DNA from: Eledone cirrhosa
Lineage: Eukaryota
DNA: 64,000 nucleotides
Direction of reading: 5' to 3'
Assembly: GCA_964016885.1 (NCBI GenBank)
Contig: OZ024742.1
Span: 194,928,001-194,992,000, forward strand
Part shown: piece after piece, positions 1 through 64,000 of the stretch
Layout of the letters: the number at the start of each line of letters is the position of its first letter
How positions within the stretch are numbered: position 1 is the stretch's first letter
The notes under the pieces: model-generated
Seen by the model: only the letters and a program-made list of their open reading frames with translations
Told to the model about the DNA's origin: nothing
The model's database searches: none
Made by a program: the position numbers and the translations under genes

Positions 1-36
<36 letters not shown>

Positions 37-59
37 TATATACATACAGGCACACATAT

Positions 60-527
60 ATATATGTACGTATCAGTTTAGCGAACATTTATTATAATGT
101 TCGCTTTGTTCGTTTGTAAACAAACGGACAGCCTGATTTATGCCGTACGGTGTTAAGGCAACCACGTCACCTTTTTGTTCAACACTGACACAGGAACGAT
201 GTACTAGTTTCAAGCTTGTTAGCTATCGTCAGCACCGTATACCCTTCTGCCAGATGGTTGAACGTTCGAAAGTATATACTTTCCTTATGAAAATTAACGG
301 CTGAGCAGCCTAATTTGCATGTCGAGTGAGTTCAGTCGACCAGGCGCACCGAAAACGATAAAATGGAATAGAATGAAATGAAATTTCATTTCTCACTCTT
401 AGTACGGCACTTACTTAAATGTAAGTATGTATGTATACGTACATACATATATGTATACACACGTACAGTAGCATTTAAGTAAGTGCCGTACTAAGAGTGA
501 GAAATGAAATTTCATTTCATTCTATTC

Positions 528-535
<8 letters not shown>
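60..535. repeat. Non-coding interspersed repeat with terminal fold-back, related to 30780-31318
   Basis: Inverted repeat ~357-421 vs ~472-535; blocks atttattataatg...ttttgttcaacactgac...ctagt and aatgaaatttcattt...cttagtacggc are shared with 30780-31318; flanked by TA tracts. Confidence 0.6.
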
Positions 536-585
<50 letters not shown>

Positions 586-617
586 ATATATATATATTTA
601 TTAAAATAACAGAATAA

Positions 618-668
618 AGTTTAAGCAAAGAATCGCTGCTTTCACCCTTAATGGGATCTTCTGAAACT
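618..668 (-). ncRNA. Type I hammerhead-like motif, CAGAAGA core (family A)
   Basis: agttt-CAGAAGA-tccc(attaa)gggt-GAAAGCA(gcgattctt)TGCTT-aaact: stems I, II and III form; CUU triplet; U4A core change. Confidence 0.65.
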
Positions 669-1786
669 AACAAAGTCAATCTGTAAACGCAGAAGTGGAT
701 ATTTCAAAAAACGTTGCAACCGGAGGAAGACAGGAAGACGATACTTTGGTTCGTGGAAAAGTTCGCTGGCAAAGAACGGGGAAAAACGAATATAATACGT
801 CATTAATAGGAGCGGTGAAAAACAATTACGCGCAAAGGCAGAACCACGTTTATGGTATAAAAGAGGTCGTAGACTAATGTTCTCTTAGGTGGTTCATAGA
901 GACGTTCTCTGGCAATGAACGAAAAAAACGAAGATAGTACGTCATATGTGGAGCGTGGAGAACAATTGCACGCAAAGACAAAACCATGTAAATGGTATAG
1001 CAGAAGTCGTAGACTAAAATTCTAACTAGGAGACCGAATGAATCTCGGCTTCAGAGTTAGGAACAAAGTAAATAAATACAATACAGAGGTAATAGAAATT
1101 AATAAATACATACACGCATATAAATACGTACATACACAAGCATACGCGAAAACACTTACCATAGGTATACAAAACCACGCACATATAAATATATGTGTGT
1201 GTGTGTATGCGTGTATACAAATAAATAAATAATTAAATAAACGTATATAAATAAATAAATACGTATATAACAAGCGCACACACATACCTACATGTAAATA
1301 CACAAATGTTCGGAGACGTAAGTCAACCAAAACATGAAGTACACATATACACACACCCTACATACGTACGAACCAGCATACTCACACAGACGCAAAACTC
1401 CCGTATACACATAACCAAACCATATGTACCAGAATATATAAAATTATACGCCATAACATATATCAATCAAATATACGTACGAGAAGGTATACGTACCTTC
1501 ACAAAACATACAGGTAATATATACTTACCTATGCAAATAAGTAATGGTATAAACAAAACATATACTTAGCTACCACATCAAGACGAAAAATATCCACGTA
1601 TAGATCGTACTATCCGTTAGGGTATAACGTGGGGCTGTAATACAGCAAAGTGTTGTGCAATTTATGTTTACAAGCCGAAATTGCCTCAGATGTGGTCTGT
1701 GGCGTAAATATTTCCAGGGCCTCACCGGCGCAGAGGTCACATGGTCTTTTATTTCCGTTTTACGATCTAGCCCTAGCTAGGATCTC

Positions 1787-2524
1787 TCAGTGTAACTTAT
1801 ATTGGGTGTGGTTGTCTTTTAGACTCCAGATATAAGCTGAAAGTGACGTCATATTCCTTCTTAGAGGGTAACGAAAAGAATGGGTATGCATGTAAAGACG
1901 CTGCTTGAATCTATTGGCGGTTAACCCTATGTAGGCCCTACGGGACGTGGGTGTTTCAACCTTACATTTGTAGACAATGTTACTAGAGAGGCATTTCCCG
2001 GATAGGGGGCAATCAACTCGATTCCTACAATTACAGTTAGTACTAACTACAGGGTTGCACGTGTTCCTACGGCTAGGTAGTTTAGCAAAATTTGAAGCCG
2101 TGATGTTATGTGCAAGATTAGGAGTCGTAGAGTAAGAAATTTTAATAGTATTTCTATTAAAAATGTTACTATATTTATGTGTAGGTGAAAAATGCTTCGT
2201 AATAAGGGAAAGAAAGATCTTAGCTAATGGTGTGGCCACCTCCATATTATATGGTGGGTTATACCAACAAATGCGACGGGATCTATTACTTGTAGGTCTA
2301 TTTTCGTACTCTGTATATGCTACCTTATCGACAAATCCACTCCGAACAAGAGCTTCATTGTAATAAGTGGAATGGTCGTTGAAAATATGCTCGTTAGTAG
2401 ATAGACGGGAAAGCCTCAACCGAACGTTTCTTACCAGGTTCTTGGTTATACTGGCAGGATGGTTGGAATGCTTACTTATGTAATTAAGCGTATCATTCGT
2501 CTTTCTATACGGGTAAGAGAACAT
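1787..2524 (-). pseudogene. PLE RT thumb + GIY-YIG endonuclease fragment
   Basis: 245 aa ORF with IVY..YIG..R...H GIY-YIG motif; premature stop relative to the copy at 21244-21522. Confidence 0.85.
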
Positions 2525-2874
2525 TAGTCTACGACCTCTGTTATACCATAAACGTGGTTCTGTCTTTGCGCGTAATTGTTTTTCACCGCTCCTATTAATG
2601 ACGTATTATATTCGTTTTTTCCCGTTCTTTGCCAGGGAACGTTTCCACGAACCAAAGTATGGTCTATAATTATTTGAATCTCTAACAGTTATGTAAATTG
2701 CTGTTATGTATTTTTAAGCTTTCTTACACGCACTCTCTGTATTATATGTATTATATGTAAGTTATTTCATGTCTCAATCTTAAGGTATATAAATATTGAC
2801 TTTTATAATATCCTACTCATTACCATGACTGGATCTTAACCATCTACTATGTCAGGGTATGTCATGCATCATCT

Positions 2875-2941
2875 TATTTTATCTGACGAGGACGTACTGT
2901 TGAAGTTAGCTTAGTACCTCTGAAATATGTATAATAAAATA
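2875..2941 (+). ncRNA. Minimal type I hammerhead ribozyme
   Basis: tattttat-CTGACGA-ggacgtact...agtacctct-GAAAT(atgt)ATA-ataaaata; 8-bp stem I. Confidence 0.75.
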
Positions 2942-3113
2942 TACTTGATCACAAGAAGTTCTATTTTTGTTAATATTTTAAATTAATATATATATATATA
3001 TATATATATATAACCGAGGTGTCCTACACGAGTGAAAGTATAAGGAAAATAGATGAAATCGGAAATGCAACTGTAGTCATTTTTTTTTAAAATATATATA
3101 TATTTATTTGGTT

Positions 3114-3144
3114 CCTTTACCGGTTTCGCCTGCTTTTCAAAAGT
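3114..3144 (-). ncRNA. Hammerhead motif, UUGAAAA core, stem II partly deleted
   Basis: ctt-TTGAAAA-gcaggc-GAAAC(cg)GTA-aag; inverted partner of 6111-6146. Confidence 0.5.
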
Positions 3145-3682
3145 AGAGTTGAGATGGAGGGTCTGCGGTTTTTCTCACATCTGGTTGGTCTTTGAATGTT
3201 ACTTGTTTTATATGGAAAAAGGTGGCTCGAAATGCCAGGTTTTTAGAGACGTAAGAATAATAAATTTCGCGCCAGTTCGCGTTACAAAGTTCTTCAAACA
3301 AAGGGGTGGGGGCTCAGGTTGTTTTTTCATATATGAGTGAAGTTTGGTTGGTTGATGCAGTCACGTGAATAAGCACATCAACTTTCGCGCCAGTTTGTTT
3401 GAATATCTTTTTACTTAAAAAAGTGGCTCAAAGAGGGTTTTTTTTATAAATGTAATTATGACTGTCACGTGAACATGGTCATTAAGTTTCGCATCCGTAT
3501 GTGGGAATTTATTTTGTAGCCATTTAGAGAATTTTGTGCCAAACAAGAGGTTATGGTCAAGAGAAATGGTATGGGGAGAATTGTTCTGGTTCAGTGGATA
3601 TGGTTGGTTCGCTGGGGTGTCAGAAATCAGACTTTCTATTGAAATAAAGAAAGTAGAGATATGTATGTTTATTTGTGTGCAT

Positions 3683-3714
<32 letters not shown>

Positions 3715-4190
3715 AGGAAGACGATTCTATTAGTAGAAATGGGGGAGGGAGTTGTGTGTGTATGGGTGTTATATGTGTGTCTGTGTATGTGTGTGTGGGA
3801 GTATGGTTAACATGTTAAGATGAAGAGAATATACATATTTTGTGTGTGCGCGTGTGTACGAAACTGATTCTATTAGTAGAAATTAGGGATGGAGTTGTGA
3901 GGGGTATTATGTGTGTGTATAGGTGTTATGTGTGTGTGTGTATGGGTGTGTGGGGGAGTATGGTTAGCATGTTAAGATGGAGAGAACATATATATTTTGT
4001 GTGTGTGTGTGTAGGAAAATGATTCCGTTAGTAGAAATGGGAGTTGGTTTTATGTGTGTGGGGTGTGTGGTTAGCATGTTAAAGTGTTATAGTTCTGGTT
4101 TTTATTTTCTAAAGTAGAAGGTGTTATATGTGTGTGTAAGTATGTGTCTGTTTGGATGGTTAGCATGTTATGGTGTTGTCATAATGTATA

Positions 4191-4670
4191 TTAAAGTATA
4201 TTTAATGCTGGTCTATATTTTGGGATAAACATATTTTCCTTATTTATTCGTATTTGTTCTGTTGTATTGTCAGCGCAAAGGTAAAATGGGAAGACTTGCA
4301 ATTTGGGTGTCTTATTACTTGCGCATATGTTTAGATAAGCACTTAGTGGTATCTGTCTCGTGGTTGGATCTCGTAATTGTTGGCGATGAACTGTCATTCT
4401 GTTTCTGAGTGTGAGTTTAGTTTGTCCTATATAATCTTCATTGCATCCTTTACATTTAATGGAATAAATTTGAATTTTTGATGAGCAAGTGAAGTGATTT
4501 TTTACAGCAAAATTTTGTCCTGATTGAAATGTATACGTGTTGCCTTCAATGAGGTGAGTGCAGGTTCCACAATTAGAGCGACCACATTTTTTGACAATGG
4601 TTGTGGTAGGTAATTTGGCATTGGTGAGTAATGTGTTTAGTGATTTCGGTTGTCTTTGCTTTTGATTATT
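4191..4670 (-). pseudogene. GIY-YIG endonuclease domain with Cys-rich linker, open frame, no RT
   Basis: IY..YIG..R...H motif and C-terminal KENMFIPKYRPALN within ORF 4191-4799. Confidence 0.85.
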
Positions 4671-5438
4671 TTGTGTGTTTCGAAGTCTTCCTATTTTACA
4701 TTTGCGCTGACAGAACAAATAAGAATAAATAAGGAAAATATGTTTATACAAAAATATAGTCCACCATTTAATATAGTTTAATATACATTTAATATACATT
4801 TAATATACATTATTTTGTGTGTTTCGAAGTCTTCCCATTTTACATTTGCGCTGACAGAACAAATACGAATAAATAAGGAAAATATGTTTATACAAAAATA
4901 TAGTCCACCATTTAATATAGTTTAATATACATTATATCAAAACCATAACATACTAACCATCCAAACAGACACATACATACACACACACATAACACCTACT
5001 TTAGAAAATAAAAACCAGAACTAAATAAACCTTAACATACGTTAATACTCTAACACCTTAACATGCTAACCCCACCCATCACACACACACACATAACTCC
5101 CTCCCCCATTTCTACTAATGGAATCATTTTCCTACACACACACACACACAAAATATATATATTCTGTCCATCTTAACATGTTAACCATACTCCCACACAC
5201 ACATACACACACACACACATAACGCCCATACACACACACATAACACCCAAACACACACACAACTCCTTCCCCCATTTCTACTAATAGAATCACTTTCCTA
5301 CACACGCACACACACAAAATATATATAATCTCTCCATCTTAACAGGCTAACCATACTCCCACACATACACACACACATATAACACCCATACACACACACA
5401 CAACTCCCTCCCCTATTTCTACTAATAGAATCATCTTC

Positions 5439-5519
<81 letters not shown>

Positions 5520-6110
5520 CAAGCACACAAATACACAAATAAACATACATATCTCTACTTTCTTTATTTCAATAGAAAGTCTGATTTCTGACACCCCAAC
5601 GAACCAACCATATCCACTGAACCAGAACAATTCTCCCCATACCATTTCTCTTGACCATAAGCTCTTGTTTGGCACAAAATTCTTTAAAAGGCTACAAAAT
5701 AAATTCCCAAATACGGGCGCGAAACTTAATGACCATGTTCACGTGACAGTCATAATTATATTTATAACCAATCAAATTACATTTATAAAAAAAAAACCCT
5801 CTTTGAGCCACTTTTTTAAGTAAAAAGATATTCAAACAAACTGGCGCGAAAGTTGATGTGCTTATTCACGTGACTGCATCAACCAACCAAACTTCACTCA
5901 TATATGAAAAAACAACCTGAGCCCCCACCCCTTTGTTTGAAGAACTTGGTAACGCGAACTGGCGCGAAATTTATTATACTTATTGACCAACCAATCAAAT
6001 TACTTCTCTAAAAACCTGGCGTTTCGAGCCACTTTTTTCCACATAAAACAAGTAATATTCAAAGACCAACCAGATGTGAGAAAAACCACAGACCCTCCAT
6101 CTCAACTCTA

Positions 6111-6146
6111 CTTTTGAAAAGCAGAAGAAATGCGAAACCGGTAAAG
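6111..6146 (+). ncRNA. Minimal hammerhead, U3-A8 compensated core
   Basis: ctt-TTGAAAA-gca(gaagaaa)tgc-GAAAC(cg)GTA-aag; palindromic stem III accggt. Confidence 0.7.
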
Positions 6147-6249
6147 GAACCAAATAAATATATATATTTTTTTTTAAATAAGACTCCAGTTGCATTTTCG
6201 ATTTCATCTATTTTCCTTATATATATATATATGATGATGATGATAATGA

Positions 6250-6530
6250 TGGTGAGTCGGTTATTGGTTTAGGAGTTAGGCTCCCGACAAAGTGTCTCAT
6301 TGTATCCTTGAGCAAGATAATATATTTTACGGTGCTACAGCTCTTTCAGTCGGAAGAAAAGGGGTTGTATCTATATTCCAAAGGGCGTGCCTTATCTTGT
6401 CACTCGCTGAGTCACGTGTTGTATCAAGTGTTGTGTCACGCTGAAACTCTCTGAGACTAAGTTAACGATACACATGTCTGTTGAACACTCAACCTCTTTC
6501 AAGTAGACTGTTCCATTTTGCGATCAACTG
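6250..6530 (+). mobile_element. Degenerate SINE (family S1)
   Basis: ggttattggtttaggagtt...tgtatccttgagcaagata..tttt matches the S1 core at 30230-30270. Confidence 0.5.
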
Positions 6531-6718
6531 AGAGACAGAGAAATAAAGGGGTGAGGAAAAGATTAATATCATTGATATATATATATATATATATATATAC
6601 AATAAAGAGAGACAAACACAGATATATACATAACATACATATAAGCGTTCAAATCACAAGAGAGGTAAACCTTGTGATTTGAACGCGTATATGTATATAT
6701 ATGTGTTTGTCTTTCTGC

Positions 6719-6821
<103 letters not shown>

Positions 6822-6866
6822 CATATATGTATATGTGTATGTATATATATAATATATATATATATA

Positions 6867-6947
<81 letters not shown>

Positions 6948-7445
6948 CCATTCTGTTGAGAGCTTTAATTCGATTTGTGATATTTTGCATTCTTGCAATA
7001 ATACACAACTGAATCATTCGCTTAATAGAGGTGTTACCTCCCTTGCTGAATCCCACGAGGGGTCAGTAATAGCTACACTATCTATAGCATATTGGAGCAA
7101 AACCCGTTGAAAACACGACTGCCTTGTTCATCATCTCACCAGAAGCCCAACATTCTTTATGTAGGCGGACAGTACCTGATTTGGAGTCGCAGAAACCAAT
7201 ACTGGATTTTACCATCAGTCCAGGGTCCGGGAAAGTATCAACACATATATTTTTATTGTTTGACCCGAATTACTTGGTCGTTTTGATTTTGGCTGTGCGG
7301 ATGATATGTTTAACCATCATCTCAGTGTGTTTGGCCCTTAACGTATGTTGTAGCTCTGATTCATATGATTCATCGAGCGCTTGCCACACATATCGGACGT
7401 TGATTTTCGTTAATTCCTGAGCTGAAAACAATTCTCGCTAATTTA

Positions 7446-7481
<36 letters not shown>

Positions 7482-7504
7482 TTGTTGCTCTGAAATAGCC
7501 ATAT

Positions 7505-7920
7505 ATATATGAATGTATATATAGTGTATTTTGCAATACACTTTATGCTTAATTAAAAGCATTTTGAAGACCGTATGCTATTATTTTAGAGTAGTGACAG
7601 ACTCACTTACTTTAATTTCACCAAACAGGGGGAGATAAAGCTGACAAGGCCTTGTTTCTGCATTTATTGAAGCTTATCAAAGCCAACTACTCCCTCCCGT
7701 CTGCTGAAATTACGGATGTTATGTTCTTATAGAATTCTAGTAAATAATCAGGAACTGATTATACATGCAGAAACAAGGCCTTGTCAGCTTTATCTCCCCC
7801 TGTTTGCTGAAATTAAAGTAAGTGAGTCTGTCACTACTCTAAAACAATAGCATACGGTCTTCAAAATGCTTTTAATAAAGCATAAAGTGTATTGCAAAAT
7901 ACACTATATATGCATTTATA
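7505..7920. mobile_element. Non-coding fold-back element in TA tract
   Basis: ~7505-7663 is the inverted copy of ~7765-7920. Confidence 0.8.
7639..7684 (-). ncRNA. Hammerhead-like motif, UUGAUAA core
   Basis: ggct-TTGATAA-gc...gca-GAAAC(aaggcctt)GTC-agct; palindromic stem III acaaggccttgt; stem II weak. Confidence 0.5.
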
Positions 7921-7937
7921 TATATATATATATATAT

Positions 7938-8110
7938 ATAACGAAAGAAATGTGGTAAGGAACCAGATGGACCATAACGCACCAGAGTACTCAATACTTA
8001 GGGTAGTAGAGTGGGTAATAGGAAACAGTATGAGCCCGACGGCAGAGCTCAAGCTGTTTCGACGGCTATTTCTGAGTCCAGAAATAGCCGTCGGTCATAC
8101 TTTTCCTATA
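7938..8110 (-). mobile_element. Short fold-back terminus, family of 19830-20027 / 41920-42420 / 45440-45615
   Basis: Shared aatgtggtaaggaacca...gagctcaagc.gtttcgacggcta block; ends in a hairpin. Confidence 0.7.
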
Positions 8111-8521
8111 TATATATATAAGTGTATTGGACAAGACAAACTGAGTTTGTGCCAGTACGCCAACATTTCCCACTCGCTCGATGATTTCACGGGACTTGCA
8201 TTTCTGAAGTGCCCGTCCATGATTCAGAACTCACACATTTAGTTATTAGTGGTAACTTAGGGACTATGTGCAGTTGTTAAATTATTCAGCCCGGACCAGA
8301 CGTAAATCGTTGGTTTCTTCTCTGCACCCTACGCACTGTGGTGCAATAGATGCACCCAGTACACAGAAGCTACGCATTAAATCATCGTCCAGGGTCAATA
8401 CAGAGGTTCGCCAACGGGAATCGATCCTTAATGTTATATCACAATGGTTTACTAGTGATTTAGTAGCAGTTCATGACTTCTGACGTCATCACGTTTATCC
8501 CTCTATCAACCTAAATATCAA

Positions 8522-8557
<36 letters not shown>

Positions 8558-8588
8558 ATATATATATATACATATGTGTTTGTGTGTG

Positions 8589-8623
<35 letters not shown>

Positions 8624-8625
8624 CT

Positions 8626-8717
<92 letters not shown>

Positions 8718-9187
8718 ATGAATATATATATATTTCCCATCAATTTTTAATCAATGTAATTAGTGTAAGGCTAGGCATTGATCTGATGCAGATTGCATTT
8801 AAATGCTTTCTTTCCCATTTATTTCGATATATATATATCCGTAAGCTTAATTTTATTGAGACACCTCTTTATTTCTTCTTTACATCGTCAACTGCCAATT
8901 TACTGCTAACATATGCAGTTGATTTAATCGGTTGCCTTATCCCCCATTGCCTGGAGGACGTTAGAGTCTGCCTACTTAAAATAGTAATTAGTATATCTTA
9001 ATGTTAGATGTATGCGTTAATCACTTTAAAACGACATAAAACGTTCTTCTTACAATAAACTATATCTCGTCTTGTATTGTTATACTAAAATGTTGCCTAC
9101 CAAATATATAACGAATATCTTTGTGTGAAATCTTCATTATATATATCCTTCTCTTTGGATTTTAGTCTTCAAATTCATTATTATTAC

Positions 9188-9333
<146 letters not shown>

Positions 9334-9907
9334 AAAGAATAGAGGTGTACCACACAAGGTATTATATATTGGTAAACGGAATAGAAAATGCTGACAAATT
9401 GTTCACAGTGAAAAATAGTTTAATTAGGAATAAATGAGAATTAGTAATTGTATTGGTTAGTATTCAGTTTTGGTTTTAAGATTTTTGGTTTTAAGTTTTA
9501 CCGGTTGCGCATTTCTAAATGCTTTTCAAAAATAATTTTGAGATAGAGCGTCCGTGATGTTTGCTCTGATCTAATTAGTTTTGGGAATTCTACCTGTTTT
9601 TATGTTAAAAAAAGTGGCTCCAGCGCTATTAAAATTGGTTTTTGCGCCAATTCGTGTTGCAAAAATTCTTGTGGTCAAAGCAATTTTGATTGATCGGTAG
9701 AGGTCATGTGAATGTAAAAAATTGATTTTGTGCCAAGACTGAGAAATGACTCTTTCACAACAAATATGTGTGTGTGTGTGTGTGTGTGTGTGTAGTAGTA
9801 GTAGTAAAGTGTTCGTTGTTGTGATAATGGTTAGCAGGGATGTGTGTGCGAACCGCAGCCTGTTGACAGTTCAAATGCCTATTAAAACAAGTGTGTGTTG
9901 TGTGTGT

Positions 9908-9987
<80 letters not shown>

Positions 9988-10106
9988 CAGAGTAATTCGT
10001 GGTAGAGGGATAGTCAGTAGGAATGTGTCTGTAAGTGAGTGGGGGATATTTTAACATGTTAAAAGATATTTTTCAGCTCTTGTCTTACACGGAGAAGTGT
10101 GTATGG

Positions 10107-10140
<34 letters not shown>

Positions 10141-10248
10141 AGCAGAGTAATTCGTGGTAGAGGATGGTCAGTAGGAATGTGTCTGTAAGTGAGTGGGGGA
10201 TATTTTAACATATTAAAAGATATTTTTCAGCTCTTGTCTTATACGGAG

Positions 10249-10332
<84 letters not shown>

Positions 10333-10578
10333 GTCTCTTTGTATGTTTATGTACGCGTGTGTATGTGTGTGTGTCTATATGTGTGTGTGTGTGTGTGAAT
10401 GTGTGTGTGTGTGTGTGTGTATGTGTGGGTGAACCCAGTATGTTTTTCCTGGTAAAATGGTGTACATTATTCGATATTTTCAGTAAAATCGATTCTCTCA
10501 ATAGAACCTCAAAAACCTTAACAATAAAAGGTGTGAAATGATATTCACTATATATATACACATACATATATTCACTAT

Positions 10579-10700
<122 letters not shown>

Positions 10701-10810
10701 GTTGCACCATAGAACATGTGTGTTTACGTATGTTCATTGTGTTTATATGTGGGTAGAGATGAGTGCTGATGTAGGTATGTATGTTGACGTGTGTATGACA
10801 ATCTAAATCA

Positions 10811-11275
10811 ATGAAAAACATCCTAACACATGCCAAAGTACTGCCAACCACAATAACGAAACCCATAGTAAAAAAATGCGATAGACCCAACTGTGGCATT
10901 TGCATCAACCTAATAGAGGGTTCAGAATTCTATTTCAAAGAAGGACAACGTTTTATAGTAAAACACAATTTCACATGTGCATCGGAAATTCTAATATATG
11001 TATTAACTTGCTCAGGTTTTCGAGAATAATACATAGGCCAGACCAAAAACAGCCTCCGCCAACGTGTGACTGGCCATAGATCCCAAATTAAAATACGGGA
11101 ATACAGGAAAATACCATTGAGTGAACACATTGATACCTGTGCCGCCCAAAATCATCCCAACTTCAGAATATTTCCCCTCTACAAAATTAAAGATAATGCC
11201 ACCCACACCCAGCGCATCAGCAAGGAATCTTACTTTATTAACAAATACGGACCCCGTCTAAACACTTCTCCCTAA
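10811..11275 (+). pseudogene. GIY-YIG endonuclease domain, frameshifted near 11025
   Basis: ORFs 10811-11029 and 11066-11275 are homologous to ORF 4191-4799. Confidence 0.85.
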
Positions 11276-11384
11276 GACGAACCCACAACATACACACGTC
11301 AACATACATACCTACATCAGCACACATCTCTACCCACATATAAACACAATGACATACGTAAAAACACATGTTCTATGGTGCAAC

Positions 11385-11431
<47 letters not shown>

Positions 11432-11641
11432 ATATATGTATGTATATATATATTGTGAATATCATTTCACACCTTTTATTGTTAAGGTTTTTGATGTTCT
11501 ATTGAGAGAATCGATTTTACTGAAAATATCGAATAATGTACACCATTTTACCACCCACACACACACATTCTCACACACACACACACACACACATATATAC
11601 ACACACACATACACACGCGTACATTAACATACAAAGAGACT

Positions 11642-11674
<33 letters not shown>

Positions 11675-11783
11675 TTCACCGTATAAGACAAGAGCTGAAA
11701 AATGTCTTTTAACATGTTAGAATATCCCCCACTCACTTACAGACACATTCCTACTGACCATCCCTCTACCAGGAATTACTCTG

Positions 11784-11853
<70 letters not shown>

Positions 11854-11961
11854 CTCCGTGTAAGACAAGAGCTGAAAAATATATTTTAACATGTTAAAAT
11901 ATACCCCACTCACATACAGACACATTCCTACTGACCATCCCTCTACCACGAATTACTCTGC

Positions 11962-12027
<66 letters not shown>

Positions 12028-12269
12028 CACACACACATATTTGTTGTGAAAGAGTCATTTCTCAGTCTTGGCGCAAAATCAATTTTTTACATTCACATGA
12101 CCTCTACCGACCAATCAAAATTGTTTTGACCACAAGAATTTTTGCAACACGAATTGGCGCAAAAACGAATTTTAATAGCGCTGGAGCCACTTTTTAACAT
12201 AAAAACAGGTAGAATTCACAAAACTAATTAGATCAGAGCAAACATCACGGACGCTCTATCTCAAAATTA

Positions 12270-12306
12270 TTTTTGAAAAGCATTTAGAAATGCGCATACG
12301 GTAAAA
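12270..12306 (+). ncRNA. Degenerate hammerhead (UUGAAAA core, GAAA changed to GCAT/GCAA); inverted partner 9496-9532
   Basis: ttt-TTGAAAA-gcattt(ag)aaatgc-GCAT-acg-GTA-aaa; same position in the element as 6111-6146. Confidence 0.45.
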
Positions 12307-12484
12307 CTTAAAACAAAAAAACTTAAGACCAAAACTGAATACTAACCAATACAATTACTAATTCTCATTTATTCCTAATTAAACTATTTTTCACTGTGAA
12401 CAATTTGTCAACATTTTCTATTCCGTTTACCAATATATAATAACTTGTGTGTTACACCTCTATTCTTTTAACTATATATATATA

Positions 12485-12660
<176 letters not shown>

Positions 12661-12723
12661 TAAAGAATTTATAAATTTCAGTTTCGTTGGTTGGTTCCAC
12701 AACTGGACGGTTGTTCATATATT

Positions 12724-12766
12724 GTCAAAGTTCTTTCGTCACACATTATGTGACCTCTTCAGTGAC
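12724..12766 (-). ncRNA. Hammerhead, inverted copy of 16990-17032
   Basis: Reverse complement; the only change is in the stem II loop. Confidence 0.8.
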
Positions 12767-13581
12767 TGGGGATTATTTTCTTTGTTTTGTGCCTCTCCTT
12801 TGTTCTGTCCTACATCATCTTGTTTTTGTCTGTGTTGTGTGCTTAGTTTACGCATGTGTTACATCCGGGTGTCTGTGTGTATTTTTATTTGTTTATTTAT
12901 TTACATATTACTGGTTGGTTGTTTGTTCTATGTGTGTGTGTTTTCATTTTGTCCTTAATTGTAAATTGTGATATTGCTATTCCATTCATGTTTTCTATTT
13001 AATTTTGGTTGGAGTTCATTTATGTTTATTGCCTTTGTGATTTGTCTAAACATTGCGTCTTTTCTGTGTGTAGATTTTATTTTTATTTCTATGTTCTCTA
13101 ATTTGCCCTTATGTTCTATTTTAGCATGTTGGTGGAGTATAACAATATCGGTTTCAACACTCGTTTTCAGATAAATAATCATGCAAAACAAATTCAGAAA
13201 CGAAATATCGTAAGCCTTAGCCAGGCTAACAAGATACTGAAAACCACCATGTTCTGATGTCTACGAAAAACAATAACATCTCGACAACTACACTTCATAA
13301 AAGAATGTGCCTCATGCCGAGTTTACACCAACACCATCAACCTCGATGTAAGAAAATTACAACATACCAAAAAACAACCATATAGGCTAAAACGAACACT
13401 AATTCTAAACATGACAAAAGAAGATTTACAGAGAATTAAGTCATCACGAAAAACATAAGCGTAACCTAATACAAGAAATAACTAAGATCACCACACCAAC
13501 AGAAAATTAGTATATATAAACCTTATATGTGATGAAGAAAAGCACATCGTCCAGGAGTGCAACAAGCACTTTAACAAGAAA

Positions 13582-14577
13582 TTGAGGTGGCTCAAACAGA
13601 TGAAACTGAACCAAGAATCTTCAGAGAATAGAGATAAATATCAAGACAAGATTGATGGTATAAACATGGCGGACATCTCATTAACGGATGAATTCAACAA
13701 CATCAACACAAATATATACGACAACACTACAGTCGACTCTGATGAATTATCGATATTACAACTACTACCTAAATATGCCACATATAATAGGATAAATATG
13801 ATAAGATGCTTGTTAGAAATAGAAAAATCATTTACAAAATTACGTTGTGGCCTCAAAAACAACAACAACAAAAACAAAAACAAAAGTAACAACATACGCA
13901 CAGACACACATACAACACACATCCCAAAAACAACAGGCACACAGACACACATACAACACACATCCCCAAAACAACAGACACAAACAACGATAACAACAAC
14001 AACACACACAGATACAAACAACAATAACAACAATGACACACACAACAATAATAACATACACGGAGACAACAACAACAACAACAACAACAACACACATCAA
14101 CAACAACACACATCAACAACAACACACATCAACAACAACAACACACACACACATCTTATGACTCTCACCACCACCACAATCATAACAGACACACAGACAC
14201 AGAAAACAGATAATGACAGTAACACAGAAGTAAGGGAAGGTAATGGAATTGAAAGGAGAAGGGAGACTATCGATACTGACAGAGAAAATAACAAGGATGA
14301 ACACACAGACACACAAAATAGAGTAGATAATAACAACGAGCCAGAGGGAAGAGACAGGAGTAATAATGAGAGACATAGAAACAACCATGAGGTTGTTGGT
14401 GGAAATAGAAATAGAAACAACACAACTAACAATAGCAATAGCAATAGTACACATAAAGAAGCAGCCTGGAATTCTACTTTGTATAATCCTTCCGATATAT
14501 CCTTCGACCTACGACGAGTCCACGCCATGACTTTAGCTTTTAACAAACGCCTCGCAATTGCCATCGCAGGTAGATGA
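13582..14577 (+). pseudogene. PLE N-terminal region with N/T/H-rich low-complexity linker
   Basis: ELSILQLLPKYA resembles the PLE N-terminal L.LG.KF motif; (AAC)/(CA)-derived coding repeats; directly upstream of RT. Confidence 0.65.
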
Positions 14578-14683
14578 ACAATTAGTATAGCTAGATCTAA
14601 ATGTAAAAATATTATAGAACAGTATAGCAAGAAGCAAAATAGAATGGAGGCCCAGCAACTGGGAGAAAAAATCTGCAAATGGC

Positions 14684-16081
14684 TTGCGTAAGCTCATGCA
14701 GCGCTCGCGTAATGGAGAGATTGCATGGTTTCCAACAGACAAGTCTGGCAGAATGTCGGTTGACAGTCTGTCAAACTACATCCAGGCAATGCAACCCCAC
14801 ATCACTAACACAAGAGAAGTAACACCACAAGAGCATGAGGATAGGGAGAAAACCCTCAATTCCCATATGATGATGTGGACAAACATAATGCAGCCCAATA
14901 AAATAACTGCCAACAACTTCCAGGCCTGTAACAATGACGTGCCAGCGTTGTATGAGCTTCGAAAAGACCATAAGGCGAACAGTGACCCAGTCACAGGACC
15001 ACCAACACGGCCAGTCTGTGGAGCTAACATTGCTAGTAACTACAGACTTTCCTACTTCCTCTCCCTGATCATACGCCCCATCATTGAAATGTCCCCAGAT
15101 ATATGTGACAGCACGGAGGACATCCTCAGCAGAATCAGCGAAAATAACCGATCTAGAGACCTAACAGACTGTATAATAGGTAGTATGGATGTTGTGTCCC
15201 TATATCCATCCATTAACGTGGATTTTGCTGTGGAGAAATGCGTAGAAATGATCAGTGAGAGCAATGTTGAATTCCGTGGGATTGATACCAGTGAGCTGGG
15301 ACTCCTACTTAAACTTACCTATAGTAATGTTTATCTAGATACGTATGACCTTAGCTACCTGTGCCCTACAAGAACAGGAAGAGGCAGGCCACCTACCATT
15401 ACCTCAATGGCCAAGAAAACCCACACAGAAATATGGAACGGGTGGACCAGAGACATACGGACCCCCCAAAACAACGATGAACTAAAGAAAATGATTGCAC
15501 ATGCGGTGGGGGCCAGTATAAAACTAACCCTTAAGGAAGATATGTTCAAATTTAATGGAAAAACATATGCCCAAGAGGAGGGAGAAGCCATTGGTGTTAG
15601 CATTGCAGGTGACATAGCTAACCTATTCATGGTATGGTGGGACAATAAACTTAAACTTAAACTTAAAGAACAATTAGAAGACAGCAACCTCTTAACCCTG
15701 ATAATGTACTCCCGCTACGTTGATGATATAAACATCGTTGTAAAAACATCCCCACTAGAGAACAGTCAGGAATTGGAGAAAAACACCATGGAAAGCATCC
15801 AGCAAATAGCTAACTCCATCCACCAGAGTATTAGAGTTACTATAGACTACCCAAGCAAACACCCCAACCATCGATTACCTGTACTAGACACAGAGCTCTG
15901 GTTAGAAACCATTAATAACAAAAAACAAATCCTCCATTCCCATTATGCCAAACCCATGACTTCCAAATATGTGATCCACCGAAACTCAGCTGTTTCGGAT
16001 CACGCCAAAATCAACATACTGATTGCGGATTTGGTACGGGTGATGAGAAACGTGTCCCGCATGTGCAACGCAAAGAACTAG
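14684..16081 (+). pseudogene. PLE reverse transcriptase (core intact, flanks frameshifted)
   Basis: PTDKSG, LRKDHK, PTRPVC, SMDVVSLYPSI, YAQEEGEAIG, YSRYVDDI, LPVLDT, HYAKPMTS. Confidence 0.92.
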
Positions 16082-16469
16082 AGAGATACATACAACACTT
16101 CATCCACCATATGCAGTTCTCTGGTCACAATCAGAGAGATAAAATCAGAGTATATAGAGTGAGCCAGAACCAAATGGGAAAAAATGGTAAATAATGATAC
16201 AAATGGGACCTACCTATTGTATAGGAGCAAATTTTGGAATAGAATAGAAATAACTAGGAATAAGGTTAATAGAATAAACTCATGGTATGATAGTAATAAA
16301 TACCAGAGTGAAATGTTCATCAATACAACCCCTAAACCCCTAGAGATGAATTAGCTTACAAATTTAGAAGGGCCCTAGATAAACATAAACTCAATTAGCA
16401 ATAGATGCCCTTTTCAAAGACTTCCCTGTATAGATAAGAAATGCATAATCTGTACACTAAGCCCCCATA

Positions 16470-16792
16470 TTAACTGTAAAACTAGAAATGTAGTATATAG
16501 CATAAGATGTACTGAAGGACAATATAAAGATAAGAATATAGTGTACATAGGTGAGACAGCTCGTAGTATAAGAGAACGGATAAATGAACACTGGCGAGAA
16601 CTTCAAGATAAAAAAGAATCATCAATACTCCACCAACATGCTAAAATAGAACATAATGGCAAATTAGAGAACATAGAAATAAAAATAAAATCTACACACA
16701 GAAAAGACGCAATGTTTAGACAAATCACAGAACTCCAACCAAAATTAAATAGAAAACATGAATGGAATAGCAACATCACAACTAACAATTAA
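16470..16792 (+). pseudogene. PLE GIY-YIG endonuclease
   Basis: NCKTRNVVYSIRC...VYIGETARSIRERINEH...LHQH...QPKLN. Confidence 0.88.
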
Positions 16793-16989
16793 GGACAAAA
16801 TGAAAACACACACACGCATAGAACAAACAACCAACCAGTAACATGTAAATAAACAAATAAATAAACAAATAAAACACACACAGACACCCGGATGTAATAC
16901 ATGCGTAAACTAAGCACACAACACACACACAAACAAGATAGCGTAGGACAGAACAAAGTAGAGGCACAAAACAAAGAAAAGATTCCCCA

Positions 16990-17032
16990 GTCACTGAAGA
17001 GGTCACAGAATGTGTGACGAAAGAACTTTGAC
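16990..17032 (+). ncRNA. Minimal type I hammerhead in PLE pseudo-LTR
   Basis: gtca-CTGAAGA-g-gtcaca(gaatg)tgtgac-GAAAG(aa)CTT-tgac. Confidence 0.8.
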
Positions 17033-17180
17033 AATATATGAACAACCGTCCGGTTGTGGAACCAGCCAACGAACCAGAAATTTATATATTCTTAAATTTA
17101 TAAATTTAATTTATACTAAATTCTAGTGAAAGCAATTGGTGCGTATGTTTCTTATTGGCAACATGACCCTCCCAAAGTAT

Positions 17181-17234
<54 letters not shown>

Positions 17235-17289
17235 TTGAACCGTTAAGGTCTGATTCCTGTGTATGTCACTATTTATAAAACAAACTTTG

Positions 17290-17350
17290 TATTTTATCTG
17301 ATGAAAGGGTACCATAGTTTTGGTACACTTGAAATATATATAATAGAATA
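17290..17350 (+). ncRNA. Minimal type I hammerhead on a ~150-nt island between TA tracts
   Basis: tattttat-CTGATGA-aagggtacca(tagttt)tggtacactt-GAAAT(atat)ATA-atagaata. Confidence 0.8.
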
Positions 17351-17378
17351 AATATGGTTTTATAAAAAATACTTTCCA

Positions 17379-17426
<48 letters not shown>

Positions 17427-17623
17427 CACACATATATATATATATTTATCCCCTTAACCAGTTTTCAATTTGTCACGCTTTTTAACGTATTTTTATTACT
17501 CTGAGATGTATCTTATCGATTTATCGATATCTTCTTATCGAGTGCTTCGTGCAAAGTATCCGAATATTGTCTTTGCGTTGATGCAGGCCGAACGCCGCAA
17601 CTTCCTTATTATTCACTTCCACT

Positions 17624-17689
<66 letters not shown>

Positions 17690-17695
<6 letters not shown>

Positions 17696-19676
17696 CTAAC
17701 CTTTCATCTAACCAGGATGTATTCGATAACAATGTGCCCTTTTATAACGAAGCTTTAGCTAGAAGCGGCCACAAAAACAAATTAGTCTATATACCCTGCA
17801 CCAATAATACTTCAAACATACAACCCAATATTACCAACAAACACCAAATGAAAAACACACACCTAAATGCCACTCACACTACACCCAAAAATACCAACAT
17901 AAAACATAATTTCTCTACCTCTTCTCACATAAAATATAATAACTTTCAAAAAACCATTCATCCAAATACTCCAATATACGTTAATAACATTACTAACAAA
18001 ATTCTTAATAATCAGACTAAAGCACCTAAATCAGTTAATCTAACTAAACCTATATATAATAAATTCAGTAATACTAATTCTCTTAGTAAACATCCTGATA
18101 CATCGTATAAGTATAAAAAAAACCTCGAAACCGTAATAGGCAAGTTACTTGGTATAATGCTCCATTTTATCTACAAATTAAAGATAATATCACTAAAAAT
18201 GTTTTTACTATCCTAGATAAAAACTTAAATACCATCAAATTTTAAATAGATCAACTGTCAAATTTTCCTACTCCACTACCAAAAATATACAACAAAATAT
18301 AAGTGCGTACAATGCATATAAATGTAAAAAAAAACACGAATATACCACCAACACATCAAACCAACCATAATACTAAAATAAACCGCAACAAACCACCATC
18401 TCCTTCACATATAACAAGTCGAGTAAATTCCACACCAAATTTGACTAACTCCCCTGATATAATATTCACGAATGGTTGTAACTGTAGAAACAAAAGAAAT
18501 TGCCCATTAAAGGGAAATTGTCTATCTACATAGTTTATAAATGTAAAATTAGCACTAAGGACTCCACTTATTCATATATAGGAGCTACGCCTAACCAATT
18601 TAAAGTAAGATTTAATACCCACAAACATAGTTTTAAAAATGCCGCATTAGCTAATACATCATGGGCTGAAACAATTAATAATTATAAAAAAAGAATATCG
18701 ATTATCAAAATAACAGACATGAGTGTAGATTATACCCCCAGGAACTTTTTGAAATAATGAAATCTAAGGATATCGTATTAAATAAGCGACAAGAATGAAT
18801 TATATCTTGCAATCATAGAATTAGAAGAACTTTCAAATATTATAAACCTAATTAATATACACCTTACACTTATATTTTACATATTATTATAATTAGTTTT
18901 TTTTATTTAGTTAACCTATAATTAGTACTTTACTACAGAGAACTTGATAATTTTATTTCCCTCTTACAGCTCTCTTTTCCTAAAATTAATACCTAAAAGT
19001 ATACATATGAATTAATTTAATTTCCTGTTATGAATCTAGATTCATTGTAGTCTATATAAGATTGGTATTTCTCACTTCTACATTTATCCCATATTTTATT
19101 TTCCTTCGTTTTTAACAACATTCTTTAATAACATCTAATTCTTGTTTATCACATCCATATGAATTAATATAAATTTATCCCTATAAGTATACTTATCAAT
19201 TAATTTAATTTCTTGTTATAGATCTAAATTCCTTGTGTTTTAAATAAGATTGGTATTTCTCACTAACACCTTTACCCTAAAATGTTATTCTTCTTCGGTT
19301 TTACATTAACATTATTCGTTAATAGCATCAAATTTTCGTGTACCCTTCACCAACTTAACCTCTTTTCATCCCCAAAGTATTCTTTTCATTCAAAGTATTC
19401 TTTCCATTCAAAACTTAAGTCTGCATTCCTCTACCCCTTAATTAAATTTCTACTACTACTATTCTATCAACTTGACCTCTTACTACTTTTTTATTGGTCA
19501 ATTCAAAACCTGTTCCCAAACAGACCTATTGTATTAAATCTTTGTTGGTTTTTTTCAATAAACAAATATCATTATTTCTGAAGACAGCATATATATGTGA
19601 AGGTATGTATATTTCCTCTGATAGATTGTAAAATATTTTTACATCGATCTTTGTTTTTATTCATTGTTTTTATTAA

Positions 19677-19680
<4 letters not shown>
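17690..19680 (+). mobile_element. 5'-truncated degenerate PLE (relative of family A)
   Basis: ISNLSSNQDVF..YNEALARSG; CNCRNKRNCPLKGNCL; IVYKCKIST..YIGATPNQFKVRFNTHKHSF; long T-rich 3' region; TA-flanked. Confidence 0.85.
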
Positions 19681-19743
<63 letters not shown>

Positions 19744-19829
19744 CGATTATTTGCTTAAACTTTAATCTGTCATTTTAATAAATATATATATATATAATAT
19801 ATATATATATTTATATATATATATATATA

Positions 19830-20024
19830 ACGAAGGAAATGTGGTAAGGAACCAGGTGGACCATAACGCACCAAAGTACTCAATACTTGAGGTAGTAGAG
19901 TGGGTAATAGGAACCAGTAAGACCCCGACAGCTGAGCTCAAGCCGTTTCGACGGCTAATTCTGGACTGAGTCCAGAATTAGCCGTCGAAACGGCTTGAGC
20001 TCAGCTGTCGGGGTCTTACTGGTT

Positions 20025-20027
<3 letters not shown>
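19830..20027. mobile_element. Fold-back PLE-type terminus containing the 3' half of a hammerhead
   Basis: Near-perfect palindrome ~19907-20029 centred on ggactgagtcc; contains GAAACggct(tgagctc)agctGTC-ggggt. Confidence 0.75.
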
Positions 20028-20118
<91 letters not shown>

Positions 20119-20208
20119 TATTACGGCTCTGTCCTCAGACATTGAGCTAACCTCATACTGCCTGCTGGATAAGTGGAGTGTTATACACCCCTGATCCTTT
20201 CCCTAGCA

Positions 20209-20276
<68 letters not shown>

Positions 20277-20281
<5 letters not shown>

Positions 20282-22560
20282 TGACAGATTAAAGTTTAAG
20301 CAAAGAATCGCTGCTTTCACCCATAACGGTATCTTCTGAAATTAAAAAAGTCAATCTGTGAACGGAGAAGTAAATATTTCAAAAAAGGTTGCAACCGGAG
20401 GAAGACAGGAAGACGATAAATTTGGTTCGTGGAATCGTTCCCTGGCAAAGAACGGGGGAAAAAACGAAGATAATACGTCATTATTTGAGAAAAAAAATTA
20501 CACGCTAAGACAAAACCACGTTTATGGTTGAGGCCAACCTCTTGATCGTTAATTACCTCGACGTTACCCTCAATTTATTGAATGGCTTGCACTACCCGTA
20601 TAGAAAGCCGAATGATACGCTTAATAACATAAGTAAGCATTCTAACCATCCTGCCAGCATAACCAAGAACCTGGTAAGAAACGTTTCTTTGAGGCTTTCC
20701 CTAACGAGCATATTTTCAATGACCATTCCACATATTACAATGAAACTCTTGCTCGGAGTGGTTTGTCGATAAGGTAGCATATACAGAGTACGAAAATAGA
20801 CCTAGAATTAATAGATCCCGACGCATTATATGGTATAACCGACCATATAATATGGAGGTGGCCTTACCATTAGCTAAGATCTTTCTCTCCCTTATTATGA
20901 AGCATTTTTCTCCAACACATAAATATAGTAACATTTTTAATAGAAATACCATTAAAATGTCCTACTCTACGCCTCCTAACCTTGCACATAACATCACAGC
21001 TTCAAATTTAGCTAAACTACCTAGCCGTAGGAACACGTGCGGCCATGTATCTAGTACTAACTGTAATTGTAGGAATCGGGTTGATTGCCCCCTATCCGGG
21101 AAATGCCTCTCTAGTAACATTGTCTACAAATGTAAGGTTGAAACACCCACGTCCCGTATGGCCTACATAAGGTTAACCGCCAATAGATTCAAGCAGCGTC
21201 TTTACATGCATACCCATTTTTTCTTAACCCTTTAAGAAGGAATATGACGTCACTTTCAGCTTATATCTGGAGTCTAAAAGACAACCACACCCAGTATAAG
21301 TTACACTGGGAGATCCTAGCTAGGGCTAGATCGTATAACGGAAATAAAAGACCATGTGACCTCTGCGCCGCTGAGGCCCTGGAAATACTCTACGCCAAAG
21401 ACCGCATCTTAAACAAAAAATCTGAGGCAATTTCGGCTTGTAAACAAAACTTTCCTGTATTACATTATACCCTAACGGATAGTACGAACTATACGCGGAT
21501 ATGTTACGTCTTGATGTGGTAGCTAAGTATATGTTATGTTTGTACCATTACTTATTTGTATAGGCAAGTATATATTACCTGTATGTTTTGTGAAGGTACG
21601 TATACTTTCTCGTACGTATATTTGATTGTATATGTTATGGCGTATATATTATATATTCTGGTACATATGCATTTGGTTGTGTATACGCGATTTTGCGTCT
21701 GCGTGAGTATGCGGGTTCGTACGTATGTAGGGTGTGTGTATATGTGTACTTTGTGTTTTGGTTGACATACGTCTCCGAACATATGTGTATTTACATGTAG
21801 TTATGTGTGCGCGCGCGTTATATACGTATTTATTTATTTATTTATATACCTTTATTTAATTATATGTATACATGCACACACACACACCCACATTATATAT
21901 ATATATATTTTTTTTAATACATATCTTTATGTGTATTTGGTGTATACACTCGTATGTGTGCGGGTACAGGCGTTTCGTGTGTTGTGTATGTGCGTGCGGG
22001 GTTTTGTTGAGGAGGGGGAGTTTGTACGTGCTTGTATTTGTATACCTATGGCGAGTGTTTTCGCGTATGCTTATGTATGTACGTATATGGATGCGTGTAT
22101 GTATTTATAATAATTTCAATTAATTCTGTATTTTATTTACTTTATTCTTAACTCTGAAGCCGAGAATCATTCGGTTTCCTAGTTCATTGCCAGGGAACGT
22201 CTCCATGAATCACCTAATAGAATATTAGTCTACGACTTCTTTTATACCATAAATTGTTTTTCACCGCTCCAAATAATGACGTATTATCTTCGTTTTTTCC
22301 CGTTCTTTTCCAGGGAACGTTTCCACGAACCAAAGTATCGTCTTCCTGTCTTCCTCCTGTTGCAACGTTTTTTGAAATATTTACGTCTGCGTTCACAGAT
22401 TGACTTTGTTAGTTTCAGAAGATCCCGTTAAGGGTGAAAGCAGCGATTCTTTGCTTAAATTTTAATCTGTTATTTTAATAAAGTTTTGCTCTACGGTTCT
22501 TATATATTTGATATATATTTATCCTTATGGACCCCTCGTCTTCAAATTTATTATTATTAC
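20277..22560 (+). mobile_element. PLE family A copy with inverted pseudo-LTR
   Basis: Inverted arm 20277-20527; body from VNYLDVTLNL through GIY-YIG (20852-21522); HHR motifs at 20293-20343 (-) and 22411-22461 (+). Confidence 0.92.
22411..22461 (+). ncRNA. Family A hammerhead-like motif (CAGAAGA)
   Basis: agttt-CAGAAGA-tccc(gttaa)gggt-GAAAGCA...TGCTT-aaatt. Confidence 0.65.
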
Positions 22561-22985
22561 TATATATATATATATAATCTGAGTTTTTCGAATATTAATG
22601 ATAATATACGATTAGTTTGCAATTATGCAAACAGCGTCTGTTATAACCGATGTCAGTAGAATGACCCCCTCATTCTAGCTCTTGTGTTGGCATGCAAACA
22701 GAACTGCAGACACCAAGGTTTCTGGGTATTATTCAAATAACTAACAACTAGTAATCGCTCTACATGGCTGAATACAGTAAATGTAATCTGAGTTTTTCGA
22801 GTATTAATAATAATATTCGATTTGTTGCAATTATTATTATTAGAAAAACTCAGATAACATTTATTGTATATATATATATATATATCTTTAAGTCGTTTGG
22901 AAGCCTCGACAATGCAAACGACTTAAAGATATTTACTTATTATTCCACAATGCTTCAAGCAAACTTCAATACTCTCTTATATATA

Positions 22986-23036
<51 letters not shown>

Positions 23037-23049
23037 ATATATATATATA

Positions 23050-23270
23050 AAGGAACGATCGACTTTCGTCAAATCGGACCGAGGGAACAATGTTTCCGTT
23101 GGTCTTTCCAATTGCTAATACTATCTATCGGTCGCAACTCCAGGTAGAAGGAGCAACGTGAAATAAAGTGTCTTGCTCAAGGACACAACGCATCGCCTGG
23201 TCCAGAAATCGAACTCACAACCTTACGATTGCGAATCCAATTCTCTAACCACTCAGCCACACGCCTTCAT
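23050..23270 (-). mobile_element. tRNA-derived SINE family S1 (CORE-like)
   Basis: A box tggctgagtgg, B box gagttcgattt, then gtgtccttgagcaagacactttatttcac. Confidence 0.85.
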
Positions 23271-23371
23271 ATATATATAATATATATATATATTTATATA
23301 TACAAATATAAATTAGCGAGAATTGCATTTCAGCTATTGTAAATTAGCCAAAAGCAACTTCCGAGATGTAT

Positions 23372-23480
<109 letters not shown>

Positions 23481-23493
23481 GCCATATATATAT

Positions 23494-23544
<51 letters not shown>

Positions 23545-23570
23545 TTTTTAAAATGTTCTTATTTTACGTC

Positions 23571-23622
<52 letters not shown>

Positions 23623-23682
23623 GACGTAAAATAAGAAAATTTTAAAAAGAATTTAAAAAATTAACTTACTTACTAAATTTTC

Positions 23683-23764
23683 ACTCCAACTAATTAGTTT
23701 CTGCAATGGGATAAAGTCAGTTACGTAATATAACCGTCTAGAATTCATTGCGTCATTTGGGAGT
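23683..23764 (-). ncRNA. Degenerate hammerhead-like fold
   Basis: actcc-CAAATGA-cgcaatg...cattgca-GAAAC(taatta)GTT-ggagt; stems intact, core has 2 mismatches. Confidence 0.45.
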
Positions 23765-24024
23765 CTATTCTCAGCTAAGTCTCCAGGCAATGCGCCGACA
23801 CTGGGGACTCATATAAAAATAATAATAATTCGGTAGCTGGAACAGCTAGCGGGGACTGGATTCCATGCACTGAAAAGCTCGCTATCTCTGGTCAAATGGC
23901 AGATTCTAAAGAATCAATCACGTGACACTGAGGCTAGCCGGTAGGAGTGGGATGGTAAGATGACAGAAGCCTACTACCATACCAATAAATTAGTAGTGGT
24001 TTTGGCAGGTTTGCTCAACAAATT

Positions 24025-24624
24025 TAAACGCAGAAGTGGATATTTAAAAAAACGTTGCAACCGGAGGAAGACAGGAAGACCATACTTTGGTTCGTGGAAA
24101 AGTTCGCTGGCAAAGAACGGGAAAAAACGAATATAATACGTCATTAATAGGAGCGGTGAAAAACAATTACGCGCAAAGACAGAACCACGTTTGTGGTATA
24201 AAAGAGGTCGTAGACTAATGTTCTCTTAGGTGGTTCATAGAGACGTTCTCTGGCAATGAACGAAAACAACGAAGATAATACGTCATATGTGGAGCGTGGA
24301 GAACAATAGCACGCAAAGACAAAACCATGTAAATGGTATAGCAGAAGTCGTATACTAAAATTCTAACTAGGAGACCGAATGAATCTCCGCCTCAGAGTTA
24401 AGAACAAAGTAAATAAATACAAAACAGAAGTAATAGAAATAAATAAATACATACACGCAAACAAATACGTACATAAACAAGCATACGCAAAACACTTACC
24501 ATAGGTATACAAAACCACGCACATATAAATATGTGTGTGTGTGTGTGTATGCGTGTTAGTTTCAGAAGATCCCGTTAAGGGTGAAAGCAGCGATTTTTTG
24601 CTTAAACTTTAATCTGTTATTTTA

Positions 24625-24628
<4 letters not shown>
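24025..24628. mobile_element. Non-coding PLE family A fragment with inverted HHR-bearing end (24558-24608 +)
   Basis: 24025-24555 closely matches 685-1213; the sequence then switches strand at the HHR stem I. Confidence 0.85.
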
Positions 24629-24678
<50 letters not shown>

Positions 24679-24679
24679 T

Positions 24680-25094
24680 TACACGAGGGTGCTTCAAGAC
24701 ATTCGTGGAAAAAGGGCAGTTGGAAAAACGGTTTAAGTTATGATGCTTATTTTTCAACATATGCTCTATCTATCAGCCTTTAAGTCCATTTGTCTAAAAC
24801 TATGGGTCATGCGATTTAAACCATGTCAAAGCAGCTATTTTTACATCTTCAACTGGGGATCATCTTCAACCTCATCTCGTCCACTTCTACAACGACTTAT
24901 CAATTTGTAGGTTGTTAATTTCTTTAGGGCATTGTCTCCATAATCTTGCTCCAGTGCAACATGCACTAAAGGTTTTTTGTTAGAACATGTTATGACACGT
25001 TTGTACAAAAATATACAGGTGCATTGAGATGAAAATCCCTGCATATGATTTTTAGCTATGTACTTTTTCCACGAACGTGTTGAAGCCCTCTCGT
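24680..25094 (-). mobile_element. Mariner internal-deletion derivative (MITE-like)
   Basis: Imperfect TIRs acgagggtgcttcaagacattcgtggaaaa / ttttccacgaacgtgttgaagccctctcgta; HTH remnant YGDNALKKLTTYKLISRCRSGRDEVEDDP. Confidence 0.8.
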
Positions 25095-25239
25095 ATATGC
25101 GAAGTTTTTTACGAGCTTTCTGAGTGCGTCAGTCGCTGTCAGGCAACCAGTGTGCTAAGTGCGATATCACGTACTGTTTAATCCTTCCATTTTTATTTGA
25201 TCCGATACTGCCAACAAGGATCACGAGTTCCTGAATACT

Positions 25240-25730
25240 GTGGTTGAGGCGTTGGTGTACGGGTGCGACCAGGAACCCATATAACAGTCATTACAATAGA
25301 AGCACTCGACGTTGCCAAGTCTCCAAAGAGCAAAATCGATAGGTTGCTGACTGCTTTCTTCAACTACTTGGACATTGTGCATATACTGAAATGTATATAC
25401 TGTATATACTGAAATATATATACTGTATATACTGAAATAATCGGACGTCTTCGTGTTGCAGTCCAGCGCAAGATACCGGATCTGTGAGCCTCGCAAATCA
25501 AACACCCCGACTCATGCGTCGTAACTGATCCAATTTTTCTTTGAAAAGAAAAACATTTCGGTCAATCAGCAGGGTCAAATCTCTCCAGACATAGCTCATT
25601 CTGTCTGAATTCTGTTTATTCCTAGAACGGACAACATGCGGTTTGCTATTGCTACAGCAGTCTTGAGAATTATTTTAGAAGAGGCATGCCAGACATTTTC
25701 TTAACAGTAGATGGATCGCTGGATTAAGTG
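25240..25730 (+). pseudogene. Degenerate mariner transposase catalytic-domain relic
   Basis: Broken frames read VYGCDQEP..KHSTLP, GRLRVAVQRKIPDL, NTPTHAS.LIQFF, ISPDIA, resembling WVYGYDPE / DNAPAH / YSPDMAP. Confidence 0.65.
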
Positions 25731-25822
25731 TGCAGAGGCACAAAGATGCTACTTCGAGAGAGATTAACATATGAACATGATCAATTACGTATTTTTGCCC
25801 CACCTCGACAGGCATCATAAAT

Positions 25823-25959
<137 letters not shown>

Positions 25960-26789
25960 TGCACAAACTATTAACTTCACTTTCCATTTATCACTTATTT
26001 CTTAATGCCAACATTTTCTTCGTATTGTGTACAACCGTGTAACTGACATAGTTTCACCTTAGATCACAAACTGAACGACGGAAATTTTGACACCAAGAAT
26101 TAAATGATTAATGAATAATGGATATACTGGTTAAGGTGTTTTTGAGTAGTCAAAATGACTCCTCCGCGCTGTAATTGCTTTAGTTCCAACAAAAAGTTAC
26201 ACATTAAGTCTTTTGCAAATATATCTCATAAATACTTATCACTATCTTTATTACCCTAACTATTTATCATTAAGCATTCAATTCAGTATCTGCTATCTTC
26301 AAATAAAAGAATGATACAATGGACATTATAGTTTCTATTGTATATAAAGACGTTATTCAAACGTTGTAGTGATCTGTGTTATAAGATCTCCATCGATAAT
26401 ATTTGCTGACATATGTAAGTCATATTCTCTTTTACAAGAAAAGAAAATATACCTTCTTAACTCCGGCTTATAAAACGTTTCATATAGATTTACATAACAA
26501 TATTGAATTTAATTATATATATTTTCACCTCACATTAATATAATTTCAGTGATCTTTCCATATTTTTACTTGAACATAGCTATAAACTGGTCTGTTAAAA
26601 GTACCAGCTTGGTAACTGGCGCGAATAAATCAGCAAAAGAAACACTGCACTATATGGCTAGACACAACAAAGGCAGTCATACCGCATCGTACTTCGCGCG
26701 GGTTAACAAGGGACTTGTTCAGATCATAAGTAGAGGGTCTTGTTCCAAAAATATATTGCAATCTCCATTTCGTGCTGTAAAAACTGGCG

Positions 26790-28325
26790 ATGGGTCCACA
26801 GGTGATCCAGGTAAGCATGGAGTGGGCGCACAAAGATTGCGTATCCCAAGAACCCAAAGATGGTTTGAAAGATATCGAACCGAAAAAATTGAAACCTGGA
26901 ACATCACAACACTTACAGTTATGAAGCAGGAACTAGTGGAGGAGGCTATATGCTACCGGCTAGATTTAGTCGGGGTTTCCTCAATGAATTTCCTGGCTCT
27001 GGTACTGTATATTTGTTTGGAAGATGGAAATACCACTACTCATGTGTGGCGCCAGAAATGACCCCATTAGGAAGGAATATTTGGCTTTTGTAGCTTAGGC
27101 TGAAAGATAGGTCTCTGTGGGTGGTGTAAGTTTATGCACCAATCAAAGAGGCTGAATACAGATCCTTTCTTGATGAAGTCACTGCAGCGTTAGATGTGGA
27201 TAAGAGTCATATATCCTAATGAGAGACTTCAATACACATGTTGGCACTGACCACTTGCAACAGAAAGGAATGATTGGAAGGAACGGTGATCCCTATCTAA
27301 ATACAAATGGAGAAGTCTTCTTAGATTTCTGTGCTAGTAATAGGTTCTCCATTATGATCATCTTTTTCTCACACAAAGATATCTATAAATATATCAGAGG
27401 AATCAAGGAGGGAGGTCAATAATCGATTTCGATTTTGTGTCTGATCACCTCGAGTTTGTGCTGGATGTTCGTGTTATAAGTGTGGCTGAGCTGTCAGTGG
27501 ATCATCATCTAGTTATCTGCAGCTTGAGACTACCTAAAACCAAGGAAGCTCAAAAAATTGACATGTTAGGGTCGACCGGCAATAATAAGTGGGAAGCTTT
27601 GGCGGAGAAGGCAGGACCAGGTGTATGCGAATATTATTGTGTACAAATTCAGAAAACACCCTGAGCAAACTTTGAAAAGGAATAAATACTGTTCAGCTCG
27701 GCAGTTTCTGCATCAGCGGCGAATAAAAGTGGCTTGGTGTGGTACCGGGTGGAAGGAGGGACCCTTAGTTCAATCAAGAGGTCAAAGATGCCATCCGAGC
27801 AAAGAAAGAGGACAACAAAGCTTAGCATGGAAGTGACTTCTTCAAGACGAAACGTCGCAGCAAAGACAGTAAAGGCGTCCAACGTTAAGATCAGCAAATA
27901 AAGTGTTCTTGTAGACCATCCGCCGACTTCATAAGAAGTCCTCCAAAACTGCTATCAGGAAAGAGGTATACATCCTCGTGAGGTGGAGAGAATACTTTAC
28001 TGATCTCCTAAACCCGGTCGCAGCAGCATATTCTGATGTGCACGAGGTGCATTTGGGAGCGATGACTAATCTCTCGGAGGTGGAAGTCACAAAGGCAATT
28101 AAAGAGCACAAATGTGAAAAGATCGCTGGGAAGGATAGAATTTGTACCGGTATGTTAAAAGCGTTAAATAGAGAAAGTATTCCATGGTTGAATCGTCTGT
28201 GCCGGGTAGCCTATACCTCTGGAAAGGGGCTTAAGTAATGGCAATCGGATGTGATGATGCCAATTTTTTTAAAAGGAGACAAGAGAGTTCCTCTGATTAT
28301 AGAGGGAAATTCCTGTTAAACATAC
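26790..28325 (+). mobile_element. RTE-clade LINE fragment (APE endonuclease to start of RT), degraded
   Basis: TWNITTL..ELVEE..YRLDLVGVSS; DFNTHVG..GRNGDP..NGEVFLDFCAS; DHHLVIC; RWREYFTDLLNP; PIFLKGDKR. Confidence 0.85.
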
Positions 28326-28473
28326 CAACATTTTTCTTACAAGGCATTGCTCAATCCGAGACTATAGTAAATACATTGGTCCAACGTGCCAGGCTGTAGG
28401 AGTGAAGCCGCAACCGCGTAATAATAACCGAACAACTACGCCTGCTCCTGTATGCGTAAATAATATATCTTAC

Positions 28474-28845
28474 CTTTGCAAACAAATTGGAACGGACTCT
28501 TTAAGTCCTTTATCCATGTTTGAATCACCGTTATTCTCAATTAAAATCTTATTAGAATTATGGTGTCCGGTGTTCATTTTGCGACTTAAGAGTTGAAAAT
28601 AAATTTCTTTTATCTGCGACGAATTCGAAGGTTTCCTCATATACATTCTACTAGAATGGATTTCAGAATTGGGGCTTTCGGATAATGTGTCATGTTCTCT
28701 GGAAACAATGTTACACACTTCTACTGGTGTTCCTTCAGTCTTTACCAATGATGTAGAATAAATTTCATGATTATTGAAATTTTCCTTCGCTAAAACAGAT
28801 TTGGCTTGTCTTCTTTGAATCTGGGTACCATTTATTAATTGAGAT
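28474..28845 (-). CDS. Host gene exon (cytoplasmic tail)
   Basis: Acceptor aatacttctag gives a phase-2 join to the TM exon (K-SQLINGTQIQRRQAKSVLAKEN...ESVPICLQ); 372 nt open within ORF 28470-28889; ends at aag|gtaag (donor, or read-through to TAA). Confidence 0.6.
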
Positions 28846-29269
28846 CTAGAAGTATTATTTACAGAAAAATGTTCGTTATCAAAGAGCATACATATGTCGG
28901 TTTATATATATATGTATGTATGTATGCACGTATGTATGCATGTAGGCATGTATGTATATATGTATGTTCTTCTGGTTATATAATTTTATAAATGTTTACT
29001 AATAGAGAGAGAGTCGGTTTCTAACATAGATACAAGACTCTCTCAGTGGAATTCACACAACATCGACTAGGTAGATATGTATGCATGTGTGTGCAGGTAT
29101 GAATGTAATGTATGAGTGGTTGTGTATGCTATGAGTGATATGTATGTATGTGCATATGCTTTGTATCTGTTCATGTGTATATGCAGTTATTAGATGCAGA
29201 ATTTTCATTGTTCCATTAATGGATTGTACTTGTAATTTCCTAACTAGTTGTGTTCTTTCTGTTTCTATG

Positions 29270-29650
29270 AAGCTTAGCTTCTCAAGATTTGTATTGAGGC
29301 AGTTACTGACCTATTGAGGCAGTTACTAACATATCCCAGTGTCCAATAATCACAGGTATAAATCTGAAGGTATAGTCAGGGTGAAGTATCTGTAGATTTC
29401 TCATTAGTTCTGCATAGATGTTCTCCTTTTCGATGATGTTTAATATTATACTGGCATCTGCTGGGCAGCTAACTTCCACTACTGTGCATGCCTTCTTTTC
29501 CCTCTCCCATATCATTATATCTGATCTGCTATGTGTGCATTTTATTGGGGTTTTGACTGGAACATTCCACCAGTAGTCTTTTATATTATGTATATGTCTT
29601 CCACATTGCTGTAACTTTTAATATGTTTATTATAGGGGCTATCTTTTCTA
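29270..29650 (-). mobile_element. R4/Dong-like LINE restriction-like endonuclease fragment
   Basis: WWNVPVKT..SRSDIMIWEREKKACTVVEVSCP..KENIYAEL..FIPVIIG. Confidence 0.7.
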
Positions 29651-30152
29651 AGGATTGCATTGTATATGACACCGGTGAGATCTTCGATGTTAATCCTGCA
29701 GAGTCTGCATTTGTGGTCGCACTAGGTATTTTACTTTCATCCCTATCTCTTTTGTGAATGAATGTATGTATGTATGTAATGTGTGTATGTATGTATATGT
29801 AAGTATAGAGTCTGCGATGCTGAGTTGAGGGAGACCATTAGTCATGGAAATAGAGTCCTCAATGCTTGGCGAGATGCAGAGAAAGTATAGAGATGTGTAA
29901 AATCCCGACCGCGGTGCCAAACGGATTCGGCTTGTGTGTTCAGCAAAACTTTTCAAGAATTTTACATATCTCTCTCTCTATATATATATATAATATATTT
30001 ATATATATATATATAATATATATGTATATATATATGTGTATATATATGTGTATGTATGTAAGTGTGTATGCGTGTATGTATGTATGTATGATTGTATGTG
30101 TATACATATATATATATATATATATACATATATATACATATATATATATATG

Positions 30153-30368
30153 TGAAGGCGCGTGGCTGAGTGGTTAGAGAATTGGATTCGCAATCGTAAG
30201 GTTGTGAGTTCGATTCCTGGATCAGGCGATGCGTTATGTCCTTGAGCAAGACACTTTATTTCACGTTGCTCCTTCTACCTGGAGTTGCGACCGATAGATA
30301 GTATTAGCAATTGGAAAGACCAATGGAAACATTGTTTCCTCGGTCCGATTTGACGAAAGTCGATCGAT
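30153..30368 (+). mobile_element. tRNA-derived SINE family S1
   Basis: Pol III A/B boxes plus CORE-like block; near-identical to 23050-23270. Confidence 0.85.
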
Positions 30369-30544
30369 TAAAAAAAATATATATATAGTATATAATGCAA
30401 TTCTATATATTTAACATGTATGAACGACCTTATATTTTGGGTCCAGTGTTGGCGAAACTTGTATAATGGAGTAGCCCTTACAATAGATAGAGCTTTGTTT
30501 TCCCTGGTTTTTAATTTACGGATAGCCGGCACACACACACACAG

Positions 30545-30601
<57 letters not shown>

Positions 30602-30736
30602 TCTGTGTGTGTGTGTGCAGGATACATATATATATATATATGAATATACATGTATATACATGCACATATTATATATATATATACATGCATATATTATATA
30701 TACTTATAGCTACAAATATATGCACATACACACACG

Positions 30737-30783
<47 letters not shown>

Positions 30784-30842
30784 GGAAAAAATGAAATTTC
30801 ATTTTTCCCTCTTAGTACGGCTGATACTTAAATATAAGCATG

Positions 30843-31115
30843 TATACAGAAGTACACTAGTATGTATATACATGTGTACACTAGTATGTGTATACAGAAG
30901 TACACTAGTATGTATATACATGTGTACACTAGTATGTGTATACAGAAGTACACTAGTATGTATATACATGTGTACACTAGTATGTGTATACAGAAGTACA
31001 CTAGTATGTACATACATATGTACACTAGTATGTATATACAGAAGTACACTAGTATGTGTATACATATGTATGTATACGTACGTACATATATGTTTACACA
31101 CGTACACTAGTATGT
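30843..31115. repeat. 48-bp (2x24) minisatellite inside repeat 30780-31318
   Basis: Unit tacagaagtacactagtatgtata-tacatgtgtacactagtatgtgta, about 5 copies. Confidence 0.85.
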
Positions 31116-31319
31116 ATATACATACATGCACACATATATATATGTACGTATGGGTTTACCGAAAATTTATTATAATGCTCGGTTTATTTGCAAACAAACA
31201 ACCCGAATTAGTAGCCGTAGAGTGTTCGGCAACCATCGTTGCCCTTTTGTTCAACACTGACTAAGGGGCGATGAACTAGTGTCTAGCTTATTAGCTGTCA
31301 TCAGCATCGTGTACCTTCC

Positions 31320-31403
<84 letters not shown>

Positions 31404-31448
31404 GAGAGTAAAACAAAGAATCCTTTAATACATCAAAAGTTTTTATTA

Positions 31449-31486
31449 GCCGACAATGTTTCGTCCTATTAAGGACTCATCAGGGC
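31449..31486 (-). ncRNA. Canonical hammerhead, inverted copy of 33728-33765
   Basis: Exact reverse complement. Confidence 0.92.
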
Positions 31487-33727
31487 AATCAAAACAACAA
31501 GAGGTAATTTCGGCAGATACAAGCCAGAAACTCTGAAGAATATGGAGTTTACATACACTAATGTCTTACAAAGATATACGATAATAAAAATGAAGATAAA
31601 AATAATAAAATTATAATAACTAAGGATGTAGATAACATTAAGAACCATATTACAAATATAGTCCAAAGTCACCAACTTAAATCTAAACAAATTTGGTTAT
31701 ATAGAGCAGGAATTATATATAACACAGTATAATACATTATAATAATAATAAATCTATACCAACACTGAAATTCCAAATCAAAAATCAAAAGGTACAATAT
31801 ATACATGTATATATGTGCGCACACACACACACACACACACACACATATTACAATACACATATCTATTTTCTAATACACAGAAATTAAGCCCTATTGGAAG
31901 TTTGAACATAAAAAATATTCCTTTGTTTGCCAACACTATTGTTACCATTGGTTTTTGATGACTCTTCATTCTAGCTCTCATAATCATTTGGCCACTGTAC
32001 CATATCTATGTCTTCACTATTACACCTTGTTAGTATACATAAGATTACACACGTTATTATCTTTATATATTCTTTTATTATCATTAACTTTAATTTTTAA
32101 TTTTAACATTATTTTTATTTTTATTTTTAATTTTAATTCTATTTATATTTTTATTTCTAAGTCTATTCTGATTTATCTATCGAACCCCCCATGCACGCAT
32201 AAACTTATTGTCAACCCCTCTAGATTGAATATGATTATATTAACCCCCCCCCCCTCTTTTATGCTCTGTTCTATTATTTATTATAGTATATCGAATATAT
32301 TTTATGCCACTTCGCACCCTCCATATATTTTGTCAATTCTGTCCCCATTAGCCTACCTTAACTATACTTAAGTCAGTTTTTTAGATATCGTTGCGTGTAT
32401 GATAGTGTAATTTTATTCCCTTTTGTAAACATTTGTAACGATACATTAAAGTTTATATACTTTAATGACTTAGACTATAGCTAATTTTATACTACCTTAT
32501 CGGACGGGTTTGATATTTTTAATATTAATTTATCAGATAGGGTTTGGAGTCATTTAAAATGATCGTTTTCCTTGGTGTTTACCAAATTTCTTAATGCACG
32601 CGAGACCTAAGTGTGTACACATTTGCTTTGTTTTGTAATTTCCGGTTGATTGTATTTATCTGTTTTATTTACTACTCACTGTCTGGCTTCGTTCACTCAT
32701 CCACACATGTCTGTCTACTAACCTTGAAATTATAAGTATTTATTTATATATTATATGCCAATTTTTAAAATATATTACATTATGATATAGATCCTTATTA
32801 CTTACCGTTTATTATATATAACATTAAGATAGTTAAACTTTATATATTTTAATATTTTAATATTTTAATAATGTAACATTATGGTATTTAGACTTTACAT
32901 ATGTTAGATGTCTATATTTTTTCTGTAACAACATATTTTTTCTGTAACATCATAATTGTTCCCTGTACCAATATAGTTTTTTTGAGTACTATTGTATTAT
33001 ATTATATGATTGATATTTCCCCATTTATTATGTAACCCAGTATGAATCATGTTGTACATATTGTTTATGGTAATTGTTAATATAATGTTAACAATTTATC
33101 ATTGTATTTCACTGTGACATCTATATTGTTTCTGTAAATTAACCGGAGATTATATATATTCTACTTTATTATATTGTATTGTATTATATAATTTTGTTGT
33201 TTATTATTTATTATAAGTGTTTCTTGTAATTATTGCCTCATGTATATTGGGTAGATGTATTAGCATTATTTTCACTATTACCATGCTTATTTTTGATATT
33301 TTTGATGTTCAAACTTCCAATAGGGCTTAATTTCTGTGTATTAGAAAATAGATATGTGTATTGTAATATGTGTGTGTGTGTGTGTGTGTGTGCGCGCACA
33401 TATATACATGTATATATTGTACCTTTTGATTTTTGATTTGGAATTTCAGTGTTGGTATAGATATATTATTATTATAATGTATTATACTGTGTTATATATA
33501 ATTCCTGCTCTATATAACCAAATTTGTTTAGATTTAAGTTGGTGACTTTGGACTATATTTGTAATATGGTTCTTAATGTTATCTACATCCTTAGTTATTA
33601 TAATTTTATTATTTTTATCTTCATTTTTATTATCGTATATCTTTGTAAGACAATAGTGTATGTAAACTCCATATTCTTCAGAGTTTCTGGCTTGTATCTG
33701 CCGAAATTACCTCTTGTTGTTTTGATT

Positions 33728-33765
33728 GCCCTGATGAGTCCTTAATAGGACGAAACATTGTCGGC
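33728..33765 (+). ncRNA. Canonical minimal type I hammerhead ribozyme
   Basis: gcc-CTGATGA-gtcc(ttaata)ggac-GAAAC(att)GTC-ggc. Confidence 0.92.
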
Positions 33766-33917
33766 TAATAAAAACTTTTGATGTATTAAAGGATTCTTTG
33801 TTTTACTCTCTTAATTTTTCGGCTCTGTTTAACTGCATTGAGCTATACCTTTTACTGTCATTTCTATAATACGAAGAGGGTGTTTAACTCAAACACGCTC
33901 CAGTATTCTAATCCTTA

Positions 33918-33948
<31 letters not shown>

Positions 33949-34320
33949 GTATTTATTAATATGTATATATATATATATACTGGAAAGCGTATTGCTACAA
34001 AGTATAGTTGTATCAGAATCTCACAAATACTTCAGCTATATACATCCACGGGCAAAGGTGACAGGATCTATAGAATTCTATTTACCGTCTAGAAAACTGG
34101 ATGAATACGAAATATATGAACGCCAGAGCGTAGACAAATAGTCATATATACACATATATATAATATTTATATATAAGTAATATATATTTATATACAGCTG
34201 ATCTATAGCGAAACGCGCGACAATACTAAAGACATAACAAAACGTCCTTTTATTATATATGTATGTGTGTGTATGCGTATGTATATATATGTAAATATGT
34301 ATATACGGATATATATACAT

Positions 34321-34427
<107 letters not shown>

Positions 34428-34429
34428 AC

Positions 34430-37400
34430 TTAACTTTGATAACTTTGATAGATTTCGGCCAGTAATAGCCCAGGCCATGTCTAACTTAATAGCACCACCT
34501 GGCATAGTCTTACAAATCAGTGTTTGGGCACCATGGCCCACTCGAGCAGAGAGTTATTGTTTACGGAGTCATATCCGGGTGTAGTAGGCTTATCCGGGAT
34601 TTCTTGAAGAATTTATCCAAATACATCTTGAACTTGATGGGGTCTGTCTCTGATTTGATGTGTTTTGGTGTAATGTTAAAGAATGCAGGGCCAATTGAGG
34701 TGAAATAATTGTGCCGTATTGTTTTTATGTGATGCGAGTGAGATTTTGGTTTGGGCGGATAGCACGGGGTCCAAGCTTCGGGTGTACACTAAAGGTGATG
34801 CCAACATCATTTGGTCAAAGATGATGGAATAATTTCCACATCATACAAATAAAGTAGCGCTCACGGCGATGTTGGAAAGAATAAAGTTTGAACTTTTCTA
34901 ATCGACTCCAATAGTCAAGGCCTGTCATGCCATCTATCGTTTTTGTAATTGCCGTTTGGGGTGCTTCAACTTTCATGATACTTTGTTTCGTGTGGGGTGA
35001 CCACAGTGGACAACAGTATTCAAGGTGGGGTCGGGAAAAAGTGGAGAAGAGATGGATAACAGTGTTGATATCTCTCGACTGGAAAGTTCTGAGAATCCAG
35101 GAACACATTCTGCGGGCCATATCAACTTTGCTGCTTATATGAGTGGCCCAGCTTATGTTGTTGTCCACAATTACTCCCAGGTCTCTGATGATATTGGATG
35201 CCACTAGAGTTTCACCCGAAGGAAGAGGGTATGGTAGTTTCAGGGCATCCTTTTTTCCAAAGTGGATTAATTCAAATTTATCCTCATTCAACAGCATATT
35301 ATTCATTTCTACCTATTGGATAACAGCCAGTAGGTCTGACTGAAGGCAAGTCCGGTCACCCACCTCATTGATGACCCTGATGTTGCTGTGCTTGATGATG
35401 TCAGTAATGTCATTAATGTAGATGATGAAAAGAAGTGGGCTCAACACAGTGCCTTGTGGAACGCCACTGCTGACTTTGGCAGGGCTTGATATTACTCCTT
35501 CGACTACAACATGCTGGGTTCTGCCTGTCAGGAAACATTTGCTCCACTGTAGTAACCTTCTAGAGACAGCAACATTGGATAGTTTTTTCAGTAGAATCTT
35601 ATGATCAAGCCTGTTGAAGGCCTTGCTGAAATCAAGGTAGTTGACATCAGTGTTGGAGCCCTCTCCCAAGGCTCTCAAAACATCGTCAAATTGATGCAGG
35701 AGCTGCGTTAGGAAGTCCCTTCCATTACGGAACCCATGTTGGTTGGAGTTCAGCAGGCCGTTGCTTTCAAGAAAGTGGGTTATTCGTGATCTCACCACCC
35801 TCTCAAATACCTTGATAATATGAGAGGTGAGTGATATCGGACGGTAGTTCACTGCAAGGGATTTATTTCCCTTTTTGAAGACTGGGACAGAAAGTTTTCA
35901 GGAATATAGCTAGTGTCCAGTGAGTTCCTCCACAGATTAGCAAGAGAAGATGCAAGTTGGTGTCGACACACCTTCAGGACACAAGCAGGGAACCTGTCGG
36001 GGCCTACTGCTAAATTGTGTTTAATTTCGTTTATTGCCGCTAAGACATCAGGGGCGCCAAACGTTATGTCTGATATAGTGTGTTGGGGATTAACATCACT
36101 GATACGGCCCAGATCGGCCATATCAGAGTTGCTGAAAACAGAGCAGTATAGTTTCTGCAGTATCTCGCCCATGGTTTTGGCATTGTCCTGGAGTGTGCCA
36201 TTTTCATCAACTAGGGGGCCAACAGTGGAGACGGTGACCTTGTGATTTTAGTAAATGAAAAGAACACTTTGGGGTTGAGTTTGATTTTCTCAATGGCCCA
36301 CCTCTCTTCAGCTATTCTCTGGTATTTTGATGATGGTCATCATGCATTGCTGGAGGTTATATTTGTTTGACTCAAGCAGGGCGAGAGCCATTGAATGTGT
36401 GTGTTGCTGTTGGCAGTATTTTAGTGTGTTAATTTTTTTGTTTGTTCTTTTTATTTTTCTGATAATTGTTTTTCTGTTTTGGGGGATACCGCACTTGGTT
36501 TTGTTCACAGGTTTTGGTGGGGTGTGTTTTGTACATATATTTGTGACAGTGTCTACAAAGATCTGCCAAGATGTTTTGATGTTGGTGGAAGTGTGTGCGT
36601 GTGTAAAAGACCAGTGGACATGTGATAGTTCGTTCATAATTGCATCCCAGTTGGCATTGTAGAGATCCATGTTATCAAATGGGTGGGCTGGAAAGAGGAC
36701 CCTGGGATTAGCTTTCGGCTGGTGGAATCTCAGGTTACAAAGAACCATGTCATGGTCTGAGAGAAGGGTTTTTTCCACTGTAATATTATCTATAGTGTTA
36801 GTGTGGTTACTAAACACTAGATCCATAATGTACTTCTGATGCCTAGTTGGTGCAAGGACAAGTTGGGAGAAGAAAAACTCATTCATGAAGTCAAGAAATG
36901 ACTCGACAGCCTTTTTGTCAGTGGTTGAGGTTGGGGAGCCTGGTTTCAAATTACATGTAGACCAATCGACACATGGTAGATTAAAGTCTCCCATCAAAAG
37001 TATGCTGCTAGAATGGCACTGTTTAATAAAGCATTCAATACTGTTGAGGCATTCTTTGAAGCAGATTATGGGTGTTTGTGGTGGCCTATATAGCCCAACT
37101 AATGTCAGGTCATTGGCTTTATTGTGCACAGTGACTGATTCACAGTATCCATTAGAGAATGTTGTGTTACCATCTGCCGTAAAGGAATCATGCAAGAAAA
37201 TAGCAATTCCACCCTTTCTTCTGCCAACACGATCCGCACGGATGGTTGTGAAATTTCTCACTCTTACTTCGGCCTCCAAGTGGGAGTTGTCAAGGTGGGT
37301 CTCAGTAAAAATGAAGAAGGAGGTGTGAAATGGATGGTTACCAACCCAATCCTCAATGAATTGGATCTTCCATTTCTGTGCATTGATGGATGGGCTAATA

Positions 37401-38656
37401 CCTTGTGTATTGAGTATGAATGTGAAGGCTAGTGTGGTGGCTTGTTTTTTACTGTTGTAGGGGGCTTGATTTGTGATTGTGCGTTAGTGACAGCAAGGAT
37501 GGTGCTGGGTGATGGCTAAAATGTTTTTCTCTATCTCTTTTGCCAGGTTCATGGCTAAAAAAGAAAGATTTTTCTGTTTAGAGAGCAGTTTTTGATTGGA
37601 TTTGTGGTTACAACATTGGATATGGTTACAGTTACCTCTTTTGTTGTTGTTGTTGTTGTAATCATGTCTTTGTGAAAAGACTGGAGCAGCATTACTTTTG
37701 TTGTTGTAATCATATCTGTGTGAGGGGACTGGAGCAGCATTACCGCAGCAGGGGATGGCTTTATTGTGGTTTGTGGGTTGGCATGGAGCCCCTTTTCTTT
37801 TCGTGCGTTGTGTCCCAGGAAGATGAGTGAAGGGACAGTCAGTCAGCAGACATAGCCTCTCACGTTGGGAATGTTGGCAGATTTTGGGACTGCGACCTAG
37901 ACGTTCGGGCAGCGTGCTTTGTTGTTGGCTGGCAGTGTCAGTGCGCCTAGTACCCGGTAAATGGGTAAATATACAGTCGCTACGTGTGCATAGCCTCTGA
38001 CGTAGTGAGTAGCGGCATATTTGGGGGTCTCTAGTATGTGTAGTGGGGGGGGGGGTACATACAGCTACATAGATTTTTGTTTTCAAAGTTCTTTTGACTA
38101 TGGTATGGCTTTGGTGGTGATGTGGGGGAAGAAAGCATTAGTGGTGATGATGATGATGACAACTGTGGTGGGAGAGAGAGCAGTGGCCCATTACTAGCAG
38201 TTGATGTGGCAGAAGATGTTGATGTGGCAGAAGATGGTGACGGTGGTGATGGTGATGGCGATAATGATGGCTGAGTGAGTGGCTGAGGGATACTGTCATT
38301 CAGTAATTCAACTATTATGCTTGAATTTAGTAGTGGTTGCTCCTAGCTTTCTGGCTGTTGTTGTTGTTGTGGCTGTTGTTGTTGTTGCTGTTGTTGTGTT
38401 TGTCCATTGGAGTAAATATGTCGAAGTTTTTCAAAATGGTTTTGAATTAGTTTGAAAGAGACTTCTACATGTTTTAGTTTGTTGTGTATCTGCTTAGCAG
38501 ACCTCGTGGTAAATATTTGAGCTGTTTTTCCAGCAATTTCATTCAGACATGACACGTTAATGTTTATTGTTTGGGACAGAGAAAATTATGTGTTTATTTA
38601 GCGGTCAATGTTATTTTCAGACCAATTTCGTCCGTTGTGGGCTTGCTGGTGAGTAG

Positions 38657-38660
<4 letters not shown>
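34430..38660 (-). mobile_element. Near full-length CR1-group LINE (ORF1 with CCCH fingers, APE, RT), inactive
   Basis: APE: GLYRPP, MGDFNLP, MDLVF, SDH. RT: NYRPISLTS, QHGFR, YLDFSKAF, SGVPQGTVLSPLLF, RPHLEYC. 3' tandem tatcaaagt. Frameshifts present. Confidence 0.9.
37484..38086 (-). pseudogene. LINE ORF1 region with two C-x8-C-x4-C-x3-H zinc fingers
   Basis: CRYSLRQRLCTRSDCIFTH and CQHSQRERLCLLTDCPFTH, upstream of the APE ORF. Confidence 0.7.
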
Positions 38661-38702
<42 letters not shown>

Positions 38703-38739
<37 letters not shown>

Positions 38740-38970
38740 GAGTTTATGTTGGTTGTATACCAAGACCTCAGTATGCAGGCTGGAGCACTCGACGAGGTGC
38801 GCAGGTTGGTTTGGTTACTCCGGAGTAGTGTAAAATAAAGTTTTTTTTTTTTTGTTTTTTTTTAACTTTATTTTACACTACTCCGGAGTAACCAAACCAA
38901 CCTGCGCACTTCGTCGAGTGCTCAAGCCTGCATACTGAGGTGTTGGTATACAACCAACATAAACTCAAAA

Positions 38971-38990
<20 letters not shown>
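38703..38990. repeat. Fold-back with ~140-bp arms, poly-T spacer and (GA)/(TC) ends
   Basis: 38703-38842 is inverted at 38863-38990 with a few mismatches. Confidence 0.85.
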
Positions 38991-39060
<70 letters not shown>

Positions 39061-39165
39061 TTATAAGAATCAAAGAACTGTTCAAAACATTTTTATGCTT
39101 ACAACTGGTTTGGATTCTTCGGAGCAATTTATTATTGAATGAACACTTATATGACCTCCTGTTAA

Positions 39166-39238
<73 letters not shown>

Positions 39239-39654
39239 CTTGTGTGCGTTTTAAGATATTTGATATTTGATACGTGAGTGAGACTTTGGTTATTTGAAGA
39301 ATTAAAGAATCGTGTATATATAGATATAGATATATTCTCTCTTATGGATGTGAGTTTGGTTGTTTGGGGATGTTAATAGTTTTTGGTTATTTGGTGCTGA
39401 AACAACCTCACTCCACCTCGTGGGCCTCGAACTTGCGGGTAGCTACCTCTACTCCACCCCACCCTACCCCGATAGAAGCCAGTAGGGATGTGGTCCAGGC
39501 GGCCAAGAACGCTGGAACCCCCCTCCCCACTGCCACATGCTCCACCACGGACCTCTCAGACTTAAAGAATAACAATTGATACACCTAACAGTGTCCTAGA
39601 AACGCTGTATGTTGATATGGCGCCCTCTACGGCTCCTTCAGGAATTACGGGACC

Positions 39655-40125
39655 ATACTATACCATACTATACTGAACTATACTATACTATACTATACTA
39701 TACTGTACTATACTATACTATACCATAATCATATCATACTATACTGAACTATACTATATTATCCTATAGAATACTATACTATACTGTACTATACTATACT
39801 GTACTATACTGTACTATACTATACCATAATCATACCATACTATACTATACTGTACTATACTATACTATGCTGTACTGTACTATACTGTACTGTATTATAC
39901 TATACTATACCATAACCATACCATACTATACTATGCTGTACTATACTCTACTGTACTATACAATACTATACTATACCATACTATACTATACTGTACTATA
40001 CTACACTATACCATACCATAACCATGCCATACTATACTATACTGTACTGTACTACACTGTACTATACTATACTGTACTATACTATACCATACTATACCAT
40101 GCCATACTATGCTATAGTATACTAG
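39655..40125. repeat. (TACTA)n pentamer microsatellite
   Basis: Tandem tacta/tactg/tacca. Confidence 0.95.
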
Positions 40126-40741
40126 CCTGTGTATTTAGTGCCGATGTACCGAAGCTGGTCGATACCGGCCACGTTCAATGACAATGCGACTGACTGCTCT
40201 CAGTTGGTCAAGTGAACTTTTGGCCCGAAAACCCGACACTTGTGAGAGGAGTGGACGGAGATAAAACAATAAAAATACAACTTGCTTATACAGGTTTCCG
40301 ATTTATAAGATCATTAGTATTCATAGTTGATAGTTAAACAGTTAACAGACTAGTCCAGGTTCTGCTGCACTTCGGGCTGAGGAGGGCAAACTCTCCAAAT
40401 ACTGTTTGCTCTCTAACAGGTTTGTGGTTGAGTCCGTAGCTGTGGAGAGTTCTGGTGTCCTTAGCCCTACGACCATTCCCCTACTTACCACCATCGACAT
40501 CTGGTGTCCTAGGCCCTTGGACCACCACCCACCCTACAATCGACCATCGACCTCTTGTGTCCTTGCCCTAGGACCCCCTCCCTACTCGTCACCATCGGCT
40601 ATATATAAGCAAAGAGATATTTAATTTGCTGGTAATTCAACAAATTTATTTATTATAACAGATTCGAAGCACTCTACAGTTTTCCTGGAGTATAATATCA
40701 ATGATAGTAATAAATGGAAACTATATTTATAAAACCATATT

Positions 40742-40807
40742 TATTTTATTATATATATATTTCAGTGGTACCAAAAAAACTTTGGTACGCACTCATCAGA
40801 TAAAATA
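40742..40807 (-). ncRNA. Minimal hammerhead, same family as 17290-17350
   Basis: tattttat-CTGATGA-gtgcgtaccaaa(gtttt)tttggtaccact-GAAAT(atatat)ATA-ataaaata. Confidence 0.8.
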
Positions 40808-40860
40808 CGAAATTTATATATATATATATATATATATATAAATACGAAATTTATATATAT

Positions 40861-40899
<39 letters not shown>

Positions 40900-40900
40900 A

Positions 40901-40944
<44 letters not shown>

Positions 40945-40949
40945 GGATT

Positions 40950-41836
40950 AACAAATAATAGTTAAATGCAGTCCACTTAGGTGAAGTCCAGTTATGGTAT
41001 TCCAGGTAGTGGATGATATTAACGCTTGGCTTGGTTTGACTCAACAAGGCGTTTTCATAGTGATGCTGCGGGTATGCTGTAATTCCTATGTTGTAAACAC
41101 TTGGAGTAATAATAAATCAGGAAAGAAGGTTTACATGGTTTGCTATACAAAAAAGTTTTTAATCACATAGCTTACATTTGTTTCACTGAACTGGTATGTC
41201 TAGAGATCGCTATCCGCCTAATTTTGCGTCACTCGATCGCCAATACAGAATTATAACCAGTCAGATCTTCGGAGCATGCGAGAATGAAGAAAATACACAG
41301 GCAAGAAAATAAAAGAAAATATATATGCGTATATTAATTCGTTAACCTCTGTATTAACTCTACAACTATTGAGCTTTGACAGTGGTCCCACTCATGTATA
41401 CGGTTGAAGATGAAGAGAAAGACTGTAAAAACTAGCTTATCTTTATAATTTAAAATTGATACACACTACGATACTTTTTGCCTTATGACAGCTGGTTTTC
41501 ACGCCGTAACATTAGATACATTATATACCCCCCACCTAAGTAATGTCAGGGTCTCCTTAAATAGTTTATTGATAGCATTGTTGTAATAATTGTTGTTGTT
41601 TATTGTTCTAATTGAATGCCATAACTACTCCATATTTTCTTTTATTTTCTTGCCTGTGTATTTTCTTCATTCTCGCATGCTCCGAAGATCTGACTGGTTA
41701 TAATTCTGTATTGGCGATCGAGTGACGCAAAATTAGGCGGATAGCGATCTCTAGACATACCAGTTCAGTGAAACAAATGTAAGCTATGTGATTAAAAACT
41801 TTTTTGTATAGCAAACCATGTAAACCTTCTTTCCTG

Positions 41837-41841
<5 letters not shown>
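40950..41841 (-). mobile_element. Non-coding fold-back element with extended-stem-II hammerheads
   Basis: 41113-41320 is inverted at 41633-41841; TA-flanked. Confidence 0.85.
41676..41788 (+). ncRNA. Hammerhead-like motif, CCGAAGA core, large stem II insert (partner 41166-41278 -)
   Basis: catgct-CCGAAGA-tctgactgg[~62 nt]ccagttcagt-GAAAC(aaat)GTA-agctatg. Confidence 0.65.
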
Positions 41842-41922
<81 letters not shown>

Positions 41923-41933
41923 GAACGAGTAGG

Positions 41934-42029
41934 ACCCCGACGGCTGAGCTCAAGCCGTTTCGACGGCTAATTCTGGGCTAAATGAAAATGTTTATCCTGG
42001 TAAATGAATAGCCGAACTTCTCAGGGGGT
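41934..42029 (-). ncRNA. Hammerhead-like motif, CUGAGAA core
   Basis: acccc-CTGAGAA-gttcggcta[...]tagccgtc-GAAACggct(tgagctc)agccGTC-ggggt; all three stems are strong. Confidence 0.65.
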
Positions 42030-42425
42030 AATTCCATATATGGTAAAAGTGATTGTCGCAAGGATTAGTCAAAAGTTTGTTGTTGAGACACATGATTCTA
42101 TCATGGTATTTTGTCGAAGGTAGGGATAGCTGAACTTGCCAGTAGAAGAAAGAGGGAGAGGGAGTGGAGGAAACCCAGTCGAGCGTTGAAAGTGATACTA
42201 CACCAGATTCTAAGGATAGAAGGTCGAAAAAAAGTACACTAGAGAAGGGGAGGGGGGAGGAAGTCGAAACAATATGTAAATCTAAATGGAGTAAATATAT
42301 AGAAAAATATAAAAAATATTAAAAATATTAAAAAAACAATTTCTGGTTACTATTCCCCTTCCACAATCCTCAAATCTCTCTCACTTATGCTCCATCTGGT
42401 TCCTTACCACATTTCCTTCGTTATA

Positions 42426-42646
<221 letters not shown>

Positions 42647-43287
42647 ATATATATATATACACCCGATCCGAGAGAAGCGAAATGAGGTGGTTGGTTTAAG
42701 TAGACAAACGATGCACCAACACACACACACACACAAGCGAGACAGCAACCCACGCACGCACACACTCAAGCGAGACAACAACACATGCACACACACACAC
42801 ACACAGTAACATTCACCAAACAGGCAGAGAATATTATGGACTGACAGCTAGCGCCACCTCACTCCCACAATTGAAAGAACTATTTCGGCCGCCGACCTCC
42901 GCCTGACCGACCCCATTTTACGCGCACGCGCGTTCTGCTGAATACCTCAGATATTCAAAACAACGAACAGCGGAGGACACGTTTCGCACCTTTCCGACAG
43001 ACAACCTCCACCACAACACCCCACCCCCGAAAAAAAACCCAGTTAATGGATGTGAATCCGAAATATATAGGGACAATCAAATCTCTCCCAAGGTAACTCT
43101 ATCTCGTGTTATTATTTTTATTTTATCCTTTACGCTCTTTCCTACATTCTTCTACACTATACAGTCTTCTACACGCCACGCATCTCGACGTACACCCACT
43201 TACATCTCTCTCTCCACCACCGGATCTTGTTACCCGGAGATTTACCCATCTACATTGTCGAGGCTTCCAAACGACTTAAAGAAATTT

Positions 43288-43400
<113 letters not shown>

Positions 43401-43424
43401 CATATACATATTATATACATATAC

Positions 43425-43502
<78 letters not shown>

Positions 43503-43524
43503 TTGTATATATATATTTATATAT

Positions 43525-43870
43525 GAAGGCGTGTGGATGAGTGGTTAGAGAATTGAATTCGCAATCGTGAGGTTGTGAGTTCGATTCTCTCACCATGCGA
43601 TCCGTTATGTACCTGAGCAAGACACTTTATTTCACGTTGCTCCTTCTACCTGGAGTTGCGACCGATAGATAGTATTAGCAACTGGAAAGTCAATCGTACG
43701 CCATGCTTTTCAGCAAAGAGTTACGGCCCTTTATATCCAGAGCTCAAATCCAGCCGCGATTAACTTTGCCTTTCATCCTTACGGGGTCGATAAAATAAAG
43801 TACCAGTAATGCACTGAGATAATTGCTTGCCACAAGGCCAGCAATTATCCCAATGCATTACTGGTACAAT
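43525..43870 (+). mobile_element. SINE S1 fused to a partial SINE S2
   Basis: S1 head and CORE-like block to ~43695, then S2 block ctttgcctttcatccttacggggtcgataaaataaagtaccag with a short fold-back. Confidence 0.8.
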
Positions 43871-44573
43871 TATATAATATTTTTTTATATTCATACATGG
43901 AACAAAAGCGCTAACCACGATTTTATAGCCTAAATTTGACTATACCTCTATGTTTATATACATACTAGCAGAGTACCTCGTTGGTGTCGTTCAATCTTTC
44001 TTATTCATGTCAGACCATATCTACTCTACTCTCCATCTCCCATTACATATTCCCTGTGACTCGTCCCTGTGCATCGGCCACGGTCACCATGATCGACTCT
44101 ATGGAAAGTGGACAACGCAAAATAAAGTGTCTTGTTCAAGTTAAAAACACACCACCGGAAATCGAACACACTCCTTACAATCGTGAGCCGAACACACTAA
44201 CCACTAAGCCACGCTGCAACGGAAAGTCATACACATATTAACAATACTAAATCTAAAGACGGACAGACAAAAGGGGCGTTTCGACAGACGATAAAAAAAA
44301 TCCATCGAGTGATCTCCATTGACTAATGTTCTTCTCCATGTCAGACCATATCTACCGTATTCTAGATCTCCCATTATTTATTCCATGTGACCCGCAGATA
44401 AATGTATATTTTCATTGAAAGAAATCAAGAAAGCTCATGATTTTGTGTTTCATTTTCTTTTATTCTTTTCTGAATTAAGAAACTTCAAGTGTCCCAAAAA
44501 CAATCTACTTGGTATGCAGATGTCGAAAACCAAATCCGTTTTTGTCTAGAACGTTACGTTTCGGAAACTTTCA

Positions 44574-44632
<59 letters not shown>

Positions 44633-45613
44633 CTAGAGCTAAACAATATGTTAAAACGCCATACATATATATATATATGTATGGCGTTTTAACATATTGT
44701 TTAGCTCTAGTTTTCTTAACTATTGGAGCGCTTGCCACCATTTTTACGATTTTGCGTTTCGTTTCGCTTTTTCTACCAGCCGAAATACGATTCTAGCTGA
44801 ATTATATTTGTATTAATCTCCCGAGTCTTACAATTAACCTGTTAATAATTCTATTGACAGATTAATTGCATAAGTTTATTTTAAAAACTACTCGGTTGAG
44901 TGCTTATTCGATTTGTGCTAACTATGCAATTTTTTGTATGATATGCACATACTGAATTCATTTGCCAAAATCTGGGGAATTTTCCCCTTGTGACTTACGC
45001 ATGTGCTTTTACAAAGTTCTGCGTCACTCGCAGATATATATATTTTTCTTCCTTGTTGATAATCCAAAAATATCCACTTCCGTGACTTACCATCTGATTA
45101 ATTGGTGAAATATATTTCTTTAATGGAATATATACAGGGAAGATTAATCATATTAAAAGGTATCTATTTTTGAAGTTCTAGTCAACTTTATTTAGTTGTT
45201 ACCCACCTAGCTATGCGTGGTTAGATGCTTGTAAAAATTATCTCCTGTGATTATTCATGTTTATATATATGTTAATCAATTTCTAGTTATTATAAAATGC
45301 TCGAACCTACACGATAGAATCTTTGAGCTTATTTTCCGGGCGATATGGCGCACGCCGTTATGGCATGACACCCATAATTTCGATTTGGATTAAATTCATT
45401 TAATTTATCTTAATTTGGGATATATATATATATATATATAGGAACCAGTAAGACCCCGACAGCTGAGCTCAAGCCGTTTCGACGGCTAATTCTCGAAACG
45501 GCTGGAGCTCAGCTGTCGGGGTCTTACTGGTTCCTATTACCCACTCTACTACCTCAAGTATTGAGTACTTTGGTGCGTTATGGTCCACCTGGTTCCTTAC
45601 CACATTTCCTTCG

Positions 45614-45650
<37 letters not shown>

Positions 45651-45704
45651 CACACAGACACACATATATATATATATATATATATACTTCTTTATGTATA
45701 TATT

Positions 45705-45750
<46 letters not shown>

Positions 45751-45974
45751 CATACAAATATGCACTCTCAAAAATTACTTATTAGATGTATATATATGTG
45801 TGTGTGTGAGTGTGTGTGTGAGTGTGTGTGAAAATACTTATGGCCCTGAAACTGAAACAGCTGGGCCTGCCATGTAAATTCGACCTGTTCATTGTGACCG
45901 CTCTGAATCTCAACATTCCTCAACCATGCTAAGACACTCCATATATATATATCTATAAATATATATATATATAT

Positions 45975-48045
45975 ACCCTCAATTTGCGAATGGCTTGCTC
46001 TACCCGTATAGAGAGCAGAATGATACGCCTAATTACATAAGTAAGCATTCTAACCATCCTGCCAGCATAACCAAGAACCTGGTAAGAAAAGTTTCTTTAA
46101 GGCTTTCCCGTCTATCTATAAACGAGCTTATTTTCACCGACCATTCCACATATTACAATGAAGCTCTTGCTCGGAGTGGATTTGTCATAAGGTAACATAT
46201 ACTAAGTATGAGCATAGACCAAGGAAAAATAGACTCCGACGCATTATATGGTATAACCCGCCATATAATATGGAGGTGGCCACACCATTAGCTAAGATCT
46301 TTCTCTCCCTTATTAACAGGCATTTCCCCTCAGTACATAAATATAATAACATTTTTAATAGAAATACCATTAAAATATCTTACTCTACGACTCCTAACCT
46401 TGCACATAACATCTCTCCTTCAATTTTAGCTAAATTACCTAGCCGTAGGAACACGTGCAACCTTGTACTAACTTTATTTGTAGGAATCGGGTTGACTGCC
46501 TTTGATCCGGTAAATGCCTCTATAGTAATATTGTCTACAAATGTAAGGTCGAAACACCCACTTACCGTAGGGCCTCCATAGGGTAAACCGCCAATAGATT
46601 CAAGCAGCGTCTTTACATGCATACCCATTTTTTCTTAACCCTTTAAGAAGTAAATTGACGTCACTTTCAGCTTATATCTGGAGTCTAAAAGATAACCACA
46701 CCCAATATACGTTACACTGGGAGATCCTAGCTAGGGCTAGATCGTATAACGGAAATAAAAGACCTTGTGATCTTTTCACTGCTGAAGCCCTGGAAATACT
46801 CTACGCTAATGACCACATCTAAATGTCTGAGGCAATTTCGGCTTGTAAATTCAAATTGCATAAAACTTTCCTGTATTACAGCCCAACATTATACCCTAAC
46901 GGATAGTACGAACAATACGCGGATAATTTACGTCTTGATGTGGTAGCTAAGTATATTTTATGTTTATACCATTACTTATTTGTATAGGTAAGTATACCTT
47001 ACCAGTATGGTTTGTGAAGGTACGTATACTTTCTCGTACGTATATATGCTTGTATTTGTTATAGGTGTATATATTATATTATATATACTGATATATGTGT
47101 ATATGGTTATGTGTATATGTGTATTTTGTGTTTGTGTGTGTATGCGTGTATGCGTGTTTGCACGTATGTAATGTGTGTATATGTGTACATTGTGTTTTCG
47201 TTGACGTACGTTTGGTGAACATATGTGTATTTACCTGTAGGTATGTGTGTGCGTGCGTTATATACGTATTTATGTGTCTATATTTATATACGTTTATATA
47301 ATTATATGTATATATATATACACACACATACACATATATATTTTTTTATGTGTATTTGGTGTATATTTTCGTAGGTGTGCGGGTAGTGGTGTCGCGCGGA
47401 TCTTTGTATGTGTGCGCGTGTTTATGTATATGCATGCATGGCGGGTGTTTTGCCTATGCCTGTATGTACGTATATTGTTTTACCTATGCATGTGTATGTA
47501 TATAGTTAATTGTTATTGATTTTATTGACCCCTGTCATTTTCGTTCTACTAATTTATTTACATTATTCTACGGGGTCGACAAAATAAAGTACCAGTAATG
47601 CACTGGGTTTTTGCTGGTCTTGTGCCTAAATAGAAACAATTATTCTTAACTCAGAAGCCGTGAATCATTCGGTTTCCTAAATAGAATATTAGTCTACGAC
47701 TTCATTATTAGCATAAACGGGGTTTTGTCTTTGCGTGTAATTGTTCTATCGCGCCACATAACGGCGTATTATCTTCGCTTTTTTCCGTTCATTGTCAAGA
47801 AACGTCTTGACGAACCAAAGTATCGTCTTACTGTTTTCCTTCGGTTGCAACGTGTTTGGAAATATTTGACAGATTGTTTTTTTACTTTCAGAAGATCCCG
47901 TTAAGGGTGAAAGCAGCGATTCTTTACTTAAACTTTAATCTGTTATTTTAATAAATATTTTCTCTAGGGTTCTTATATATTTGATATATATTTATCCTTA
48001 TCGAGCCCTTTTTGGATTTTAGTCTTCAAATATATTATTATTATT
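45975..48045 (+). mobile_element. PLE family A copy, 5'-truncated, HHR-like motif at 47884-47934
   Basis: NYISKHSNHP..MEVATPLAKIF, degraded GIY-YIG; a small SINE S2 fragment lies at ~47570-47640. Confidence 0.9.
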
Positions 48046-48079
48046 TTTTTTAAATTAATATATATATATATATATATAT

Positions 48080-49111
48080 ATATTCAGTAATTATGAATAT
48101 TCCAAAGCTTGGTAGAACAAGTTGTGAGGAAAGTTATCAACATACGTTAAGGTGACTCAACAGGTTGGTAGGGATTCTGTGGTGGAAACACGAACAAACG
48201 AGGAGTGTAATCAAAGAGAAATAGGACGAAGGTAAACAGTTACAAAAGGATTTAATCCACGTATTAACAATTGTTTCATCAGAATTTCAGTCCATTATTG
48301 CTACACTATGTCATAATAGGCAATCAAGAAAGATACTGTGACATCCGAATTTTCAAAATACAAAGTTGAAATGACCTTAGGAAATGAAATAAGGGGTAGT
48401 AGTGTAAAATAGAGGAACAGAGAGAGAGAGGGGGAAAGAGAGGGAGAGAGAGAGAGAAAAGGGATGGAGGTAGGGAGAGAAAGAGAAAGAGATAGGGTGG
48501 TGTGAGAGGATTTGTATAGAATATGGTTAAGTTACAAGAAGGGAGGAGGATTGTGTGCTAAAAGTTGTGATGAGTAGAGGGAGAGATAAGGAAGATAGAA
48601 TTTTAAGTGGCAGTTGGTAGTGGACATGCAAAAGTTTTATCAGAGAATAGGTAAAGGAAGAAAGTATTAAATTTCATATATGTCTATTTTTAGGAGTGTA
48701 GAATTGTTATTTAGGGTAGAAAAGTAGTGTTAAGATTTAGTTGAAGGTTTGAAGTGTGAGAATTTCGCTTTCAGTTTATGGTGGCAAAAGATTGACCTTT
48801 CAATTGTGTTGTTGAGTAGTTGGTGGCCTGAGCTTAGTATATGGAAGAGCTCATTATTACACAACGGGCACGCTTTCATCCCACTCCGGTATGGAGGAGC
48901 ATGTGAGAGTTTGGTCAATTTAAGGGTGTATTGTCGGTTACTCCCCTTTAAGTGCCAAATTCTGTCGGCGAGGGTCGTTACGTAACGGTGTTGGGGGTGC
49001 TTTATTGCGTAACGATGCGTGTACCAACGAGTTTTGAAGGTGTTTGCAGTGCTACCTATGTAGTGCCAGGTTTGGTTGTCCGACTCAACCGAGCACCTGT
49101 ACACTCTGTTT

Positions 49112-49115
<4 letters not shown>
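48080..49115 (-). mobile_element. PLE 3' fragment: GIY-YIG, pyrimidine-rich UTR and hammerhead
   Basis: VYRCSV..YIGSTANTFKTRWYTH..CPLCNNE in ORF 48730-49197. Confidence 0.85.
48261..48361 (-). ncRNA. Hammerhead, UUGAAAA core, long stem II
   Basis: gtatt-TTGAAAA-ttcgga[...]tctgat-GAAAC(aatt)GTT-aatac; palindromic stem III aacaattgtt. Confidence 0.65.
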
Positions 49116-49161
<46 letters not shown>

Positions 49162-49189
49162 AAACAGAAGCAAACAAACAAAAGGATGC

Positions 49190-50800
49190 ATTGACATAAA
49201 GTCGTATTAGTTTCACGCTTAATTCCAGCAGAAGCAGTTGGGGAAGATTGTCAACTTCTCTGAGCAGGGGTTCTTCATTTAATGTCAGCTAATCACACAA
49301 GCTGTTGCACTCACTATGTACGCAACGCTCAACCAAAATTAAATTTCTCCTACCTTCCTTTCTCTTAAGGTACAGTTTTGCAATATTTGTCTCTGGGTGC
49401 AAGCACCCATTGCACATTAAAACCTTACATGTGTGTCTAACAATTTTTTGAAGGTCTTGTTCCATCTTATCAATTATTCTAGCTCTACTCCCAAAATCCA
49501 TTGTTTTATTCCAGATGTTACATTTCCTGCATACAGTTTTGACTTGGATAATTTTATCCCCTTCCTTATGTACTCCTTCACAAATTTTTCCTTCATTTCG
49601 TCTATTTTGATTTCTGCATCCTGCAACATGCCCTAGTATTTGTTAACAGTTTCTTCAATTTACGCCATTCTTTCACCATCAGGTATTTCAATATCATCGA
49701 TCTCAACTCATGTATACTTTTTTTTTACAGTGCTTTGCATTTGCCAAAACCAAACTTTATGCCTATGTCATCAGATAGAATCCTCACTGTGTGGATAAGT
49801 GAACCAAATTCTCTTTCATTCCGGCCACACAACATTAAATCGATGAACAATAGTTGGTTGATACGCATTGACTCTTTCGCCATGTAATATCCACAATTTG
49901 TTTCTCTGAGAATAAGATTAAGACGGATCAGCGTAATGATAAACAGCGACGGTGATAGTGAGTCCCCATGGTAAATACCTCGTCTGATGCAAACTTCTTG
50001 AACTTCTTTATTAGATGTCAATTCCGTTCTCCGTGGTTCCATGTTGTTGAACAGCATTCCCTTGGTGTTATCTGCTTGACCTACAATGTTGAGGGCTTCC
50101 TTTAACCACGAGTGGGGTCTATGTCGTAGGCTTTCTTGTAATCTATGAAAGCCATTGTCAAGTTCTCTTTTGTTCTCTTGCAGTTCCTTAGAATCTCCTC
50201 ATAAATTAACAACTGGTCATTGTTTTTTCTGCACGCTCCACGACACCCGTTCTGCTCATTTGGGAGGAGATTCGCCTCTTTCAGATGCTTATATATCTTG
50301 TTTCCAATAATCCCAGTCAATAGTTTCCAAATGACTGGCAGGCACGCTAATGGTCGGTAATTGGTAGTCACATATCCCATCGGTTTCTCCTTCACTATAA
50401 GGACTGTTCGACAATTGGTCATACAATTTTGGACTTCTCCTAACTGCAAGCACTTGGTTATCCTAACATGTATGTTGCTCATTTTCTTGTACCAGAATCC
50501 TTGGAAATCATCAGGGCCAGGTGCCTTGCAGATTGTCATTTCTGTAACAAACTTTTTGACGCCACTGGCGTAAATGCGGATGTTACCTTGTTTCACATTC
50601 TGATTTAGCCACTGTGTCTCATTATTATGAGAAAAAGGTTTTCCCAAGATGTTATTCCAAAACTCAGTCACCTCAACTGGATCAAGAAGCACGTACATCG
50701 TTTTGTATTTACCATCGAGTTATTTATAAAACTGAGAAGGGTTTGATCGAAAACGTTTCTTTTGATAGAATTGCTGTTGTTGATTTTAAAATTCCGAATC
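49190..50800 (-). mobile_element. R4/Dong-like non-LTR retrotransposon RT fragment, degraded
   Basis: KAPGPD..GFWYK, NYRPLACLPVIWKLLT, FIDYKKAYD, RRGIYHGDSLSP, LYLKRKEG. Confidence 0.85.
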
Positions 50801-50854
50801 TTCAGACTGCCACATTCACACTGCTTACAGTTTCAAGGTCATAATAATAATAAT

Positions 50855-51065
50855 TGTTTCTACTTTCGGCACAAGTCCAGAGATTTGAAGGGGAAGGGAA
50901 AGTCGATTAAATCTACCCCAGTGCATTTCGGGTACTTTATTTTACCGACCCAGTAAAGATGAAAGGCAAAGCTAACCTTGGCGGGATTTGAACTCAGATC
51001 GTAAAGAGGCGTGACTCTATGCTGCAAAGCATGTTGTCCGACGCTCGACCGATACTGCCAACACT
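50855..51065 (-). mobile_element. SINE family S2
   Basis: B box gagttcaaatccc; ttgcctttcat..gggtcggtaaaataaagtacc. Confidence 0.8.
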
Positions 51066-51230
51066 CCTGATTGAGTTCAATAGTCACTATCCTGTGTGAA
51101 ATCTCTTGCTGGATCATTCATCTACCTCCATTTTGTCTAGGGAGGTAGCGGCTATCCACATCTGCTTTTGGGTGATTCTATTACAGGTCAAAGTTTCCTC
51201 ATTTTGGTGTCCATTATTATTATTGTTATT

Positions 51231-51420
51231 AGGGCGGTGGATTGGCAGTATCGGTAGAGGGTCGGACGCCATGCTTTCCAGCATAGTTACGTCCCTTTAC
51301 GATCTGAGTTCAAATCCCGCCGAGGTTGACTTTGCCTTTCATCCTTACGGGGTCGATAAAATAAAGTACCAGTAATGCACTGGGTAATTGCTGGCCTTGT
51401 GCCTAAAGTAGAAACAATTA
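51231..51420 (+). mobile_element. SINE family S2 in (TTA)n
   Basis: gggcggtggattggcagtatcggtagag...gagttcaaatccc...gcctttcatccttacggggtcgataaaataaagtaccag. Confidence 0.85.
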
Positions 51421-52094
51421 TTATTATTGTTATTACTGACTAGTGAAGTTATGTCGAACAGCTGCTGTCATGTGTAGAATGATCCGGCTATCGGCCGAGT
51501 CCATAGTGAAGATCGACCCGCCGCCTTCTTTTTGCCAGGAATGGCAAGCAATTTTCTGTCTGATGGCAGTTGCAAAAGAGATTGTATGGTGGACCAGGTT
51601 GAAAGGAGTGAAGACAGACACGTTTCTCTTCGGCTAATCCCTCATCAACTTTTTCAAATTTCACTTGGAAAGGAAGGTGAGGGTGGAGAGAGAAGTACTG
51701 TCCCCTAGTGCATTTGCTGAAAGGTGGGTGAATGTGGCGAGAATGGCCTACTCTGACCATACGCCTGTAGGCTGGTTAATTTGAGGAGGAGAGGAGTGCT
51801 CTCTTTGGGTGCCCTAGAAAGCGTTGGGGAATTCAGGATTGGTGGGGTACCTGAGTCACCCCTGGGTGGTTCACCCCTCCCCCTATTGGACAAATTATTT
51901 TGTAATTTTTAATCATAGTTCATTTTTATTTTTTTGTTCATTGTTCAATTGGTTTTGTTTGGTGCATTTTTAATCAATCGTATTGTAAACCCCCACTGTC
52001 CCTGTCTTTGTATTGTCCCCTACATATCAGCCCTTGTGGCCCATAAATGAAATCATTATTATTATTATTATCATTTTTATTTTCTTCATTATTG

Positions 52095-52625
52095 TTTCTG
52101 AGATATATGCCGAGGGTCTTCCTGACACCTAGGGTAAATAAATTCACAGTGTGCATTGGTAAGCCAGTTAATAAAGCACATTGATTATAATTTTTAAAAA
52201 ACCCCCAAAAAAACCAGTATACATATATAAACATGTGCATATGCATATGTAAATACAAGGAGAGATATAAATCTTACAGAGATAGTAGTCTTCTCAATAT
52301 GTGTGCAGTACCAGTCAAAACAATTTTTTGCACCTCGTGCAGAGAGGGTAAACCAGGAATCATTCGCAAATATTGTTCTGTTCCTTTCTTGATCATTCCC
52401 AGTCCTCCCACAATCACTGGTATTGTAACGGCCTTGAGGTGCCACATTTTTTTCAATTTCAATAAGCAGATATTTATATTTTCGTAGCTTGTCAAATTCT
52501 TTTGCCACGATATTGTGATCACATGGGATGCTCATATCAATCAATAAACAGAACTTGTTATGTTGATCTTTTATAATGATGTCTGGTCTATTTGCTTTTA
52601 TGGTCCTGTCAGTATGTACAGGAAT
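52095..52625 (-). mobile_element. R4/Dong-like 3' end (RLE domain and 3' UTR), flanked by (TAA)n
   Basis: TDRTIKANRPDIIIKD..LLIDMSIP..KY..IPVIVGGLG..QKIVLTGTAHILRRLL. Confidence 0.85.
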
Positions 52626-52795
52626 CATTATTATTATTATAGGCTTGCACAGTAGGAACCGTGCGAAAGTTGCTGGATACCTAAGACTTTAGGAAACAGA
52701 CTTGATAACTAGCAATCCACATACTTATAGGGAAAAAAAACAAAATGAAATGTAAAAAGAAGAAAATAAAAATTATGATGAATTAGGTTACTCAC

Positions 52796-52935
52796 TTTGC
52801 TTTGTTTCTCAGCATGGAATAGATGAACATGAACAAGATGAAGATACCAAAAATAACTACAGATGATATGATAATGATATCCTTCGTTGATATGTCTGAA
52901 TGTACCGCTTTATCTTCAGGTGTAATCTGTTCATT
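52796..52935 (-). CDS. Host gene exon encoding a transmembrane helix
   Basis: Acceptor ttatctcatacag, donor aa|gtgagt; 140 nt: NEQITPEDKAVHSDISTKD-IIIISSVVIFGIFILFMFIYSML-RNKA. A hydrophobic span is followed by basic residues. Starts in phase 0, ends in phase 2. Confidence 0.8.
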
Positions 52936-53654
52936 CTGTATGAGATAATATAAAATAGCAATCTATACATTCCAGAACACATATAATTAGAGGATTAAAC
53001 TAACCACTACACAATCTAATCATATGTTATTTCGTATTTGGTGTTTGATTTGCAAGATCCTTGTTGTTAAATTGTCGTATATTGAAACAGGTTTTTTGTG
53101 CGTGGTGGGAAACATGTGACATTCTACCAATCAAAAATGCTCGTATTGGTTGAGTTTCTCTTCAGTTTTTTTAATCGGTTAGAGAATTAGTTAATACAGT
53201 TAAAGCAAACGTATATCATGAAATAACTGCATACGGATGGGGTGTACGAGAGCAATAAGTCATTGATAAGGTCACAGGTGGTGAAAAAAGAACTTTCACA
53301 GAACAATTAGCCAACGAATCATTATCTAACTGATTAAAAATACTGAAGGAGAAAAAAGTGTTTGTGTGGGTGTTTGCTTTATATTGACAGCAGACCTATC
53401 CTTCAAAAAATATATAATAATATACTATTGCTTTTTTTCTCTGTCCAGCTGCTTCACCTCTTTGGGTAATATTCATATCATTGCAACAAATTTAATTTAA
53501 AAAATTACAGTCGAAATCTAATAAGAGAAGACTTCGTAGGAAATAAACCATACACTCTCGAGAAAAACTGTGACATGTAATCATCCAGAGATCAATACTC
53601 GGTGGTATGGTAGTGGTCGGTGTATTTAGAATGCAGCAAAAGTGATTAATAAAA

Positions 53655-53935
53655 CGGGTGCTTCAAAAATTTCAACTAAAAGTATTTTCCTTTCACGATG
53701 ACATTCGACGTCCATTAGATATAAGCTCTTACTGTCAGATTTTTACACGGATCGACAGAAACATTCATAAGCTCACTATGGATGATTGATTTAAGAGCTG
53801 TGAAATATTGCATGCATTCATTTCAACTCTTCTTAATAATAACTGCATTGTTTTTTCTAGTTGAAATATAAAACACATTTGGTCATTACATGAAAGTATT
53901 TTGTTTAGCCTATGAACTTTTCGACCGACCCTCAT
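53655..53935. mobile_element. Probable degenerate mariner-type MITE
   Basis: Right end gaacttttcgaccgaccctcata resembles a mariner TIR; left end cgggtgcttcaaaaatttc. Confidence 0.4.
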
Positions 53936-54782
53936 AAAACTAATAGTCTATAGCTAAAGATATTACTAAAATAATAATTTATTATTTTAAATTATTTGTA
54001 GTATATAATTAAGATGTAATGAGGATAGTCATGCATTTTAGAACGTACGTATTTGTATTTAGGTACATGTATATATGTATATACTCGTATATATAGTGTG
54101 TATTTTGTGTATATATGTATATCTATATATTTATAAGCATTTGTGTCTGTACATATATATATATATATGTATATATATATTTATATATATATATACTTAG
54201 GGTAAATATTGATGCAATTCAATTCAAGCACTCAACGTACTTTTTCCACATAGGAGTGACGGAGTAAATATCGAATAAGTAAAAGCGAAGTAGTTTCAGA
54301 TGTTCAAGTCCTTTAATAATAATGCTGTGATATATATTTCAATGACGACACTGGCCACACTGTTCTGTGTGCGAGTGTCGTGACATCATCAGCCAGCTTG
54401 TTACATAATAAGGTTATGTTTCCGAGGCAATCTAAGTTGAATCGACATGGGAACGGACGAAGTGTGTGCTTTTGGGTTCTTCATCTGTTCCCCTGTGAGT
54501 AGCAATTCACCTCCACCGGTCTGCGCAGGCGCATGTCTGACGGAAGCTGACCATTAGCTACCGCCGATTTCAACGAAATTCGCTTAGTCAGTTCACCCTC
54601 TCAGCCAAACAATGACCCATTTAGGCCTGTACCATAGTTTACTGCTACCCGTCCCGTCTGTGGCAGTCAGCCGAAAGCCAGAGGGGATGGGAGTTAGTTT
54701 TTACAGGTCACAATACTACCTCTCACCAAGCATGGACAGTACGACTGACCATCAACTCCCAAGAGAAAATATATTTAATTCT

Positions 54783-54813
<31 letters not shown>

Positions 54814-54815
54814 CG

Positions 54816-54874
<59 letters not shown>

Positions 54875-55189
54875 TGTTACCTATCGCCGTACATGTACGT
54901 CAATACTCATCTTTTTCCATTTCTCCGAGGGTTCTTAACCCCACTATCAGGCTAAATAATTTCTTTAATTTCTTCAGTCAAAATACGGCGATAGCTAACA
55001 TTTCTAATAATTTCAAATCCACTCGCTGTTTCGAAAATATTCTTACATATATATATATATATATATATTAAAATAAGAGATTAAAGTTTAAGCAAAGAAT
55101 CGCTGCTTTCACCCTTAACGGGATCTTCTATATATGTCTTAATCCTTATCGAGCCCTCTTCGGATTTTAGTCTTCACATTTATTATTGT

Positions 55190-55244
<55 letters not shown>

Positions 55245-55247
<3 letters not shown>

Positions 55248-55612
55248 CAACTAGAAATTGATTAACATATAAATAAACATATGAAACAATCACAGGGGAT
55301 AATTTTTACAAGTGTGCAAGCACACATAGCTAGGTAGGTAACTAAATAAAGTTAACTAGAACTTGAAGTTCTAGTTAACTTTATTTAGTTACCTACCTCG
55401 CTATGTGTGCTAGCACACTTGTAAAAATTATCCCCTGTGATTGTTTCATATGTTTATTTATATGTTAATCAATTTCTAGTTGTTATAAAATGCTCGGACC
55501 TATTCATTAGAATCTTAGAGCTTATTTTACGGGTGATATGGCGCATGCCTTTCTGGCATGACACCCATAATTTTGATTTAGATTAAATTCACTTTGATTT
55601 ATCTTAATTTTG
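55245..55612. repeat. Fold-back element with ~120-bp near-perfect hairpin; relative of ~45170-45420
   Basis: Palindrome centred at ~55364 (agaactt-g-aagttct); the right arm carries an extra ~125-nt tail. Confidence 0.8.
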
Positions 55613-55691
55613 TATATATATCACATAAGAAACGGAGAATCAGTGGTGCTAGGAATAAGGTTCCATTTGGAAACTCTGCTTCGTAGAATCG

Positions 55692-55788
55692 AGACATATC
55701 TGAGAATCTTGCGATTTCAGAGTCAGGTTTGATCATTGCATCGATTGTGTCTCGAGCTGGTCGCCAGAGAAACGATTGTAATATGTCT
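55692..55788 (+). ncRNA. Hammerhead-like motif, CUGAGAA core, in a ~300-bp fold-back element (55617-55915)
   Basis: agacatat-CTGAGAA-tcttgcgat[...]gtcgccaga-GAAAC(gatt)GTA-atatgtct; 8-bp stem I. Confidence 0.7.
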
Positions 55789-55926
55789 AATAAATCTTAT
55801 TCGTAGCACCACTGATTCTCCGTTTCTTATGTGATATTATACTCTGCTCTGTAAGAGCATCGAGTGTTCAAAGAGCATCGAGTGTTAGGGACGCTTTAAG
55901 CATCCCACACCAATTATATATATATA

Positions 55927-56380
55927 TAGTGAAAGGGTGGAGAATAACATGGTCAACAGTACGAAAAGGGTTTTATTTACAGTATTAACAATTGTTTCAT
56001 TGATTAAGTTGTCTAAAAATTGGTAATCACTTGAAGTTGTGTCACTCAATTTTAAAGACAATGATTTGGTTAAGCATACATTGTATTAAAAATTGAGTGA
56101 CACAACTTCAAGTGATTAGCAATTTTTAGACAACTTAATCAATGAAACAATTGTTAATACTGTAAATAAAACCCTTTTTGTACTGTTGACCATGTCATTC
56201 TTCACTCTTTCACTATTATTACTCCAAGATTAACTTGCATAGGAATTCCCGAGAACTCACAAACTCGCTACCTAAGGAAACCTCTTGTTGAGTCAAACAA
56301 CGCCGTACGCTAAAACTATCCACAATGCGGAGTATTCATAATCTCTAACTGGATTGCCTATAACGATAATTTGTTATCCC
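55927..56380 (+). mobile_element. Fold-back PLE-type terminus with broken hammerhead
   Basis: 55927-56055 is inverted at ~56087-56216; GAAAC(aatt)GTT-aatac as in 48261-48361. Confidence 0.75.
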
Positions 56381-56454
56381 ATATATATATGATCTCCATA
56401 CAACACTTCAGTTTTTCAAACTGGTGCTTTCGCCTGGGGGAGACTAACGAGAGG

Positions 56455-56772
56455 ATCCGTAAGGATAAAGGCAAACTAGCCTCAGCGGGATTTGAACATA
56501 GAACGTAAAGGGACATAACGGCATGCAAAGCGTGTTGTCCGACACTCTACCGATAATAGTTTCTTATGTAGGCACAAGGCCAGCAATTTTGGGGGAGGGG
56601 AAAGTCGATTATATCGACCCCAGTGCGAGACTGGTACTTTATTTTATCGACCCATAAGGATCAAAGGCAAAGTTTACCTCAGCGGGATTTGAACTCAGAT
56701 CATAAAGGACCGTAACTCTATGCTACAAAGTATGGCGTCCGACACTCTACCGATAATGCCAATCCACTGCCC
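56455..56772 (-). mobile_element. Two adjacent SINE S2 copies
   Basis: Repeated aaggcaaa...gcgggatttgaac...gtccgacactctaccgata. Confidence 0.8.
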
Positions 56773-56865
56773 TTATCACTATAAATTGTAGTTCAGAAAA
56801 TCGGCAAAAATGCTCAATTTTCTCAACGATTATGGTTATTTGCGATGAGCCACACGCATTTAATA

Positions 56866-57695
56866 TCTATATATCTAAAACAAAGAATGTCTGCCTGTCT
56901 GTCTGTCTCCATAAAACTCGAAAACCACCCAATACATGTAATACTTATGGTCGTGTGAGTGTTTTGGGCAAAACATATTTCAAATTTTCAATGCCCTAGG
57001 GACCGCATTAGGCGAAAAACCGCATATTTTAGGGTTTAAAGGCCTTTTTTAGGCATAACAGAACAATAATCCAGGCGATTTCTTCAAAATTTGCATTACT
57101 TATGCCGTTTAAAGTGTTTTGAGCAAAAAGGATTTTCTCATTTTCTTGCCCCAGGGACCGCATTAGGCGAAAAACCGATTTTGTTATGCATTTTGGATAT
57201 TTAAGGGCCTGTAACTCGAGAAGTACCAACCGATTTTTTTTTTAACTTTGCATATGCATTACTTATGTTTCACAAATTTTCTTGGCTGAAAAAGATTTCA
57301 AATTTTTGCCCGGAGACCGCATTGTTTAGCATTTTGGTTGCGTTAGGGACTGTAACCGTAAAAGTATCCAACTAAATTCCTTAATGCTCTCCACCACTGC
57401 AGTCCCACATGCTTACTGCTCTGTAACTATTGCTTTCATTGTACCATAGAACAACAAGTACATGTTTGGTTTGTCAAATGCCTTTTTACTTAACCCTATC
57501 GTCTTGGCTTTCGTGGGTTGAACATTTTATTCTGAGGCACCAATCGTCTACGACGATTTTTTTTATTAGCACAAAATGTGTAGACACCATCCCCAGGCCG
57601 AGGTATTCCGTACTTCTCTGTACTGTTTCAGAAAGGGGGGATAAACATACCAATCTATGTTTAGAATCCCGAGCAGCGCCGGGCCATTCTGTTAG
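56866..57695 (+). mobile_element. Non-autonomous Helitron
   Basis: A|TC start, (CTGT)n near the 5' end, 3' hairpin cccg(agcagcgc)cggg, then TTAG|T. Confidence 0.75.
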
Positions 57696-57701
57696 TAATT
57701 A

Positions 57702-58556
57702 TCTATATATCTAAAACAGAGAATGTCTGTCTGTCTGTCTGTCTGTCTGACTCCTTAAAACTCGAGAACCACCTAACCGATTTTTTCCAAACTTTACACA
57801 TTTAATACTTATGGTCATGTGAGTGTTTTGAGCAAAAGATGTTTCAAATTTCCAATGCCCTAGAGACCGCATTAGGTCCCGGTTAGCGATCCCTCTATCT
57901 TTCTTATTCTGTCTTTTTAGATAGATACATAGCTATAACATCGCGCTCTTATAATATATGTCTGTATGTATGGCTGTCTGCATACGACATTATGACAAAT
58001 ATTGTTCTCATTACTGACGTATTATCTTCGCTATTTTCCGTTCATTGCCAGGGAACGTCTTCACGAACCAAAGTATCGTCTTTCTGTTTATGTTCGGTTG
58101 CAACGTTTTTCGAAATATTTACTTCTGCGTTCACAGATTGATTTTTTTAGTTTCAGAAGATCCCTTTATGGGTGAAAGCAGCGATTCTTTGCTTAAACTT
58201 TAATCTGTTATTTTAATATACATATAATTATATGTTCATGTACAGATATTTTTGCATACACAAAAACAAAATATAAACAAACGTATTTATTTCACGAAAG
58301 CATAGACAGCTTCTCGTCATTGTTACTGCCGATATGCCACCCAAAAAGTCCCACTATTTTTGGCACAAGGCCAGCAATTACATAGTCAATGGTTTGGAAA
58401 TGACATGCTTCACTGACGAGTATACTCCTTACTCCGCCAGTTAATTTTAGTGTACTTCGTCCTGCTTATAGGTCATGCCTGTACTGTTTCAGAAAGGAGA
58501 GATGAACATGCCAATCTATGTTTAGAATCCCGAGCAACGTCGGGCCATTCCGCTAG
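57702..58556 (+). mobile_element. Non-autonomous Helitron containing a PLE family A terminus with HHR-like motif (58149-58199)
   Basis: Same 5' end as 56866; 3' cccga(gcaacg)tcggg...CTAG|T; 58015-58218 matches the family A 3' end. Confidence 0.8.
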
Positions 58557-58732
58557 TATAATAAAATGTTAGTCTGCTTGAAGCATTGTATATAATATAT
58601 AATGTGGAAAGTGATGTAAGGCTAAAAAATGCATACAAAAAAAACAAAACAAAGATTACCAAGTAACTTACTTTTTCGTTTCCTTCATCTTACCGTCCAT
58701 TTTGCCTTTTCTAGCCTTATATACCTTTCCAC

Positions 58733-58788
<56 letters not shown>

Positions 58789-58856
58789 TCACCTTAGCAG
58801 ATCCGCTAAAGTGAAACAATTGTTATCGGTATGGTGAACTAACTGTTGTGTAACCA

Positions 58857-58924
<68 letters not shown>

Positions 58925-59259
58925 GGCAGTGTAACGTACACACCGACATGTATATGATAAGCCAAAACACCACACGCCCGACTCAGCCATCGCTCCCCAC
59001 CACCACCACCTCGTCACTATGCTCATCGCTCTACCTATCACACGTCAAAATACTCCTCTAGGTTAAACCACCAATCAAAACAACATAAATTTCCCTGTAT
59101 ATGAAGGCGAAACGCACGTCACCAAACAATAAATTTAATGGAGGCTTAACAAATCGTCCTTGTATTATTATATATATGTATGTGTCTGAGTTCAAATTCC
59201 CCTCCCCCAAATTGCTGGCCTTGTGCCTATATAAGAAACCATTATTATATATATATATA

Positions 59260-59440
59260 GGGCGGTGGATTGGCAGTATCGGTAGAGAGTCGGACACCAT
59301 GCTTTGAAGCATAGAGTTACGGCCCTTTATGATCTGAGTTCAAATCCCGCCGAGGTTAACTTTGCCTTTCATCTTTACGGGGTCGATAAAATAAAGTACC
59401 AGTACTTTAATTGCTCGCTTTGTGCCTAAAATAGAAACAA
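59260..59440 (+). mobile_element. SINE family S2
   Basis: Close match to 51231-51420. Confidence 0.85.
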
Positions 59441-59465
59441 TTACTATATATATATATATATATAC

Positions 59466-59501
<36 letters not shown>

Positions 59502-59562
59502 GCTATCTGAATTTACATTAAGAAGAGAATGAGAATGCCATATACGTGGGAAATAAACATAC

Positions 59563-59722
59563 TTTAAGTATTATGGATTTTAACTGAGGTTCCTTGTTCA
59601 AAAACGTTTGAAATTCTCTGTTTATTGACGTAGAAATATTGGTTTGCTTTGGTTTCACGACAAAATGGATTTCCTCGCGTTCTGTCATATCCGTGTATGG
59701 TAGAATATCAATATTATCATAG
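59563..59722 (-). CDS. Host gene exon (extracellular side of a putative single-pass membrane protein)
   Basis: Acceptor ttccatttctctttctag, donor aaa|gtatgt; 160 nt, open: (c)YDNIDILPYTDMTEREEIHFVVKPKQTNISTSINREFQTFLNKEPQLKSIILK; ends in phase 0, matching the next exon. Confidence 0.7.
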
Positions 59723-60229
59723 CTAGAAAGAGAAATGGAAATAGTTTAGATTCAGATCATGTCTTTCATATATTTGTACTTTTTCTTTAGTAACAATTTG
59801 TTTTTCTAATAAAGGATAAGTGTCATTCGTCAGAACGAACCAAGGAAACTTATTTCTATTATTATTTCTATTGATGATAATAACTGTCGGTCACAACTCC
59901 TGTCAAAATGAGGTGGAATGTGAACTCAGAATGGTCAGAGCTTTATCAAATAATTCAAAGCATTCAATCTGATTCTTTAACAACACCAACAACAGCAAAA
60001 CCATCAGCCTCATGGCTGATATTATATTTCTCGACTTCCAAAGGATGAAAATCAAAGGTGACTCTCATGGTCCTTGAACTCAGAGTACAGAGATCCAAAA
60101 CAAATATCGAGACATTTAACCCGACGTTCTAACAAATTTGTCACTTCAATTCCTCAAACATGATTGTTTTATTTCCTTGTTGTTGTAAACAGTTGCCGAC
60201 GAAATAGTAATCATGGTTATCCAGTATAA

Positions 60230-60262
60230 TCTATCTATCTATATATTGCTAAAAGTCTGTGA

Positions 60263-60298
<36 letters not shown>

Positions 60299-60612
60299 CT
60301 GTAATGTAATACAGCCAAAAGGGAAAATAATAGGAAATTACTTTGAAAGAAAGTTGCCCCTGAAATGGGAATACAAATGGAATAAAACAATTTTCGCGTA
60401 AATCGGACCACGGGTTCCCGAGATATGGGGTTTTCCGGGTACCTTCATAAATAGAGAGAGAGAAGGATATATTGAAAGATATAGTGGTTGTGAGAGAGTA
60501 TATTGAGAGAGAAACATAGAGAGGGAGAGAGAGAAGGAGACAGAGAAGGAGAATGGAAGAGAGAGAGAGAGCTGGTGTTGTGTGTTTATGTATATATATA
60601 TATATGTGTGTG

Positions 60613-60676
<64 letters not shown>

Positions 60677-60706
60677 TATGACCAGCGTATATAGATCACA
60701 GACACC

Positions 60707-60773
<67 letters not shown>

Positions 60774-60958
60774 GTATACAAACACACACATTTATATATA
60801 TACATACACACACGTATATATATGGGTCTTCCAGTTTCATTTCACATTATATATATGTCTGTGTATATTTTAATTATTTAAAAATTATTTTTAAGTGTAC
60901 ATGATTTTTTAGAAATATTTTTAAGGGAACGTGACCTAACTGGTCACGGGTGATCTAG
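60230..60958 (+). mobile_element. Non-autonomous Helitron (second family)
   Basis: A|TCTAT start, (GCTT)n tract, 3' hairpin cgtgacc(taact)ggtcacg, then CTAG|T. Confidence 0.7.
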
Positions 60959-63099
60959 TTAAGGATATAACATATTCTACTGATGACAATGTCTTTGTCA
61001 GTTTCCTTCCTTTCATTACCTAGTAGAATATTGGGGCATCGTTATGACATGTACCAGTCTTCTCCATATGTGGTGGTTGTGTGTCAGATCTCGTGTCACC
61101 CGCAATGATTTGCCTGTCCATTCTTTTAAGTTGTCTTCTGTTCGCCTACCCTTCTCTATCTTTCTACAATGGCTTGTAGAATGGTCTATTTATGGCTATA
61201 GTATCTTGTTACTAGTCCATATCTCAGCATTCCTTTCTTCACTACTGGGGGGAAGAAGGAAATTATAATACATTGACCTCGGTATTTGACTGATACTTTA
61301 ATTTAATGACCTCGAAAAGATGAAAGTTAAAGGCAATGATAATTCCTGATTTCAGAATTTCAAACAAAATTAATACTATAACTACTAATAACAGTTTCTG
61401 ATTTAGGCACAAGGCCAACAATTTTGGGGGGAGGTGAAACTCTATTAAATCGACCCCAGTTCATTACTGGGACTCTATTTTATCGGACAACATATTTGCA
61501 GCATATTGTTACGTTTCTGTACGTTCTGGGTTAAAACCCCGCCAATATTAGCTTTGCATTTCATCCTTATGTGAATCAACTATTAGAAGGTGTCAAGAAA
61601 GAGTCGTTCATATCGCAGCTCTCCAACCACCAAACTGTGACCCAACTATACTTTCACCACTGCATTGAATACACAAAAGGAAATGGTACCAGCATAAATA
61701 TTGGCAAGGAAATAGAAAGAAACGAACAAATGTGTATAAATCAGAAATGTTCACATGTCTACACACATATTCTTGAAACTTCGGCTAAATATTAAGATAT
61801 GTTTGCGCATATACGTATTTTATACATACATGTAGTTTGAATAAACTTCAAAGGCGAATTCCATGAGCAAAAACACCTGAAAATAACTCATTAAACAAAG
61901 TACAGTTGAAAGATCAGAGAGGTAAAATTTGTAGGTAAATTTATTTCTACTTACTTTGCGTTGCACTGTAAATTAGTGGCTGTCTCACAGAATTTCGTAT
62001 AGAGATGGGTAAGTTTTCTAGGCAGCTGACGGAATATATTTTTTACCTATTAACATACATGTTAAACTGACCAATTAAGAAACGAAACAATACCGAAATG
62101 TATTCTTCCACAACATAAACGAATAATTATACTTTTTCGGGGAAGAATCTTTACACATTTCAAGCGTTTGGTTAAATGCCAACTCAAGCAAAGATGTTTC
62201 TTAAACGAAAACGAAACCCTAAGAGAGGTTTCTGTATTCATTTGTATTTTCAGGAATTTTGGGAGAACAGACATAGGGAACTTTCTTTGCGCAGAGTAAA
62301 ACTTCAGCCAATATCCACTTTATTTTGCTCTTACAAACTCTATTGGAACGTATGTAGAATATTCAATCTGCGTGTTATCAAATTCTTCGGATATTCGCCT
62401 CTCTTATCTCTATATAAACTGTATTCTATTAAATGATTGCTTCTTCTATATTTCCTGCGTGTGATAAAGCACGAAACATTGAATAATAGAAGGTCTTTCT
62501 TATCTCCAAGTAAAAATACAGCATAATTTCTTTCTGTAAGGTAAATTCACACGTACACACACACACGAACACACACGAACACAAACGTATACACGCACAA
62601 ACGTACACACACACACAAACACACGCACACAAACACACACACATATTTTCCATATTAACAATAAGCCATTCTCGAGACATGATAAAAGAATGGTATGTTT
62701 TCAGCATAGAACATAAGTGTTTCGTTGAAATGTTCGACCCTCATTAAATTCACACAACGTTTATTCTAAAACGGGAAGTCATTATATAATATATCCATGA
62801 AGAAGCAAAGGTCACGCTTAATAAAACAATGTGACTATAAAATGTATGCTGGAATATTCTTAGACAGTTATTCTTAATCTTATATATTTTCTTAACTTGA
62901 AAATGTATCCGTCTACCATAATTTTCGGTCGTTATACTCATTGATGGCTTGCGTTGTAAATTCAGATTCGTGCTTTACCACAAAAGCAACATACACATAT
63001 TGCCAAGTCCATTAAGCCCTTTTGTACACCACCATCTCAATTCATCCCCAGTTTTGTGCTACAAACTGAATAGTTTAATGTGTTTATGTTTAACTAAAA

Positions 63100-63730
63100 A
63101 CATTCTGGTTTCTAATGTTGGCACAAAGCTAGAACTTTCTTGACTGGTTCTTCATTTTATCAACCTCGAAAGGATGAAGGACAAAACTGACCTCGATGTA
63201 TTAGGACTTAGAATTTTAAGAGCCGAAAAAATGCTTCAAATTTTTTCTTCAGACTATCTAATAATTCTGCCAATCTACTGACATACACAAGCTTAATAAT
63301 TATTTTGAGCATTAACTCAAAGCCAGCAATTTTGATGAAAGAGAACGTCGGTTATATCGATTATATCGATCCCTGTACATAATTACAGTATTTTAATTTA
63401 TCGATCTCCGAAAGCATTAAACGCAGTGTAGACTTCAGCCGGATTTGAACTCAGAATGCTATAAGCTAGAATAAATACCGTAAATCATTTTATCCGACGC
63501 TCAACTGATACTGCTAATCTACTGCCCTTCAAATGATTTCTTATTTAGTCACAATGCCAGCAAATTTAGGGGTACTGGTTGATTAAATCAACTCCAGTAC
63601 TTGACTGTTGCGTTATTTTATCAATTCCAGAAGTATGAAACAAGGTTAATCTAGGTAGGATTGGAACTCAGAATATAAAGAACCAGAATAAATACCGCAA
63701 AACATTTTATCCGAATCTCTATCAACTTTG
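63100..63730 (-). mobile_element. Three tandem degenerate SINE S2-like copies
   Basis: Recurring gccagcaa..ttttatc..gatttgaactcagaa..ttttatccga motifs at ~210-240-nt spacing. Confidence 0.6.
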
Positions 63731-64000
63731 CCGGTCGTTAATAAGGCGTACGTTAGTTAAATAATCAAATACAACCAAATTCTTGATTACATTCAAAACT
63801 ACTTGGAAATCATAGGCAGTGTCTTTTGTTATAAATGTCATAATAAAAGGGTTAAATATGATTGAATTCTTCTCCAGAAACCTACATTTTTACTTTATTA
63901 TTGGCATGGTATATCATTGTATCTTTCTGTTTTGTTTGGTTTTTTTTAAATGTACTTTTGAATTAATTGTATGTATGCATGTATGTATCTATGTATGTAT

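What the first reader, a model, noticed from the sequence alone, without database searches (positions are those of the whole stretch)
31400..33895. Young, protein-free 2.5-kb element with a perfect hammerhead in each arm (retrozyme-like candidate)
Seen: ~520-bp arms differing at only a handful of positions, a fully canonical HHR (CUGAUGA/GAAAC/GUC), and ~1.4 kb of AT-rich interior with no RT or GIY-YIG trace. Inference: this is either a non-autonomous HHR retroelement mobilised by PLE proteins or a PLE with an unusually long 3' UTR.
Basis: partly seen in the sequence, partly recalled or inferred. Interest (0 to 1): 0.7.

Follow-up and report, generated by a model that had tools for sequence, protein, structure and literature searches.

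The report
Truncated Penelope-type insertion, inverted hammerhead arms
This 2.5-kb insertion with no recognisable protein has two near-identical arms that point in opposite directions and each carry a hammerhead ribozyme motif, and it is likely the cut-short, partly inverted end of a Penelope-like jumping gene, an ordinary pattern shared by several neighbours, although whether its parent element encodes a protein further upstream is untested.

Summary
In detail: arms 31399-31918 and 33296-33815 differ at 4 of 520 positions, and each has an intact type I hammerhead core. The finding omits that the arms are INVERTED. Any one transcript carries a single sense ribozyme plus its complement, so this locus cannot give hammerhead-to-hammerhead circles. 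It fails the retrozyme tests (direct or tandem copies, units under 1 kb). Its anatomy is (TA)n, inverted arm, sense body, hammerhead arm, 100-nt tail, (TA)n. That is the textbook 5'-truncated, 5'-inverted insertion of Penelope-like elements (PLEs). Five of seven neighbouring PLE relics tested show inverted arms, and six measured have 0.3-1.2 kb of non-coding 3' sequence. Public reads show the whole interior is multi-copy, with a much more abundant 3' end. I found no RT or endonuclease trace; a 150-codon open frame has no homologue among 1.84 billion proteins. Still open: whether the parent is an autonomous PLE with a non-coding 3' region of 1.9 kb or more (about 50%) or a non-autonomous PLE derivative of 2 kb or more (about 38%). 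No genome was available to extend copies upstream. Real, young, a known kind; low interest.

The parts
31320..31400 (.). (TA)n microsatellite, left side of the target site
   Evidence: TRF period 2, 40.5 copies
31399..31918 (-). Inverted 5' arm: reverse-complement copy of the last 520 nt of the body, without the tail
   Evidence: 4 of 520 differences from 33296-33815
31439..31495 (-). Hammerhead motif of the inverted arm (identical to the right one)
   Evidence: Rfam RF00163 31.7 bits at 31445-31489; 136 of 136 identity to 33680-33815
31911..31918 (.). Inversion junction: 8 matching nt after a mismatch at 31910; possible microhomology (inferred; upstream parent sequence unknown)
   Evidence: junction print-out
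31919..33295 (+). T-rich interior with no recognisable protein, multi-copy in public reads; holds low-complexity tracts
31919..32368 (+). 150-codon stop-free frame starting at the junction; hydrophobic, low complexity, no homologue; probably not a gene
   Evidence: 1 of 500 and 4 of 500 shuffles reach it; no hit
33296..33815 (+). Sense 3' arm (pLTR-like end), with a (TG)12 tract and the hammerhead
33719..33775 (+). Type I hammerhead: interrupted 11-bp helix I, 4-5-bp helix II, 2-bp helix III; predicted cut after C33762
33816..33915 (+). 100-nt tail present only at the 3' end; no ATG
   Evidence: covered by many contigs in runs X1 and X2
33916..33979 (.). (TA)n microsatellite, right side of the target site
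   Evidence: TRF period 2, 32 copies

Best explanation
This is likely a recent, 5'-truncated and 5'-inverted insertion made by the enzymes of a Penelope-like retrotransposon (PLE), copied from a family whose T-rich non-coding 3' region is at least 1.9 kb long and likely follows an RT/GIY-YIG ORF that this copy did not reach. Shown: inverted arms, one-sided tail, (TA)n on both sides, intact hammerhead core, multi-copy interior, 3'-heavy abundance, the same anatomy in ORF-bearing neighbours. Inferred from PLE biology: the GIY-YIG nuclease nicked the (TA)n run; reverse transcription began inside the RNA near its 3' end (start at the tail end or at the arm end, giving tailed and tail-less ends); it stopped after about 2 kb; a second, shorter cDNA was joined head-to-head, giving the inverted arm. 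The copy would be dead on arrival. Read-through RNA would fold into a 520-bp hairpin that buries the ribozyme, and self-cleavage would need a second same-strand copy to stabilise helix III.
For: Inverted arms, tail and TA target. PMC8557442 passages describe high 5' truncation, an inverted 5'-truncated copy at the 5' end, a one-sided tail and (TA)n bias; PMC3846280 passages describe the same inverted pLTRs and tail. PMC11167929 explains tails by two internal RT start sites. PMC4209133 reports hammerhead pairs on opposite strands as probable truncated PLEs. In this window 5 of 7 intervals tested (A-E, not F or G) have inverted arms of 152-1413 nt around PLE-type coding relics. Their non-coding 3' stretches are 968, 1152, 1209, 308, 958 and 1005 nt (A-F). 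A, E and F are T-rich (0.42-0.43) like this one (0.46), and D, E and F have 80-106-nt tails like this 100-nt one. Reads: 29 of 30 bins covered in X1, X2 and X7. Depth at 31939-32007 is as high as in the rest of the interior, so the family likely continues upstream; the hammerhead bin is about 30-fold (contigs) or 7-10-fold (RAD reads) deeper.
Against: No link to an ORF was seen; no loose end at the junction was among the rows shown (261 rows hidden). 1897 nt is 1.6 times the longest non-coding 3' stretch among six neighbours. The ribozyme is of the canonical type (short helix II, loop close to the Rfam consensus, 2-bp helix III); PMC7229834 passages tie that type mostly to non-autonomous retrozymes, and PLEs to minimal or atypical forms. 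The tail (100 nt) is longer than the 30-40 nt in print. The element shows no significant DNA similarity to the neighbouring ORF-bearing families. A target-site duplication cannot be read inside (TA)n.
Confidence: 0.5

Rival explanations
1. A non-autonomous PLE derivative of 2 kb or more: a non-coding RNA that keeps the cis-acting 3' end (hammerhead plus tail) and is copied in trans by an autonomous PLE; this copy is again a truncated, inverted insertion. It includes the case of a PLE end fused to captured non-coding DNA.
For: At least 1997 nt with no recognisable coding sequence. Canonical-type hammerhead. Multi-copy interior. Precedents: non-autonomous Chlamys such as MRC1 (PMC8557442 passage); pLTR-only mobilisation in trans and 0.9-1.5-kb captured spacers in Adineta Pen1/Pen3 (PMC3846280 passages).
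Against: Neighbouring ORF-bearing PLEs already carry about 1 kb of similar T-rich non-coding 3' sequence, so absence of ORF in 1.9 kb is weak evidence. No tail-to-head joint and no fixed 5' end were listed (contigs are short, so this is weak).
Confidence: 0.38
2. A non-LTR retrozyme: tandem hammerhead units that self-cleave to monomers, circularise and are re-inserted.
For: Canonical-type type I hammerhead and low GC. The hammerhead end is far more abundant than the interior, so a short, abundant relative sharing that end may exist elsewhere in the genome.
Against: The hammerheads are on opposite strands; no direct repeat of arm, ribozyme or tail inside the element or elsewhere in the window.
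Confidence: 0.04
3. A foldback or MITE-like DNA transposon with 520-bp terminal inverted repeats that happen to include a hammerhead.
For: Long, near-perfect inverted repeats around a non-coding core, in a TA target.
Against: The ends are unequal, with a 100-nt multi-copy tail beyond one arm. Depth falls at the junction bin (651 vs 4474 in X1; 1.6 vs 65 in X7), which argues against a junction shared by most copies. There is a steep 3' gradient, and arm lengths vary freely among neighbours.
Confidence: 0.04
4. An assembly artefact (false inversion) or a later local duplication.
For: No laid contig or read was shown to span the inversion junction; inverted PLE structures are known to trouble assemblers.
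Against: The arms differ at 4 sites, and at 33653 the left arm keeps the letter of all laid copies while the right arm has a private change, as expected of real divergence. Neighbours show the same plan with 77-96% arm identity.
Confidence: 0.04

Closest known systems
5'-truncated, inverted-pLTR insertions of endonuclease-bearing Penelope-like elements (Penelope/Poseidon, Neptune, Nematis, Hydra; PMC8557442, PMC3846280, passages read)
   Same: Head-to-head inverted 5' copy of the 3' end, one-sided tail, hammerhead in the terminal repeat, (TA)n target, 3'-heavy abundance.
   Different: No RT/EN sequence in this copy, so no clade can be assigned; the non-coding stretch is 1.9 kb or more; the tail is 100 nt instead of 30-40 nt; the hammerhead is canonical rather than minimal.
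Neptune-like PLE family in this same window (A about 600-2665 -, E 20274-22560 +, F 46001-48060 +; clade label from recalled motifs)
   Same: T-rich non-coding 3' stretch, ribozyme-like core 65-85 nt before an arm end at TTAA(T), 80-106-nt tail in E and F, inverted arm starting out of (TA)n in E.
   Different: They keep RT-thumb/GIY-YIG coding relics; their non-coding stretch is about 1 kb; their core reads CAGAAGA; no convincing DNA homology to this element.
Non-autonomous PLEs (Chlamys MRC1; Adineta pLTR-flanked cargo mobilised in trans)
   Same: No ORF; PLE-type ends.
   Different: Those are defined by known full-length structure or tandem pLTRs; here the 5' end is unknown.
Metazoan non-LTR retrozymes (PMC7229834 passages; bioRxiv 10.64898/2026.07.22.740005, parts 1-3 of 5)
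   Same: Canonical type I hammerhead, low GC, no ORF, presumed dependence on PLEs.
   Different: Not tandem, hammerheads on opposite strands, unit at least twice the largest reported, no circle possible from this locus.

Membership tests
Penelope-like element (EN+) | ORF with telomerase-like RT and GIY-YIG endonuclease | tested here: not met
   Absent from this copy. Whether the parent family has one could not be tested (no genome held), so it is filed as a PLE-type insertion, not as an autonomous PLE.
Penelope-like element (EN+) | Terminal repeat (pLTR), direct or inverted, formed by a 5'-truncated second copy | tested here: met
   520-nt inverted copy of the 3' end
Penelope-like element (EN+) | Tail extension at one end only | tested here: met
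   100 nt, 33816-33915, multi-copy in reads; longer than the 30-40 nt in print
Penelope-like element (EN+) | Hammerhead motif in the terminal repeat, sense to the element | tested here: met
   sense is assigned from the hammerhead and tail and by analogy with neighbour D
Penelope-like element (EN+) | Frequent 5' truncation | tested here: inconclusive
   Steep 3' depth gradient, but summed contig depth is not a copy number and a short relative could share the end
Penelope-like element (EN+) | AT-rich or (TA)n target, short TSD | tested here: met
   (TA)n on both sides; a TSD cannot be read in the repeat
Non-LTR retrozyme (animal) | Type I hammerhead | tested here: met
   RF00163 match below gathering score; strict descriptor
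Non-LTR retrozyme (animal) | Head-to-tail tandem units with same-strand hammerheads | tested here: not met
   Opposite strands; no direct repeat; no tail-to-head joint listed
Non-LTR retrozyme (animal) | Unit of about 150-450 bp (up to about 1 kb) | tested here: not met
   At least 1997 nt without repeating
Non-LTR retrozyme (animal) | Expressed as self-cleaved linear and circular RNA | not testable with these tools
   No RNA run could be laid on it
LTR retrozyme (plant) | Direct LTRs with type III hammerheads, PBS/PPT, 4-bp TSD | tested here: not met
   Repeats inverted and hammerhead type I; PBS/PPT not searched
Non-autonomous PLE | Full-length unit has no ORF yet has its own 5' end | not testable with these tools
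   Upstream sequence not recoverable
Hammerhead ribozyme (activity) | Self-cleavage at the GUC site | not testable with these tools
   Core intact; monomer fold predicted unfavourable; helix III near-palindrome can pair with itself (-3.7 kcal/mol)

The most novel reading that the evidence does not exclude
A multi-copy, still-active non-autonomous PLE parasite of 2 kb or more, with a canonical retrozyme-type hammerhead and a 100-nt tail: a missing size class between 0.2-1-kb animal retrozymes and full PLEs, which TRF-based retrozyme screens capped at 1 kb would miss. Its head-to-head insertions would seed 500-bp perfect hairpins as substrates for RNA editing and silencing.
Probability: 0.35. 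Interest if true: 0.45.

Novelty: new member of a known kind. Interest (0 to 1): 0.22.

Why it matters
As the truncated end of an autonomous PLE it matters little: a clean, young example of a documented insertion pattern, with a long 3' region and a canonical-type hammerhead. If the parent is non-coding, it would extend animal hammerhead parasites of PLEs to 2 kb or more and link retrozymes to PLE-type integration with tails and inversions. That would be a useful but incremental result, since non-autonomous PLEs are already in print (PMC8557442, PMC3846280). Practical lesson for the scan: two arms with a hammerhead each point to a retrozyme only if they are direct repeats.

Tried and rejected
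1) No whole genome is held, so copies could not be extended upstream. 2) Exact and gapped hammerhead patterns in metagenome contigs, a hammerhead pattern in GTDB genomes and an interior pattern in viral contigs: 0 hits each. 3) Earlier findings by place and by sequence: none. 4) No RNA holder listed among public runs; this is not evidence on expression. 5) A 63%-identity DNA match of 31936-32080 to the antisense of neighbour D's GIY-YIG region (E 0.009) is chance: 42 of 60 shuffles score as well. The match of 32857-32961 to neighbour B is also chance (18 of 60). 6) The 150-codon frame as a gene: no Pfam hit; 0 of 743 candidates among longer proteins; 0 hits among 1.84 billion representatives. 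Of 8 listed variant sites in it, 5 change the residue, and a 2-nt deletion at 32244 is in 6 of 10 RAD reads. It stays longer than shuffles predict, partly through 6-nt periodic repeats. 7) Pile-ups of RAD read ends at 33813/33816 as proof of a second 3' end: rejected, since 5 of 6 listed pile-ups sit at TTAA, likely the library's restriction site. 8) An internal diverged duplication (32762-33001 vs 32978-33215, 63%): marginal, 10 of 300 shuffles. 9) The hammerhead motifs are not in the supplement of PMC8557442; one short tail motif occurs once in an unrelated coding context. The supplement of PMC13282606 was listed, not read; Repbase, Dfam and species repeat libraries cannot be searched here and may already hold this family. 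10) miRNA-family Rfam hits are (TG)n/(TA)n noise far below gathering scores.

Full report
Observation. The element runs from the (TA)n run at 31320-31400 to the one at 33916-33979. Its arms are 31399-31918 and 33296-33815, 520 nt, with four differences: 0.77%, 95% interval 0.2-2.0%. They are inverted repeats. Each holds the same hammerhead: CUGAUGA at 33731, a 4-5-bp helix II, GAAAC, a 3-nt loop, GUC ending at 33762, and an interrupted 11-bp helix I. Rfam Hammerhead_1 scores it 31.7 bits (E 2.6e-5), under the gathering score of 34. A strict descriptor finds these two and none in 100 shuffled windows. Helix III has only two pairs, and the active fold is predicted to be 4.5 kcal/mol less stable than the MFE fold, while the near-palindromic helix III can pair with a second copy. 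This fits the dimer-dependent type described in PMC4209133 (parts 1-2 of 4 read). Activity is untested.

Orientation settles the retrozyme question for this locus. A transcript of either strand holds one sense ribozyme and the full complement of its arm (predicted duplex -847 kcal/mol), so there are no two same-strand cut sites to release a circle. Here 1997 nt run without repeating and no direct copy exists in the window.

The anatomy is that of a PLE insertion. The right arm is followed by a 100-nt tail that the left arm lacks. PMC8557442 passages describe 5' truncation, an inverted 5'-truncated copy forming flanking inverted repeats, a one-sided tail and (TA)n bias. PMC3846280 passages show the same plan, plus mobilisation in trans by pLTRs alone and captured spacers. 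PMC11167929 (parts 1-2 of 4) traces the tail to two internal RT start sites and finds hammerhead cleavage dispensable for insertion in vitro. PMC4209133 reports opposite-strand hammerhead pairs as probable truncated PLEs.

The window is its own control. It holds several PLE relics. B (3030-6225) has a Pfam GIY-YIG above cutoff and D (12659-17186) a sub-cutoff RVT_1 match (2 of 9 peptides with an RT or GIY-YIG hit). A, E and F are mutually homologous. A's peptide matches three 684-712-aa proteins at 40-43%; in P0001 I read RT, cysteine-linker and GIY-YIG-like motifs by eye. My Pfam scan found no RT or GIY-YIG in them, so 'Neptune-like' is a recalled label. Five of seven intervals (A-E; not F, G) have inverted arms of 152-1413 nt. 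Non-coding stretches from the last coding trace to the arm end are 968, 1152, 1209, 308, 958 and 1005 nt for A-F. A, E and F are T-rich like this element, and D, E and F have tails of 84, 80 and 106 nt. Long non-coding 3' regions and roughly 100-nt tails are thus normal here, but 1897 nt is the longest seen, and the element is not detectably homologous to these families.

Public reads (4 of the 9 runs listed; X1 and X2 are one sample). 816 and 931 contigs and 2250 RAD reads were laid, covering 29 of 30 bins; the empty bin is a masked repeat. A 90-nt contig identical to 31963-32052 has depth 474-556, whereas private-looking variants sit near 6-13, which suggests tens of copies (a rough inference; the tool warns that depth is not copy number). 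Interior depth does not fall toward the junction (4474 at 31939-32007 against 405-6777 in other covered interior bins of X1). It rises to 130,000 at the hammerhead and drops to 26,000 at the tail end; RAD reads show a 7-10-fold rise. The junction bin is low (651; 1.6 in RAD reads), so the junction is not shared by most copies. Most laid records are under 99% alike (205 of 816 at 99% or more in X1), so the family is older and more diverse than this copy. The common A-to-G difference at 33773 keeps helix I paired as U-G; no core change is among the 40 rows shown, with 166 hidden. 93 RAD reads leave the reference at 33805 and run into (TA)n, i.e. tail-less ends exist. 49 reads share only about 31936-32009 and then diverge, pointing to a related subfamily. 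Run X4 (another organism label) covers 9 of 30 bins, all at 33112 or beyond, at low depth. No upstream extension and no tail-to-head joint were among the rows shown, so the key question stays open.

Coding trace. tblastn of ten window PLE peptides gives best E 0.11. A 150-codon stop-free frame starts right at the junction and beats shuffles (1 of 500, 4 of 500). It has no homologue, mostly residue-changing variants (5 of 8) and a common frameshifting deletion. I treat it as a low-complexity artefact, not excluded as the end of an unknown ORF.

Age and host. The repeat landscape resembles cephalopod genomes (recalled, not tested). If the rate in PMC13282606 (JC 0.09 = 25 My, passage) applied, the arms would date to about 1 My (0.3-2.7); conversion between arms would make that an underestimate.

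Mechanism and verdict. Shown: structure, motif, multi-copy interior, 3' gradient, shared plan with neighbours. Inferred: nicking of (TA)n, internal priming, premature stop, head-to-head joining of a second cDNA, a dead copy. A PLE-type insertion is about 0.9 likely; autonomous parent with a long 3' region 0.50, non-autonomous parent 0.38. Literature searches (listings, with the papers above read in part) showed no description of this family or of a hammerhead-bearing non-autonomous animal PLE of 2 kb or more, but repeat databases and most subscription papers were not searchable. PMC8969392, PMC12602865 and PMC6431247 were seen as passages and did not change the reading. New member of a known kind; interest 0.22.

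Noticed in passing
window 22414-22445 (+), about 660-640 (-), about 47890-47915 (+): Three copies of the Neptune-like PLE family carry a hammerhead-like core reading CAGAAGA...GAAA instead of CUGANGA, at the usual place near the 3' end; the same letter in all three suggests a family-level core variant or a dead ribozyme.
   Followed up: partly
window 20118-20212: A solitary piece of about 100 nt between two (TA)n runs resembles this element's tail along its length (0 of 1000 pairwise shuffles, but 4 of 60 in a whole-window test): possibly a tail-only insertion of a related family.
   Followed up: partly
window 12659-17186 (+): Near-full-length PLE with RT and GIY-YIG relics, a 495-nt inverted arm, minimal hammerheads at 12762(-) and 16994(+), and a long Asn/Thr-rich low-complexity stretch in the N-terminal ORF (13486-14577), recalling the N-rich inserts of rotifer PLEs.
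   Followed up: partly
window 3030-6225 (-) and 9188-12630 (+): Two GIY-YIG-bearing PLE relics with 1.2-kb A/C-rich 3' regions full of (CA)n and diverged tandem units, long inverted arms, and no CUGANGA core found by the regex.
   Followed up: partly
window 2883 (+), 17298 (+), 40799 (-): A further family of minimal-hammerhead-like motifs with long helix II, in short pieces next to (TA)n.
   Followed up: no
window 41112-41842: Another young inverted repeat: 211-nt arms, 100% identical, about 310 nt apart.
   Followed up: no
window 30841-31130: 24/48-nt minisatellite just left of the element.
   Followed up: no
window 34815-37483 (-) and 49289-50719 (-): Broken non-LTR retrotransposon ORFs (endonuclease and RT-like peptides; family labels recalled, not tested).
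   Followed up: no
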